Sequence record: SRR22947725_2318 | Direction: 5' to 3' (one strand) | DNA length: 50,597 nucleotides | In this document: positions 1-50,597 of the stretch, one piece after another | Numbering within the stretch: position 1 is the first letter of the stretch | How the letters are laid out: each line of letters opens with the position of its first letter | Program-made: the position numbers and the translations under genes | Notes under the pieces: model-generated | Told to the model about the DNA's origin: nothing | The model's database searches: none | Seen by the model: only the letters and a program-made list of their open reading frames with translations

Positions 1-393
1 TCCAACGGAAACTTTATCCTCATCGGTGTCATTGGGCTGGTGCGAGTTCCCCGCCTGCCCGTAACTGCCCTTAAGTTGTGCGTTTTTAATCGCTGGACGG
101 CGGGTTTTGGGCAATTTAACGAAGAGGTGCGACTTCTCTCTCCCGACCAGACCACTCTCGTTCGCAAGAGTGCTGTCAAGTTCGCGCTGAAAGACGTGAA
201 TACTCATGCGACGAACGTTTCCTTGTTCGGGCAGGTTGAGTTCAAAGAGGCTGGTATTCACTTCATCGAAGTTCTGGTGGATGAAGTAATGAAACTTCGT
301 TATCCCCTCAACGTGGTCCTCGCTCCTCAGCAGAAGCAACCCGGAGGAGGGGAACAGCAACCTCCTGCACAGAATCAGCCACCACAAGCCTGA
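1..393 (+). CDS. hypothetical protein, 5'-partial (DUF6941-like beta-sandwich)
   Basis: Frame is open from base 1 (SNGNFILIGVIGLVRVPRLP...). Contains 'FGQVEFKEAGIHFIEVLVD...RYPL' and a Q/P-rich tail. Confidence 0.6.
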   Translation, partial: SNGNFILIGVIGLVRVPRLPVTALKLCVFNRWTAGFGQFNEEVRLLSPDQTTLVRKSAVKFALKDVNTHATNVSLFGQVEFKEAGIHFIEVLVDEVMKLRYPLNVVLAPQQKQPGGGEQQPPAQNQPPQA

Positions 394-434
394 ATATTGT
401 CAGGACACGAATGTGGCCCTGATACCCTGTCTGC

Positions 435-1292
435 ATGAGTCTTCCTTTTACATTTCGGGGAATTGCTGATTGGGCTGTTCGTCTAAAAACAGGCGTGTTC
501 ATCAACACCCTGTTGATAGGCTTTGTCGCTGCAGGTGTGGTTGGATGGTTCGTTTGGATCAATTGGTTGCCCGTTTGGGAAACTGCTATCATGCAGTTCC
601 CGGCAGGATCCATCATCGAAAAACAGGTTCTTTCGACGAATGCTCCAGTCAGTAAAAATCTGGCGAGCAATCATTTTCTTTCGATTTCGATAAGGACCGA
701 TACTCAGAAAGAAATCTCCTCTACCTCTGATTTACGCGTCATACTGGATACTTCGGGTGTTCGTATTGGATCTCTTTTTGGTTATCTTCGACTGCCCTAC
801 CCAGCTGGATACATCATCGAATTGGACTCTGAGCAAGTGCATCCATGGTGGCTTTCACGTAGCTTCTTTTTGTATTTAGGCGCCTTTACCTTCTTTTGGA
901 TTGGGTTCTCTCTCTTATGGAGGGTATTGGCTCTCATCTATACAACGCCTGTTTTCATTCTTGCTTACCTTTCCGGAAGGCGACCTACTTTCGGGATTGT
1001 TTTTCGGTTAAATCTGTTATCCCTGATGCCTCCGGCGCTTTTCATGATAGTTGCCGTCATGCTGCATGGTCTGGAGCAGCTCAATCTTCAGGAATTTCTG
1101 GTTGCGAATGCTATTCATTTTCCAATGGGGTGGATGATTGTTGTTTTGTCTGCGCGTCATCTAGAAATCTCCTCACTCTCTGCTCAAGACCTTGCAAAAT
1201 CGAAACAGGTTGGCCCCAACCCTGTTGATATTACAAAGCCAACTTCCATGGAACGCAAACCACGAAACCCATTCAGCTCATCTGATCACTGA
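435..1292 (+). CDS. integral membrane protein (DUF1189-like topology)
   Basis: One N-terminal TM helix, a soluble loop, then about 3-4 hydrophobic helices; 285 aa. Confidence 0.6.
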   Translation: MSLPFTFRGIADWAVRLKTGVFINTLLIGFVAAGVVGWFVWINWLPVWETAIMQFPAGSIIEKQVLSTNAPVSKNLASNHFLSISIRTDTQKEISSTSDLRVILDTSGVRIGSLFGYLRLPYPAGYIIELDSEQVHPWWLSRSFFLYLGAFTFFWIGFSLLWRVLALIYTTPVFILAYLSGRRPTFGIVFRLNLLSLMPPALFMIVAVMLHGLEQLNLQEFLVANAIHFPMGWMIVVLSARHLEISSLSAQDLAKSKQVGPNPVDITKPTSMERKPRNPFSSSDH

Positions 1293-2424
1293 GCAAGAAT
1301 TGTTCACACCCAAAAGATTGGCTCAATTGCAACAGTGTTTTCCCAAGTTTTTGAAGGTCACCTTTTTGATGACTTGAACTGATTGCAACCCGGAAAATTA
1401 AGTTGTTCAGACCTCCTGGATATCGAATGAAGGAGGGGTAGATTCCCGAGTCCATGACCATGTCCCTCAATGCCTGGATTGATTCCTCAGTCAGAGTTTC
1501 CCCAAGTCTGAAACTGAAAACAGGTGACATCAAACCTGCCTTTTTCAGGAGCCCCAAACTTGAAAGTATGTTTGACATCAAATCGATACGATGACTCAGT
1601 TGCGAACCTAGCTCTGGCCTTGTAGACAACCATTCAATGCTTTTGATGGCTGCATGCGCCAAGTGCATGGGGAACGGTGTATGCCCAGCCCAGGTTGCTC
1701 CTTGATTGCGAATGCTATTTGTAACTTTCAGGGGTCCCGCAATGGCGCCTCCGTGGCATCCAACTGTTTTGGCCAAAGAAAGCGTTTTAATGACGGTTCT
1801 CGCATCTCTGGATGATGTATCTCCCTCGTTCCAGAAATTATCTCCAAGCACACCGAAACCATGTGCGTCGTCGATGATAAAGGAAACTGCAGCTGGCAAC
1901 ATCTTCCGGAATGCATTCAAGGGCATGATGTTTCCATCCAGACCAAACATACTTTCACTGAGCAGGAACCAATGTTGGTTATCAGGTAATCCAGATGAAA
2001 TCTCTGCGGCTGACTTTACATCGCAATGTCGGTAATTCCGAACAGGGAGCCCCGATAATTTTGCTGCGTCCCTCAGACTCGGATGGCACTGTTCATCGAT
2101 CAATAGTCCATCAGCGGCCTTACTCAGATAAGAACTCAGCGAAAGATTTGCTAAATAACCTGCCCCTGTAAGTAGGGTGTCCTCCGTTCCGCTGAATGCT
2201 GTCAATTGCTTTTCAAGTTGGAGGTAAATGGAGCGGTCACCGGTTGTGGTTCTGGACGCACTGGATGATAAACTGGGTTCATTCCTCAATGATTCAACCG
2301 CAGATAATCGAATTTCAGCTTTATGACTAAGCCTCAAATAATCGCACCCTCCGAAATACAGCAGTTTTTTGCCTTCAAGGGCAACATGTCGTTCATCGAT
2401 TGTTTCTGGTGTTGGTCTTTTCAT
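1273..2424 (-). CDS. PLP-dependent class I/II aminotransferase, 8-amino-7-oxononanoate synthase (BioF/Kbl)-like
   Basis: Motifs FGGCDYLRL, GYLAN, HPSL, YRHCD, ESMFGLDG, DDAHGFG, SLAK (PLP Lys) and RVAISSSH. Confidence 0.85.
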   Translation of the reverse strand: MKRPTPETIDERHVALEGKKLLYFGGCDYLRLSHKAEIRLSAVESLRNEPSLSSSASRTTTGDRSIYLQLEKQLTAFSGTEDTLLTGAGYLANLSLSSYLSKAADGLLIDEQCHPSLRDAAKLSGLPVRNYRHCDVKSAAEISSGLPDNQHWFLLSESMFGLDGNIMPLNAFRKMLPAAVSFIIDDAHGFGVLGDNFWNEGDTSSRDARTVIKTLSLAKTVGCHGGAIAGPLKVTNSIRNQGATWAGHTPFPMHLAHAAIKSIEWLSTRPELGSQLSHRIDLMSNILSSLGLLKKAGLMSPVFSFRLGETLTEESIQALRDMVMDSGIYPSFIRYPGGLNNLIFRVAISSSHQKGDLQKLGKTLLQLSQSFGCEQFLLSDQMS

Positions 2425-2680
2425 CTGACTCCCCGCAAATCATAACAACCAAATCCTTCGAATCACAGATCAGAAAATCAGTGGGGCAAGCCATGGGGAT
2501 TTCATGTTTTTTTCACGGATCATTGTTTGAGATCAGAGGTATTCCATAATGTAAGTGCTGCCTAATGGGGATGGTTGACATCATCGTACTGAAATCCCAG
2601 ACAGAACAAACTGTAAAGATCATTTTTCCACCTTCGGATACAATACATGTCATGATTATCTTTTACCGAGTGAGCTCTTG

Positions 2681-2709
2681 TTGACGATCCAAGTTTGGTG
2701 ACCTAGCTT
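2681..2709 (+). promoter_or_regulatory. sigma70-type promoter of uvrB, leaderless geometry
   Basis: TTGACG-N17-TAGCTT, then 6 nt to the ATG at 2716; no Shine-Dalgarno. Confidence 0.6.
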
Positions 2710-2715
2710 GGCAGC

Positions 2716-4794
2716 ATGTTTCATCTGGAAGCACCTTTTCCTCCTGCTGGAGATCAACCCGAAGCGATACGCCAACTGACTCTTGGAGTTCAGGATTCTA
2801 AAGCGCATCAGGTTCTTTTGGGTGTGACTGGTTCAGGGAAAACATTCACTATCGCCAATGTTATTGATGCGATACAGCGACCGACCCTGATTATCTCTCA
2901 CAATAAAACATTGGCAGCCCAGCTTTATGCTGAATTTAAATCATTCTTTCCCAAGAATGCAGTTGAGTATTTCGTAAGTTACTTTGATTACTACCAACCG
3001 GAAGCCTATTTACCTCAAACCGATACGTTCATTGAGAAGGATTCAAGTATCAACGACGAAATTGAACGGCTTAGACTATCAACCACCAGTTCCTTGGTAT
3101 CGCGGCGTGATGTCATTGTGGTAGCAAGTGTTTCTTGTATTTACGGATTGGGCAGCAAGGAAGACTACGAAGCGATGATGATTCCTTTAAAGGTTGGTGA
3201 ATCGATCTCGAGGGATCAGTTCCTTCATCGTCTGGTTGATCTTCAATATGAACGTAATGATGTCGCACTTATTCCTGGTAAATTCAGGGTAAGGGGTGAC
3301 ACGGTTGAAATCACACCTGCTTATATTGAAGAAGGGATTAGGCTGGAATTTTTTGGAGATGAGGTAGATCAGATTAGTCGATTCGACCCTTTGACGGGCA
3401 ATCGCATCGAATCTCTTGAATACGTGACTTTTTACCCGAGTAAACAATTCGTGACTCCTCGAGCGAAAATGAAAAAAGCCATCCTTTCAATTCGGGAAGA
3501 ATTATCCGATCGAATTGCTGAATTTGAAAAGGAAGGTAAGCTTCTGGAAGCTCAACGCATTAAAATGCGAACGGAATATGATTTGGAGATGATGGAGGAG
3601 ATGGGGTTCTGCTCAGGAATTGAAAATTATTCCCGCCATATTTCAGGGAGACCTCCCGGGTCAAAACCTTATACACTTTTGGACTTTTTTCCAGATGATT
3701 ACCTTTTGGTTATCGATGAATCCCACGCTACGGTTCCGCAGGTGGGAGGGATGTATGCTGGTGATCGTTCAAGAAAAACTGTGCTCGTGGAGCATGGTTT
3801 CAGATTGCCAAGTGCTTTGGATAACAGGCCACTTGGATTCGATGAGTTTCAGTCACATCAAGCGCAGACCATCTATGTAAGCGCCACGCCGGCTCAACGC
3901 GAACTGGAATGGGCAAAGAATCAAGTGATTGAGCAGATTGTTCGGCCAACAGGCCTTATCGATCCAGAAATCATCGTACGTCCGCTCAAGGGACAAATCG
4001 ACGACTTGATCGAAGAAGCACGCAAGCGAGTTGAACTTAAAGAACGTGTTCTGGTAACCACACTTACCAAAAGAACCGCTGAGGAATTGACGGATTACCT
4101 CAGTGAAATTGGTATTGAGGTGCGCTATCTTCACAGTGAGATAGATGCGATTGAGCGTGTAGAAATCCTGAGGGGATTGCGACAGGGAGAATTTGATGTA
4201 CTGGTTGGGATTAATTTATTGAGGGAAGGGCTCGATTTACCTGAGGTTTCCATGGTCGCAATTCTTGATGCGGATAAAGAAGGCTACTTGCGCTCAACCA
4301 CTAGTCTTGTGCAGACGGCTGGTCGCGCGGCTCGGCATCTCAATGGTAAAGTGTATCTTTATGCCGATGTCATGACTCGCAGTATTAAGGCATTCCTTGC
4401 CATTTCGCAATATCGCCGCGAGAAGCAATGTGAATACAATAAGAAACACGGTATCACTCCGCGTAGTGTCAGCCGAGCGGTGGAAGGCGGCTTGGTATAC
4501 CGCATGCAAGGCAAGAAACAGGCTAATCAAATTCTTAACGAAACGGCCGAAAACCTAGATGTGACCGAAACTATCAATGAGCTGGAAGTTGAAATGCAAG
4601 AAGCCTCCGTCAATCTTGAGTTTGAAAAAGCGGCTTTATTGCGAGATCAAGTAAGAGAATTGAAGCGAAGTGTGGGGATAGAAGTTCCTGCTACCAGTTC
4701 AACGACTCCCACCAAAGTCAGTTATCGTACAAAGAAAAAGAAATCACGGCGAACAGTGCAGCTGAAGAAATCTACCAAGCGCAATACCACTTGA
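2716..4794 (+). CDS. uvrB: excinuclease ABC subunit B
   Basis: GDQP, LGVTGSGKT, HNKTLAAQL, YYQPEAY, DESH, GINLLREGLDLPEV and a C-terminal UVR domain. Confidence 0.99.
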   Translation: MFHLEAPFPPAGDQPEAIRQLTLGVQDSKAHQVLLGVTGSGKTFTIANVIDAIQRPTLIISHNKTLAAQLYAEFKSFFPKNAVEYFVSYFDYYQPEAYLPQTDTFIEKDSSINDEIERLRLSTTSSLVSRRDVIVVASVSCIYGLGSKEDYEAMMIPLKVGESISRDQFLHRLVDLQYERNDVALIPGKFRVRGDTVEITPAYIEEGIRLEFFGDEVDQISRFDPLTGNRIESLEYVTFYPSKQFVTPRAKMKKAILSIREELSDRIAEFEKEGKLLEAQRIKMRTEYDLEMMEEMGFCSGIENYSRHISGRPPGSKPYTLLDFFPDDYLLVIDESHATVPQVGGMYAGDRSRKTVLVEHGFRLPSALDNRPLGFDEFQSHQAQTIYVSATPAQRELEWAKNQVIEQIVRPTGLIDPEIIVRPLKGQIDDLIEEARKRVELKERVLVTTLTKRTAEELTDYLSEIGIEVRYLHSEIDAIERVEILRGLRQGEFDVLVGINLLREGLDLPEVSMVAILDADKEGYLRSTTSLVQTAGRAARHLNGKVYLYADVMTRSIKAFLAISQYRREKQCEYNKKHGITPRSVSRAVEGGLVYRMQGKKQANQILNETAENLDVTETINELEVEMQEASVNLEFEKAALLRDQVRELKRSVGIEVPATSSTTPTKVSYRTKKKKSRRTVQLKKSTKRNTT

Positions 4795-4846
4795 ATCGTA
4801 CTGCACGGATTCCATATGGTTTCATATAAGCCCGACCTGCTATTGC

Positions 4847-6340
4847 TCACGCCAAAATATCATGAACGATGTTTCCATGAACATCCGTCAGGCGATAATA
4901 CCTGCCTTGAAACCTGTAAGTCAACCGCTCGTGATCGATGCCCAATTGATGTAAGAGAGTGGCTTGCAAATCATGGACATGAACTGGTTTTTCGACTGCA
5001 TTCATGGCCAACTCATCGGATGCCCCATAAGAAATACCGGGTTTGATGCCTCCACCAGCCATCCAAACCGTAAATGCATATGGATGATGATCTCGCCCCC
5101 ATCGTGGGCGGTTATTGATATCCCCTTGAATGAAAGGGGTTCTACCAAATTCTCCACCCCATACCACAAGCGTGTCATCCAATAATCCTCGTTGTTTGAG
5201 GTCCATGATCAAACCTGCGCTGGGCTGATCGGTATCTTTGCACTGAGTGTAAAGTTCAGTTGTGATACTGTTATGCTGATCCCAGCCTGCGTGCATGACC
5301 TGAACATATCGAGTGCCCCTCTCAATCAGTCGGCGGGCCATCAGGCAGTTGTAGGCAAAGGTTCCTTGCTCTTTGACTTGAGGTCCATAGAGATCCAGAA
5401 CATGGTCCGGTTCTTTACTCAGGTCAGTGAGTTCAGGTACGCCCGTTTGCATTCTGTAGGCCATTTCATATTGAGCAATCCGAGTTTCGATTTCAGGGTC
5501 GTGGACTTGCTCATGCTTGAGGCGGTTCACTTTTCCAATATCATCAAGTAAACCTCGCTTCAACATGGCATTCATTCCCTCGGGATTTTCCACATAGAGG
5601 ACGGGGCTGCCGCCACCGCGAAACTTTACCCCCTGGTAACGCGATGGAAGGAATCCTGATCCCCAGTAAAAATCATAGAAAATCTGACCACAAGTGGTTC
5701 CTTTGCTGACAGAGGTCATGACCACAAACCCAGGTAAGTTATCGCTTTCCACTCCCAAGCCATAAGTCATCCAGGCCCCCAAGGTAGGGCGGCCAGGGAC
5801 TTCTGCTCCGCTCAGAAAAAAGGAAATGGCTGGTGCGTGATTGACAGCGTCTGTGTGCATGCTTTTTACAAAGCACAAGTCATCTGCCATATTTGCAGTG
5901 TGCGGGAGAAGATCACTGACCCAAGCACCGCTTTGTCCGCGCTGTTGAAAGGGTTCCACCGGAGAAAGCATCAGCTTTCCGCTGGGATCTCCCGTCATGG
6001 TGCTGAATCGTTTTCCTTTGAAATAAGACTCTGGAACCGGCTTTCCATGCATGGGTTTGATGCCTGGTTTATGATCAAACAAGTCAACATGCGTAGGAGC
6101 ACCATTCTGAAAGAGGTATATGATCCTTTTTGCCTTGGAGGCATAGTGTGGAAGTTCGGGCAAACCGGGCATACCCACCGTGGAGTTCGTCTTGAGAGAG
6201 GAGCCCAGAAGCCCCTCACGATTTAACAGAGAAGCAAGAGCAGCTGTTCCGATACCCGTGGCGTTGCGTCCAAAGAAATGTCGGCGATTGAGCCGTAATC
6301 TGGGATCCAGGATTGGGTGAAAGTCAGGATTGGGTTTCAT
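4847..6340 (-). CDS. DUF1501 family protein (Tat-exported)
   Basis: NRRHFF Tat motif, AKRIIYLFQNGAPTHVDLFD, GWDQH, WGGEFGRTP and GRDHH. Confidence 0.92.
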   Translation of the reverse strand: MKPNPDFHPILDPRLRLNRRHFFGRNATGIGTAALASLLNREGLLGSSLKTNSTVGMPGLPELPHYASKAKRIIYLFQNGAPTHVDLFDHKPGIKPMHGKPVPESYFKGKRFSTMTGDPSGKLMLSPVEPFQQRGQSGAWVSDLLPHTANMADDLCFVKSMHTDAVNHAPAISFFLSGAEVPGRPTLGAWMTYGLGVESDNLPGFVVMTSVSKGTTCGQIFYDFYWGSGFLPSRYQGVKFRGGGSPVLYVENPEGMNAMLKRGLLDDIGKVNRLKHEQVHDPEIETRIAQYEMAYRMQTGVPELTDLSKEPDHVLDLYGPQVKEQGTFAYNCLMARRLIERGTRYVQVMHAGWDQHNSITTELYTQCKDTDQPSAGLIMDLKQRGLLDDTLVVWGGEFGRTPFIQGDINNRPRWGRDHHPYAFTVWMAGGGIKPGISYGASDELAMNAVEKPVHVHDLQATLLHQLGIDHERLTYRFQGRYYRLTDVHGNIVHDILA

Positions 6341-6349
6341 GCGTTGGTT

Positions 6350-8914
6350 CTACTCTCGGGTCAAAGTTTCATCCATGTTCAAGATACCCAGGCTCACTGT
6401 GGTCCATGCGGCTAATTTCATACGATTCAAACCTGCAGGTATGTCGGATTCTCCGTGGCTCAGCCAGGCATCGATAGCTTCTCTATCACTTGAAAAATAG
6501 GAGCGTGCCCGATCTGCGCTTTGTATCCAGATAGACCTTTCCTGATCAGAGGGGGGGCGCGCCAGAGTGAGTAGATAGATTCTTTCTAGGATTTCATGGT
6601 CTTGCAGCTTATCAGACATTGCTTGAATTGAAAGTCCACGAGCAGCTTCAACAAACGTCGTGTCATTGAGTGTGGCAAGGGCATGGAGGGGGCTGTTGGT
6701 GCGTTTGGCGTCCACATTGCAGGTTTGCCGCGAGGCGGTGTCAAATAAAAGGGTTGGTGCAATGATGCGTCTCCAGAAAGTGTATAAACTGCGGCGAAAC
6801 AGCTTTTTTCCATGATCCTGACTGTATTTCTTGTTTCCGAAAGTTGCGTCCTCCCAGACCCCGTCGGGTTGGTAACCGTTCACTGGAGCCCCCCCCAGCG
6901 ATGGATCCAGCAGGCCCGCTGCTGCCAGGGCTTGGTCTCGAATCATCCATGATGGAAGTCGGAATCTTGGAGCACGTGCATATAAACGGTTTTCTGGATC
7001 CGCTTCAATCAGCTTGGGAGTTGCCACTGAACTGCGTTGGTAGGTTTGACTGGATAAGATGATCTTGATGAGTTGTTTCACATCCCAACCTGAATCCATG
7101 AATTCGGCGGATAGCCAATCCAGCAATTCCAGATGTTTGGGGAACTCACCCTGGACACCAAAATCCTCCGGCGTCTTGACCAGTCCCATGCCAAAGAACT
7201 GCTGCCATAATCGGTTTACGGTCACGCGTGCAGTCAAAGGGTGGTCTCTTCGCATCAGCCACTCCGCAAGATTCAATCTGTTTGGAGGACTTTGAAAATT
7301 TTCCAGAGGAGGTAATGAAGCGGGGACGGCTGCAAGAACAGTGTCTCTTTTCTGATTGTAAAGACCGCGCTCGAGCATGGGAGTTTGGCGGCGTTTACTG
7401 ATTTCCTCCATGACCATTACTTTTGGAATAGAGCGTTTGATCTTGTTTAGTCGGTCTTTTGCCTTGATCCATTGGTCGCGGGCATTGGCAAGTTCTGGAA
7501 CAGAAGTAATGAAGGCATCCATCACGGTTTTCTTCTGCTTATCTGTGCGTTTTTCATCTGGGGTTTTGAGTGCCAGCTGGAGTGCCTTTAATGATTCTTT
7601 TTCAGCCTCTTTCTCGGTCTTGATCAGCGCATTGATTTGGCTAAGTCGTTCGGCTTCCCATGCCTCCAATTCCTGCATGTGCTTATCTTTGAATTGATAG
7701 AATTCAGATTGAGTTCTTTGAACGACCATCTCTGCCTGATTAATGGCCATGGATTGAGCCGGTGAAGGCGTTGAAAGGATTGGGGGTGTCTGAGGGTCGC
7801 CACCTCCGCCTGTGACAGGGGTTTGATTGAAAAAATCAAACAACTGATAATATTCTTTTCGAGTATAGGGGTCATACTTGTGATCGTGGCAGCGGGCACA
7901 AGTGAGCGTTGCTCCCAGCCAGACAGTGCCCATGGTCTCGGTCATGTCCATGACATAATCCACACGATTTTCCTCGGGGATGCGTCCTCCTTCACCATTG
8001 ATCATGTGATTGCGACAAAAACCGGTCGCCAGTTTTTGCTCATGAGTTGCGTCTGGCAGAAGATCGCCTGCCAATTGCCAGGTGGTAAAGGTGTCCCAGG
8101 GTAGATTATCGTTGAAAGATTCTACAACCCAGTCACGCCATGGCCACATGGTTCTTTCTCGATCTCCTTGATAACCATTGGAGTCAGCATATCTTGCTGC
8201 GTCGAGCCAATTCCACGCCATGCGCTCGCCGTAAGCAGGGGATGCAAGATACCTGTCGATGGCCTTTTCGAACCAGGTGTGCGTGGTATCACCGAGAATT
8301 TCGTTCAATTCCTCCAGAGTAGGGGGAAGGCCGGTCAAATCTAGAGCCAGCCGTCGGATCAATGTTCTACGGTCTGCTTTTGGCTGGGCGATTAAACCTG
8401 CTTTCTCAAGAGCTTTTTCAACAAACGCATCAATGGAATGCTTTCCTGATTTCGGAGGTGATTGCTTTTCAATGGGGTTTAGAGACCAATGGTTACCCCA
8501 CTTCGCTCCTTCGGTAACCCATTGTTCCACCAGTTTGATCTGAGCCTTGCTCAATGGGCGGCCCAGTTTGTGTGGTGGCATCAGGTCATCTTCATCCTCT
8601 GTTGTAAGCCTGCGGATTAATTCACTGTTCAACGGATCACCTGGACTGATTACAGCCATCTGGTTTTCCGCATGTTTTTTGGCACTTCCCTCAATATCTA
8701 GTCTTAAATTTCCCTTGCGAGCCTTTGGATCGGGGCCATGACATTGAAAGCATGCATCCGATAACAACGGTAGGATTTCTCGGGAAAAATCAATGGTTTG
8801 GTTTTCATTTGCCTGAATCAGTGACCCTGAAATGAAAAGAAGCAGGCATAGGATATGAGTTTTCAAGGACAGATCCCAATGGACCGGTTTGAATCTGCAA
8901 AGAATGGACTTCAT
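6350..8914 (-). CDS. planctomycete cytochrome c / DUF1549 / DUF1553 (PSD1) protein
   Basis: CFQCH and [11 protein letters not shown] heme motifs, [19 protein letters not shown] and LATLND. Start uncertain (8914 ATG or 8956 TTG). Confidence 0.92.
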
Positions 8915-9036
8915 GTCATTCAATTGAAAAATTTGATGAATCGTTGGAGTTATCAAACAACACTAAGGAATATGCGGTTTTGCTGCAAGTGGCGATTCTT
9001 TCATCCCATGACTCATAGTTTTTTCAGTGTAAAATT

Positions 9037-9066
9037 AAAAAAGCCTCCCCGGAGTAGGTGGCTTTT
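9037..9066 (-). terminator. intrinsic terminator after the 1015-aa gene
   Basis: Minus strand reads GCCACCT-loop-GGGAGGC followed by TTTTTT. Confidence 0.55.
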
Positions 9067-9104
9067 CTGTGTTTGGCGGTAGCTACGAACAACGCGAAAG
9101 ATAT

Positions 9105-12100
9105 TTAATCAGCAGTGATGGCCAGCATGAAGGGAGAACTGTCTTTCATGCTGGATGTGTAATCAATGGCTTTGATGACTTTTTCCGGATGCGGGTTGTT
9201 CCAGGCTTTCTTGAATAATCGCAGCTGCATGGAGGACTCCCTGGTAGCTGCGTTTTCACCTTCCCAGGCGGCCTGTGATCCGCTGAGTGAGGGAGCATCA
9301 GGAGCGGTCCACCAATCAGCCACATCTTTACCGTAATGCACTCGAATCACATTTTCCGTTCCGTCGCTATAGTAAATGGTCCATTTGGCAATGGTTTGCC
9401 CTTCTTCGGATGGCCATCCCGCACCATGAAGGAAGTGCAAATGTTCAGCTTTCCTGCCAATAATGATATTGGTGACTTTCTGTGGATAATCAATCGAGGA
9501 AACAGTCTGAATCTGTTGCCCATTTAAATGGATCAAACCACGCACATCAAAAGTGACACCGGCCAAATCGACTGTTCCTTTTGGAAAGGATGCCAGGTCG
9601 TTGCCTTCCAGCCCTCCAAGGTGGAAGTTGTCATCCAGGGCTGCGTTGTAATATGCATCCAGAGGAATGCATTGGTCCGGTGTGTGATCGGCCCTGGTCG
9701 GGATCGGTTTCCTTGGTCCTGCTGCCGTTTTATGGCCGGTGTGACCAGGGGCTTCGTTCATGCCTTCCTTAATGTTTTCCATGAATAACCATTGAGGGTT
9801 CTTGAGCAGGGTTTGTTTTCTTTTGTCAGGGTTCATGTCCAGAGGAGTCATGGCTCTGGACATGAGTGTCTGGATTCCCTCAGGATTTCTGAGGTAATTT
9901 TCAGCCAGCGAATTTCCAATTATTTTTATCAATGAAGAGAGGCCGCCAGTATGATGCAGGATGCCGAACTCTGACGTGTTATCGTGCTGTTTTACATAAG
10001 TCATGATGCCACCAACATCCGTTGCAATGGCCTCGTAATCCTCAATGATATCTTCCAAAAGGGGGGCCATCCTTGGGCGAGGAAATGCTATGTTCCCGGG
10101 TAGGAGGCCATAGACCTTCCCGCTTGCAGGGTCCTGATTCACCGCTGCCAGTAGAGGTGAAAAGGGAATCGATGCAAGGGCGTTTTTGATGGCTGTCTCA
10201 TCAGTCTGATCGATGTTTTCAATCGCCGACTGGGCTTTTTCCAAATAAGCGTGAATATCCCGATGTGCTAATGCCTCCATACTGGATAAAGCATGAATGG
10301 CAGTAGGCAAGGTGTCGTTCAGTTTGATGAACGAGATCGAGTGGGATCCCTCAGGTACAATGTTCAACAAAGCCCTCGCACTGCCCGGCATTCTGGAGCC
10401 AGATTGCCACTCAAAATTTTCCAGCCATTCCTGACTGCCACTGTCCTGATGGTAAACGAGATGATTGTCAATTTTGCGCGCAAGATAGACTTTTCGATGA
10501 ATGAGCTCGTGTTGATTGAATCCAAATAAACCGCTCTTGGTAAGCCATACATTTTCCCAGGTTAATTCGCTCACATCGCCCTCTTTTTTCTGAGTATTCA
10601 CTCGATAAATTTGATCGATCCATCCCTGGCGTTGGTAAGGTTCCAGCTTTTGAAAGGCTTGCTTGCGGCTATTTTCAAGAACAAATTTCTGTTGAATCAA
10701 GTGTTGAGTAAACAGATCAGGTCCACTATCGGGTGCGATGAACACTTGTCGATAGGCGGGTTGATATTGTTCCTTTGTCCAATCGGATAAAAATGTCCTC
10801 AGCGAATCATAGTTTCTGGGGTGAGGCGTGTCTTTTACTTTTGCTGCTACCTTCAGAGTCCAATCAGATTGCGACTCCATGGGTTGTAAAATGATCTGAT
10901 CATTGTGTGTCTTCTGTAATTGGTCCAGCCATGTTGTTCTCAAATCTCTGGCTTCCAATAGGTGTCGCAACTTTTCCAATGTCTGCGTGATCCAAATGGA
11001 TGGAATCTTGTTGGGAGTTTGTCCTTCCGCTGACCACTGGTTTGCCTGGGCAGGGAATCTTTCGAGTGCTGATTCAAGTTCCTTGAGAGGGATTGGACGC
11101 GTCTTTTTATGCGGGTCATGTGGGCCTGCATGTAACATGAACGTGAGTCCCGGTGTCAGTGATTTGCCTCGAATACCCAAAGTGAAACCTTCAAAGGATT
11201 CAGTAGCTGAAGCAATACTTTCAAAGGTTGTTTGATACGCTGCAGTGACCACGCATTCGGCATAATTCAGCAATTCCTCCATGCCACTGAAAGGCAACTG
11301 CATTTTGATCTGGGCGTCGATGGCCTTACGTTCATCTGCCGATATTTGCTTGAGCAGGGCCTCTTTTTGCTGACTTAAAAGAGAGATAGGAAGATATTTG
11401 AACAAGCCAATTTGACCAAGCAAAGGCTTTGCCAGGCCAGGATGTACAGAAATAAAAATATCCAGATCTTTTGCCTTCTGAATGACATCTGACATGTGCG
11501 GATCTTCGGATAACCTTGAATAACCCTCTTTATCTCTCAGAAGCAATAACAAGGAAGGTTCTCCTGAAATGTAAAGGCGCCCGTTGCTCGTCAAGCCGAA
11601 GCAACTTTTCAGAGGACCCATTTCTAACTCTGCTTTGAGCATGTCATAACCGCCAATGGATACTCTTTCTGCTTGAAAAGGGCCTTCTGCTTGACCTGCA
11701 AGTGACATGAAAGTTCTCGCATCGGATAGGCCGAGACTGAGGATGAAAAACTTGGAAGGATCCCCTGGATAGATGGAAAGGGTGATGTCTCCTCTCAAAT
11801 CCAGACCTGTCTGGTTTTCCAGCTCCTCGGTATCCAATGCTTCTCCGTTATTGAACATTCCAAGGACACTCAGCAAAGGGTGTTCTTGTTCCATTAATAC
11901 CCTAAAAGGACTTGGGATAAATGCATCTGGAAGAGTATCCTTGATTAATGTCTCGGCTTGAAAAAACAGATCGAGCGGATTCTTGATCTTTGCGTGCACG
12001 ATGGCATTGCTTGGTAGCGCATCTTCCGGTTTCGGCGATTTAACACGCTGATGCTCCTGTGACCATGCGCCTGTGCAGGATAAAATGACCAAACAATTTA

Positions 12101-12152
12101 GACTTACCCAACGAATATTGACGAAGTGTTGCAAGGGATTATTGAATAGCAT
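9105..12152 (-). CDS. large secreted hypothetical protein with a C-terminal PVC-type beta-sandwich domain
   Basis: 1015 aa with a signal-like N-terminus. The C-terminus 'GVTFDVRGLIHL..HFLHGAGW..YYSDG..VADWW..WNNPHPEK..PFMLAIT' resembles a module I recall from PVC kinases and hydrolases. Confidence 0.7.
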   Translation of the reverse strand: MLFNNPLQHFVNIRWVSLNCLVILSCTGAWSQEHQRVKSPKPEDALPSNAIVHAKIKNPLDLFFQAETLIKDTLPDAFIPSPFRVLMEQEHPLLSVLGMFNNGEALDTEELENQTGLDLRGDITLSIYPGDPSKFFILSLGLSDARTFMSLAGQAEGPFQAERVSIGGYDMLKAELEMGPLKSCFGLTSNGRLYISGEPSLLLLLRDKEGYSRLSEDPHMSDVIQKAKDLDIFISVHPGLAKPLLGQIGLFKYLPISLLSQQKEALLKQISADERKAIDAQIKMQLPFSGMEELLNYAECVVTAAYQTTFESIASATESFEGFTLGIRGKSLTPGLTFMLHAGPHDPHKKTRPIPLKELESALERFPAQANQWSAEGQTPNKIPSIWITQTLEKLRHLLEARDLRTTWLDQLQKTHNDQIILQPMESQSDWTLKVAAKVKDTPHPRNYDSLRTFLSDWTKEQYQPAYRQVFIAPDSGPDLFTQHLIQQKFVLENSRKQAFQKLEPYQRQGWIDQIYRVNTQKKEGDVSELTWENVWLTKSGLFGFNQHELIHRKVYLARKIDNHLVYHQDSGSQEWLENFEWQSGSRMPGSARALLNIVPEGSHSISFIKLNDTLPTAIHALSSMEALAHRDIHAYLEKAQSAIENIDQTDETAIKNALASIPFSPLLAAVNQDPASGKVYGLLPGNIAFPRPRMAPLLEDIIEDYEAIATDVGGIMTYVKQHDNTSEFGILHHTGGLSSLIKIIGNSLAENYLRNPEGIQTLMSRAMTPLDMNPDKRKQTLLKNPQWLFMENIKEGMNEAPGHTGHKTAAGPRKPIPTRADHTPDQCIPLDAYYNAALDDNFHLGGLEGNDLASFPKGTVDLAGVTFDVRGLIHLNGQQIQTVSSIDYPQKVTNIIIGRKAEHLHFLHGAGWPSEEGQTIAKWTIYYSDGTENVIRVHYGKDVADWWTAPDAPSLSGSQAAWEGENAATRESSMQLRLFKKAWNNPHPEKVIKAIDYTSSMKDSSPFMLAITAD

Positions 12153-12167
12153 AACGAGTTGTTACTT

Positions 12168-12205
12168 ATACCTTGAACTACACTGAGATGTTATGAATTG
12201 TTTCA
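12168..12205 (-). promoter_or_regulatory. two overlapping ECF-type promoter candidates
   Basis: Minus strand: CATAAC-N17-GGTAT (12195-12168) and TGAAAC-N17-TGTAG (12205-12178). Confidence 0.45.
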
Positions 12206-12343
12206 GATTATAATTGCCGACTTCCAAATCATATTTAAATCCATTTTCAAAACTTGAGTTCTATACAAGCTAGCCTTGGGATTTCGTAGCAAATTCTTCC
12301 TTTCTGGAAATCAACAAATTGCTATAAAAAGGCGAGTGGCAAT

Positions 12344-12374
12344 AAAAAAAGGAACCTGACGAATCAGGTTCCTT
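12344..12374 (-). terminator. intrinsic terminator after the DUF1080 gene
   Basis: Perfect stem AAGGAACCTGA-(4 nt)-TCAGGTTCCTT followed by a U tract on the minus strand. Confidence 0.85.
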
Positions 12375-12418
12375 CACAAAATAAATGGCTTGAGAGGGGA
12401 AATTATCTCCCCAGAAAC

Positions 12419-13225
12419 TTATTCATCATATTTCCCAAGGCTACGAATCCAGATGTTTCTGAATCGCATGGGGTTGTTATGGTCTTGCAAGTGAATGGCG
12501 CCATGAGGTGGGTGTTGTTTATTGTAGGTTCCAACTTGACGATGGAGGCTGGGGCCTGAGTATTCCTTTTTGTGGTGCAAGAGAACGCCATTGTGTATGA
12601 CGGTGACATTTGCTTTCTTGACCAGCTTTCCATCTTCCCATCGTGCGGTTTCAAAAATAATGTCATAGCTCTGCCAGGCTCCTGGAACTTTGCTGGCATT
12701 TACCAATGGGGGTAGCTGACCATACATCGCACCTGCTTGACCGTCCGCGTAGGTTGGGTTGTTGAATGAATCCAGGACTTGCACTTCATACATGCCGTAA
12801 ATAATGACACCACTGTTGCCGCGACCCTGACTGTTGCCTTCAACTACATGGGGGGTGGCGAACTCAATGTGCAACTGGAAATCCCCAAAGTGATCCTTGG
12901 TTTGGATCGATCCCGATTTAGGCGCCACTTCCATGTAACCATTCTCGACTTTCCAACCGGCTGGCTTGTTACCTGTTTTCCATTTGGAAAGATCGTGTCC
13001 GTCAAAAAGAATGACGGCATCTGATGGAGCTGGAGCCGAGTGGCTGAATGTGGTTCCTGGAGTGACGACTTTGGGAGCAGGACGGTTGGCATCATGCACG
13101 CGCCATTTTTGCCCGGGAATTTCAGGTGTATCCGTATAACCGACAGGGGAGTCTGCTGCTTGTGCAACAGATAAACCTGCCACCGCGATCATCACATTGA
13201 GAATAGAATGCTTCATAAGTTTCAT
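12419..13225 (-). CDS. DUF1080 family protein (3-keto-disaccharide hydrolase-like)
   Basis: Signal peptide, LFDGHDLSKW, GNSGV, YEVQVLDS, WQSYDI and LQDH...FRNIWIR. Confidence 0.92.
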   Translation of the reverse strand: MKLMKHSILNVMIAVAGLSVAQAADSPVGYTDTPEIPGQKWRVHDANRPAPKVVTPGTTFSHSAPAPSDAVILFDGHDLSKWKTGNKPAGWKVENGYMEVAPKSGSIQTKDHFGDFQLHIEFATPHVVEGNSQGRGNSGVIIYGMYEVQVLDSFNNPTYADGQAGAMYGQLPPLVNASKVPGAWQSYDIIFETARWEDGKLVKKANVTVIHNGVLLHHKKEYSGPSLHRQVGTYNKQHPPHGAIHLQDHNNPMRFRNIWIRSLGKYDE

Positions 13226-13355
13226 ACTGTAACTGAAGTCGATTTTCTGTCAGTTAATTGAGATAAACGCAAGCTGAATCCGCACATCATCTGTTTAATT
13301 TAAAAAAATGGTGAAGATGACAAGCAATGGCCCAGTCGCTTCAGGTCGGGAATGA

Positions 13356-14303
13356 TCAGGGTGTGATTTGTCCTCGGATTTCTCCCCCTCCATTGCCGGT
13401 GGTATGGATGTTAATGTATGCCTCTCCCGACATGATGGCTTGAGCCGTTGCATCCGTCACCTCCGTGCCCCCCATGAAGGTGCCAGAGCGGGAGTTTTCC
13501 GGCTGGTGCAGGTCTGTTCCGCTCAGAGCAAACAATACGCCGGAATTAGTGCCTTTGGGTGCAGGTCCATGGATGTGAGCCGCAGTGAAGTCCGATTGCA
13601 AACCTTCATAGTGCACATTGACCGCAAGGTAATTTCCATCAAGCGAGACGGAACCCGATCCATGCGCTTTGGTTGTCACAGCAGGAACCTCCTGACCACC
13701 CCTTAAGAATACCGTGAAGGTCTGTCCGCCTGAGCCGTCACCCACGCGATAAAACATCGTCGGACCGTCGGCACTTGTTTGGTAAGGGCTGGAGGCATTG
13801 TCCACGGGAAACCATGGGCCCAGAGGACTTCCAGATGATTCCAGAGTCCCGCCTTCCTCCCACGTCAGTGTCAGATCGTTGCCGTCTGCCTGAATGAACA
13901 ATGTCGTGGAAACAGGCTCCGGCGTGGGTATGTCAGGAAAACTGCCCGCAACCCCCGGGTTGGTTACTTGAGCGCCAGCTTCTGCGATGCCGTCGCCGTC
14001 AGGGTCCCCTAATTCAAGACCATTTGAGAAACCATCTCCGTCTGAATCCATGGAAGCAAGCACTTCACTCCAGAAAGGTGCTCTGCTCCCACCCACAATG
14101 GACCGCACCTCATCCCCAAACGGAGTCCTCGGACCACCCCCAGAGCTTCTGATGTGGCAACTTGCGCAACCCAGTGAGTTACCGTTGGGTAACATTGCCA
14201 CTCTAAAACTTCTCGCATGTGCTTTTTCGATGAATGCACAATGCAGAGCACAACCAACAAGCAGCAAGACCGAATAAATCCATTTACTGTTAAAAGATTT
14301 CAT
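13356..14303 (-). CDS. secreted Temptin-like/CxxCH domain + CHRD domain protein
   Basis: Signal peptide; LPNG..CASCH..GGGPRTPFG..W..DSDGDGFSNGLELGDP; C-terminal CHRD (QEVP..AAHIHGPA..YINIHT..GEIRGQI). Confidence 0.85.
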   Translation of the reverse strand: MKSFNSKWIYSVLLLVGCALHCAFIEKAHARSFRVAMLPNGNSLGCASCHIRSSGGGPRTPFGDEVRSIVGGSRAPFWSEVLASMDSDGDGFSNGLELGDPDGDGIAEAGAQVTNPGVAGSFPDIPTPEPVSTTLFIQADGNDLTLTWEEGGTLESSGSPLGPWFPVDNASSPYQTSADGPTMFYRVGDGSGGQTFTVFLRGGQEVPAVTTKAHGSGSVSLDGNYLAVNVHYEGLQSDFTAAHIHGPAPKGTNSGVLFALSGTDLHQPENSRSGTFMGGTEVTDATAQAIMSGEAYINIHTTGNGGGEIRGQITP

Positions 14304-14655
14304 AACTTTCTCAAATAATTTGCCCCATCCTGCACGCGAGTCAACCCAGCCTTGAGTTTCAAATGATTTTTCATGATTGTTTTTTGAATGAAAAATAAAT
14401 ACGGATACCGACGCTCTTTAAGTTTGTTTCATGAACAACGCACCATCACAATAATCCTGACAAAATTTTAGTCATTCAAAAAGTGAGCATGATTATGACG
14501 CGTGAAAAACTTGCACTGACCCCTGGCATGGGGGTGATTTCTGAAAAGCTTCCCAAAGGAGAAAGCTTTTTCGTAATCATCAAATGTTTCCAAAATCAAA
14601 TTGCAAATGTGTATGCCCTTTGGCGATTTTTGATTGTCATCTTTTGGAGAGAATA

Positions 14656-14955
14656 TCAATTGTGCTTTGATCGATGCTTACTTAACGCTTGTCGGAGTTC
14701 GTCGAAGGTGAGCGCTCCATCAGTGTTCGTGTCGGCTGAGTTGAATAAGTTATCAGGATTAGCGGAGCGTTGAGCGGCTTGGGATTCGGTAAACTCTTTA
14801 TGGGAGAGCTCGCCATCACCGTCGACGTCCAGTGCTTGGAAACGCTTCTGGGCATCGTTCATGGCTTGTTTTCGCTTTGCAAACGGGCGCTTGCTCTGCG
14901 GGCTTGCACAGCCGGTGATTATCAAGGCCAAAAGTAGGAGTAGCAGTGTTTTCAT
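14656..14955 (-). CDS. EF-hand lipoprotein
   Basis: Lipobox IITGC and two EF-hand loops, DVDGDGELSHKE and DTNTDGALTFDE. Confidence 0.85.
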   Translation of the reverse strand: MKTLLLLLLALIITGCASPQSKRPFAKRKQAMNDAQKRFQALDVDGDGELSHKEFTESQAAQRSANPDNLFNSADTNTDGALTFDELRQALSKHRSKHN

Positions 14956-14970
14956 CAAAGATTTGAGACT

Positions 14971-16659
14971 TTAGGGGTTGGTGATGACACGGAAGTAATT
15001 CTTCTGCTTTCCATTGGGTACAATGGGCATAACCGTATAGCCGTAGTTTGCGGACGAATGAGCGGTTGATGAATACGGATACCATTCCAAGAGATCGTCT
15101 GAGCGTTCGATCTTCCACGAATTAGAAACCGACTCGTAAATAAGAGAATGAGTTTGATCGCTATTCTTGCGTATCTGCAATGAAGGCAACTGCTCGGAGT
15201 CTCCAGGATCGAGATGGTTCAGGGAAGTGTTCTCGTCGCCCTCCCGGTAGTCGACGTAGTTGAATCCCAGAAGATACATTTCGTCTGTGGTCTTGCCTCC
15301 CCACCCGCTCGCCTTCGGGGGCATGCTGGGGTTCATGGGATTATCAGCCGTGTTGTCGTAGGTGGCGATGGCATGGATGGTCGAACCTTTGTCAATTTTT
15401 AGGTATCTTGGCAGGGGGTAGTCCCCCTGCCAATTGAAGTCCCATGAATCGATTTTGAGAAAATTTTGGCGATTGCCCTCGGGATCGATGGCGTAGATTT
15501 CCCAGCTTTTCCCAAGCAAATGGCAGTGTGGATAGATACTGATGAGGCTAATGTCTTCCTCCACGTTCCAGATACCGTGGAAGCGGGAGATTTCGTCAGG
15601 AGGCAGTTTGAAGAGTGACCAGCCTTCGAGCCTGCCGCCGAAGCCTTCTCCTAACCGACCAGCAATATTGCCGCCGTTTCCGGCCCCGCCGAAACCGTTC
15701 TGGCCGAATTCTTCGGCAAGTTCTTGGACAACGTCGAGACGTTCTGACAGCTTGAGCTCTGGAGGTTGTAGTGTGTCTTCCTTAACGAGATCGAAGGGCA
15801 TCATCTGGCGTGTTTTGAGATAGCGCTCCACAGGCTCATCGGCGAAGAACAGGTTGACGCCGGATTGATCGGAATCCCTCACCGGCCATGGGGCATAGTG
15901 GGTTTGCATGAGAATGTCAGCACCGGCTGGTAGTTTAATGCCCACCCCTTTTGGTAAACGTAGAGGAACCGCGCCAGGTGTGTAGCCGGGGAGCTGAGCT
16001 TGGGGACTGATAGGTATGCCAAATCCGCCAAAGACTTCGTAACCAACAAGCGGATCACTCGCATCGCTCTCGCGCGCCTGTCCCGTGGTATCAAAAGCAA
16101 GCAACCCGTGATGTAAGATGGTGCGGTTGCCTGGGCGGAACTCGACGCCAACGAGATCGCGGTCTTCGTCTAGCCCGGTGGGCAATACAAAGACGCGGTA
16201 TTCATCTGCATTACTCCCCTTGATCTGATAGGGTTCGTCGACACGTAAGGTGAGGTCGGGGTTGCCCAGGGCGGAACCATTGGGGAACGTGGGAATGGGT
16301 GCTTCCAAAGCCGGGTTGCCCTCCGGCATCCCGGCTTTGATCCACTGGTCGATGGTTTCGACCTCTTGATCAGTTAACCCGCGCTCACCCAAAAACTTGA
16401 ATTTGCTAAATTCGCGATCAGGCATCCAAGGTGGCATGTAGCCCTTGCGCGTGACACTGAGAATGGTGTAAGCCTCGTCACGTACTTCTTCAAAGTTTGT
16501 CAGCGGAAACGGGCCGATTTCGCCAGCACGATGACAAACGGTGCAGTTGTTGTAAATGATGGGCGAGATGTCCTTGGTATAGGTAACTGTGTTTTGGCCC
16601 GTCAGGGGGGGCAGACAAATGAAAGACAATGTCAGTGCTGTGATAATCTTTTTTTTCAT
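14971..16659 (-). CDS. cytochrome c-fused copper type II (PHM/DBH-like) monooxygenase
   Basis: Likely start is MKKKIITAL (signal peptide) at 16659. Contains CTVCH + MPPW, and candidate Cu ligands LHHG, QTHY, PHCHLLG, DEM; also WDFNWQ. Confidence 0.88.
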   Translation of the reverse strand: MKKKIITALTLSFICLPPLTGQNTVTYTKDISPIIYNNCTVCHRAGEIGPFPLTNFEEVRDEAYTILSVTRKGYMPPWMPDREFSKFKFLGERGLTDQEVETIDQWIKAGMPEGNPALEAPIPTFPNGSALGNPDLTLRVDEPYQIKGSNADEYRVFVLPTGLDEDRDLVGVEFRPGNRTILHHGLLAFDTTGQARESDASDPLVGYEVFGGFGIPISPQAQLPGYTPGAVPLRLPKGVGIKLPAGADILMQTHYAPWPVRDSDQSGVNLFFADEPVERYLKTRQMMPFDLVKEDTLQPPELKLSERLDVVQELAEEFGQNGFGGAGNGGNIAGRLGEGFGGRLEGWSLFKLPPDEISRFHGIWNVEEDISLISIYPHCHLLGKSWEIYAIDPEGNRQNFLKIDSWDFNWQGDYPLPRYLKIDKGSTIHAIATYDNTADNPMNPSMPPKASGWGGKTTDEMYLLGFNYVDYREGDENTSLNHLDPGDSEQLPSLQIRKNSDQTHSLIYESVSNSWKIERSDDLLEWYPYSSTAHSSANYGYTVMPIVPNGKQKNYFRVITNP

Positions 16660-16672
16660 AAACGTGCGTTCG

Positions 16673-17185
16673 TTAGAATTTAGTGAAGGGAATGAAGCAA
16701 CCGATGGCTTCGGTGCTTTTCGGCTCAACGGCTTCGCCTTTGGCGAGGGTTTCAAGAACTTCGAGGAGATCGTGCGAAGTCGTGACGCGGCGGCGTTTGC
16801 CGAAGTCGGCGTAGGTGTTGTCGATGCGGCCTCGGTAGAGTGTCTTGCCTTCCCGGTCAAGGACGACGACTTCCGGGGTCACCTTTGCTCTCAAATGATG
16901 CGCTTTGCTTAGACTCGAATCGGGTTCGATGGCAAATGGGATCTTAAACTTGGCCTTGAAGGCGGCCACGCTTTGCTTCGTGGCTTTGCTAGAGGAGACG
17001 TAACCACGAAAGGCGATGCCTTCCTTCGCGTAGCGCTCTTGGAGTTTAGAGAGCGTCTTGGTATGATAACGTGCAATGGGGCAGTCTTCCTTCAGGAAGA
17101 CATGCACCGTTGCAATGGGTATTGGCTTCTTGTCTCCAACAGCAACCGTGGCGAGAAGGAGAAGGATTGTGGTGATAATCTTCAT
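16673..17185 (-). CDS. secreted redoxin / AhpC-TSA family (PRX-like) protein
   Basis: Signal peptide, FLKEDCPIA, AKVTPEVVV, YRGRIDN and C-terminal AIGCFI. Confidence 0.88.
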   Translation of the reverse strand: MKIITTILLLLATVAVGDKKPIPIATVHVFLKEDCPIARYHTKTLSKLQERYAKEGIAFRGYVSSSKATKQSVAAFKAKFKIPFAIEPDSSLSKAHHLRAKVTPEVVVLDREGKTLYRGRIDNTYADFGKRRRVTTSHDLLEVLETLAKGEAVEPKSTEAIGCFIPFTKF

Positions 17186-17192
17186 GCCTCCC

Positions 17193-17220
17193 ATACCCGT
17201 GGGAGTTACAAAGCGTTACT
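17193..17220 (-). promoter_or_regulatory. ECF sigma promoter upstream of the redoxin-monooxygenase genes
   Basis: AGTAAC-N17-GGTAT, 7 nt before the ATG at 17185; matches the motif upstream of the sigma gene. Confidence 0.65.
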
Positions 17221-17237
17221 GGGCAATGAAGATTTCT

Positions 17238-17636
17238 TCAGTGAACCGCCTGACGACCCTCAAACACCTGCTGCAGCAGTGGCAGGTCATCGCGCACGGC
17301 ATTGTGGAATTCTATCTGCTGCTCGTCAGTCAATTCGGCGAGAATGCCCTGACGGGTGTCTGTCAGAATCTTCCAGAAGCGGGGCCGAAATTCCTCGCGA
17401 AGACCTTGTTTTTGTTCCCGGAATTCTGTGAGGATCTGTGCGATTTTTTGGTCTTGTTCGGGCGGCAGGGAGAGTTTGGCGAGGCTCGCATTAAGCCGTT
17501 CCGAAAAAATCGATGGCCGTTCGAGTGCTCTGGCAAGCATATTGCGGTAGGTAATCCTTGTTCCTGTGACACCGGTGATGACGCCTGTCAGGAAGAGTAT
17601 GACAAAGGCAATAATGATTTTCTGTTTTGTGTTCAT
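17238..17636 (-). CDS. membrane-anchored helical periplasmic protein (Spy/CpxP / heavy-metal-sensor-like)
   Basis: N-terminal TM helix and repeated L-x-L-x-x-E-Q motifs (LSLPPEQ, LTDEQQ). Confidence 0.7.
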   Translation of the reverse strand: MNTKQKIIIAFVILFLTGVITGVTGTRITYRNMLARALERPSIFSERLNASLAKLSLPPEQDQKIAQILTEFREQKQGLREEFRPRFWKILTDTRQGILAELTDEQQIEFHNAVRDDLPLLQQVFEGRQAVH

Positions 17637-17935
17637 GGTGTGATGACAGTATTGAATTCAGAATTCCAAGCGCTGGCCAACTCTTCGGTGCCTGCTGTAA
17701 GGCTGGGGAGACCACTGGTATACATGATTACCTCCGAGGTTAGAAAGGCCGCAACGACAAAGGTCGCAGCCCAAGCCAGTTTCGGGAGGAGGAAATCAAT
17801 CGTGATCACATTGTTAGCCGAAGCTGGCGCGGTCAGCGACATGACTTGATCGGTAAAGTTCTCCGGAGGCGCGACAGCGGGCGCTTCACGAGCGGTGCGG
17901 AAGAGTTTCTCAAGTTTAGGTTCGTTGTCTTTCAT
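17633..17935 (-). CDS. putative single-TM anti-sigma factor
   Basis: ATGA overlaps with both neighbours; 'LEKLFRTAR..PPENFTDQVM' followed by a TM helix. Confidence 0.75.
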   Translation of the reverse strand: MKDNEPKLEKLFRTAREAPAVAPPENFTDQVMSLTAPASANNVITIDFLLPKLAWAATFVVAAFLTSEVIMYTSGLPSLTAGTEELASAWNSEFNTVITP

Positions 17936-18507
17936 GGGGATTCTTGAAGACGAATCAGGTTATCGGTAAGTTTTTTTTTGGCGCGATGGAGGGCGACGCG
18001 AATGGTTCCTGCCGCTTTGCCGGTGAGTTGACCGATCTCTGGCGACGTGCGCCCTTCGATCTCAGCCATGGTTAAAATGACCTGTTCATCCGGGGTGAGG
18101 TCCACCATGCAGCGATTCAATATTTCCCGCGCTTCCATGGCCTCGAGCGGGGCGGAGTTATCTTCCTGTTGAAGCCATTCAAGAGCGCCTTCACCGAGTT
18201 GGGAAAACGGCACCTGGTGGCGAAAGCGTTTCTCAGCACGCACATGATTGAGCGCCACGTTCGTCGCCATGCGGGACAACCAGTTTTCAAAAGGTGCTTT
18301 CAAAGGGTCGAATTTCTCCAGTTGCCGCCAAGCTTTGACAAAGACGTCCTGCGCCATGTTCTCCACACGACCGCGGTCACGCTCGTAGCGTGAAAGGATG
18401 GCAAAGACGCGTTCTTGGTATCGCTCGACCAACTCGCAGAATCGCTCAGGGCGACCCGACAGGATCGAACGTACGCAGGCGGCGTCTTCCTCAGCTATAG
18501 CGGACAC
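17932..18507 (-). CDS. ECF RNA polymerase sigma-70 factor
   Basis: Region 2 (LVERYQ..AQDVFVKAW..FENWLSR) and region 4 (EIGQLTG..GTIRVALHRA). Confidence 0.95.
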   Translation of the reverse strand: MSAIAEEDAACVRSILSGRPERFCELVERYQERVFAILSRYERDRGRVENMAQDVFVKAWRQLEKFDPLKAPFENWLSRMATNVALNHVRAEKRFRHQVPFSQLGEGALEWLQQEDNSAPLEAMEAREILNRCMVDLTPDEQVILTMAEIEGRTSPEIGQLTGKAAGTIRVALHRAKKKLTDNLIRLQESP

Positions 18508-18520
18508 ATTTATACTCTCT

Positions 18521-18548
18521 ATACAAGGGAGGCTTCTGAAGTGTTACA
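18521..18548 (-). promoter_or_regulatory. autoregulatory ECF promoter
   Basis: TGTAAC-N17-TGTAT directly upstream of the sigma GTG start. Confidence 0.65.
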
Positions 18549-18945
18549 ATGAATCTTTGCTGGCTATCGCCGATCTTTATGTTTGAAATCCCTTTAACGT
18601 TAGGAACCGTTTGAGAGTCAATCAAGCGGTTCTCAGTCTGTCCTTTTGATACAAAGGCATCGTCATGGAGTTAAGAGGACTGCGGCTGCAAGTTTATCGC
18701 GGAGGAGAATGCAGGGATCGAATCTGCAACTTTCGAGTGGACGCACCCCAGAGTCACGGCGTCAAATAGAACATTTCTCAGTGACTTCGTTCATGGAATA
18801 CCCAGCACGGCTGAGGGTAATCTTCTGCTTGTGCGTGCTTGCCTCCTTGTTTCCTCAAGGAGGCAAACCGCTTAATGCTTCCGAGGAAAGTCAGCCTTCC
18901 CTGCGGGAGTTGCTTCATTAAATTTGAAATAACGATACCTTATGC

Positions 18946-20187
18946 TTACTTCCTTTTGAAATGATGGTCTGCAAATTTCATAAATTGTTCCCAATCATAA
19001 GGATCAATGGAGTGTCCGCCTTCTCTGATATGGAAGCCGACATCGGAAGTCAGGATGGGCTTTCTGATTTCTGGTAAATCGGGTGATGTCAGGCCTTTTT
19101 TCCCGAGAAATTCATAAACCTCACTTGCATGGTAAGCGGATAAATATTCTCCCCGCGGATCGGCCCATGTGTCCTCGGTTGAGCTGTGGACATACACCGG
19201 TCTTGGAGCGATGCAGGCAAGTAGCATGTGTTGGTCAATGGGGAGATCATCTTCCTGCTCCACAAATTTCCAGGCATTGCGGCACAGCCAGTATGGAAAT
19301 CGCGTCACCATTTTCTTCAGGGTTTCACCGGATTTCCGTCTCCATAGTGCGGCGCCTGCGCAACCTGATTGAGCTGAAATGGCCAGAGCGAATCGATCAT
19401 CCTGTGCCGCGGTCCAAAGAGTTGCCTTTCCCATTTTTGAATGGCCCATGATGGCAATGCGTGTATGGTCAACATCGGCATCTGTTTCCAGATAGTCCAT
19501 ACCCCGACTGGCTCCATAAGCGCATGCTGACAATACTCCCCACTCGTGAGCCTTTGGAAAACTTTGCCCCTCGGGATAAAAAAGTTTGTGGATGCCCTTG
19601 AGGAATTCAACCTCATTGTGCTTCAGGAGATCCTGCTGATAAACCGCACAGAACCCATACCCTCTGTCGAAGAATGCTCCAAGTGGCCAACCGTTTTTCA
19701 AGAATCCGGGGCGCGTTTCTGACGCGTCAAAGTCATTTGATTGGGTATTATTGAAACTGTGTTTCAAAAATGCCGGAACAGGTTTGTCGGCATTGTTAGG
19801 AACAAAAACGAGAAAATGCATCGAAACCCGGCCCTTTTCGTTTTCCAATATGATTTTGACATCTTTTCGGGTGGCTTTTCCGTCCATGAAATCGGGGTCT
19901 TCTTTGACCACTTCAAATCGCACATCGACAGGTTGAGCCGGTTTTGGAATGCGTCCGTAAATCAGGTTGCTGTAGAGCGAAAGGATCTCGGGTCTGCGAA
20001 TGGAAAACCACTCCTCGGGCGTTTTGATCTGCTTGCCTCCTGAGGAAACAAGCAGGGGAGGAAGGTCGTATTCCGGAAGTCTGTTTTCCTCATAATTGAC
20101 ATCCTGGTCATACTCCTTGGCCTCGCGGGCACTGAGTAGTGTCGGGACAAGGAGAGTGATCAATAATAAATATACAACGCGGTTCAT
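18946..20187 (-). CDS. CE15-like (glucuronoyl/acetylxylan) esterase, alpha/beta hydrolase
   Basis: Signal peptide, RRPEI..YGRIP, GHSKMGK nucleophile elbow, QSGCAGAAL, LPIDQH..IAPRP, WADPRGE and REGGH. Confidence 0.88.
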   Translation of the reverse strand: MNRVVYLLLITLLVPTLLSAREAKEYDQDVNYEENRLPEYDLPPLLVSSGGKQIKTPEEWFSIRRPEILSLYSNLIYGRIPKPAQPVDVRFEVVKEDPDFMDGKATRKDVKIILENEKGRVSMHFLVFVPNNADKPVPAFLKHSFNNTQSNDFDASETRPGFLKNGWPLGAFFDRGYGFCAVYQQDLLKHNEVEFLKGIHKLFYPEGQSFPKAHEWGVLSACAYGASRGMDYLETDADVDHTRIAIMGHSKMGKATLWTAAQDDRFALAISAQSGCAGAALWRRKSGETLKKMVTRFPYWLCRNAWKFVEQEDDLPIDQHMLLACIAPRPVYVHSSTEDTWADPRGEYLSAYHASEVYEFLGKKGLTSPDLPEIRKPILTSDVGFHIREGGHSIDPYDWEQFMKFADHHFKRK

Positions 20188-20460
20188 GGTTTGATGTTTT
20201 CCTGTATTACCTTACGCAGGGCAAGTTGAAAGTGAACGCATCGCTGCGGTAATCCTTGAGTGATGGACTCAATACCCGTAATAAATTGTGGAAATTTCGC
20301 CTTTCAGGTCAGGATTTTTCACTTGAACGCGTCTTTACTTAGTGTCAGAAAACACAGATAAAAATCAATCCGATACCTTTTCTTTTGTTCTGAATATTTT
20401 TGATCGATCCCATTTCACTCGAGGGAATGGGCAAACCCACTCTCATACCGTTGTTCATTG

Positions 20461-20991
20461 ATGAAGCTAGATGAATCGCAAATCTTGAAGGTGTTAATGG
20501 AGTGGCGGAATCGCATTTCCGCTGCGACATGGTTGGTTGTGAAGGATGCTCATGCGGTAGAGGACATCTTTCAAAATGTAGCCATCAAAGCCATCACCCG
20601 GAATGTTGAATTCAAAGCTGAGGCTGCTTTGGTCTCTTGGGCATTCATTACTGCAAGAAGAGAGGGAATTGACTGGATCAGGCGACAGCAAAGGGTCTCC
20701 ACGGGGTTGAGCGAGGATCTAATGAAAGTTCTGGAAATGGAATGGGTGGCTCATTCCGACAAGACATCTTCTGGTGCGCGTGTGGAGGCACTCTCCAGCT
20801 GCCTTGATGGAATACCTGACAAATCAAGAAGTCTATTGAAGCTTAGATACTTTGAGGGATATAACTGCATCGAAATTGCTGAAAAGATAGGCATTGAATT
20901 GAATACCGTCTATAAACGGTTATCGCGCCTGCATCAGGGATTACGAGTCTGCATTGAGCAGAAAACCCGAACGGACTCAGGCCATCTCTGA
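20461..20991 (+). CDS. ECF sigma-70 factor (PVC-type)
   Basis: DAHAVEDIFQNV, SWAFITAR and LLKLRY..EIAEK..TVYKRLSR. Confidence 0.92.
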   Translation: MKLDESQILKVLMEWRNRISAATWLVVKDAHAVEDIFQNVAIKAITRNVEFKAEAALVSWAFITARREGIDWIRRQQRVSTGLSEDLMKVLEMEWVAHSDKTSSGARVEALSSCLDGIPDKSRSLLKLRYFEGYNCIEIAEKIGIELNTVYKRLSRLHQGLRVCIEQKTRTDSGHL

Positions 20992-21005
20992 TATATTGGA
21001 AATCA

Positions 21006-22370
21006 ATGAAAGACGGAATATCGCACGAAGAATTGCTTGTCAGGTTTTTGGATGGTTCATTGTCTCCACCTGAGGAAGCCGAGCTCATGCAGTTACTCGA
21101 GCAAGATGCCTCGGCAAGGGAGTCCCTGCGAGAAATGTCAGAGCAGGCTATCGCTGTCGCAGATCTCGAACGGACCAGCGTTGCATTGAGGGCCGAAACT
21201 GCTCGGCAACCTCAGCGCGAGCCCGATGTCGATGAGCACGCCTTCATGCGAGGGTTTCTGCGAGTGAGTTTTAAATTCGTTCTTCCACTCGCAGCTTTGA
21301 TCACTCTGACAACAGTGGTTCTCCAAGAGATTATTTCAAAAGAACCTGCCCCGTTTCTGAAGATTTCAAAAGTAAGCAGCGCTTCTCATCTCCATACGGC
21401 CCTGGGTAAGATTGAGGATCAGCTGGAGATCAATATGCCTGTCAGGGAAGGGGATACGGTTGAATCCAGATCCTGCGACTCATGGCTTGTTTTGCAGCTT
21501 GGCGATAAATCCCACATTACCCTTGCAGGTCACAGTTATCTGCAAAACCTGGAGAAAGAGGAAGATTCGGTTCAATTACGGTTTTTGACCGGCAGTTTGT
21601 GGGCAGAGTTTTCTCAAGAAAAGGAGATGCAGTCCTTTACCATCCAAACCCCTACGTGCTCAATCGAAATAAAAAACGCCCAGTTTGATCTGCACACGGA
21701 ACGTTTTTTTACTCGTCTGCGCGTCAACGATGGAACCGCCGTTGTGACGAGACTGTTGGATCAATCCCGCAGCGAAGTGCGTTCGGGGGAGCAAATTGAA
21801 TGCAATATCGATGACGCTGCGGTCTTTGAATCGAATGAACAGCCTCTTCCCGTCGATCACTGGCAGTGTCAGCTCCTTAAAGGTCCTGACATTTCTCTGG
21901 GCACAGTGCTCCCCTCTTTCGAAAACGATTTCGCTAACATCAAGGCAGAGCCTCTGCCATGGAAGGTACGACATGACAAGCATATCATGCTATACGCGGT
22001 AGCCCTTTCTGTTTCTAGAAGTAGTGATCAACCTGTCTTACTGCAGCCTGGTTCGACTCTTCGATATTATGTGAGTTATGATGAGCCAGACCGTGTTAGA
22101 TTTGGCTTCAGCACTCAGCGCATAGGGGGTGTTTATGCGGGCAAGTTTGAAACAGATATCCAACCATCGCAGCTTGGTCCGGCAGGAGATATTCTAGAAA
22201 TAGAATTGGACTTGGACGCATTCTGGCCATTGAGTCCTCAACTTTCACCAAGACCGGAGGGACTTGAGGTGAGTGATATTTACGCATTGACCATCAAACG
22301 TGATGCCGGGCTCAAGGTGCATCGTATTGAAATTATTCCGCCGGATAACAGTGGATCGATCCTAGACTGA
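21006..22370 (+). CDS. FecR-domain anti-sigma / transmembrane sensor
   Basis: Anti-sigma N-terminus (RFLDGSLSPPEEAEL), TM helix and FecR-like 'GSLWAE..IQTP..F..V.DG.AVV'. Confidence 0.82.
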   Translation: MKDGISHEELLVRFLDGSLSPPEEAELMQLLEQDASARESLREMSEQAIAVADLERTSVALRAETARQPQREPDVDEHAFMRGFLRVSFKFVLPLAALITLTTVVLQEIISKEPAPFLKISKVSSASHLHTALGKIEDQLEINMPVREGDTVESRSCDSWLVLQLGDKSHITLAGHSYLQNLEKEEDSVQLRFLTGSLWAEFSQEKEMQSFTIQTPTCSIEIKNAQFDLHTERFFTRLRVNDGTAVVTRLLDQSRSEVRSGEQIECNIDDAAVFESNEQPLPVDHWQCQLLKGPDISLGTVLPSFENDFANIKAEPLPWKVRHDKHIMLYAVALSVSRSSDQPVLLQPGSTLRYYVSYDEPDRVRFGFSTQRIGGVYAGKFETDIQPSQLGPAGDILEIELDLDAFWPLSPQLSPRPEGLEVSDIYALTIKRDAGLKVHRIEIIPPDNSGSILD

Positions 22371-22400
22371 GAAATACCGCTGTCAACTGCTGGTAATCGA

Positions 22401-23252
22401 CTAGCGATATTTATTCCAAACTTCAGGGACAGCGACCCACATCCCGGGCATTTTCGGATTGCTGCTCCAATTCTCCTGGATCCATACCTTCTCTTTCCTG
22501 ATGCGCTCGGCATGTCCGTCATAAAAAGCAATGTTGGCACCTTCATTATGTCGGTACATGGTAGGTCCTCCGGTACCTGCATCCTTGTATTTCTGGACAC
22601 TGCCTTGCTGGCCAAGCGCATCCCAACCCAAATTGTAGTCTGCACCTTTCCAGCGTGACCACCAATCCTGACCGTCGTGGAAAATAAGTTTCTCTGATGG
22701 GCTGCTGATGCTGGCGAGTTTGTGTCCAGCATGATTTTTGCTTGCTAGTGCCCAGCCTCGACCATCGGATGGAAACCAGTCTTCGAAGTTGTAACTGTAG
22801 CTGGCGAGTGTACCTCGGTTTTCTTCATTGGATTGATTTGGGTTGTTTGAAAAAGCAAATTTTGCTGGGTTTCGAATCTGCTTGTCGGCGGGGCAACGAT
22901 AATCAATCGGTGTTTGAACAACGGAGTTTGCATCTTTTGAGTAACCTATAATATCGCGGAAACTTTGGTTGGCCATCCAGATCTGAGTGTTTCCGTTGCG
23001 ATTGGCTGCGATCAAGGGGACCGCCTGATCATCATGGTCTGTTGCGTAAACCATGTTCGCGATTGAAAACTGGCGTAAATTGTTGAGGCAGGCGGCTCCG
23101 TGTGCTGTCCCCTTTGCTTTGGATAATGCAGGTAAAAGCATTCCAGCCAAGATTGCAATAATGGCAATCACTACCAATAATTCGATCAGTGTAAATCCTT
23201 TTTCACGGCTAAACAATGCGGCTCGGTGGCTTGTGTTGTGAACGTATTTCAT
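22401..23252 (-). CDS. prepilin-type N-terminal cleavage/methylation + H-X9-DG domain protein
   Basis: [32 protein letters not shown] and [14 protein letters not shown]. Confidence 0.95.
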
Positions 23253-23315
23253 GGTCTCAAAAATGGTAATTGAAAAATGCAACATACTTTAGTTTGAGAT
23301 TTGTGGAAGACTAAT

Positions 23316-24770
23316 CTAAGCGGGTGCCTGTTTACGCACATTGAAGTCTATGCATCGTTTGGAAGTCGGAAACATCTTGTGAGGATTGCATCGTTGCTTC
23401 GGGTCAAAGACCGTTCGTACATCGATCATGGCTTTCAGGTCCGATGGAGTGAATTGTTTGACCATGAAATCGACTTTTTCAACTCCAATCCCGTGTTCTC
23501 CTGATACACTTCCGCCAAGTTCCAGACATTTTTCAAGGATATCTTCTCCTGCTTGAATAGCTCGTTTTACTTGGTCGGGTTCTCTCTCATCAAATAGAAT
23601 CAAGGGATGTATATTACCATCACCTGCATGAAATACATTGGGGATCCTTAGGTTTACCCGCTTGGAGCATGCCTGTATGAAATTCATGATTTCGGGAAGT
23701 TTGGATCTTGGTACCACGCCGTCCTGAGTCAGGTAATTGGGACTGATCCTTCCGATTGCTCCAAAGGCTCTTTTGCGACATTTCCACAGTTGAGCCCTTT
23801 CTTCCTCAGATTGGGCACGTCTGATTTCGCGTGCGCGGTTTTGCCTGCATATAGTCTCAATCATCGCTATCTGATTTTCCATGCCTGCTTCAGGGCCATC
23901 CAGCTCAATGATCAGTAAGGCCCCTGCATCCAAGGGAAACCCAAAATGATACGCTTCTTCAATAGCCCGGGTGATCAACTGATCCATCATTTCCAAAGCG
24001 CCGGGGACAATGCCTGCCTTGATAATGTCACTCACCGTTCGACTCGCTGATTCGACTGTTTCAAAAATACCGAGAAATGTTTGTAAGCATTCAGGCTTTG
24101 GTGTCAGTTTGACCAGGACCTCAGTGACGAGACCAAACATTCCTTCGCTGCCAATGGCAACGCCTCGCAGGTCAAGGCCTTCGTGATCCTCGCCCCCATC
24201 CAGAGGAGTCCCCAGCCATATTTTTTCGCCATCGCTCAGAATCATCTCGAAACCGAGCACGTGATTTGTGGTAACACCGTATTTCAATGTGTGAGGTCCT
24301 CCGGAGTTGGTGGCGACGTTTCCGCCTATTGTGCATGCAAACTGACTGGATGGGTCTGGGGCGTAGAATAGTCCCAGTGACTCAACTTCTCGACTGATCC
24401 ATGCATTGACACATCCTGCCTCAACCAGTGCTCTCCCATTTTCTTGATCTACTTCCAGAATCTTCTGCATGCGAGATAGGCAGATCGTGATACCGCCATC
24501 TACCGCGAGCACGGCACCGCTCAAACTGGTACCTGCACCTCTTGGAATGAGGGGTAATTGATGTTCATGGCAAATCTTGATTACTTGCGCTGCTTCATCC
24601 GCAGAACCTGGGAGAACTACTGCCTGAGGAAGTTTCTTCTCAAGCGTATAGGCATCGCATTCATAAACCATCAGTTTTTCAGGGTCGGTCAGCAGTGCTT
24701 CAGGTCCAACAACGTCGCGCAGGGCCTTCTCCCAATGGTAACTCCCGTGTAGTTGAGGGGCGTGTTGCAT
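23316..24770 (-). CDS. glcD: FAD-linked oxidase, glycolate oxidase subunit GlcD-like
   Basis: PRGAGTSLSG, YAPDPSSQ, IGGNVATNSGG, GSEG, HAGDGNIHP and GEHGIG. Confidence 0.88.
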   Translation of the reverse strand: MQHAPQLHGSYHWEKALRDVVGPEALLTDPEKLMVYECDAYTLEKKLPQAVVLPGSADEAAQVIKICHEHQLPLIPRGAGTSLSGAVLAVDGGITICLSRMQKILEVDQENGRALVEAGCVNAWISREVESLGLFYAPDPSSQFACTIGGNVATNSGGPHTLKYGVTTNHVLGFEMILSDGEKIWLGTPLDGGEDHEGLDLRGVAIGSEGMFGLVTEVLVKLTPKPECLQTFLGIFETVESASRTVSDIIKAGIVPGALEMMDQLITRAIEEAYHFGFPLDAGALLIIELDGPEAGMENQIAMIETICRQNRAREIRRAQSEEERAQLWKCRKRAFGAIGRISPNYLTQDGVVPRSKLPEIMNFIQACSKRVNLRIPNVFHAGDGNIHPLILFDEREPDQVKRAIQAGEDILEKCLELGGSVSGEHGIGVEKVDFMVKQFTPSDLKAMIDVRTVFDPKQRCNPHKMFPTSKRCIDFNVRKQAPA

Positions 24771-24921
24771 GGAGTAACTTTGGGATATAATTATAAATAT
24801 GTCGAGAAATGGTAAAAAAACTCCAAACCGGCATGAATTAAGCTATAAATCCCATTATATCAGTTGTGATAATTTTGCTTTCAATGGTTGGGAGCAGAAG
24901 GTTGATCAATAGGAACCGCAT

Positions 24922-27900
24922 ATGAGATACAGAAGAAAACGGAGCGGCCTCGGCCTGCTGGCATTGGTTGTATTCTTGAGTCAGGGTGTTTCAGCTGCTG
25001 AACGACCGGTCATAGAGGGTCTTCAGCTAGAAAATGGACAACTAACGATACAGGTGGATGTGCCTGATGGTTATGGGCATGTCCTTGTTGAATCCGGAAG
25101 CGATCTACGAGATGAATTGCTGCATCCTTTGGTCTCTGGCGAGATTTTTGGTTATGCTGGAACAGCTACAATATCCATTCCAGAGCCAGGGCACACAACT
25201 TTTCTTAAAATCCAAGCAGGCATTGAAACAAACCCTCCCTTGGCTACCTACACGGGGGGAAACTATTTTTATTTTGAAGCGGATCTGCCAGGAGGTGGGC
25301 CACTGAGTCAATCACAAGCGGCCAATCACGCCCTGAACCGACTTGCCTATGGGCCAACTCCTTCTGACGCTGCATGGATTGATGAGGTTGGATTGGATGC
25401 TTTTATTGATGCCCAATTACATCCGGAAACGATCAGTGATGAGCGAAATGCAAATCTGACTGGTTCAAATCGATCGTTATTTCACGAGTACCGGCCAGGC
25501 CTTGATACAAAAATGATAGCCGATGGGGACCTGTGGTATTTACGAAAAGGCAATATCGCTCCACCGGCCGATTGGAATCAATTGGACCACAAGATTACGG
25601 ACGACACGGGCTGGAGTTTAGTTCGTTCTGGTTTTGGTTACTCCAACAATGGTAATGAGAGAGATTATTTCCGCTTCGAACTGTCCGACATGAGACGTAT
25701 TGAGGAAGGAGAGGATGCTCGTCCAGGCTATTTAAGTTTTTTTGTGCGTCGTGAATTTGATGTTTCAGATCCATCTGAAGTGGGAGGTTTATTTCTCAAT
25801 ATGATTTATGATGATGGATTCGTGGCATACTTAAATGGAGAGGAAGTGGCGCGCGCCAATATGGGAGATTTGATTCGGCCCAATTATCGTTCAAAGTCAG
25901 TAAGGTCTGCAGATGGTGACCCGGATTTCGGGCTTTTCGAAATCACTGAATCCAAAGATCTACTTGTAGCAGGTACAAACGTTCTGGCGATTCAACTTCA
26001 TAATACCAGTATCACAAGCTCTGATGCCATTCTTGCACCAGAGCTTATCCACCGTGATTTTTACCCCGGCAGGGAGTATGACCGAATCAATGACATAGAT
26101 TCTCTCCAGAAGTTAATCCATGCCCAAGGCATGTTCAGCAAGAAACAACTTCAAGCGGTGATGGGGGAATTCTGGGAAAATCATTTTACGACCGATTACG
26201 ACAAGACAGCTGAGTATCTGGATGACCTGGAGGACTCGCTCGGTGACAATGCCATGTTCGAGCAGCAAGCCGAGCAAGAGGCAGCACATGTTGAATTTAA
26301 AGAATATGAGTTTTTCCGCGATCACGCTTTTGATGCTTTCGGGGACTTATTACTTTACAGTGCGACCAGTCCTTCCATGTTGATATACTTGGACAATGTT
26401 ATTAATGAAGTCGGTGAAGCCAATGAAAACTATGCACGTGAAATATTAGAGCTTTTCGCGTTTGGTGTTGATAACCGTTACACCCAAACAGACATTGAGG
26501 AATTATCTCGGTGTTTTACTGGTTGGCAGATTCGAAAAGTAAGGGCTGATAAGACTCAGGGATTTCCAGAATCCGCCTTGAATCCCCCTACACAGCCAAG
26601 TACCGGTTTCTTTGATCTTCCAATTGTCGATATAGGTTCAGGTTGGCGCTACTTCAAGGGAATGCGAGAGCCTGTTCGTTATCGAGAAGGTCTGGCACCT
26701 GAATGGACTAGGGTTGGCTTTGACGACACTAATTGGCTCAAAGGGGCAACCGGTATTGGCTATGGCGACGAAGACGACAATACCGTTCTTCAAGACATGC
26801 GCAGAAGGAATGAACAAAAAGGGTATTCCAGCGTTTTCCTGAGGCGTCATTTTACTCTGCCTGCGGGCACAGAGATCAGCGATTTGGTGTTGTCCATCGA
26901 TTACGACGATGGTTTTGTTGCTTATATCAATGGAAAAGAGGTAGGACGAAGTGCCAGCATGTCCGATACTGGAACACCTCCAAGATTTAATGAAACAGCT
27001 TCTCAAAATCATGAAGCGGGTGGTGAACCTGACGATATAAGCCTTGCTCGCTACGAGAGATTTTTCAACCCTTTTCCAGAGACCAATGTGCTTTCCATAC
27101 AAGGGCATAATGTAAACTTTACCAGCTCTGATTTTTCTGTCCTACCGCGTTTGGTGAGCAGGAGTGTTACTCAGGAAAGCATCGAACCGGGAGATCCCAA
27201 TGGACAATGGGCTTTTCGCTTCAATCCAGCTGATCATGACTATACTGCCAAGATACTTTTTGAGGGCACCGAGTGGGAAATGCGCATACCGGATGATCGG
27301 CAAGGCGTCGAGGGTCTGAGTGATGCTCTTGATGTCATCAAAATGATGGCGAACCATCCTTCCACCCGTGAGTTTATCTGTGTCAAATTGGTGAATAAAT
27401 TTGTGGCCGATAAAATCACCCTCCGCACATACAAGGATGGTTCTGCTCCTTCGCACTTATCAGACGTTGTCGATCGTGCTATCGATGCATGGCAGCAGGC
27501 TGAACCGATCGGACATATTGGAACCGTACTAGCTGCCATATTTGATCGGTCAGACGTTTTCAACCCATTTTGGACGCAATCCGTTTACCAAGCAAAGGTC
27601 AAGACTCCTGTTGAATACATCAATAGTCTGGGGCGGGCAATGGAGTGGGGAGTCATGCTGGATGATTTACCTGAAATCAGTGAAGACATGGGGATGCATT
27701 TTTTTACGCGCGACGATCCTGACGGATGGTCCGAGTATGGATTTGATTGGGTAAACACGGGAGCCATTTTGGAGCGATTGAACTTTGCCACTCGATTAAC
27801 ACGACACAACAACAACAAATACCTTCGAAGCTGGTCGATTCGGCGGTATTTAAGATTGCATGACATAGAGACCGCAGAAGAAATAATAGATCATTTTGAT

Positions 27901-28077
27901 CAATTATTATTCAACGGTTCCCTATCGAAGGACACACGTGATTTGATCCTTAATTTCGCTCGAACTGCAGAGAACGGCAGACGAACCGTACTTAGTCCGG
28001 AAAGAAATGATTACCTGTCCAGGGTAGGGGAACTGATCGGACTTATTCTTGCCATACCGGAAATGCACTATCAGTAA
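24922..28077 (+). CDS. DUF1800 family protein with two inserted beta-sandwich domains
   Basis: HALNRLAYGP, FWENHF, SMLIYLDN, NENYAREILELF, FTGW, HPST..FI..KL and KVKTP. Confidence 0.9.
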   Translation: MRYRRKRSGLGLLALVVFLSQGVSAAERPVIEGLQLENGQLTIQVDVPDGYGHVLVESGSDLRDELLHPLVSGEIFGYAGTATISIPEPGHTTFLKIQAGIETNPPLATYTGGNYFYFEADLPGGGPLSQSQAANHALNRLAYGPTPSDAAWIDEVGLDAFIDAQLHPETISDERNANLTGSNRSLFHEYRPGLDTKMIADGDLWYLRKGNIAPPADWNQLDHKITDDTGWSLVRSGFGYSNNGNERDYFRFELSDMRRIEEGEDARPGYLSFFVRREFDVSDPSEVGGLFLNMIYDDGFVAYLNGEEVARANMGDLIRPNYRSKSVRSADGDPDFGLFEITESKDLLVAGTNVLAIQLHNTSITSSDAILAPELIHRDFYPGREYDRINDIDSLQKLIHAQGMFSKKQLQAVMGEFWENHFTTDYDKTAEYLDDLEDSLGDNAMFEQQAEQEAAHVEFKEYEFFRDHAFDAFGDLLLYSATSPSMLIYLDNVINEVGEANENYAREILELFAFGVDNRYTQTDIEELSRCFTGWQIRKVRADKTQGFPESALNPPTQPSTGFFDLPIVDIGSGWRYFKGMREPVRYREGLAPEWTRVGFDDTNWLKGATGIGYGDEDDNTVLQDMRRRNEQKGYSSVFLRRHFTLPAGTEISDLVLSIDYDDGFVAYINGKEVGRSASMSDTGTPPRFNETASQNHEAGGEPDDISLARYERFFNPFPETNVLSIQGHNVNFTSSDFSVLPRLVSRSVTQESIEPGDPNGQWAFRFNPADHDYTAKILFEGTEWEMRIPDDRQGVEGLSDALDVIKMMANHPSTREFICVKLVNKFVADKITLRTYKDGSAPSHLSDVVDRAIDAWQQAEPIGHIGTVLAAIFDRSDVFNPFWTQSVYQAKVKTPVEYINSLGRAMEWGVMLDDLPEISEDMGMHFFTRDDPDGWSEYGFDWVNTGAILERLNFATRLTRHNNNKYLRSWSIRRYLRLHDIETAEEIIDHFDQLLFNGSLSKDTRDLILNFARTAENGRRTVLSPERNDYLSRVGELIGLILAIPEMHYQ

Positions 28078-28133
28078 GCTGCACAGCCTATCAATCCCTC
28101 AACTCAGACATAACCTTTAAATACATTTTTAAA

Positions 28134-29498
28134 ATGCAAGTTTTCAACCGACGAAATTTCTTACGAACCAGCGCCCTGTCCTTTTCCTCGATTGGGCTCA
28201 ACATGGTAACTCCCTCACTCTTTCAACGCCGACTAGAAGCTGCGGCGCTGCCAAAGGACCGCAAGATGATTTTTATCTTTTTGCAGGGAGGTAATGATGG
28301 CCTTAACACTCTCATTCCTCGAGGCGATGCTGATTACAATACCGTTAACCGTCCGAGCTTGTATATCCCGGAAGACCGTGCCATTGATTCAGGAAATGGT
28401 TTTGCGCAGTTCCATCCGGCATTAGAGCCCATGATGGAAATATACAACAATACCAAACTCAATGGTCAGGAAGGGGCTGGGAACATGGCCGTTTTACACA
28501 GGGTCGGTTACGATGGTCAATCGCGCTCTCACTTTGACAGTCAGCATTATTGGCAAAACGGAATCCCAGGGGATGCGGACACTGAAGAAGGATTTATATA
28601 CCGCCATATCGACGCCAATTTTGATTTGAATCATCCAGATAACTCATTTGTGGCAGCAGGGTTGAGTTCAAATCAATTGGTTGCGCTCAAGGGCCAGAAC
28701 ATGATTCCGAATTTCAGCAGGACACGTGACTTTACTTTTCCTGCAGGTAACAAGTTTCTCGGTACGCCTCCATCTTCACCTGGCTCAAAAGACGGTAAAG
28801 GATTGATGGGGCTATATGGATTGTCACCCGATAAACCATTTAAGCCTTATGGAGGATTAGTACATGGTGCTGGGCAAACCTTGGGAAGAACGATGACCGT
28901 GGTGCAGGATGCAGTGTCCAAAGGAGATTATACACCTGAAAACGATGCTGTGTATCCAGATACTTCCATGGGGCGCAAACTTTCCGAAGCTGCGATGTTG
29001 TTAAAACGTACTCCAGCGAAAATCATTGGCTTACGGCGAGGCGGTTTTGATACTCATCAGCGTCAAGGGCAGATCAACGGGAGTCATGCTAACTTGCTGG
29101 GAGAATTAGCGCAGGGGATGCAGGCGTTGCATCGTGATTTACAATCTCAATGGGAAGACTTGCTGGTTGTTACCATGACGGAATTTGGTCGTACGTCCAA
29201 AGAGAACGGAAGTAACGGTACTGATCATGCTGAATCCAGTGTCATGTTTGTAGCGGGAGGAGGAGTCGAGGGGGGAGTTTATAACTGCGATCAGACAACA
29301 TGGGAAGAGAACGCAATGTTCAGTGCCCGCAGTCGCTACTTGGGACGACGCACTGACTTCAGAGCTGCTTTCGGAGAGATCTTTCAGCGACATTTTGGAG
29401 ATGATCCAGCCATGATGGATCAATTAATGCCAGGTTACTCCATCGCCCAGCTGGACAACCCCAATGATTTCAAATTCCTTAACTTTCTCAAAGCTTGA
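28134..29498 (+). CDS. DUF1501 family protein (Tat-exported; DUF1800 partner)
   Basis: NRRNFL, GGNDGLNT, RSHF, GGFDTH, TEFGRT and GTDH. Confidence 0.92.
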   Translation: MQVFNRRNFLRTSALSFSSIGLNMVTPSLFQRRLEAAALPKDRKMIFIFLQGGNDGLNTLIPRGDADYNTVNRPSLYIPEDRAIDSGNGFAQFHPALEPMMEIYNNTKLNGQEGAGNMAVLHRVGYDGQSRSHFDSQHYWQNGIPGDADTEEGFIYRHIDANFDLNHPDNSFVAAGLSSNQLVALKGQNMIPNFSRTRDFTFPAGNKFLGTPPSSPGSKDGKGLMGLYGLSPDKPFKPYGGLVHGAGQTLGRTMTVVQDAVSKGDYTPENDAVYPDTSMGRKLSEAAMLLKRTPAKIIGLRRGGFDTHQRQGQINGSHANLLGELAQGMQALHRDLQSQWEDLLVVTMTEFGRTSKENGSNGTDHAESSVMFVAGGGVEGGVYNCDQTTWEENAMFSARSRYLGRRTDFRAAFGEIFQRHFGDDPAMMDQLMPGYSIAQLDNPNDFKFLNFLKA

Positions 29499-29507
29499 GC
29501 GTGGATT

Positions 29508-29550
29508 AAATAGCAGGGGTTTCATCTCAAAAAAGAAACCCCTGCTATTT
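29508..29550. terminator. 16-bp perfect inverted repeat, probable terminator
   Basis: AAATAGCAGGGGTTTC-(11 nt)-GAAACCCCTGCTATTT just after the DUF1501 stop. Confidence 0.75.
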
Positions 29551-29663
29551 CCGAGGCCATGGTGACCTTACTTGTGAGATGACCTTTGATTGCCAGTGCG
29601 AAGTCTATCATTGGGGATTTTCGAGTTGACATCCAAGTTGCTTTCCTCCTTCATCCTCTCTCA

Positions 29664-29723
29664 ATGATCATCAAATCTAGAGAGAGAAATTATCGGTATT
29701 GTCGCTCCAGGTGCCTTCACTAG
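29664..29723 (+). CDS. putative Arg-rich leader peptide of the arg operon (MIIKSRERNYRYCRSRCLH)
   Basis: 19 codons, 5 of them Arg (AGA, AGA, CGG, CGC, AGG). Stop is 76 nt upstream of the argJ ATG and the ORF overlaps a hairpin. Confidence 0.6.
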   Translation: MIIKSRERNYRYCRSRCLH

Positions 29724-29799
29724 AAGTTCCGGGCGGCATTCTCTCTATTTACGTTTCTTTCATTTCTCCCGTTTGCTTCAACCTTTGTATTTCAAAGCG

Positions 29800-31137
29800 A
29801 TGAGTATTTCTATTATTTCCGGTTCCGTAACTTCTCCCAAGGGTTTCCTGGGGGCAGGAGTTTTTTGTGATGTAAAACGAATGGGTACTGGCAAGGGTTC
29901 CAACAAGGGGCGCAAATTGGATTTGGGTGTCATATACTCAAAGGCTCCCTGCGCAGCTGCCGGCATGTTTACGACCAATCAAATTTGTGCTGCTCCAGTT
30001 AAAGTCTGTGTTGATCATCTGAAGATCGGCAAAGCTCGGGCTGTGGTTGTGAACTCGGGGAATGCCAATGCGTGTACGGGATCAAAAGGGCGCGAGGATG
30101 CGGAATCAATGTGTCGTCAAACGGCCAAGCATCTAGGCATTAAAACGTCCGAGGTCTTTGTGGCTTCCACTGGTCGGATTGGTCTACCGCTTCCGATGCC
30201 AAATATTCGTCGGGGTGTTGAGGCTGCATGCGGTCAATTGACGACTGAATCTGTGGGTGGGGATCAATTGGCCGAGGCTATCATGACCAGCGATACACAT
30301 CCAAAACAATATGCGCTAGAGGTCAACTTGGGTGGCAAAAAAGTCACGATCGGTGGTGTCGCCAAAGGTGCAGGGATGATTCAGCCGGGGATGAGTCCAA
30401 CTGGTAACAGACCTTACAGTATGCCCCTGCATGCCACCATGCTTTCGTTCATCACCACGGACGCTGCTATCAGCAAACCAACCTTACAGCGCTGCCTCAC
30501 GGAGGCAGTTGCTTCGACTTTTAACCGAATCACAGTGGACGGTGATATGAGCACGAACGATACAGTACTGGTTTTAGCGAACGGATTGGCCGAAAATCAG
30601 ACCATCAGGCATACTGCAAAGGATGCCATCTCAAAATCCTCATTAACCTTGTTTCAACAAGCTCTGAATCTGGTTTGTTTTGCGCTTGCTAAAATGCTGG
30701 TTAAGGACGGCGAAGGTGTATCTCGGTTCGTCACTGTACGTGTGGCAGGTGCCAAAACTAATCAGCAAGCAGATGCAGCCGTTCGGTCTGTGGCCAACAG
30801 CTCGCTGGTAAAAACCAGCTGGCTGGGTGGAGATCCCAATTGGGGAAGGATTATCGATGCGCTTGGTTATTCGGATGCCACCGTGGAAGAAAACAAAGTG
30901 GACATCGGCTACAGCGCAGCAGGTTCAAGTAAGATCCTGTATTCATTGAAGGCAGGCAAACCCACGCGCGTTACCTTTGAGCGACTTTGTAGAGCCGTGG
31001 CTGACCCTGAATTTGATTTGCATGTCAATTTAAACCTAGGGAAAGGCAAAGCCGTCATGTATGCGAGTGATTTAACTGAGGAATATGTTGAGTTCAATAA
31101 GGGGGATGTGACTGACCCTGCTTCATTGGGGGGATAA
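29800..31137 (+). CDS. argJ: bifunctional ornithine acetyltransferase / N-acetylglutamate synthase
   Basis: NSGNANACTG, STGRIG, KGAGMI, ATML, ITVDGDMSTND, DGEG and DPNWGRI. Confidence 0.97.
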   Translation: MSISIISGSVTSPKGFLGAGVFCDVKRMGTGKGSNKGRKLDLGVIYSKAPCAAAGMFTTNQICAAPVKVCVDHLKIGKARAVVVNSGNANACTGSKGREDAESMCRQTAKHLGIKTSEVFVASTGRIGLPLPMPNIRRGVEAACGQLTTESVGGDQLAEAIMTSDTHPKQYALEVNLGGKKVTIGGVAKGAGMIQPGMSPTGNRPYSMPLHATMLSFITTDAAISKPTLQRCLTEAVASTFNRITVDGDMSTNDTVLVLANGLAENQTIRHTAKDAISKSSLTLFQQALNLVCFALAKMLVKDGEGVSRFVTVRVAGAKTNQQADAAVRSVANSSLVKTSWLGGDPNWGRIIDALGYSDATVEENKVDIGYSAAGSSKILYSLKAGKPTRVTFERLCRAVADPEFDLHVNLNLGKGKAVMYASDLTEEYVEFNKGDVTDPASLGG

Positions 31138-31147
31138 AACGATTGTC

Positions 31148-32026
31148 ATGGAACATCTAATTAACAAGGCAACTGTGCTCCTAGAAGCGCTTCCTTACAT
31201 TCAAAAATTCAATGGGGCTACTTTTGTTGTCAAATACGGAGGAAGTTTCATGGATTCGCCAGACGAATCCGTACGTCAAGGCGTGGCTCGTGACGTCGTA
31301 TTTCTAGAGGCGGTAGAAATCAACCCAGTTGTCGTTCATGGAGGAGGCAAGGCCATTTCGAGAGCCATGAAGGCAGAGGGGCTCTTGCCCAGGTTCGAAC
31401 AGGGCCATCGAGTAACCGATGAGAAAGCCGTTCAACTCGTCCACGAAGTTTTATCGCATCAAATCAACCCTGAAATAGTCAAAACTATCAATGCACTGGG
31501 TGGAGTCGCTCGGGGTTTCTCTGGTACCGAAATTTTCAAGTGTCACAGAAAATTGGTGGATGGGCCGGATGGGGATCAAATCGACATCGGCTACGTTGGA
31601 GAGGTTGTAGAAGTGAATACCAAACCACTCCTGGAATGCATTGCCAATGGAGTGACGCCAGTCATCAGTCCCACAGCGATTGGAGAGGATGGGCATATTC
31701 ACAATTGCAATGCCGATATTGCGGCGGCAGTAACGGCCACCTCATTGAAGGCAAAGCGCTTGGTATTCATGAGCGATGTTCCTGGTCTTTTGCAGGACCC
31801 TGAAAACCCAGACTCACTGATCTCGCATCTGAGAGTTCAAGATGTTGCCGTGTTAAAACAAAAAGGCATCATTGGGGCCGGAATGATTCCCAAAGTGGAT
31901 AGCGCGACCAAGGCCATTGAAGCCGGTGTGGATAAAGTATCCTTCGTGGATGGTAGAGTGAATCATTCAGTTTTGCTTGAAATATTTACTGATCAAGGGG
32001 TTGGGACTGAAATAGTGTTGCGTTAA
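31148..32026 (+). CDS. argB: acetylglutamate kinase
   Basis: EALPYI, VKYGG, VVVHGGG, NADIAA and GMIPKV. Confidence 0.97.
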   Translation: MEHLINKATVLLEALPYIQKFNGATFVVKYGGSFMDSPDESVRQGVARDVVFLEAVEINPVVVHGGGKAISRAMKAEGLLPRFEQGHRVTDEKAVQLVHEVLSHQINPEIVKTINALGGVARGFSGTEIFKCHRKLVDGPDGDQIDIGYVGEVVEVNTKPLLECIANGVTPVISPTAIGEDGHIHNCNADIAAAVTATSLKAKRLVFMSDVPGLLQDPENPDSLISHLRVQDVAVLKQKGIIGAGMIPKVDSATKAIEAGVDKVSFVDGRVNHSVLLEIFTDQGVGTEIVLR

Positions 32027-32072
32027 TTTAACGGAATCAACGGATTAACGAGGTTTTCCCCAAAAATACAAG

Positions 32073-33356
32073 ATGAATCATAACAAAACAACATCAGCAT
32101 CGATCAGTGAAACAAATCATGCGGTACAATCTTTGTTTAACGATTACGTTGTGCCCACGTACGGTCGGTTTCCTTTGACTATTGAACGGGGTGAAGGAAG
32201 TCAGGTATGGGATGTTGATGGACGTCGTTACCTCGATATGGGGGGAGGCATAGCCGTCAATGCTCTTGGGCATTCACATCCTGAATTGGTGGAGACGATT
32301 TCAAATCAGGCTGCTACTCTGATCCACTGCTGCAATTTGTACCATCAGCCTTTGCAAGGTCAACTGGCGCGTGCTCTGGTGGATAGAATAGGATCAGGGA
32401 AATGCTTTTTTGCGAACAGTGGTGCTGAAGCCAATGAAGGTATGTTCAAGCTTGCAAGAAAGTACGGCCATGAGGAAGGCAGGTACGAGATCCTGACTTG
32501 CATGCAATCTTTTCATGGACGAACCATGGCGTGTATTGCTGCGACCGGGCAGGAAAAAGTAAAACAGGGATTTTCCCCGATGATGCCTGGGTTTCGTCAT
32601 GTGCCCTTCAATAATCTCGAAGCCATGGAAAAGGCAATCAGTCCTTCCACCGTCGCCATCATGATCGAGGGCATTCAGGGTGAAGGGGGTATCTGTTCTG
32701 CCGATCCTTCCTATTTGAGAGGGCTACGGTCTTTGTGTGATAAGCACCGCTTATTGTTACTCTGGGATGGAGTTCAATGCGGTCATTATCGTACAGGGGC
32801 TTTCCAAAGTTATTCATCAATCCTAGGCGATGAGGAAAATGAATCTTCATTTTTACCAGATGCGATCTCCATGGCGAAGTCTATAGGAGGAGGATTTCCT
32901 TTTGGCGCTTTCTGGGTAAGAGAACCATATCAAGATATTCTGGGGCCAGGGACCCACGGGACCACATTTGGTGGAAACCCTCTGGGTTGTTCAGTTGCAT
33001 TGAAAATCCTGGAAATCATTGAAAGAGATCAGCTGGAGCAAAATGCAGTTGAAATGGGATGTTTGCTTGCGAACAAATTAAAAGCTTTGGCAGAAAAATA
33101 CCCTGGTTTGATTCAGGGTATTCGAGGGATGGGGCTGATGATTGGTATTGTTTTTAATCCGGATATATCGGCCTTGGCGGATGACCCACGTCCTGTTTCT
33201 CTTCAGATGGTGGAAAGGCTTCACTCCCGCGGAATGCTCACCATTCCTTCGGGAATTCAGGTCGTGCGGTTTTTGCCCGCACTCAACATCACTTCAGCTG
33301 AAGTAAAGGAGGCATTATCCATTTTAAACGACACTTTAGAATCAATTGAATCATGA
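32073..33356 (+). CDS. argD: acetylornithine aminotransferase
   Basis: GIAVNALGH, NSGAEANE, SFHGRT, IQGEGG, MAK(PLP) and HGTTFGGNPL; arg operon context. Confidence 0.93.
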   Translation: MNHNKTTSASISETNHAVQSLFNDYVVPTYGRFPLTIERGEGSQVWDVDGRRYLDMGGGIAVNALGHSHPELVETISNQAATLIHCCNLYHQPLQGQLARALVDRIGSGKCFFANSGAEANEGMFKLARKYGHEEGRYEILTCMQSFHGRTMACIAATGQEKVKQGFSPMMPGFRHVPFNNLEAMEKAISPSTVAIMIEGIQGEGGICSADPSYLRGLRSLCDKHRLLLLWDGVQCGHYRTGAFQSYSSILGDEENESSFLPDAISMAKSIGGGFPFGAFWVREPYQDILGPGTHGTTFGGNPLGCSVALKILEIIERDQLEQNAVEMGCLLANKLKALAEKYPGLIQGIRGMGLMIGIVFNPDISALADDPRPVSLQMVERLHSRGMLTIPSGIQVVRFLPALNITSAEVKEALSILNDTLESIES

Positions 33357-34249
33357 AACATTTCCTGAGTCTTGAAGAACAAAGGATCGAGGATTTCGAA
33401 GCAATCCTTGATTTAGCAGATAAACTGAAAGCGGAACGAACCAATACAACATTCCGCCCATTGGCCAATCAAACGTGGGCCATGATTTTCTCTAAATCAT
33501 CAACGCGAACACGAGTTTCTTTCGAAGTCGGGGTGAGAGAATTAGGTGGTCAGGTTATTTTCCTTACTGCTAATGACATGCAGTTGGGGAGGGGAGAGCC
33601 CATCAAGGACACTGCTCGTGTGTTGGGCCGCATGGTGCATGGTGCGATCATCCGAACCTATGCTCATCAGGATGTCGTTGATTTTGCGGCATACAGCATG
33701 ATCCCAACCGTCAATGCGCTGACTGACCACGCGCATCCATGTCAGATAGTTGCCGACTTGATGACTATCCGAGAAAAGCTGGGTTCCATCAAAGGAAAGG
33801 TAGTGACATTCGTTGGCGACGGTGCCTGCAATGTTGCAACCTCCTGGGTGTTTGCCTCAATCAAGCTAGGTTTTGAGCTACGCATTGCTTCGCCGAAAGC
33901 TTTTTTTCCGGCGAAAGATCTCATTGAGAAGACTGGTTCCAACGTGATCGTTACCCAGGACCTTGAAGCTGCTGTGGAAGGCAGTGATGTTCTGTACACC
34001 GACGTATGGGTCTCCATGGGGAAGGAAGAAGAGTCGAAAAGCCGACTTGAAATGTTTAAAGGCTACCAGATAAATACTCCATTGATGGCGAAAGCGAACC
34101 CGAATGCTTTGTTAATGCATTGTTTGCCAGCATATCGCGGTAAAGAAGTGAGTGAGGAAGCTTTAGAAGAGCATTCTACGACTATTTTTGATCAAGCCGA
34201 GAACCGATTGCATGCGCAGAAAGCCATTATGTCGTGGCTTGTTGAATAG
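33353..34249 (+). CDS. argF: ornithine carbamoyltransferase
   Basis: STRTRVSF, HPCQ, DVWVSMG, HCLP and QAENRLH. Confidence 0.97.
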   Translation: MKHFLSLEEQRIEDFEAILDLADKLKAERTNTTFRPLANQTWAMIFSKSSTRTRVSFEVGVRELGGQVIFLTANDMQLGRGEPIKDTARVLGRMVHGAIIRTYAHQDVVDFAAYSMIPTVNALTDHAHPCQIVADLMTIREKLGSIKGKVVTFVGDGACNVATSWVFASIKLGFELRIASPKAFFPAKDLIEKTGSNVIVTQDLEAAVEGSDVLYTDVWVSMGKEEESKSRLEMFKGYQINTPLMAKANPNALLMHCLPAYRGKEVSEEALEEHSTTIFDQAENRLHAQKAIMSWLVE

Positions 34250-34320
34250 ACTATACCTAAAAAAAACTCAGGAGTTAAAAGCCCTTGAAGATAGGCTGTA
34301 TCTAACGCAATATACCTTTT

Positions 34321-34941
34321 ATGCACTGTAAAACCTTCATTTTTGCGATTTACTTTTGCACTGTTTCGGTGGGGACAGGCTTGCAAGCTCAGGATTCAAA
34401 TCTCAAAAACACCATCTTTCTACTTCAACAGGAAACTGAAGAACGCTATCGCAAATTGCGAGCTGAAATCGATGATGCTCAGACAGCTAATTTATCCCTC
34501 ATGCAGAGGATGCAGGCGCTTGAGAAGGAAAATCGTTCTTTGAGACGTGAAGTCGCAAAGATTCCGAAATCTCCTGTTTCCGAATCGGATTTAGCGAAAC
34601 TTTCGGAAGCACTCATAGATCGCATTAAGACAGTAGACAAAAAGCGAGCTGGTGATAACAAGGCTTTGGTGAATCAGATCAAGGATCTTGTCACAGCGGT
34701 GAATAAACTGAGCATCAAAGCAGTTGCAACACCTTTAAAGCCTGCCAAGCCGCAGCGGGTCCCCAAAAAGATAGCGGAAGTCACCATCGAGCCCAATTAC
34801 ACGATTTCGGCCATTGCTGAGGCTTACCGACTGGAGGGTGTCAATGTTACCATTGCTGAGATTTTGGAAGCAAATCCACAAATCACTGATCCCAGAAAAA
34901 TCAAAGTGGGGGACGTGATTATCATCCCTATCGAGTGGTGA
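34321..34941 (+). CDS. secreted coiled-coil + LysM domain protein
   Basis: Signal peptide, coiled coil and C-terminal 'TISAIA...ILEANPQITDPRKIKVGDVIIIP'. Confidence 0.85.
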   Translation: MHCKTFIFAIYFCTVSVGTGLQAQDSNLKNTIFLLQQETEERYRKLRAEIDDAQTANLSLMQRMQALEKENRSLRREVAKIPKSPVSESDLAKLSEALIDRIKTVDKKRAGDNKALVNQIKDLVTAVNKLSIKAVATPLKPAKPQRVPKKIAEVTIEPNYTISAIAEAYRLEGVNVTIAEILEANPQITDPRKIKVGDVIIIPIEW

Positions 34942-34998
34942 ATAACAGTTTTTGTGCTTTGATGCAGTTTTGGCACTGAGTGAGTTGGGGATTTGATC

Positions 34999-35364
34999 AT
35001 GGTTTATTTACTCTACTCTGCTGGAGCTATTATCTGTTGCGGAGTCATTGGGATCACACTTTGTGCAACGGTCAATTACAGACTGAAATCGAGCCATCTT
35101 GTTATTTATTGCCTCGGTATTCCTGTGAGGCAATTTGCACTCAAGGATATGACCTCCATCTCGAAGCGCCGCAGGTTCCGAGGTGAGTTCTGGGTAAATA
35201 CCCTGGCCTTAAAACATCGCAAATTAGTGATCAGGCGTGAGCGTGGATTGTTCAGGGAATTGATCATCACTCCGCGTTACCGATATGCCTTTCGCAAACA
35301 ACTGGAGGAAGCAGTTGAAGAGGTGAGATCACAGTCCTTGATTGTTGAAAATGAAGATAGCTGA
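34999..35364 (+). CDS. small membrane-anchored hypothetical protein (possible PH-like fold)
   Basis: N-terminal TM helix, basic beta-rich body ending 'IITP..RYAFRKQLEEAV'. Confidence 0.6.
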   Translation: MVYLLYSAGAIICCGVIGITLCATVNYRLKSSHLVIYCLGIPVRQFALKDMTSISKRRRFRGEFWVNTLALKHRKLVIRRERGLFRELIITPRYRYAFRKQLEEAVEEVRSQSLIVENEDS

Positions 35365-35827
35365 CCTTTTTTCCCTTTTTGTTTTGGTGACGACTTATCA
35401 AGACACGGATGCAGTCAATGATGACCACCCCTATACTGTTTCAATGGTAACAAACACTGTCAGTAATTGTCCTCTGGATGCTTTCATCCGTGCATATTCA
35501 TAGAACGGCCTTCGCGTAGTATAAGGACGTTCTCTAGATTGAGATGTAAAGCCGTTTTGAATGGAGTCAACCAGTCTATTGTAAAAATGAATTCTTCTTT
35601 GATTTTGACGCAAAGAGGGGGCAGTATGACATCAGTCTTTCCAGCAGGGCTATTCCTTCAATATTTGTCCGTATCATGCCTTCATATTATTGAAACGGTT
35701 CATTCACTCTTCAGCGATGGCATCCTACATACGGTGCTGGACGCTATCAAAATTTCTAAGTTTCCACATCGAGCAGGCGTTTTTTTTGATCATTGACACC
35801 TTCCCTCAAACTGAGGCTGCCATTTTC

Positions 35828-35856
35828 TTGATCATCCGCTTTTAACATATTAGATT
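35828..35856 (+). promoter_or_regulatory. sigma70-type promoter of recQ
   Basis: TTGATC-N17-TAGATT. Confidence 0.45.
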
Positions 35857-35902
35857 AATTCCACGTGCACCTGACATTTGATTTAATCGAAGAACTGTAT
35901 AC

Positions 35903-38089
35903 ATGACTCACAACGATTCGTCTCTGGCTGCGCTGCTCAAAGAGCATTTTGGGTTTGAACAATTCCGCCCCTTACAAAAAGAAATTATTCGGTCCGTTCT
36001 TGAAGGCAAGGAAACATTTGCCCTTCTTCCCACAGGGGGAGGGAAGTCACTTTGCTATCAATTGCCTGCATTAACCGACGAGGGATTGACTCTTGTTGTT
36101 TCTCCTCTCATCGCATTGATGAAAGATCAGGTTGATGGTTTGAACGCGGCCGGGATTCCCGCTACTTTTCTCAATTCATCTCTTTCTCGTCCCGAAGCTG
36201 CCGAGCGTATGCGAGGTTTGTGGGGAGGGACCTATAAGCTCCTTTATGTGGCGCCAGAACGCCTGATGATACCTGATTTTCTGAGTAATCTGGATCAATG
36301 GAATGTGAATCGGTTTGCCGTTGATGAGGCTCATTGTATCAGCGAGTGGGGACATGATTTTCGCCCGGAGTACCGGAAATTGGGAACATTGAGACAGCGA
36401 TTCCCCAAAGCTCAATTCCTCGCACTAACAGCTACAGCCACGCCGCGCGTCAGAGATGACATCATCAAGGGCTTGCACTTCAGTGAGCCACAAACATTTG
36501 TTGGCAGTTTCAATCGCCCAAACCTGTCCTACAGTGTGAGGCCAAGACAAGATGGAGATGGTCTGGCGCTCGCTTTGACTCGGAGACACAAGGGCGAGAG
36601 TGGTATTGTCTATTGTTTCAGTAGAGCAGCCACTGAGAATCTCGCACGTTTTCTTAAAGACAATGGGGTCAGCTGTAAACCGTATCATGCGGGACTCTCT
36701 GATGAGGAGCGTCGTCAGACACAAGAGGATTTCATTAAAGACAATGTCGATGTGATCTGTGCCACGGTTGCATTTGGAATGGGAATCGATAAACCCAATG
36801 TGAGATTTGTCATGCATTATCACCTTCCCAGAAACATCGAAGGTTATTATCAGGAAACAGGCAGGGCAGGGCGCGATGGACTTCCCAGCGAATGTGTTTT
36901 GCTCTTCAGCGCGAGCGATGAAATTAAGTACCGGCGTCTTTGGGAGGATAAGGCAAGTGAACAAGAGCGCAAAGTAGCTATTGACCAATTACTTGCCATG
37001 AGTCATTTCGCTGAAAGTGCGGATTGTCGACGTGCTGGTTTACTCAACTATTTCGATGAACATTTCGACGAAATTCCTTGTGGCGGATGCGACAATTGTC
37101 TCAGTCCACGTGCAAAAATGGACGGCACAGTCATTGCGCAGAAACTGATGTCCTGCGTATTCCGTGTCAGGGAGCACAGTGGTTTTTCAGTAGGATTGAG
37201 GCATTTGATTGAGGTCTTGACCGGAGCCAATACGGAAAAAATACGGCAATGGGGGCATCAGGCCTTGAGTACTTACGGAATAGGTAAGGAATATTCACGG
37301 GATGCATGGATGCATTTTGGTCGAGAACTCATGCGCAAAGGCCTCTTGAATCAAGATGCTGATCAATACAATACCATTCAAATGACCGAGAGGGGAAATC
37401 AGTTCCTTAAAGGGAAAGAGACCATTGCCCTGACCGAGCGGCCGGTTAAACCAGATGCGGCCATTGCGAGGACCCTTGCATCAGGTGATGAATATGATCA
37501 TGGGCTGTTCGAAACCATTCGTGGCCTGAGGAAGCAGTTGGCCGATGAGCAAGGAGTACCCGCCTACACTATATTCTCTGATGTTGCCTTGCGCCAGATG
37601 GCCGCGTACTATCCCGTCGATCTTCAATCATTCAGCAAGATTTCAGGTGTTGGTAGAGTGAAACTGGACTCCTACGGCCCCTCCTTTGTTGAAACGATTA
37701 AGACATTCTTGGATGCCAACCCTCGACAGAATTACAACCACCCGCAACCGGACTCCAAGCCTGTTCGTGAGCGCGATGCTTCCAGACCCGGTGAAACCGT
37801 CTTCAAAACAGTCAGGATGTTCAACGATGGGCTGGACCTTCATTCGATTGCTCAAACCAGAGAGATTGGCATCCAAACGGTGGAACAGCATCTGGCAAAG
37901 GCGGTGATCGCAGATCTCGAATTACGGGATCACGCTTGGTTCACGCAGGAGGAAGCTGATACCATGGAAAAAGCCTTCACTGAACTTGGTGATGATCGAC
38001 TGGCTCCCGTAAGAGAATCCCTGAATGAATCGGTGACTTATCTGCAACTTCAAATTTACCGAGCCATGCGAAGGAAAACTTCAAAATAA
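35903..38089 (+). CDS. recQ: ATP-dependent DNA helicase RecQ
   Basis: PTGGGKSLCYQ, DEAHCISEWGHDFRP, QETGRAGRDG, Zn-binding RQC cysteines, HRDC and C-terminal HTH. Confidence 0.98.
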   Translation: MTHNDSSLAALLKEHFGFEQFRPLQKEIIRSVLEGKETFALLPTGGGKSLCYQLPALTDEGLTLVVSPLIALMKDQVDGLNAAGIPATFLNSSLSRPEAAERMRGLWGGTYKLLYVAPERLMIPDFLSNLDQWNVNRFAVDEAHCISEWGHDFRPEYRKLGTLRQRFPKAQFLALTATATPRVRDDIIKGLHFSEPQTFVGSFNRPNLSYSVRPRQDGDGLALALTRRHKGESGIVYCFSRAATENLARFLKDNGVSCKPYHAGLSDEERRQTQEDFIKDNVDVICATVAFGMGIDKPNVRFVMHYHLPRNIEGYYQETGRAGRDGLPSECVLLFSASDEIKYRRLWEDKASEQERKVAIDQLLAMSHFAESADCRRAGLLNYFDEHFDEIPCGGCDNCLSPRAKMDGTVIAQKLMSCVFRVREHSGFSVGLRHLIEVLTGANTEKIRQWGHQALSTYGIGKEYSRDAWMHFGRELMRKGLLNQDADQYNTIQMTERGNQFLKGKETIALTERPVKPDAAIARTLASGDEYDHGLFETIRGLRKQLADEQGVPAYTIFSDVALRQMAAYYPVDLQSFSKISGVGRVKLDSYGPSFVETIKTFLDANPRQNYNHPQPDSKPVRERDASRPGETVFKTVRMFNDGLDLHSIAQTREIGIQTVEQHLAKAVIADLELRDHAWFTQEEADTMEKAFTELGDDRLAPVRESLNESVTYLQLQIYRAMRRKTSK

Positions 38090-38150
38090 GCGCGACTTGC
38101 CTTATTCAAATTAGCTTTTGCGACACCCCTTGTTCGATAAAATAGCAATC

Positions 38151-38205
38151 GATCTCTTCCCATGGGATCCCTCTGCCAGTCAGGGGGTTCCCGTGGGAAG
38201 AGATC
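38151..38205 (+). repeat. 25-bp imperfect inverted repeat (core of a possible structured RNA)
   Basis: GATCTCTTCCCATGGGATCCCTCTG-ccagt-CAGGGGGTTCCCGTGGGAAGAGATC; 2 G-U pairs and 1 mismatch on the + strand. Confidence 0.85.
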
Positions 38206-38508
38206 TCAAAGGTTGTCTTTCAGCGCTCTCGGATATGTCTTGCCTGACTGGGTATGGAATCTTATCAGCATGACCACTTCTTTTGTGTGGGGGTATCCTA
38301 TCCAATCTTCCAATCCTTTGATTGAAGAGTGACAGTTTTCGGTGCGCTAAAATTTTTTATCCTATCAAGCAAGCGAAGTCCGGTTTTTTGAGGCAATTAT
38401 TTGTTCCAGCAAAACCTTGAAGAATGTTGGCTTTCCTAGCATAAACATGAAACTTGAGTGTTGCATGTCAGAGGTGCTCCATTTCCAAGAACATGAGCGG
38501 ATATAAAG

Positions 38509-38817
38509 ATGGAAACATATTTCAACAATCTCACGACTGATGAGGGGGGGCATAAACAGTTGCTTCAGGACATCAAGAACTTGATCGAGGAAGCTGAGGG
38601 TTTGATTAAAAATACAGCCGAGGATCTTCCTGAGAATTCGAAAAAGGAACTTCTGGAACGTCTCGAACGTCTGAAAAAATCAAGTTTGCGCATAGATCAA
38701 CAGACATATGCAGGTGTAGAGGTTGTCGATCAGATTATTCGTCGATATCCGTATCAGTCCCTTGGCGTAGCGGCTCTTGGAGGCATGGTGCTGGGTATCA
38801 TTCTCAACAAACGTTAG
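38509..38817 (+). CDS. DUF883 / ElaB-YqjD family tail-anchored protein
   Basis: 'LLQDIKNLIEEAEGLI' N-terminus and 'IIRRYPYQSLGVAALGGMVLGIIL' C-terminus. Confidence 0.88.
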   Translation: METYFNNLTTDEGGHKQLLQDIKNLIEEAEGLIKNTAEDLPENSKKELLERLERLKKSSLRIDQQTYAGVEVVDQIIRRYPYQSLGVAALGGMVLGIILNKR

Positions 38818-38964
38818 CTCCACAGTTTATGAGATTGGGCAGAACATCTGCGGTAATTGATAATTGTGGCTCCGTAGCTTCATTCACTCACACATAATTC
38901 TTGCCTATGGGGTCAATTTCCATTGTCCCTCTGATGAGAACTCAAGACACCAAGTAATTGCATC

Positions 38965-41646
38965 ATGCGAAAGCAGTATCCATTTGATATCATAGAACCA
39001 AAGCGCCAGCGAATCTGGGATGAGACAGCAGCCTTCAAGGCCTGGAATCCAGGCGAAACCATCCCCAAAAACCATCCATTCGCTGAACGTCATGGATTAG
39101 CAGGGGAAGTGGCTGCCTCTCAACTACCACCCAAATACTACATTCTCGACATGTTTCCATACCCGTCTGGCTCCGGGCTGCATGTTGGGCACCCTGAGGG
39201 ATATACCGCAACAGACATTCTAGCCAGGTACAAACGGTCCAGAGGTTTCAATGTGCTACATCCAATGGGATGGGATGCTTTTGGCCTTCCTGCGGAACAA
39301 TACGCGATCAAGACTGGTCAACATCCGCGTGTCACCACTGAAGCCAACATCAGTAATTTCAAAAGGCAGATCAAGTCACTCGGCTTCAGTTATGATTGGT
39401 CGCGAGAAGTGGATACAACCGATTCGGATTATTTTTGCTGGACCCAATGGATATTTCTCAAGCTTTACCACTCGTGGTTTAACCAAGAGACAAATAAAGC
39501 TGAATCCATCGAAACTCTGACGATACCGTCTGGGCTCGAAACAGAAGAAGCGCGGACCTCATACAAAGATGAACGACGACTTGCCTTTGTAGCAGAAGCA
39601 CCCGTCAACTGGTGCCCGGAACTTGGAACGGTTCTCGCCAATGAAGAGGTTGTTGATGGCAAAAGTGAGGTCGGTGGCTTTCCGGTGGTCAGAAAGCCCA
39701 TGCGCCAATGGATGCTTCGTATTACCGCATTTGCAGGGAAATTATTGGATGGGCTCGATGAGATCGAGTGGAGCGATTCCTTGAAAGAAATGCAGCGTAA
39801 CTGGATCGGGAAATCCGAGGGAGCTGAAGTTCATTTCCAGGTTGCTGATGCGCAAGAGGTCATTACTGTGTTCACCACTCGCCCTGATACCCTGTTTGGG
39901 GCAACTTATATGGTGCTTGCACCCGAGCATGCTTTGGTTGATCAACTGGTTACTGAAGAACAGAAGGATGCGGTTGAGGAATACAGAACTTTTTCATCCC
40001 GGAAAAGTGATCTTGAACGCACTGAATTGGCAAAGGAAAAAACGGGTATCTTCATCGGGGCCTATGCCATCAACCCGGTCAACAAAGAGCGTATCCCCAT
40101 CTGGATTGCCGACTATGTTCTTTCAACATATGGTACCGGTGCCATCATGGCTGTACCTGCTCACGACTCAAGGGATTTGGAATTCGCTGAGAAATTCAAC
40201 CTCCCGGTATTAAAGGTAGTTAAAGCGCCGGAAGGACAGGACTCCATCGGCTTTGTCGGTGAAGGTGTCAGTGTCAATTCTGATTTCCTCAATGACCTCC
40301 CAACCTGCGAGGCCAAACCAAAGATGATTGACTGGCTTTCCGAAAAGAAGGCCGGATCTCGTCGTACCAATTTTAAGCTCAGGGACTGGTTGTTCAGTCG
40401 CCAAAGATTCTGGGGGGAACCGTTTCCGATACTATGGAAAGACGGACAGCATCGAGCCGTTGGTGCTCATGAGCTGCCCGTCACGCCGCCTGATTTGAAA
40501 GATTTCAAGCCAACGTCCGACGGTGAACCTCCACTGGCGCGTGCCGCTGAGTGGGCGAATCTGAAGGACGGTTCCATTCGTGAAACCAATACCATGCCGC
40601 AATGGGCCGGCAGTTGCTGGTATTATCTTCGCTACTTGGACGCCTCAAACAAGGGTATGTTTTGTGGTAAGGAGGCTGAGGCTTACTGGATGGGATCTGC
40701 GGATGAAACAGCCAACCCTGGCGTTGACCTTTACGTTGGTGGAACAGAGCATGCAGTATTGCACCTGCTCTACGCGCGCTTCTGGCACAAAGTTTTATAT
40801 GACCTCGAATTAGTTTCTACAACGGAACCTTTCTTTAAACTGGTCAATCAGGGGATCATTCTTGGAGAAGACGGGCAGAAAATGTCCAAATCGCGGGGGA
40901 ATGTGGTCAATCCGGATGAAATTGTCAGTGCATATGGAGCGGATGCGTTTCGTTTATATGAAATGTTCATGGGACCATTAGAAATGTCCAAGCCATGGAA
41001 CACCAAGGGGGTTGAGGGTGTTTACCGTTTTCTTGGTCGCGTCTGGCGCATGATCGTTAATGAAGAGAGTGAGGTAGCCTTCGATCAAGCGTTGGCTGTT
41101 GATGCGCAGAAAGACGAAGCCAACCTGAGCAAACTGACTTTAAACTCCACGATAAAATTTGATATTGAACCGACGCCGGATCAACTCAAGTCCCTGCATG
41201 CTTGCATAAAGAAGGTCACCGAGGATCTTGACGGGATGCGTTTCAACACTGCGATCTCTGCAATGATGGTTTTCGTTAACGAAGCTGTTAATTGGAAAGT
41301 TCGGCCGGCCGAATGCATGCGCACGTTTCTGACCCTGCTGCAGCCATTCGCACCGCACCTTGCCGAGGAACTTCATGGAATGTTGCAGGAAGAAAATGCC
41401 AGAGTGATTGCCTACCAGCCCTGGCCTGTATTCGACCCCGCTCTTTTGATTGAAGAGAGTGTTGAGATGCCCGTGCAGGTAAATGGGAAATTGCGAGATC
41501 GACTCAAGGTCTCAAGGGATGCAGACCGGCAGTCCATTGAAAAACTGGTATTAGCTTCCGAAAAAATCAAAGCCAACATCGAAGGTAAATCAATCAAGAA
41601 ACTCATCGTGGTTCCGGGGAAATTGGTTAATATCGTTGTCAAATAA
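38965..41646 (+). CDS. leuS: leucine--tRNA ligase
   Basis: [23 protein letters not shown] editing domain, KMSKS and C-terminal [15 protein letters not shown]. Confidence 0.99.
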
Positions 41647-41673
41647 ACCTGAGCAAAGATATAAGTTAAAATT

Positions 41674-42537
41674 ATGATGCATCGTAGAACTTTCCTAAAT
41701 CGCACCCTGATTGCTGCTGCAGGTGCTGGCGCAACCTGGTTTGATGTTCCTTCCGTGATCGCGGATACACGTGAGCAGTCGCTTAAAAAATATGGAGGTT
41801 TCCCCATGGGAATTCAGAGCTACTCATTGCGAGCTTTTGGTATCGACGGGGCACTTGAGAAAATAGAAGAATTGGAATTGCACTTTGTGGAATTATTCCG
41901 AATGCATTATCCCCCCATTCCGGATCCTCTTAAAATAGCGGAAATGAACGCCAAATTGAGAAAACATGATCTTTCAATCAGTGCTCATGGAGTTCAGTCA
42001 TTCACCAAGGATCATCAAAAAAATAAAGCATTTTTTGAGTTTGCCAAAAAAGCTGGCATCCGAAATATCAGTGCGAATCCGGAAAACGATTCCTTTGAAA
42101 GTCTCAATCGTTTGGTTGCCGAATATGATATTCGTATAGCGATCCATAATCATGGGCCAGGTGCACTTTACGATGCTCCATTGGATGCCTTGAAAGCTGT
42201 TGCAGGCTATGACAAGCGCATAGGGTTTTGCGCTGATCTTGGGCATTACATCCGCTCAGGAGTTGATCCCGTTGAAGTGATATATCAGCTCGGTGACCGG
42301 CTGTATGGCGTCCATCTTAAAGATTTTGCGGAGCAAAAGAAAAAAACGGAGGGAGTTATCATTGGTCGGGGTCACCTGGATGTGGAAGGTGTGTTCAAGG
42401 CATTGAAAAAAATAGGTTTCCCTGCCGATGGAGCTCTTTCGCTCGAGTATGAAGAAAACCCAAAGGATCCCATGGAAGACATTCGAGCTTGCCTGAATGT
42501 TGCGGCCGAAGCTGCTCAACGAGCGGCTCGATCGTAG
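41674..42537 (+). CDS. Tat-exported sugar phosphate isomerase/epimerase (xylose isomerase-like TIM barrel)
   Basis: HRRTFL Tat motif, GIQSYSLR, AIHNH, DLGH, HLKD and SLEYE. Confidence 0.9.
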   Translation: MMHRRTFLNRTLIAAAGAGATWFDVPSVIADTREQSLKKYGGFPMGIQSYSLRAFGIDGALEKIEELELHFVELFRMHYPPIPDPLKIAEMNAKLRKHDLSISAHGVQSFTKDHQKNKAFFEFAKKAGIRNISANPENDSFESLNRLVAEYDIRIAIHNHGPGALYDAPLDALKAVAGYDKRIGFCADLGHYIRSGVDPVEVIYQLGDRLYGVHLKDFAEQKKKTEGVIIGRGHLDVEGVFKALKKIGFPADGALSLEYEENPKDPMEDIRACLNVAAEAAQRAARS

Positions 42538-42557
42538 TTCAAACGGTCTCCGACATG

Positions 42558-43023
42558 TCAGGCCTTTTTTGCTGTACCCCCCGCTTCCTTGAGAAGCGGG
42601 GTATTTGCAAGGGCCTTTGAAAGTCACTTCAGAAGCGTGTTGTAAGGAGTTTTCACAGGGCGTGCAAAGTCCACGAGCAAGACGACCTTGAATCCATTCG
42701 TATCATTGCATACCTCATGATCATAGGTATCACCAAATGGAAGACTCATGCCTTCTTCCCTATGTTTGGTTTGAGTTCCAATTCTAATCCGACGCGCTGC
42801 GGATGTCCTTCCACCCCTTTTCTATTTTTTGAGCCCACGAAAAAGTGGTGGATTCATAAATCGCGTTATCTCCAACAGATCCTCGTTTGGCAATAAATCC
42901 CTCAACTTTATCCGCAATGATGCTTCCTAGTTCAACACCTGCATGCCTGGGTGGCTTGAGCCGGTGGCTTCTGCTTGCCAATAGATCATCAAAATCGATA
43001 CCTGCTTTTACTTTTGTGTTCAT
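42558..43023 (-). pseudogene. aspartyl/asparaginyl beta-hydroxylase (LpxO-like) pseudogene
   Basis: The N-terminal part (FIAKRGSVGD..FSWAQKIEKGWKDIR) is joined out of frame to the C-terminal part (RIRIGTQTKHREEGMSLPFGDTYDHEVCNDTNGFKVVLLVDFARP). The middle is missing and there is an internal TGA at 42624-42626. Confidence 0.75.
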
Positions 43024-43255
43024 GCTGATTTTTTAGTTGATGATGTGGATCTTATCCGCTGGAATCATCACGTCAGCCAGTCTTAAGTGGTAATAAGCGG
43101 CAGAAAGATTGACAAATTCTAACTGAATTCGGTGGAGCATATCTGATCATGCTTTGCCTAGCTATCATGCATCTTATTGCCCTATAAATGTCTCGCGATC
43201 ACATGATCACGTTTTCAATGACTATTGCGAGCCCAGGTGCTCTGGAAATATAAAA

Positions 43256-44137
43256 ATGAGTATCCGATTGGAGATGATCCAGGTGGCACGACTTGCTCCT
43301 GAGCTTTTAGGTGATGCCGCAGGGTTAGTGCGTTCCTTCATGATCAAACAGCTTCACGATAATGGAGGTTTCGTTGATCGCAAGGGGCATCCGGATCTTT
43401 ATTACACTGTATTTGGATTGGATGGGCTGCAAAGCCTTGGTGCCTTGCCTGAGCCATCACGATGGCAACCTTTTCTTGAATCAAAATTGTCCATTGATGA
43501 CTCAGATTTTGTGCATCTTTGTTGTTTGATTCGATGTCTATCGATTGTCCCAGAGAAGAGCCCTTTCAGAGATAAACTTCTAAAAAAACTCCTTGAATTC
43601 CAATGCGCAGATGGAGGTTTTCAACCTGAAAAAGATGCCGCGCATGGTACTGCTTATGGTGCATTTCTGGCTGTAGGTGCCTTTCAGGATTTAGGGGTGA
43701 ACCTTCGTGCCTGTCAGGATGGGATCCTCGCATCACTCAACAATCTTCGGACACCTGATGGGGGGTGGGGAAATGATAGGCAGCAACGCTCTGCGGCAAC
43801 CAATGCAACTGCAGCTGTCATGACCACTCTGCGCCAATTTGGAATGAACCCTGATTCTGAGGCAGTTCATTGGCTGGCCTCAAATTGTCATCCTATGGGG
43901 GGGTTTCTAGCCAGTCCATTGGCTCCTGTTCCGGATTTGCTCTCCACTGCGACGGCTTTGCATGCACTCTCTGGAGTTCAATATGAAATCGGTGAAGACA
44001 TGCGAGAACGTTGCCTTGATTTCATAGATACCCTTTGGACAAATGTAGGTTCTTTCCACGGTCATTGGCATGAGGATGAACTGGATACCGAATATACATT
44101 TTACGGTCTCTTGGCCTTAGGGCATCTGAGCGTTTAA
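43256..44137 (+). CDS. prenyltransferase/squalene oxidase repeat protein
   Basis: Repeats 'Q..NGGF', 'QCADGGF', 'TPDGGW', 'MGGF'; DLYYT and DTEYTFYGL. Confidence 0.85.
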   Translation: MSIRLEMIQVARLAPELLGDAAGLVRSFMIKQLHDNGGFVDRKGHPDLYYTVFGLDGLQSLGALPEPSRWQPFLESKLSIDDSDFVHLCCLIRCLSIVPEKSPFRDKLLKKLLEFQCADGGFQPEKDAAHGTAYGAFLAVGAFQDLGVNLRACQDGILASLNNLRTPDGGWGNDRQQRSAATNATAAVMTTLRQFGMNPDSEAVHWLASNCHPMGGFLASPLAPVPDLLSTATALHALSGVQYEIGEDMRERCLDFIDTLWTNVGSFHGHWHEDELDTEYTFYGLLALGHLSV

Positions 44138-44181
44138 AATTTGAATTCGACTTTGCAGGTGTTTCGTCGTCAAATTTGATC

Positions 44182-45477
44182 ATGTTCTCCGAATATAAGC
44201 CCAAGCTCCCTTTACCTTCGATGTTTCCCTTGAAACAGGCTTTTCCGGGGAGAGCCGTTCCTTTGGACCTCAGTTCGGCTGTTAGTAATGCCATGGAACC
44301 ACTCCAATTTCGTATCAAATCAGGTATGCGCATTGGTTTAGCTGTTGGAAGTCGAGGTATATCGGGACTGAGCGTCATGGTTCAAGAGGTTGTCAACCAG
44401 TTAATTGCGTTTGGAGCAATGCCTGTGATTCTGCCTGCCATGGGAAGTCACGGAGGAGCAACTTCCGAAGGACAAGCTTCTGTGCTTGCGAGTTATGGTG
44501 TCGATGCACAATCTCTGGGTATCCCCATCGAATGTTCAATGGAGACTATTGCAGTGGCTGATTCGGAGTGGGGGACGCCTGTTTTCTGGAGTCGATCCGC
44601 TTCTCAATTGGATGGGGTGCTGGTTCTCAATCGTATTAAGCCTCATACAGATTTCAAGGGTGGGCTGGGCAGTGGTATCTTGAAAATGCTTGTTGTAGGT
44701 CTGGGGAAGCGTGAAGGAGCCTCAGCATTTCATCGAGCTGCGATACAATTTGGCTACGAAAACGTTCTTCGTCAGTATGCTTCCATTCTGATCGATAAAA
44801 TGCCTGTAATAGGTGGATTGGGAATCATTGAGAATGCCTTGCATGAAACGGATCAGATCGCTTTTGTGCCTGTCGAAACCGCAATTGAAGATGAAGGTAG
44901 ACTACTCGCCAAAGCCAAGGACTTAATGCCACGACTGCCTTTTGATGATCTAGATTTATTGATTGTGGATCGGATTGGGAAGGATATCAGTGGATCTGGC
45001 ATGGATCCAAACATTGTTGGCCGTGGAGTTCATGGTTTTTCCACTGATTTTTCACTGCAAAAGGATTTCCCTCGAATCAAGAGAATCATGGTGAGGAGTT
45101 TAACGCCAGATTCACATGGAAATGCCATTGGGGTTGGTATGGCAGACTTTACCACCTCACGACTCGTAAAGAGCATGAACTCGAAGATTTCATTTGTGAA
45201 TGCGGTTACCGCAATGACTATGAATGGCGCCAAGGTGCCTATTCATTTTGAAGCGGATCAGGAAGTGATTCAGTGGGCCCTGAGTTCTTTAGTTGTCCCG
45301 GATACACGTCAATCTAGGGTGTTAAGAATCAAGGATACGCTCCACCTTGATGTCATGGAAGCATCGGAACATCTACTACACGATGCAAGGAGCAACCCGC
45401 AAGTTACTCTGGAGGGAGAACCTGCGGTGATGGAATTTGATTCAAACGGAAACTTGATGGATCTTGGTGGAAGCTGA
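44182..45477 (+). CDS. lactate racemase-like (LarA N-terminal / DUF362-like) domain protein
   Basis: AVGSRGI, PAMGSHGGAT, NRIKPHTDF, KMLVVGLGK and IGKDISGSGMDPN. Confidence 0.8.
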   Translation: MFSEYKPKLPLPSMFPLKQAFPGRAVPLDLSSAVSNAMEPLQFRIKSGMRIGLAVGSRGISGLSVMVQEVVNQLIAFGAMPVILPAMGSHGGATSEGQASVLASYGVDAQSLGIPIECSMETIAVADSEWGTPVFWSRSASQLDGVLVLNRIKPHTDFKGGLGSGILKMLVVGLGKREGASAFHRAAIQFGYENVLRQYASILIDKMPVIGGLGIIENALHETDQIAFVPVETAIEDEGRLLAKAKDLMPRLPFDDLDLLIVDRIGKDISGSGMDPNIVGRGVHGFSTDFSLQKDFPRIKRIMVRSLTPDSHGNAIGVGMADFTTSRLVKSMNSKISFVNAVTAMTMNGAKVPIHFEADQEVIQWALSSLVVPDTRQSRVLRIKDTLHLDVMEASEHLLHDARSNPQVTLEGEPAVMEFDSNGNLMDLGGS

Positions 45478-45516
45478 TTCCTGCACGGCTCTCATTGCAT
45501 TCAGATGGCCATGCGC

Positions 45517-46065
45517 TCAAGGGTTAATCATGTTGTTCTTCCTGGCGAAATTGAACAATCCTCCTTCATCAATGACATTCCTGACATCTCCAAGAGGGTT
45601 GATGGAGTAGGTTTTTCCCGTGGCCTCTACTGTGACTGTCAGGGAGTCAAGATCTACGGATACAACATCTCCTGTTTTCAGTATATCACAGAGACGGTCT
45701 TGAGATTCACAAGGATAAAGCTCACCTGTTGCTACGCAGTTACGGAAGAAAATGCGGGCAAAGCTTTCAGCCAGAACCAGCTGGCACTCTGCTGCCCCCA
45801 TTGCGATGGGTGCATGTTCTCTGGAACTGCCACACCCGAAATTGCGGCCCCCGACGACAATGGGATACTTACTGTCCATTTCGCCATCCTCGACATAGCG
45901 TTCCGAATACAGAGAATCCGGTAAACCGCATAAAGCGTAACTGCCCAGTTTGTCATACTCCTCCTTTACGGTAGGAATCAAGTTCAAATACTGTGCAGGA
46001 ATGATTTGATCAGTGTCGATGTTGTCTTTGACGACGTAAACGGATCCCGTAATAACCTTACTCAT
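45517..46065 (-). CDS. leuD: 3-isopropylmalate dehydratase small subunit (aconitase swivel family)
   Basis: DNIDTDQIIP, NFGCGSSREHA, ESFARIFFRN and GGL. Confidence 0.85.
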   Translation of the reverse strand: MSKVITGSVYVVKDNIDTDQIIPAQYLNLIPTVKEEYDKLGSYALCGLPDSLYSERYVEDGEMDSKYPIVVGGRNFGCGSSREHAPIAMGAAECQLVLAESFARIFFRNCVATGELYPCESQDRLCDILKTGDVVSVDLDSLTVTVEATGKTYSINPLGDVRNVIDEGGLFNFARKNNMINP

Positions 46066-46115
46066 ATGCGATTGCATTCTGCTAACATCGAGCGAATTTG
46101 GCAAACTTTTACTGA

Positions 46116-48329
46116 TCAATGATTGCTGGCCTGCGCTGATAGCTGTGCATTGTCAGTTTTATCGGCTTTATTCAATTCATCGATGTAATCTTTTAAAATT
46201 TCGATACTCTCGCGAGTGTAGGGATCGAGGCGTTTGTCCATTTCATCTTGATCATCGCCAACATACGAGTTTTCGTCTATTTCTGGAAGGCTCCCATCCT
46301 TGGGTTTCTCCTCTTCTTCATCCTCTTCGACATCGTAGTCCTCTTCGTTGTCACCGTTGAAAAGAAGCTTGGCCGGCTTTTCTCCCCGAACCTCATCCAT
46401 CGTCAAACGAAATATTTTCAGACCTGGGTAACGTCTCGCTTTTCGCTCAGCATCACGTTTTTCAATTCTAGCCTTGTCCTCTTCTTTTTCAGGAGCGCGT
46501 TTTTCTTCGTTGAGACTCACGGTCTTGCGCTCCTTGGTCTCCTGATAGCGCTTGATGTCATCCATGATATACTGGAAATCCGTCACGGTTTTGATTCTCT
46601 CAGCCGAGGTTTTCTTCAATGTATCTACAGTGTCCCTCACACGATGCATGATTTCGTAGTCCGCGGGATCAATGGAATCAGGCTCCAGACTCTGGGGTAG
46701 GTGGGCCTCCCCCAATTCCATGTAATCATAGATGGATGGAAGGATGATGTCAGGGGTGACACCATTTCGCTGAGTCGTGCTGCCTTCGACTCTGTAAAAT
46801 TTTGAGATTGTATATTTGAGCAAACCGCTCTCCTTTGGGGTATTCCGGATCTTGTTGAGTTCTACAAGTGTCTGCACGGTACCCTTTCCGTGCGTGGTTT
46901 TATCTCCCACAATCAAGGCCCTGCCGTAATCCTGCAGGGCTGCAGCTGTGATCTCTGCTGCAGAGGCACTTAAATTGCTCACCATCACCACTAGAGGCCC
47001 ATCATACACAGTGGACGGATCTTCATCCTTCAGAACCTGTTTTTGTTTGACGTAATTTTGCACCTGAACCACAGGTCCCTCGGGGAAAAACAGTCCGGTC
47101 AATTCAACCGCTTCCGGCAGTATACCCCCACCATTTCTTCGTAGGTCCAGAGCGACACCCTCAATGTCTTCCTTGCCGAGTCGCTTCAAGATGAGGGCGG
47201 TATCGGCGGCTACGTTTTCGTAGTACTGAGGGACAGTCAGCACGGCCAAGCGTCTTTTCTTTCCCAACTCGGTGGGTAGTTCCACGATGCGGGCTTTGGC
47301 AAACTGTTCCTTCAGTTCGATTTTCTCACGCACGAGGGTCAATTCTCGTGTTTCCGACCCGTCCACCGACTTCGCTGGAATGATGGTGAGTTTGACTTTA
47401 CTCTTCAGTTTGCCTCGGATGAGTTGAACAACCTTATTCAATTTCATTTCCACCACATCCACAGGCTCGTCATCATCCTGAGCCACGGCAATGATTTTGT
47501 CTCCAGGCTTAATTTTCTTGCTCTTATCTGCCGGCCCGCCAGGGACCAGACTGACTATCTGGCAATAACCCTCATTGCTCCTGAGTAGTGCCCCAATGCC
47601 AGTCAATTCGTTGTGGACGTTCTTAATATAGAAATCATCTGCAGTTGTGGGGCTCATGTAGTTTGAGTGCGGATCATAAGCATTGGACAATGCTGTGAGA
47701 TAAATCTGTAAAACCTCATCTGGCTCCAAAGTGATAAAGTCCTTGACCAAACGGTCATAGCGCTTTGACAAGCGCTCCTTGACTTCAGAAATTTCCTCTT
47801 TGCCAAGGCGTCCTTGTAAAAGATCGTATTTGATGCGCAAACGCCACAGCTCCCTTGCCTCACCTTCGGTCTTTGGCCATGGCTCCTCCGAGCGTTTGAT
47901 CATGATTTCATCATCAACATCGAACTTGTATTCTTGATCCAACAATTCTCCAATGACTTTCCGACGCTCTTGAATGCGTTCTTTGAATCGCTCGAAAATT
48001 TCGAAAGCCGGTGCTGCGTTGGGGACACGATTATTTTCCAATACACCGAAAGTATAGTCATCAAGAAGATCCTGATATTTCTGGCGGAATTCATCCACGT
48101 CAGACTGGAGGAAGATCTGGTGGTTGAGGTCCAGAGAATCAAGGTAGTTATCGAAGAAAATGTTTGAAATATCATTGTCCAGCCACTTTTGGCGAAGGTG
48201 ACTTTGACTCAAAATATGGCCGACCACCTCGGTGATTTTCCCACTTTGCCGCATGCTCAGCTCCAGGGCCTGAGCATATGTCACCACCATTAAGAACAAG
48301 CAAAGCGCGATACGAAATTTAGTCTTCAT
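46116..48329 (-). CDS. prc: carboxy-terminal processing (tail-specific) protease, S41 with PDZ domain
   Basis: YDPHSNY, GIGALL, GGPA, DLRRNGGG, SASAAEI, GKGTVQ and STQRNGVTPDI. Confidence 0.93.
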   Translation of the reverse strand: MKTKFRIALCLFLMVVTYAQALELSMRQSGKITEVVGHILSQSHLRQKWLDNDISNIFFDNYLDSLDLNHQIFLQSDVDEFRQKYQDLLDDYTFGVLENNRVPNAAPAFEIFERFKERIQERRKVIGELLDQEYKFDVDDEIMIKRSEEPWPKTEGEARELWRLRIKYDLLQGRLGKEEISEVKERLSKRYDRLVKDFITLEPDEVLQIYLTALSNAYDPHSNYMSPTTADDFYIKNVHNELTGIGALLRSNEGYCQIVSLVPGGPADKSKKIKPGDKIIAVAQDDDEPVDVVEMKLNKVVQLIRGKLKSKVKLTIIPAKSVDGSETRELTLVREKIELKEQFAKARIVELPTELGKKRRLAVLTVPQYYENVAADTALILKRLGKEDIEGVALDLRRNGGGILPEAVELTGLFFPEGPVVQVQNYVKQKQVLKDEDPSTVYDGPLVVMVSNLSASAAEITAAALQDYGRALIVGDKTTHGKGTVQTLVELNKIRNTPKESGLLKYTISKFYRVEGSTTQRNGVTPDIILPSIYDYMELGEAHLPQSLEPDSIDPADYEIMHRVRDTVDTLKKTSAERIKTVTDFQYIMDDIKRYQETKERKTVSLNEEKRAPEKEEDKARIEKRDAERKARRYPGLKIFRLTMDEVRGEKPAKLLFNGDNEEDYDVEEDEEEEKPKDGSLPEIDENSYVGDDQDEMDKRLDPYTRESIEILKDYIDELNKADKTDNAQLSAQASNH

Positions 48330-48497
48330 AGATATACACAATAGATTGCACTGATTCAGGCTAGTTTCAACAATGTTTCATTGATTTTTTCTTAGTTATA
48401 GCAAACAGTTTAAGCAATAGCTCCGTGATCCGATTAGTAAGGATGACGCTTGTGTTTTACCCCAAGGTGAATCTCAATCCGTCAGAGATCCATTGTA

Positions 48498-50597
48498 ATG
48501 ACATATCAAGCATCCAACCAAATCAAGCAATTGAAACAATGGCAGCGCTGGACATACCTGCTTCTTCTATTAACCATTTCCCATGGGGCTCATTTCTTGG
48601 AAGCTGCAAACTCGCTGACCTTTGGGCACACGTTTGAATGTGATTTCAATCCTGATTCAATGAATAACCTGCCACTTTTTCAATTAGAAAAAGAAAATGC
48701 TGAAGGATCACAAATCGCAGGGGTGGTTCTGCTTCCAGAATTTTTACCCGGCATTGAAGGGCTTGCGCTGCGGTCTCGGGAACCGGCTGATGGAATGATT
48801 TTTGATTTACTTTCTGACGAGGGTGCAACCCTGCCCCTAGCAAGCGGAAGCATGCGTTTCTGGTTCAAGCCTGATTGGAGTTCAGGGGAAGGTCCCGGTG
48901 GTTACGGAACCTTGATGAGCTTTGGGAAATGGAAAGCGCCTCCAGGTATGAGTGGGTATTGGGGGCTCAGTCTGGATCCCAAAGGCGAACGTATCGCGTT
49001 TGGTGCTCAATCAGAAAATAAGGGGATGACCTTCATTGCGACTTCGGTTTCTTTCAAGAAGGATAATTGGTATGAAATTGTTTTAACATATGATGCCAAT
49101 GCCACCTGGGTTTATATCGATGGTAAGGCACATGGGCCAGGACAAGGTGTCTCGTTCATTCCTCCTGAATCAGCTCTTGAATCGACCGGGTTTGCCCTGG
49201 GCAATACGCCAGAAGGTCATCAACCAGTAAAAGGCTTGATTGATGGGTTTGAAATTTTCAATTACCCACTCAGCCAGGTGGAGCATCAGTTCAAACACTT
49301 CGCGGTGAGTGCTCAGGTCTCCAAGGAACCTCTGAGCATCCGTCTCCAATGGCCATCCTTCAAAGATCGAACCTATGAAGTCAATCGGCGTTTATCGACC
49401 CGCAAAATCTGGATGCGTATCAGCATTAAAACCATGAAATCGATCCAGATAATATTGGGAATTTGGTTTTCTACTGTTCTTCAGGCGGTAGAAACTGACT
49501 CAAACTCCACAACGCTCCCGACACAAGATCGCCCGAATGTCCTTTGGATCTGTATCGAAGACTGGTCTCCTGATTTATCGTGCTATGGCACAGCAGGAGT
49601 CCATACGCCTTATGTCGACAAACTTGCTTCGGAGGGAATTCGTTACGAATGGGCATTCACTACCTCACCCGTTTGCTCCACCTCCAGATCGGCCATGATG
49701 ACCGGCTTCCATCAAAACTACATCAGAGCCAATCAACACCGTGAAAACAACAAGCAACCCTTACCTCATGGGGTCCGTCCCATCCCCCATCTACTCGCTG
49801 AATCAGGATATTTTACGGCGATCATGAGCAAGAAAACCGACTGTAATTTCATCCCAGACAAACGCAAAGCATTGTTTCAGGGCACGGATTGGAACCAGAG
49901 AAAACCCGGGCAACCCTTTTTTGCACGCATGACTTTCCCCGGGACCCACCGATCATGGAAAAGGGATCCGGATCGCCCCATCGATATCAAGGATGTCGAG
50001 CTCCCCCCCTATTACCCGAACACATCGTTCGCTCGCCGCGACTGGGCGAATGGTCTCGAACAAATGCAGCTGGTGGATCGTCAAATCGGCGAACTCCTCA
50101 CCAGACTCGACAAAGAGGGATTGGCTGACAATACGATTGTCTTTTTTATTGGCGATCATGGACGTTGTCATATTCGTGGAAAACAGTTCCTCTATGATGG
50201 TGGCATCCGTATTCCCATGATCATGCGCTGGCCGGACAAAGTAAAACCTGGACAGGTATCGAGCGATTTAGTCACGTCGATCGATATTTGTGCCACAGTG
50301 CTGGAAGTTGCCGGAGTCACGGCACCCGTTCCTTTACACGGGAAAAGTTTGTTCAGTGAAGATATAAAAAAACGCAGGCACATTTTTGCAGCTCGCGATA
50401 AAATGGATGAAACCCATGATGCCATGCGGGCCATTCGATCCAAGAGATTCAAGCTCATCCAGAACCTCATGCCTGAACGACCATGGTGCCAATTCAATCG
50501 CTACAAGGAAAGCGCCTACCCCGTCTTGGCGGAAATGAACATCCTGAACATCAAGGGGCAACTCACCCCTGAACAAGCAAGGTTCTTTGCACCAGTC
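48498..50597 (+). CDS. LamG-like domain + sulfatase, 3'-partial (sulfatase may start independently at 49434)
   Basis: Hand translation shows one open frame from the ATG at 48498 to the window end. It holds a LamG-like part (RFWFKPDW..WYEIVLTYD..YIDG..GLIDGFEIFNYPLS), then a second signal peptide MKSIQIILGIW, then sulfatase motifs RPNVLWICIED, CSTSRSAMMTG, GDHG and GKQFLY. Confidence 0.85.
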   Translation, partial: MTYQASNQIKQLKQWQRWTYLLLLLTISHGAHFLEAANSLTFGHTFECDFNPDSMNNLPLFQLEKENAEGSQIAGVVLLPEFLPGIEGLALRSREPADGMIFDLLSDEGATLPLASGSMRFWFKPDWSSGEGPGGYGTLMSFGKWKAPPGMSGYWGLSLDPKGERIAFGAQSENKGMTFIATSVSFKKDNWYEIVLTYDANATWVYIDGKAHGPGQGVSFIPPESALESTGFALGNTPEGHQPVKGLIDGFEIFNYPLSQVEHQFKHFAVSAQVSKEPLSIRLQWPSFKDRTYEVNRRLSTRKIWMRISIKTMKSIQIILGIWFSTVLQAVETDSNSTTLPTQDRPNVLWICIEDWSPDLSCYGTAGVHTPYVDKLASEGIRYEWAFTTSPVCSTSRSAMMTGFHQNYIRANQHRENNKQPLPHGVRPIPHLLAESGYFTAIMSKKTDCNFIPDKRKALFQGTDWNQRKPGQPFFARMTFPGTHRSWKRDPDRPIDIKDVELPPYYPNTSFARRDWANGLEQMQLVDRQIGELLTRLDKEGLADNTIVFFIGDHGRCHIRGKQFLYDGGIRIPMIMRWPDKVKPGQVSSDLVTSIDICATVLEVAGVTAPVPLHGKSLFSEDIKKRRHIFAARDKMDETHDAMRAIRSKRFKLIQNLMPERPWCQFNRYKESAYPVLAEMNILNIKGQLTPEQARFFAPV

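Follow-up and report, generated by a model that had tools for sequence, protein, structure and literature searches.

The window, i.e., the whole stretch of DNA that was analysed (SRR22947725_2318; 50,597 nt), carries the seven minus-strand open reading frames of the proposed system, and the list of these frames with their translations placed all of them where the first-pass annotation had put them (Table 1). The cassette host is a marine bacterium. The six genes from the sigma factor to the EF-hand protein had been described as tightly coupled, and the junctions that were read from the sequence bear this out. The gene of the small membrane protein overlaps the sigma stop codon in an ATGA at 17935-17932, the helical-protein gene overlaps the small-membrane-protein gene upstream in the same manner at 17636-17633, and the gaps that follow are 43 nt (helical protein to redoxin), 13 nt (redoxin to cytochrome c-PHM gene) and 12-15 nt (cytochrome c-PHM gene to EF-hand gene). 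RNA-library contigs from four runs of three studies map on the cassette, among which two contigs of run X16 span the anti-sigma/LTXXQ junction (17460-17752) and the LTXXQ-redoxin gap (17137-17376); such contigs may hold DNA, and a single transcript is not provable from them.

Table 1. Features of the cassette and of the gene downstream of it, with positions in the window.
Feature	Position	Strand	Basis or remark
ECF (group IV) sigma-70 factor, GTG start	17932..18507	-	Pfam, NCBIfam, orthologues in L001-L003
100-aa single-pass membrane protein, candidate anti-sigma	17633..17935	-	position only
132-aa membrane-anchored helical protein, weakly LTXXQ/Spy/CnrX-like	17238..17636	-	sub-threshold Pfam
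Secreted thioredoxin-fold partner (redoxin), 173 aa	16673..17194	-	Pfam Redoxin
Cytochrome c-PHM-like enzyme, 562 aa	14971..16659	-	fold and motifs
Cytochrome c domain of the enzyme, about residues 23-115	16315..16593	-	C39xxC42H43, M75PPW
PHM/DBH-like two-domain copper core, residues 132-472	15244..16266	-	fold and ligands
C-terminal beta-rich domain of the enzyme, residues 483-562	14974..15213	-	strands in the AF2 model
EF-hand pair protein, lipoprotein-type signal (ITGC)	14656..14958	-	Pfam EF-hand_1
11-bp hairpin, 86 nt past the EF-hand stop	14544..14570	-	RNA fold
Temptin_C-CHRD secreted protein, invariant CxxCH	13356..14303	-	Pfam; judged a neighbour, not a unit member

The seventh gene had been counted as a member of the same system, and its product matches the Pfam families CHRD (92.4 bits, 4.6e-26) and Temptin_C (39.6 bits, 7.5e-10). 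However, such a gene was found near the enzyme gene in none of the 89 related loci, and different genes lie behind the orthologous cassettes of L002 and L003 (one has HTH/terminase-like and PIN genes, the second an M48 peptidase and transposases). The gap between the EF-hand gene and the seventh gene measures 352 nt. The RNA fold of 14520-14660 reached -33.9 kcal/mol (z -2.33); the 11-bp hairpin, which has no U-tract after it and was not listed by the consensus terminator scan, possibly marks the end of the transcription unit. A sigma-70-like promoter match (14344-14315) lies just upstream of the Temptin-CHRD gene, which we judged to be an unrelated neighbour.

The enzyme gene begins with the ATG at 16659; a longer TTG frame was rejected because it overlaps the redoxin gene and because the homologues begin with MKK. 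For the AF2 model of the enzyme (pLDDT 77.8), the best 26 Foldseek rows were all PHM or DBH (top E 4.3e-15). Superposition on PHM, a check that had been proposed, was done with model residues 132-472 in VIA-align and gave Z 20.1 with PHM 3mic (rmsd 3.2 A, 258 residues aligned, 22 % identity) and Z 19.5 with DBH 4zel, the next fold being PNGase F at Z 7.4. As judged from this model, the 562-aa enzyme genuinely belongs to the PHM/DBH fold and has a fused haem-c domain, and the earlier claim to that effect stands on the fold match together with the conservation of the ligands and of CxxCH. The Pfam matches of the enzyme were just below the cut-off for Cu2_monoox_C (22.7 bits; cut-off 23.0) and below that for Cytochrom_C (19.2 bits; cut-off 21.3), with no Pfam match to the PHM N-domain; its relatives exceed these cut-offs, and some reach 34.1 and 37.1 bits for Cytochrome_CBB3 (cut-off 27). 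The sequence profile matched PHM only at E 0.45, and the profile of the C-domain did not reach PHM; the PHM segment LQVHY aligns with the enzyme residues around H254. No Pfam family matched the C-terminal domain. Relatives carry in its place a T9SS sorting tail, a dockerin-like tail or others, and tails of PF18962 or PF00404 were seen in alignment A1 and in the precomputed Pfam annotation. TPR (in many relatives), Kunitz and FGE-sulfatase tails also occur.

The motifs of the enzyme comprise C39xxC42H43, M75 (followed by PPW), H183H184, H254, H378xH380 and M461, of which H183, H184 and H254 were assigned as CuH-type and H378, H380 and M461 as CuM-type. In a set of 95 homologous open reading frames from 89 loci, the CxxCH, the distal Met and the six Cu ligands were each kept in 92-95 frames and the motifs of the cytochrome c domain in 94-95, and every miss was a gap in one of four frames cut by a contig end. 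The full set of PHM/DBH ligands and the c-type haem motif, which had been noticed at first reading, are present and kept in these frames, and the enzyme would be loaded with metal and haem. No family member characterised for metal, haem, activity or substrate was found in the literature, which agrees with the first-pass annotation.

The gene neighbourhood search that had been proposed gave a divided answer: the redoxin-enzyme pair is co-conserved, but the other genes of the cassette are not, beyond the closest relatives. In 62 of 77 loci, which span Verrucomicrobiota, Bacteroidota, Latescibacterota and others, a redoxin gene adjoins the enzyme gene and shares its strand, and every other neighbour family occurs in at most eight of the 77 loci, larger clusters being overlapping frames within the enzyme gene that were set aside. 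In 12 further loci, drawn from a sample of the phylum, the redoxin was adjacent in seven and fused in three. Moreover, a Redoxin/AhpC-TSA domain is fused to the enzyme in 27 of 53 long relatives, which were picked for length from a list of 150; it is N-terminal in 23 and C-terminal in four. What is conserved as a unit is the pair of redoxin and cytochrome c-PHM genes, and these findings support the redoxin as a dedicated partner of the enzyme.

The redoxin itself exceeds the Pfam Redoxin cut-off (33.0 bits against 26.6), and its AF2 model has a pLDDT of 92.2. Its profile matches the solved chains 2cvb (4.1e-25) and 2ywi (1e-21) and, at 1e-7 to 1e-3, ResA, StoA and other TlpA-like chains; for the best solved relatives, 2cvb, 2ywi and 3u5r, the depositors gave only generic names or 'uncharacterized'. 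The partner has AhpC/TSA-type matches as well. Its motif is C38-P-I-A, which has a single Cys and is not a CxxC. C38 and, towards the C-terminus, C166 are invariant in the 38 aligned partners, and the 62 stand-alone partners comprise 36 with CxxS, 16 with CxxC, five with CxxA, two with CxxT and three that were not alignable; one fused relative has SxxE instead of the Cys motif. The loop G132-K-R-R begins with Gly in 60 of the 62 stand-alone partners, in which basic residues nearly always follow; it is not conserved in the fused forms, and the unpartnered homologues of solved structure, 2cvb and 2ywi, show a gap at its place.

The redoxin and the enzyme are predicted to bind to each other. Their predicted complex had an ipSAE of 0.81 in all three runs, compared with 0.00 for the best of three controls; 51 of 78 solved complexes attained this mark, as against 2 of 108 mismatched pairs. 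At least 93 % of the contacts are common to the runs, and the partner has a pLDDT of 91. The predicted interface is formed on the redoxin side by residues 37-39 (with C38), 165-167 (with C166) and 129-137 (with the GKRR loop), and on the enzyme side by residues 50-75 of the haem domain, by 257-260 (next to H254) and 381 (next to H380) of the copper core, and by 441-446, which include the family-invariant N443 and P444. The complex was folded without alignments. It may echo domain packing that was learnt from fused homologues, so that its score represents a likeness rather than a measurement.

The regulatory genes have a much narrower distribution. The sigma factor is supported by Pfam (Sigma70_r2, 64.9 bits, 5.8e-18; Sigma70_r4_2, 45.6 bits, 5.4e-12) and NCBIfam (TIGR02937, 91.2 bits; cut-off 42.9), and its orthologues occupy the equivalent place in L001, L002 and L003. 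The 100-aa protein, which is a candidate anti-sigma factor by its position, has one hydrophobic stretch in its translation and matched no Pfam or NCBIfam family. The helical protein had been called Spy-like; its Pfam matches are sub-threshold (LTXXQ, E 0.028, 15.5 bits, cut-off 24.3; Metal_resist, E 0.13), and an Atlas lead points weakly the same way (score 0.94; 22 of 30 matches in one set of clusters, in the listed rows of which 12-20 % of members carry LTXXQ). The candidate anti-sigma and LTXXQ-like genes are conserved in L001-L004. The run from sigma through redoxin to enzyme recurs in these four loci, and all six genes recur in L002 and L003. ECF genes were found in all four loci of this clade of 80-86 % identity and in none of the other 85. 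Control by an ECF factor had been read as a property of the module; with these counts over the 89 related loci it is no general one, the regulator is lineage-specific, and sigma control would be a local arrangement. A search for a shared promoter motif found none. The EF-hand protein (EF-hand_1, 45.9 bits, 2.3e-12, two stretches) has an orthologue after the enzyme gene in two of the four closest relatives, L002 and L003; P0121 has EF-hands fused to the enzyme, and in the fusion P0227 they stand between the enzyme and the redoxin.

Several other explanations were considered. That the genes are chance neighbours without a joint function is scarcely credible and has nothing positive in its favour; for the redoxin-enzyme pair, it is contradicted by the adjacency across phyla, by the fusions and by the predicted complex, which scored far above the controls. 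It is unlikely that the seven genes, Temptin-CHRD among them, make up a single self-contained and inducible system in which electrons pass from the redoxin thiols to haem c and then to Cu. The tight coupling of six genes, the same strand, secreted product and invariant CxxCH of the seventh, and the position of Cys38 and Cys166, which the predicted interface places next to the haem domain and CuH loop, would suit it, as would the two electrons that PHM chemistry requires and that a dithiol could provide. However, its seventh member is missing beside the enzyme in every related locus, L002 and L003 have other downstream genes, the long gap, hairpin and promoter-like site precede Temptin-CHRD, and the CPIA motif of the redoxin, with CxxC in just 16 of 62 partners, weakens the chain from thiol to haem to Cu.

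We also doubt that the redoxin is a maturation factor, either a ResA/CcmG-type reductase that would hold the CxxCH of the enzyme in reduced form until haem is attached, or a Sco/TlpA-type protein that would aid copper insertion. ResA, CcmG, TlpA and Sco serve cytochrome c and CuA biogenesis, and the profile matches to ResA, StoA and TlpA-like chains point in this direction, but the redoxin lacks both a CxxC and a CxxxC-plus-His motif, its best solved relatives are only generically named, and in about half of the long relatives it is permanently fused to one end or the other of the enzyme, which would be odd for a transient factor. The interface, predicted with high confidence, also lies over the folded copper cleft and family-invariant enzyme residues. 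It is similarly improbable that the enzyme works as an oxidase or peroxidase and passes electrons from the redoxin thiols or from periplasmic cytochromes to O2 or peroxide, as an envelope redox or detoxification device under an envelope-stress ECF sigma factor. In PHM structures, peptide is bound in the cleft, and in the predicted complex the redoxin covers the matching cleft; this, the coupling to the triad of sigma, anti-sigma and LTXXQ-like (Spy/CpxP-type) genes and the AhpC/TSA-type matches in the partner would fit such a role. Against it stand the strictly kept CuM-type set including the Met, which is typical of the substrate-hydroxylating PHM/DBH/TBM, the TPR, Kunitz, FGE-sulfatase, dockerin-like and T9SS tails, which point to extracellular macromolecular targets, and the occurrence of the triad in only four of the 89 loci.

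Drawing on the gene layout, the fold, the ligand conservation, the conserved pairing and fusion, and the predicted complex, we consider it fairly probable that the locus encodes a two-subunit, secreted haem-c/PHM-like Cu monooxygenase with a docked redoxin, set in a lineage-specific six-gene ECF cassette. One subunit would be the 562-aa protein, in which a mono-haem c-type cytochrome domain is joined to a non-coupled two-copper core of the PHM/DBH type, and the other the 173-aa thioredoxin-fold protein docked on it. Such an enzyme would be an ascorbate-independent PHM-like monooxygenase; we infer that its built-in haem c would accept electrons one at a time from a donor in the periplasm and hand them to the CuH-type site, and that O2 would be activated at the CuM-type site for hydroxylation of the substrate. 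The redoxin would cover the cleft flanked by haem, CuH and CuM, with Cys38 and Cys166 within the interface, where this pair would most likely act as a two-electron thiol/disulfide relay or redox switch and less likely as a purely structural feature. Since the redoxin has CPIA, CxxC occurs in a minority of partners and one fused relative has SxxE, thiol chemistry may be dispensable; if both cysteines are buried in the interface, their re-reduction would be hard to explain, and no DsbD/CcdA-type gene was found in the window. Only in this lineage is the pair set behind the ECF sigma factor, the small anti-sigma candidate and the membrane-anchored LTXXQ-like periplasmic protein, with the EF-hand lipoprotein completing a six-gene cassette that is probably induced by an envelope signal. 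Many relatives end in C-terminal TPR tails, a hint that the substrate may be a peptide or a protein. This secreted bacterial enzyme is a relative of PHM, the animal hormone-amidating copper enzyme, and the enzyme type is very widespread in bacteria.

The assignment of the 562-aa protein as a PHM/DBH-type enzyme is firm, and it draws on the predicted structure, its structural alignments and the conservation of its motifs. The AlphaFold2 model, which was built from a 29-sequence alignment, reached a pLDDT of 77.8, and its top 26 Foldseek matches were all PHM/DBH (best E 4.3e-15, probability 1.00). With VIA-align, residues 132-472 of the model were superposed on residues 55-327 of PHM (3mic) with a Z of 20.1 and an rmsd of 3.2 A over 258 residues at 22 % identity, which answers the superposition on PHM that the first-pass annotation had suggested as a check. 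The same two-domain beta-sandwich core is found in PHM (PDB 3mic, 1opm and 1sdw), which is the catalytic core of PAM, and in DBH (4zel, Z 19.5), while the next fold, PNGase F, gave a Z of only 7.4; the two-domain jelly-roll core of the copper type II (PHM/DBH/TBM) monooxygenases (Pfam PF01082 and PF03712) was thus recovered by both VIA-align and Foldseek. The six copper ligands expected of PHM/DBH and the c-type haem motif, which had previously been read from the sequence, proved to be present and conserved: H183, H184, H254, H378, H380 and M461 were each kept in 92-94 of 95 homologous ORFs (89 loci), C39, C42 and H43 of the C39xxC42H43 motif in 94 and the distal M75 in all 95, the only misses being gaps in four ORFs truncated at contig ends. 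As in PHM and DBH, a CuH-type set (HH and a distal H) appears to be followed by a CuM-type set (HxH and M), and the 'QVHY' segment is common to them. The CxxCH motif and the distal Met, together with a small domain of predicted helices over residues 27-108, point to a class I c-type cytochrome.

The sequence link to the solved PHM is poor and, therefore, the assignment rests on the fold and the motifs. A route by sequence only was tried and rejected: the lone protein gave a chance match, and the full-length profile aligned H254 with the histidine of the PHM 'QVHY' segment at an E of 0.45. The C-domain profile of the enzyme did not reach a solved PHM in the search of solved chains. In Pfam, the enzyme itself scored 22.7 for Cu2_monoox_C against a cut-off of 23.0 and 19.2 bits for Cytochrom_C against 21.3, and had no Cu2_monooxygen match. 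Its relatives exceed the cut-offs, with 34.5 bits for the C-domain of the representative P0143, 42.1 bits for the N-domain of P0176 (cut-off 30), and 34.1 and 37.1 bits for the cytochrome c domain (cut-off 27).

The enzyme gene lies among seven minus-strand ORFs at 13356-18507 that the first-pass annotation had described as one ECF-controlled system. This layout was correctly observed, as the ORF positions and the Pfam and NCBIfam assignments agree. ATGA overlaps link the first three genes (sigma factor, membrane protein and helical protein), and the later junctions, from the helical protein through the redoxin and the enzyme to the EF-hand protein, are gaps of 43, 13 and 12-15 nt. The domains confirmed using Pfam and NCBIfam were the sigma factor, the Redoxin fold, the EF-hand pair, CHRD and Temptin_C; in the EF-hand protein, EF-hand_1 scored 45.9 bits in two stretches and the EF-hand_7 pair 37.9 bits. 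The remaining window is the ordinary chromosome of a PVC-type marine bacterium, with UvrB, arginine biosynthesis genes, RecQ, LeuS and PSCyt/PSD1/DUF1501. The PSCyt1/PSCyt2/PSD1-DUF1501 and DUF1800-DUF1501 pairs are typical of PVC bacteria, and the first of them also bears a 'Planctomycete cytochrome C' domain.

Features of the cassette and of its surroundings in the window
Feature	Position	Strand	Basis or remark
ECF sigma factor	17932-18507	-	Pfam, NCBIfam
100-aa single-pass membrane protein, anti-sigma candidate	17633-17935	-	ORF
132-aa membrane-anchored helical protein	17238-17636	-	ORF
173-aa secreted thioredoxin-fold protein (redoxin)	16673-17194	-	Pfam Redoxin
562-aa secreted enzyme	14971-16659	-	Fold and motifs
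100-aa EF-hand lipoprotein	14656-14958	-	Pfam EF-hand pair
315-aa Temptin_C-CHRD protein	13356-14303	-	Pfam; begins 352 nt past the EF-hand gene
PSCyt1/PSCyt2/PSD1 with DUF1501	6350-8956 and 4847-6340	-	
DUF1800 with DUF1501	24922-29498	+	
Secreted 1,015-aa protein	9105-12152	-	No Pfam or NCBIfam family matched
Second ECF sigma factor and FecR-type anti-sigma gene	20458-22370	+	About 2 kb upstream of the cassette, opposite strand

A survey of related loci separated what travels with the enzyme from what merely lies beside it. All frames of the 77 best loci were translated and then searched with the window proteins. The redoxin gene adjoined the enzyme gene on the same strand in 62 of these loci, whereas the genes for the sigma factor, the anti-sigma candidate and the helical protein accompanied the pair solely in L001-L004, the closest related loci, which form a clade of 80-86 % identity. 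The co-conservation that had been proposed for the whole system therefore holds for the redoxin-enzyme pair but not for the ECF genes beyond this clade. L004 ends inside the anti-sigma gene, and no EF-hand gene was found in it; L001 stops right past the enzyme gene. L002 and L003 keep the six genes from the sigma factor to the EF-hand protein, but downstream of them one locus has HTH/terminase-like and PIN genes, whereas the other has genes for an M48 peptidase and transposases. The Temptin-CHRD gene, which had been counted as a member, was found near the enzyme in none of the 77 loci. Weak sigma matches in three further loci (L022, L065 and L069) are separated by 2.5 kb or more and seem to be unrelated ECF genes, and an all-against-all clustering of the neighbouring ORFs revealed no other neighbour family in more than eight of the 77 loci. 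Among 12 further loci from a sample of the phylum, the redoxin was adjacent in seven, fused in three and missing in two, and an ECF gene was present in none. Based on this survey and the differing downstream genes, the conserved functional unit is the two genes encoding the redoxin and the enzyme, the cassette in the lineage of the window is the six genes from sigma to EF-hand, and the seventh gene is a neighbour.

Domain fusions were sampled in 53 relatives picked from the 150 best representatives because they were longer than about 600 aa or because their match started far from the N-terminus, so the sample is biased. A Redoxin/AhpC-TSA domain was fused in 27 of them (23 N-terminal and four C-terminal), TPR tails were found in 17, EF-hands in two (P0121, and P0227, where the EF-hand follows the enzyme and precedes the redoxin), and an FGE-sulfatase domain, a Kunitz domain and a T9SS tail in one each; dockerin-like tails are also present among the relatives. 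By these fusions the redoxin is linked to the enzyme, as is, more loosely, the EF-hand module. The TPR tails, which are of a peptide-binding type, hint that the substrate may be a peptide or protein.

The family is large. A word-indexed search gave 1,380 matches at E <= 1e-3 among 8,000 candidates scored, and an exhaustive search gave 13,255 representative clusters at E <= 1e-3, 7,571 at <= 1e-10 and 2,299 at <= 1e-30. Among the 609 matched stretches listed from contigs of one genome per species, a relative was encoded in at least 555. The best 77 loci belong to Verrucomicrobiota, Bacteroidota, Latescibacterota and a few others, and many of the Bacteroidota relatives carry a T9SS sorting tail; in the window's own phylum the family is sparse, with a match at E <= 1e-20 in 10 of 301 sampled genomes. 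The source names of the matches are 'hypothetical protein', 'cytochrome c' and 'T9SS type A sorting domain-containing protein'. A full-text literature search, with subscription journals outside its scope, returned no study of bacterial haem-fused PHM-like enzymes or of their redoxin partners. The PHM family is portrayed as widespread in eukaryotes in the available passages of PMC8812541 (2022), and a haem-fused PHM-like family is absent from those passages as well as from those of PMC3091736 and PMC12665527.

The redoxin itself is a clear member of its fold. It scored 33.0 bits for Pfam Redoxin (PF08534; cut-off 26.6), its model had a pLDDT of 92.2, and its profile matched the solved chains 2cvb (E 4.1e-25), 2ywi (1e-21) and 3u5r (1.5e-17), which are functionally unannotated, although the depositors named 2cvb 'probable thiol-disulfide isomerase/thioredoxin'; ResA-type proteins were matched weakly. 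A thioredoxin fold with a Redoxin-type family score is therefore present. The redoxin shares its fold, subfamily and the Cys of the C-terminal 'GCxI' with these TlpA/ResA-like proteins in the printed alignments, but it is dedicated to a copper enzyme and, unlike the ResA type, lacks a CxxC active site: the window redoxin has CPIA, and the 62 stand-alone partners have mostly CxxS (36), then CxxC (16), CxxA (5) and CxxT (2), with three not alignable. One of the 16 fused redoxin domains has no Cys at this position. C38 and C166, the latter within 'GCxI', are invariant in 38 aligned partners. The redoxin also has an extra G-K-R-R loop at 132-135, which is a gap in 2cvb and 2ywi. Of the 62 stand-alone partners, 60 have Gly at the first position of this loop, and basic residues almost always come next. 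Gly-Lys-Arg is the amidation signal of animal prohormones, and we considered whether the loop, which resembles it, is a substrate of the enzyme. This was rated unlikely; because the loop is poorly preserved in the fused forms, the role of a docking latch would fit better.

A complex of enzyme residues 22-482 and redoxin residues 22-173 was predicted with an ipSAE of 0.81 in all three runs, as opposed to 0.00 for the best of three controls; in the calibration of the tool, 51 of 78 solved complexes and 2 of 108 mismatched pairs attained the ipSAE mark. At least 93 % of the contacts agreed between the runs, and the pLDDT of the partner was 91. In the model, the redoxin contributes residues 37-39 (C38), helix 42-47, the 129-137 loop and 165-167 (C166), and the enzyme side consists of residues 50-75 in the haem domain, 148-150 and 257-260 next to H254, 381 next to H380, 407-409 in the invariant WDFNWQG motif, and 441-446, which include the invariant N443 and P444, so that the contacts fall on its family-specific invariant residues. 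Such an interface would position the redoxin over the junction of the haem, CuH-type and CuM-type sites. The model supports, and does not show, that the redoxin binds the enzyme; since the tool ran without supplied alignments and fused homologues exist, the interface may also be domain packing learnt from those homologues.

Taken together, these results are best read as a PHM-like monooxygenase of two subunits that would not depend on ascorbate, in which electrons would enter via the fused haem c and the redoxin would be a permanent subunit. The window enzyme differs from PHM and DBH in being bacterial and secreted, in its extra C-terminal domain, in its obligate-looking thioredoxin-fold partner and in the family-specific invariant WDFNWQG and YDNTxxNxxNPxxPP at the partner interface. 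Its N-terminal c-type cytochrome domain takes the place of the ascorbate/cytochrome b561 supply of PHM and of the DOMON domain of DBH. The cytochrome domain of cellobiose dehydrogenase feeds LPMOs. The concept is alike, i.e., a haem domain as the built-in one-electron donor to a copper oxygenase site, although no homology is claimed; in the window enzyme the haem is c-type and its domain is covalently fused to the copper enzyme, and the copper core is of the PHM-type binuclear kind rather than the histidine-brace mononuclear kind of the LPMOs. The abstract of PMC6472588 mentions cytochrome domains built into enzymes as a general principle.

Several other readings have to be weighed against this one. 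A strict chain from the redoxin to haem c and then to copper, as had initially been proposed, is possible, but it is weakened by the missing CxxC, by Cys-free relatives and by the burial of the Cys pair in the predicted interface; the window survey found no DsbD/CcdA-type gene nearby. The Cys pair could quite conceivably act as a thiol/disulfide relay or switch, to which we would give somewhat less than an even chance, and a structural role of the pair is a possibility that we hold a little more tentatively; the pair might also have some other role. Going further, the protein pair could be an obligate heterodimer in which the redoxin closes the interdomain cleft and helps to build the active site, Cys38/Cys166 and haem c replace ascorbate, the dithiol is recharged by the thiol-redox system of the cell and, in the lineage of the window, the enzyme is deployed as an ECF-induced envelope-stress response; as a whole, we consider this rather unlikely. 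The redoxin might instead be a maturation factor, which is to be set beside the fusions and the predicted complex, and the enzyme might be an oxidase or peroxidase, which is to be set beside its PHM/DBH ligand order. A full seven-gene system would suit the shared strand and order of the ORFs, but not the locus survey. The two-subunit PHM-like monooxygenase is the reading that we retain.

With regard to regulation, the sigma factor is of the ECF type (group IV), having only sigma-70 regions 2 and 4 in about 190 aa (Sigma70_r2 64.9 bits, r4_2 45.6 bits; TIGR02937 91.2 bits against 42.9). Together with the roughly 100-aa single-pass membrane protein and the membrane-anchored helical, putatively periplasmic protein, it would resemble a CnrYXH-type module of Cupriavidus metallidurans in composition, and the genes are likewise encoded together and translationally coupled; however, the sigma gene comes first here, and the helical protein missed the LTXXQ (Spy/CpxP/CnrX) and Metal_resist cut-offs (PF07813, 15.5 bits against 24.3, E 0.028; PF13801, 12.9 bits against 29.2). 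The description of this protein as a Spy-like sensor is therefore left with an Atlas lead only (score 0.94), in which the neighbour clusters have LTXXQ in 12-20 % of their members. A CnrX-type metal site is unlikely, as the protein has two His in all and one internal Met.

The sequences that precede the sigma gene in the window and in L001-L003 align poorly (54 % mean column identity), and no sigma-dependent ECF promoter could be defined from them. The only clear block, 28 nt at 18596-18623 that occur once in the window, is common to the window and L002. At 18596-18636 (minus strand), the block kept between the two contains an inverted repeat, GAACCG...CGGTTC, and was also flagged by the plus-strand terminator scan; it could be an operator or promoter element. 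The consensus scan found no terminator on the minus strand past the EF-hand gene. Folding alone gave an 11-bp hairpin 86 nt past its stop, and a sigma-70-like site is just upstream of the Temptin-CHRD gene; both agree with a transcription unit whose end is past the EF-hand gene. In four RNA-library runs, which come from three studies, contigs covered 26, 19, 14 and 9 of 30 bins of the cassette, and in run X16 two contigs span the gap between the helical protein and redoxin genes and the junction of the anti-sigma candidate and helical protein genes. The stretch at 16417-16617 had no such contig in any of the four runs, which shows nothing either way. RNA libraries may contain DNA, and a single transcript cannot be proven by contigs, so this is a weak hint that the cassette is expressed and co-transcribed. 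In run X14, one contig of depth 3, with 30 letters on its shorter side, connects 14803 with 18601. The 3,797 nt that it skips run from the sigma gene past the enzyme gene and into the EF-hand gene; the contig may represent a cassette-less variant or an assembly chimera.

The cassette may sit in a variable region, as suggested by the contig ends of G001, the nearest compared genome, at both borders and by the transposases and PIN gene that border the cassette in relatives. G001 has 76 % of the window's words, and the 12.8 kb at 8286-21115, which include the cassette, fall between two of its contig ends, with the flanks of this segment matching at 100 % and 95 % identity; the segment represents a variable island or else a break in the assembly. 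The cassette was not found in G001, but, because this genome is 79 % complete, this is not proof of absence. No flanking repeats that would mark a mobile element were found around the cassette. G001 has two paralogues of the enzyme on contigs C25 and C55 (L103 and L104; 34 % and 31 % identity), one with an adjacent redoxin and the other with none within the fetched stretch.

The neighbouring Temptin-CHRD protein belongs to its families (CHRD 92.4 bits against 24.1; Temptin_C 39.6 against 27). It forms a family of its own, with 1,255 matches at E <= 1e-3. All 16 members that were aligned keep both the CxxCH (C46, C49 and H50) and a DSDxDG loop of calcium type unchanged, which might mean a c-type haem or a metal site in this secreted CHRD protein. 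An aromatic-Arg-Val motif stands at the end of both the enzyme's C-terminal domain and the middle part of this protein; no similarity was found between them, and neither had a Pfam match.

PHM and DBH are textbook animal enzymes. Here, the PHM copper core is part of an exported protein that also has a c-type cytochrome domain and is paired with a dedicated thioredoxin-fold subunit. The locus is of real interest for specialists in copper enzymes. The ECF sigma cassette, as a candidate regulator, could offer a handle on the inducing condition and thereby on the substrate. Were the doubtful heterodimer with a thiol-primed active site to be true, more than 10,000 bacterial protein clusters would be hydroxylating C-H bonds, much as PHM and DBH do, in peptides or proteins of the envelope or outside the cell. 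If active, the enzyme would show how non-coupled binuclear copper chemistry runs without ascorbate, would provide a tractable bacterial model for the PHM/DBH mechanism, and would open a large unannotated class of enzymes in marine and soil bacteria.

What the first reader, a model, noticed from the sequence alone, without database searches (positions are those of the whole stretch)
13935..14213. Bacterial Temptin-like domain carrying a CxxCH heme motif, near a DBH-like monooxygenase
Seen: RSFRVAMLPNG..CASCH..GGGPRTPFG..W..LASMDSDGDGFSNGLELGDP..TNPG. Recalled: mollusc pheromone Temptin has IPNG..GVGH..G.GP.NPFG..W..L..MDSDGDG.SNG.ELGDP..SHPG, and I recall Temptin-like domains fused to invertebrate DBH-like monooxygenases. 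Here the Temptin His aligns with the His of a CxxCH motif. Inference: the domain may be an ancestral heme c/Ca2+-binding electron-transfer partner of copper monooxygenases. The adjacent genes would be the unfused counterpart of the eukaryotic fusion.
Basis: partly seen in the sequence, partly recalled or inferred. Interest (0 to 1): 0.8.

Follow-up and report, generated by a model that had tools for sequence, protein, structure and literature searches.

The report
Bacterial temptin-like haem-motif protein with CHRD domain
A marine verrucomicrobial gene encodes a secreted protein whose head is a bacterial relative of the sea-slug pheromone temptin carrying a haem-attachment motif, joined to a superoxide-dismutase-like domain; its position beside a copper monooxygenase gene holds only in its closest relatives.

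Summary
Window 13356-14303 (-) encodes a 315-aa exported protein. Residues 35-103 match Pfam Temptin_C above its cut-off. Its CxxCH is invariant in 35 of 35 same-architecture homologues and present in 137 of 138 family representatives. All 13 snail temptins I read keep the His at identical spacing but lack both Cys.

The haem-c/Ca reading is plausible but untested. Temptin-monooxygenase fusions in lophotrochozoans are in print (PMC2762978). A general partnership with copper monooxygenases is not supported:
- 0 of 138 representatives carry a Cu2_monooxygen domain.
- 0 of 80 species-level loci have a DBH-like gene within 10 kb.
- 0 of 20 DBH-like loci have a temptin-like neighbour.
- The neighbour has its own cytochrome c domain.

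The adjacency recurs only in the window's own clade, in 7 of 45 metagenome loci. It is missing from sibling lineages that keep the gene.

New here: the C-terminal CHRD domain keeps a three-His plus Arg pattern like Cu-only SODs. This scan has noted the same temptin-like CxxCH domain on other DNA at least five times.

The parts
13356..14303 (-). Gene for the 315-aa temptin-like/CHRD protein (P0001)
   Evidence: ORF. Homologues at 92-32% identity. dN/dS 0.18-0.21 against three relatives.
14214..14303 (-). Signal peptide, residues 1-30 (MKSF...EKAHA), cleavage predicted before R31
   Evidence: Read from the sequence; no predictor was run. Across the family, -1 is Ala in 109 of 122 and -3 is small or aliphatic, directly before a conserved Arg. 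Caveat: LVGC at residues 15-18 looks like a lipobox in this protein and its closest relatives only.
13935..14213 (-). Temptin_C-like domain, residues 31-123
   Evidence: Pfam PF24784 E 7.5e-10, 39.6 bits against 27. AF2 model from 100 sequences: pLDDT 95.2, pTM 0.87. No solved analogue.
14154..14168 (-). CxxCH motif (C46-A-S-C49-H50), putative covalent haem-c site
   Evidence: Invariant in 35 of 35. Present in 137 of 138 representatives. These are the only Cys of the mature protein.
13989..14048 (-). Two DxDxDG loops (DSDGDG...DPDGDG, residues 86-105), TSP3-like Ca2+ site
   Evidence: D86, S87, D88, D90, G91, N94, G95, E97, D100 invariant. TSP3_bac E 0.011, below its cut-off. The DSDxD motif is called the Ca2+ site of temptins in PMC10075465.
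13719..13934 (-). Pro-rich linker and small beta-sandwich spacer, residues 124-195
   Evidence: AF2 strands 135-188 with pLDDT above 80. No Pfam family. The module recurs in three large proteins of the nearest held genome.
13365..13718 (-). CHRD domain, residues 196-313, SOD-like beta-sandwich
   Evidence: Pfam PF07452 E 4.6e-26. Chordin CHRD structures at E about 1e-25. Foldseek best hits are Cu,Zn and Cu-only SODs, all weak, E 2e-3 and above.
13374..13577 (-). CHRD His243-x-His245, His300 and Arg310: candidate copper site
   Evidence: H243, H245 and H300 are 90% or more conserved; E308 and R310 are invariant. Chordin lacks these His. They align, weakly (E 0.11), with VAHYHK and YINVHHG of the Cu-only SOD DR_0644, whose Cu ligands are His74, His76 and His182 (PMC9823218).
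14315..14344 (-). Promoter-like site TTGACT-18-AATTAT just upstream of the start codon
   Evidence: Consensus scan, 9 of 12 matches. The region gave 6 such sites against 4.0 expected, so this is weak.
14285..18891 (.). About 4.6-kb accessory cassette missing from the sibling MAG. Genes: EF-hand lipoprotein 14656-14958, cyt c-PHM/DBH-like monooxygenase 14971-16659, redoxin 16673-17194, LTXXQ-like 17238-17636, putative anti-sigma 17633-17935, ECF sigma 17932-18507 (all on the - strand)
   Evidence: blastn of L004 against the window: collinear at about 94% identity, except that this stretch is replaced by about 200 bp. Gene families. The cassette is present in 7 of 45 metagenome loci.

Best explanation
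This is a real, independently functioning gene for an exported three-part protein.

(1) The head, residues 31-123, is the bacterial form of the Temptin_C domain. I infer that it binds one haem covalently through C46 and C49, with H50 as the proximal ligand, and is stiffened by a TSP3-like double Ca2+ loop. No conserved Met or second His exists. The sixth ligand would therefore be absent, or would be the free alpha-amino group of the conserved mature N-terminal Arg, as in cytochrome f. The two conserved Arg (R31, R34) are candidates for holding the propionates.

(2) A Pro-rich linker and a small beta-sandwich act as a spacer.

(3) The CHRD domain has the SOD fold and, unlike chordin, keeps an H-x-H plus H triad and an Arg, like Cu-only SODs. 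I infer a copper site that exchanges electrons with the haem head, for example in handling superoxide or another small oxidant in the periplasm or at the surface.

Shown: domain membership, motif conservation, architecture, purifying selection, and the gene's persistence without the cassette. Inferred: haem binding, the copper site, and electron flow between them.

The DBH-like gene nearby belongs to a separate ECF-sigma cassette that this clade gained once beside the gene.
For: Domain membership and motif:
- Temptin_C and CHRD both score above their Pfam cut-offs.
- CxxCH is invariant in 35 of 35 homologues and present in 137 of 138 representatives. These are the only Cys in the mature protein.
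- The domain sits directly after a signal peptide, at a median precursor position of 27.
- Cytochrome c maturation genes (PF01578) are present in both near genomes searched.

Conserved N-terminus:
- -1 is Ala in 109 of 122, and the Arg lies 15 residues before the first Cys in 102 of 122.
- No column other than H50 has Met, His, Lys or Tyr at a conserved level; the highest is Met at 29% at one position.

Comparison with animals:
- 13 of 13 snail temptins keep the His but lack both Cys. Animal temptins carry conserved disulfides instead (PMC2762978).

Partner domains that suggest redox or copper chemistry:
- CHRD in 17 of 138 representatives.
- A cupredoxin plus three CHRD domains in P0128, and a PQQ-type GSDH in P0246.
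- A Cu-binding_MopE plus Temptin_C cluster in the ESM Atlas, score 0.81, a lead only.

CHRD domain:
- His triad and Arg are conserved but absent from chordin.
- SODs are the best fold matches.

Independence from the cassette:
- L004, L121, L025 and L005 keep the gene without it.
- 12 of the 80 loci encode temptin-like plus CHRD in one ORF, and none of these has a DBH-like neighbour.
- dN/dS is 0.18-0.21.
Against: - No experiment shows haem or copper in any member of this family.
- The domain matches no cytochrome family in Pfam or NCBIfam. It matches no solved fold: Foldseek gave 0 matches at E up to 10, and VIA gave 0 of 48161 chains at Z of 2 or more.
- No sixth ligand could be identified.
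- Most partner domains are Ig-like, lectin-like or T9SS tails with no obvious redox role. Electron transfer to a fused centre therefore cannot be the domain's general job.
- The link between CHRD and Cu-only SOD rests on weak scores (E 0.11; Foldseek E 2e-3 or worse).
- A lipobox-like LVGC at residues 15-18 could make this particular protein a lipoprotein. R31 would then not be a free N-terminus.
- In the full-length AF2 model the head was not folded (pLDDT below 50), so no inter-domain geometry is available.
Confidence: 0.5

Rival explanations
1. One reading: the temptin-like haem protein is the soluble electron carrier that feeds the cytochrome c domain of the adjacent PHM/DBH-like monooxygenase, and the genes are an unfused version of the lophotrochozoan temptin-monooxygenase fusion.
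For: - Temptin replaces DOMON at the N-terminus of DBH-like proteins in Aplysia, Pomatoceros and Lottia (PMC2762978).
- The order DBH-like, EF-hand, temptin-like, all on one strand, recurs in 7 of 45 metagenome loci.
- Three of these are from a lineage only 72% identical. There the protein has lost CHRD, lies 82 bp after the EF-hand gene, has a different downstream gene, and is under purifying selection (dN/dS 0.18).
Against: - 0 of 80 loci across phyla, 0 of 20 loci from the DBH side, 0 of 138 fusions, and 0 of the 120 listed DBH-like homologues with PF24784.
- The seven positive loci are close kin, and the tree fits one gain and one loss.
- L004 (88% identical) and L121 keep the gene without the cassette.
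- The monooxygenase already has its own cytochrome c domain.
- In the window a 352-bp spacer with a promoter-like site separates the genes.
Confidence: 0.15
2. The CxxCH does not carry haem. The Cys pair and His, perhaps with the N-terminal amine, bind copper or another metal directly, and the domain acts as a metal-binding or delivery module for copper domains.
For: - The domain recurs with copper-related domains: CHRD in 17 of 138, a cupredoxin in P0128, and a MopE cluster (lead only).
- In animals it is fused to copper monooxygenases.
- Temptin is listed among markers of copper exposure in mussel larvae (PMC8696127, passages read).
- Snail temptins keep the His without the Cys, so the His has a role that does not need covalent haem.
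- The domain has no cytochrome-like fold match.
Against: - C-x-x-C-H with fixed spacing in an exported domain is the canonical haem-c signature, and it holds in 137 of 138.
- From recall, periplasmic copper sites usually use Met and His rather than CxxC.
- Most partner domains are unrelated to copper.
- The copper-exposure link in mussels is a transcript listing, not a binding result.
Confidence: 0.15
3. The head is a non-redox, Ca2+-stabilised structural or binding module, like TSP3 or dockerin, that caps surface proteins. The CxxC is a structural disulfide and the His is incidental.
For: - Partners are mostly Ig-like repeats, lectin-like domains, dockerin, cohesin and T9SS tails.
- Animal temptins are described as Ca-binding, disulfide-stabilised extracellular proteins that act in pheromone complexes and shell formation.
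Against: - A structural disulfide would not need an invariant His next to it, nor exact two-residue spacing.
- Animal temptins place their disulfides elsewhere and have Gly at the position of C49.
- The conserved mature N-terminus points to a specific site rather than a scaffold.
Confidence: 0.12

Closest known systems
Temptin (Aplysia and Biomphalaria water-borne pheromone protein) and Pfam PF24784 Temptin_C
   Same: - The Pfam model matches above its cut-off.
- Motif order is shared: PNG, His, GGGxxNxFG, W, DSDxDG-xNGxELGDP, xPG.
- Spacing is identical: His to FG is 12 residues and W to DSD is 8 (by eye).
- Both are N-terminal, directly after a signal peptide.
   Different: - Bacterial members have C-x-x-C-H where 13 of 13 snail sequences read x-[GA]-[VA]-G-H.
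- The window's mature protein lacks the Cys that form the two temptin disulfides.
- It is fused to a CHRD domain.
- No pheromone role is conceivable here.
Lophotrochozoan temptin/DBH-like monooxygenase fusion proteins (Takahashi et al. 2009, PMC2762978)
   Same: A temptin-type domain and a two-domain copper monooxygenase occur together, in place of the usual DOMON.
   Different: - Here they are separate genes, with another gene and 352 bp between them.
- The pairing is confined to one clade.
- The bacterial monooxygenase has its own cytochrome c domain.
- No bacterial fusion was seen in 138 representatives.
Cytochrome f (haem c ligated by His of CxxCH and by the alpha-amino group of residue 1). 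The properties of cytochrome f are recalled, not taken from a call.
   Same: - CxxCH lies close to a conserved mature N-terminus, 15 residues before the first Cys in 102 of 122.
- No Met or second His is available as sixth ligand.
   Different: - No sequence or fold similarity was found.
- The domain is about 95 residues, loop-rich and carries Ca loops.
- N-terminal ligation is only an inference.
CHRD domains of chordin (PDB 9QVV, 9IGM, 9RD6) and Cu-only SODs (DR_0644 8ACA; Candida SOD5 4N3T)
   Same: - Profile match to chordin CHRD at E about 1e-25.
- SOD-like beta-sandwich.
- The H-x-H plus H pattern aligns with DR_0644, whose Cu ligands are His74, His76 and His182.
   Different: - Chordin lacks the His and binds no metal.
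- The match to DR_0644 is weak (E 0.11).
- No SOD activity or copper has been shown for any bacterial CHRD that I could find.
PSCyt1-type N-terminal CxxCH modules of planctomycete and verrucomicrobial multidomain proteins (recalled, not tested)
   Same: A single-CxxCH head domain at the N-terminus of large secreted proteins with lectin-like and Ig-like domains.
   Different: No Pfam PSCyt match was returned for this protein. The temptin-like domain carries the DxDxDG loops.

Membership tests
Pfam Temptin_C (PF24784) | Profile HMM score above the gathering cut-off | tested here: met
   39.6 bits against 27, E 7.5e-10, residues 35-103. 137 of 138 representatives also match.
Pfam Temptin_C (PF24784) | DSDxD(G) Ca2+-binding loop | tested here: met
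   DSDGDG at residues 86-91, invariant in 35 of 35. The motif is used as the temptin marker in PMC10075465.
Animal temptin (pheromone protein) | Two conserved disulfide bonds | tested here: not met
   The mature protein has only C46 and C49. The Cys positions seen in 13 snail sequences (NPC, LC before DSD, DPxC) are absent. The disulfides are described in PMC2762978.
c-type cytochrome | CxxCH haem-attachment motif in an exported protein | tested here: met
   C46-x-x-C49-H50 after a signal peptide. Invariant in 35 of 35, present in 137 of 138.
c-type cytochrome | Cytochrome c maturation machinery in the organism | tested here: met
   PF01578 found above cut-off in G001 and G002, 2 of 2 near genomes. 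The window's own assembly is not held.
c-type cytochrome | Identifiable distal (sixth) ligand or a known cytochrome fold or family | tested here: not met
   No conserved Met, His, Lys or Tyr besides H50. No cytochrome family in Pfam or NCBIfam. No fold match in the PDB.
c-type cytochrome | Covalently bound haem | not testable with these tools
   Needs haem stain, pyridine haemochrome or mass spectrometry.
CHRD domain (PF07452) | Profile match and SOD-like beta-sandwich | tested here: met
   E 4.6e-26, residues 196-313. Chordin structures at E about 1e-25. pLDDT 84-96 and SODs as best fold hits.
Cu-only superoxide dismutase | Three-His copper site (H-x-H plus H) with active-site Arg | tested here: inconclusive
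   H243, H245, H300 and R310 are conserved. They align with DR_0644 only at E 0.11. DR_0644 ligands are taken from PMC9823218.
Redox partner (operon mate or fusion) of PHM/DBH-like copper monooxygenases | Recurrent adjacency or fusion across independent lineages | tested here: not met
   Fusions: 0 of 138. Adjacency: 0 of 80 and 0 of 20 from the DBH side. 7 of 45 metagenome loci are positive, but all belong to the window's clade and fit one gain.

The most novel reading that the evidence does not exclude
The bacterial Temptin_C domain is an unrecognised class of small monohaem c-type cytochrome. It would be held by a Ca2+ loop and ligated by His and the mature N-terminal amine, as in cytochrome f. 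The animal pheromone and shell protein temptin would be its haem-less descendant, having lost both Cys and gained disulfides while keeping the His. In this protein the haem head would pass electrons to a Cu-only-SOD-like CHRD copper site. In this clade it might also serve the neighbouring cytochrome c-PHM-like monooxygenase, echoing the lophotrochozoan temptin-monooxygenase fusion.
Probability: 0.25. Interest if true: 0.75.

Novelty: new variant of a known kind. Interest (0 to 1): 0.5.

Why it matters
If the head domain binds haem, a family with over a thousand 50%-identity clusters (1261 at E up to 1e-3) would be a new kind of c-type cytochrome module. The family spans Verrucomicrobiota, Latescibacterota, Ignavibacteriota, Planctomycetota and other phyla. 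It has no solved structure or fold analogue.

The result would also give the animal temptin family a biochemical ancestry. That includes its unexplained fusion to copper monooxygenases in lophotrochozoans.

Bacterial CHRD domains would gain a testable function as copper sites of the Cu-only SOD type.

All of this can be tested with one recombinant protein.

Tried and rejected
- Complex prediction of the temptin-like head with the CHRD domain, with haem and Ca riding along: no verdict (score 0.00, mark 0.34; the alignments were not used). It says nothing either way.
- Full-length AF2 model from 35 sequences: the head was unfolded (pLDDT below 50), so no inter-domain geometry is available.
- Idea that the beta module of this protein (residues 125-195) and the C-terminal tail of the DBH-like protein are the same module: no BLASTP alignment at E up to 100, and no Pfam family for either. 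Dropped.
- My first reading of the cassette as a strain-specific insertion was too strong. Metagenome loci showed it in 7 of 45 loci, spread over three sublineages, so I revised to a clade-restricted accessory cassette with one gain and one loss.
- The first DBH-family HMM gave weak hits in the 80 loci. All were traced to T9SS sorting tails; the catalytic-core HMM gave none.
- Search for a conserved neighbour of temptin-like genes: clustering 843 neighbouring ORFs from 79 loci gave only antisense artefacts and kin-level synteny (largest real cluster 12 loci, all Ignavibacteria/Melioribacter). A DUF5777 barrel and a YceI gene each recurred in 5 loci.
- The nearest held genome G001 (79% complete) lacks the gene. 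The window's own assembly is not held.
- Metagenome contigs could not be extended, so the far side of the cassette in the 72% lineage is unseen.
- Paper searches: 'temptin' with haem or monooxygenase at word-start matched 'tempting' and were useless. Whole-word 'temptin' found 45 papers, of which I saw a listing of 30, all on animals. 'temptin' with 'cytochrome c' found 4 papers, listing only, all animal studies. Temptin_C, PF24784, 'temptin-like domain' and 'temptin domain' found 0 papers. No listed paper described a bacterial cytochrome c-PHM fusion (listing only).
- Eukaryotic temptin sequences could not be brought into the alignment or profile tools. The comparison with them is by eye on a supplement.
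Full report
**What is there.** Window 13356-14303 on the minus strand is a 315-aa ORF. Its parts, in order, are:
- Residues 1-30: a signal peptide ending AHA, followed by RSF.
- Residues 35-103: a match to Pfam Temptin_C (PF24784) at E 7.5e-10, 39.6 bits against a cut-off of 27.
- A Pro-rich linker and a small beta-sandwich, predicted with pLDDT above 80.
- Residues 196-313: a CHRD domain (PF07452, E 4.6e-26).

The finding's coordinates are exactly residues 31-123, and every quoted motif is present. NCBIfam has no model for the protein. The gene is under purifying selection, with dN/dS of 0.18-0.21 against three relatives.

**Is the CxxCH meaningful?** Yes.
- In an alignment of 35 proteins sharing the Temptin_C+CHRD architecture, C46, C49 and H50 are invariant. 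So are F62, G63, F77, W78 and the DSDGDG..NG.E..D loop.
- A search of residues 30-124 against 1.84 billion cluster representatives found 1261 proteins at E up to 1e-3 and 394 at E up to 1e-10.
- Of the 138 listed representatives not already seen, 137 have exactly one CxxCH about 40 residues before the DxDxDG loop. The exception reads GNTCH and is otherwise near-identical to a normal member.
- The mature window protein has no other cysteine.
- Both near genomes that could be searched carry a cytochrome c maturation gene.

**Relation to animal temptin.** I could not bring eukaryotic sequences into the alignment tools. The S16 Table of PMC10075465 prints 13 Biomphalaria pfeifferi temptin-like proteins, which I compared by eye.
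- All 13 read W-x-[GA]-[VA]-G-H and none has CxxCH.
- His to the Phe of the FG motif is 12 residues in all 13, as in the window (H50 to F62).
- Trp to DSD is 8 residues in both.

Both Cys are replaced in the snail, with C49 becoming Gly. The snail proteins carry Cys at other positions. PMC2762978 describes two conserved disulfides in temptin, and the bacterial protein has none of these Cys.

The domain is thus a shared scaffold. It carries a haem-attachment motif in bacteria and disulfides in animals.

**The head domain itself.** With 100 aligned sequences AlphaFold2 gives a confident model: pLDDT 95.2, pTM 0.87, short helices, and the CxxC at the end of a helix. The model has no analogue among solved structures. 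Foldseek found 0 matches at E up to 10, and VIA-align found 0 of 48161 chains at Z of 2 or more. A profile search of PDB sequences hit nothing in the head.

No column other than H50 holds a conserved Met, His, Lys or Tyr, so there is no classical sixth ligand. What is conserved is the mature N-terminus. Of the 138 representatives, 122 have an R-x-x-R motif before the CxxCH. Among those 122:
- The residue before the first Arg is Ala in 109.
- The -3 residue is small or aliphatic.
- The Arg lies 15 residues before the first Cys in 102.
- The Arg sits at a median precursor position of 27.

This is the pattern of a signal-peptidase I site that leaves the conserved Arg as residue 1. From recall, cytochrome f ligates its haem with the His of CxxCH and the alpha-amino group of residue 1. 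The same arrangement is my inference here. The two conserved Arg are candidates for binding the propionates.

One caveat applies. This protein and its closest relatives also have a lipobox-like LVGC at residues 15-18 that the wider family lacks.

**Partner domains.** In Pfam scans of the 138 representatives, Temptin_C is always the N-terminal domain and is found in 137 of 138.
- Most partners are Ig-like repeats, lectin-like domains, dockerin, cohesin or T9SS tails.
- CHRD is the commonest recognisable non-Ig partner, in 17 of 138.
- One protein (P0128) combines the head with a cupredoxin and three CHRD domains. Another (P0246) carries a PQQ-type glucose/sorbosone dehydrogenase.
- None of the 138 carries Cu2_monooxygen or Cu2_monoox_C.
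- The ESM Atlas lists only bacterial clusters. These include a MopE-plus-Temptin_C cluster at score 0.81 and cytochrome c7 at 0.85, both leads only.

**The CHRD domain.** The profile matches the newly solved chordin CHRD structures at E about 1e-25. Foldseek ranks Cu,Zn and Cu-only SODs first, though weakly, with a best E of 2.1e-3. The chordin paper (PMC13382577, passages read) describes the SOD-like fold and reports no metal in chordin.

The alignment shows why chordin differs. It has VAMTLET and NVGT where the bacterial proteins have AAHIHG and NIHT. H243, H245 and H300 are at least 90% conserved, and E308 and R310 are invariant.

The same profile weakly hits the Cu-only SOD DR_0644 (E 0.11), aligning VAHYHK and YINVHHG. 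The Cu ligands of DR_0644 are His74, His76 and His182 (PMC9823218, passages read). A copper site in this CHRD domain is therefore a reasonable inference, but not a demonstrated one.

**The neighbour and the association.** The gene at 14971-16659 encodes two domains:
- A cytochrome c domain: CxxCH plus M75 in GYMPPW, conserved at 95% or more.
- A PHM/DBH-like core: HH183/184, H254, H378-x-H380 and M461, conserved at 98% or more across 121 sequences.

Cu2_monoox_C scores 22.7 bits against a cut-off of 23. A family profile hits only PHM chains in the PDB, 9 of 9, at E 0.4. The enzyme therefore has its own haem domain.

The gene belongs to a run of genes on the same strand: ECF sigma, putative anti-sigma, an LTXXQ-like protein, a redoxin, the monooxygenase and an EF-hand lipoprotein. 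The closest named genome, a Pedosphaera sp. MAG (L004), encodes a protein 88% identical. It is collinear with the window at about 94% nucleotide identity, except that window 14284-18892 is replaced by about 200 bp. That genome has only 35% and 29% paralogues of the monooxygenase elsewhere.

Tests of the association across wider sets were all negative:
- 80 temptin-like loci from species-representative genomes of many phyla: no relative of the monooxygenase, EF-hand, redoxin or sigma gene within 10 kb, by tblastn.
- The same 80 loci: a catalytic-core HMM found nothing among 8907 six-frame ORFs.
- 12 of these loci encode temptin-like plus CHRD in one ORF, and none has a DBH-like neighbour.
- From the other side, the DBH-like family occurs in 182 of 301 genomes sampled from the order. 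20 of its best-matching loci, 240,917 bases in all, hold no temptin-like or CHRD ORF. The same temptin HMM found 84 ORFs in the 80 positive-control loci.
- 0 of the 120 listed DBH-like homologues carry PF24784.

**The complication.** A scan of metagenome contigs for the window's own Ca-loop peptide gave 45 loci. Seven have the DBH-like and EF-hand genes directly upstream of the temptin-like gene:
- Three at 92% identity.
- One at 83% (partial).
- Three at 72%.

In the three loci at 72% the protein is only 194 aa. It has the head plus the beta module and no CHRD. It lies 82 bp after the EF-hand gene and has a different downstream gene. L121 (85% identical) lacks the cassette, like L004.

A tree of 11 sequences puts L004 and L121 in one well-supported clade and the 72% lineage in another. 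The outgroup lacks the cassette. One gain and one loss explain the pattern.

The adjacency is therefore older than a strain-level insertion, and I corrected my first reading accordingly. It is still a single event among kin.

**Literature.**
PMC2762978 (passages read) reports temptin in place of DOMON at the N-terminus of DBH-like proteins of Aplysia, Pomatoceros and Lottia.
- I found no paper that treats temptin-type domains as haem proteins or describes prokaryotic members (listings only). bioRxiv supplements and subscription journals were not searchable.
- This scan has described the bacterial temptin-like CxxCH domain on other DNA at least five times.

**Verdict.** The protein is best read as a secreted two-centre protein, with a probable haem-c head of the temptin family and a probable copper CHRD domain. 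It functions independently of the nearby monooxygenase cassette. Haem and copper binding remain untested.

Noticed in passing
window 14971-16659 (-): A cytochrome c domain (CxxCH plus Met) is fused to a PHM/DBH-like copper monooxygenase core, with all six presumed Cu ligands conserved. The family is large: 1380 homologues scored, and it was found in 182 of 301 genomes of the order, often as several paralogues and with T9SS tails in Bacteroidota. It is mostly unnamed, and no paper on it appeared in my one search.
   Followed up: partly
window 14285-18891: An accessory cassette of about 4.6 kb (ECF sigma, putative anti-sigma, LTXXQ-like, redoxin, monooxygenase, EF-hand lipoprotein) is present or absent between a glucuronyl-esterase-like gene and the temptin-like gene in otherwise collinear relatives. 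No repeats or mobility genes were seen at its ends.
   Followed up: partly
L090, L094, L098 (for example L094 1743-2327): A sister lineage has a 194-aa form of the protein that stops exactly where CHRD would begin (FYRVGGSSGG, then stop). It is still under purifying selection and lies 82 bp after the EF-hand gene.
   Followed up: partly
P0128 (819 aa): The architecture is temptin-like head, two Big_7 domains, a cupredoxin with a C..H....M type-1 copper pattern, a beta module and three CHRD domains. This is the most redox-suggestive member seen.
   Followed up: no
L045, L055, L062, L064, L065, L067: Small T9SS-type temptin-like genes have a DUF5777 membrane beta-barrel gene and a YceI gene nearby, each family in 5 loci. 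This matches the module described in earlier scan note e1-1391727.
   Followed up: partly
S16 Table of PMC10075465 (snail temptins): By eye, 5 of 13 snail sequences have His, in an HP.. or HS.. start, at the position 8 residues before the Pro of PNG, where bacteria have the conserved mature N-terminal Arg. The authors predicted a signal peptide for only one of the 13, so the true N-termini are unknown.
   Followed up: no
window 12419-13225 (-) and 18946-20187 (-): The conserved flanks of the gene in relatives are a 3-keto-disaccharide-hydrolase-family protein and a glucuronyl-esterase-like (GCE_fung) protein. Neither has an evident link to the temptin-like gene.
   Followed up: no
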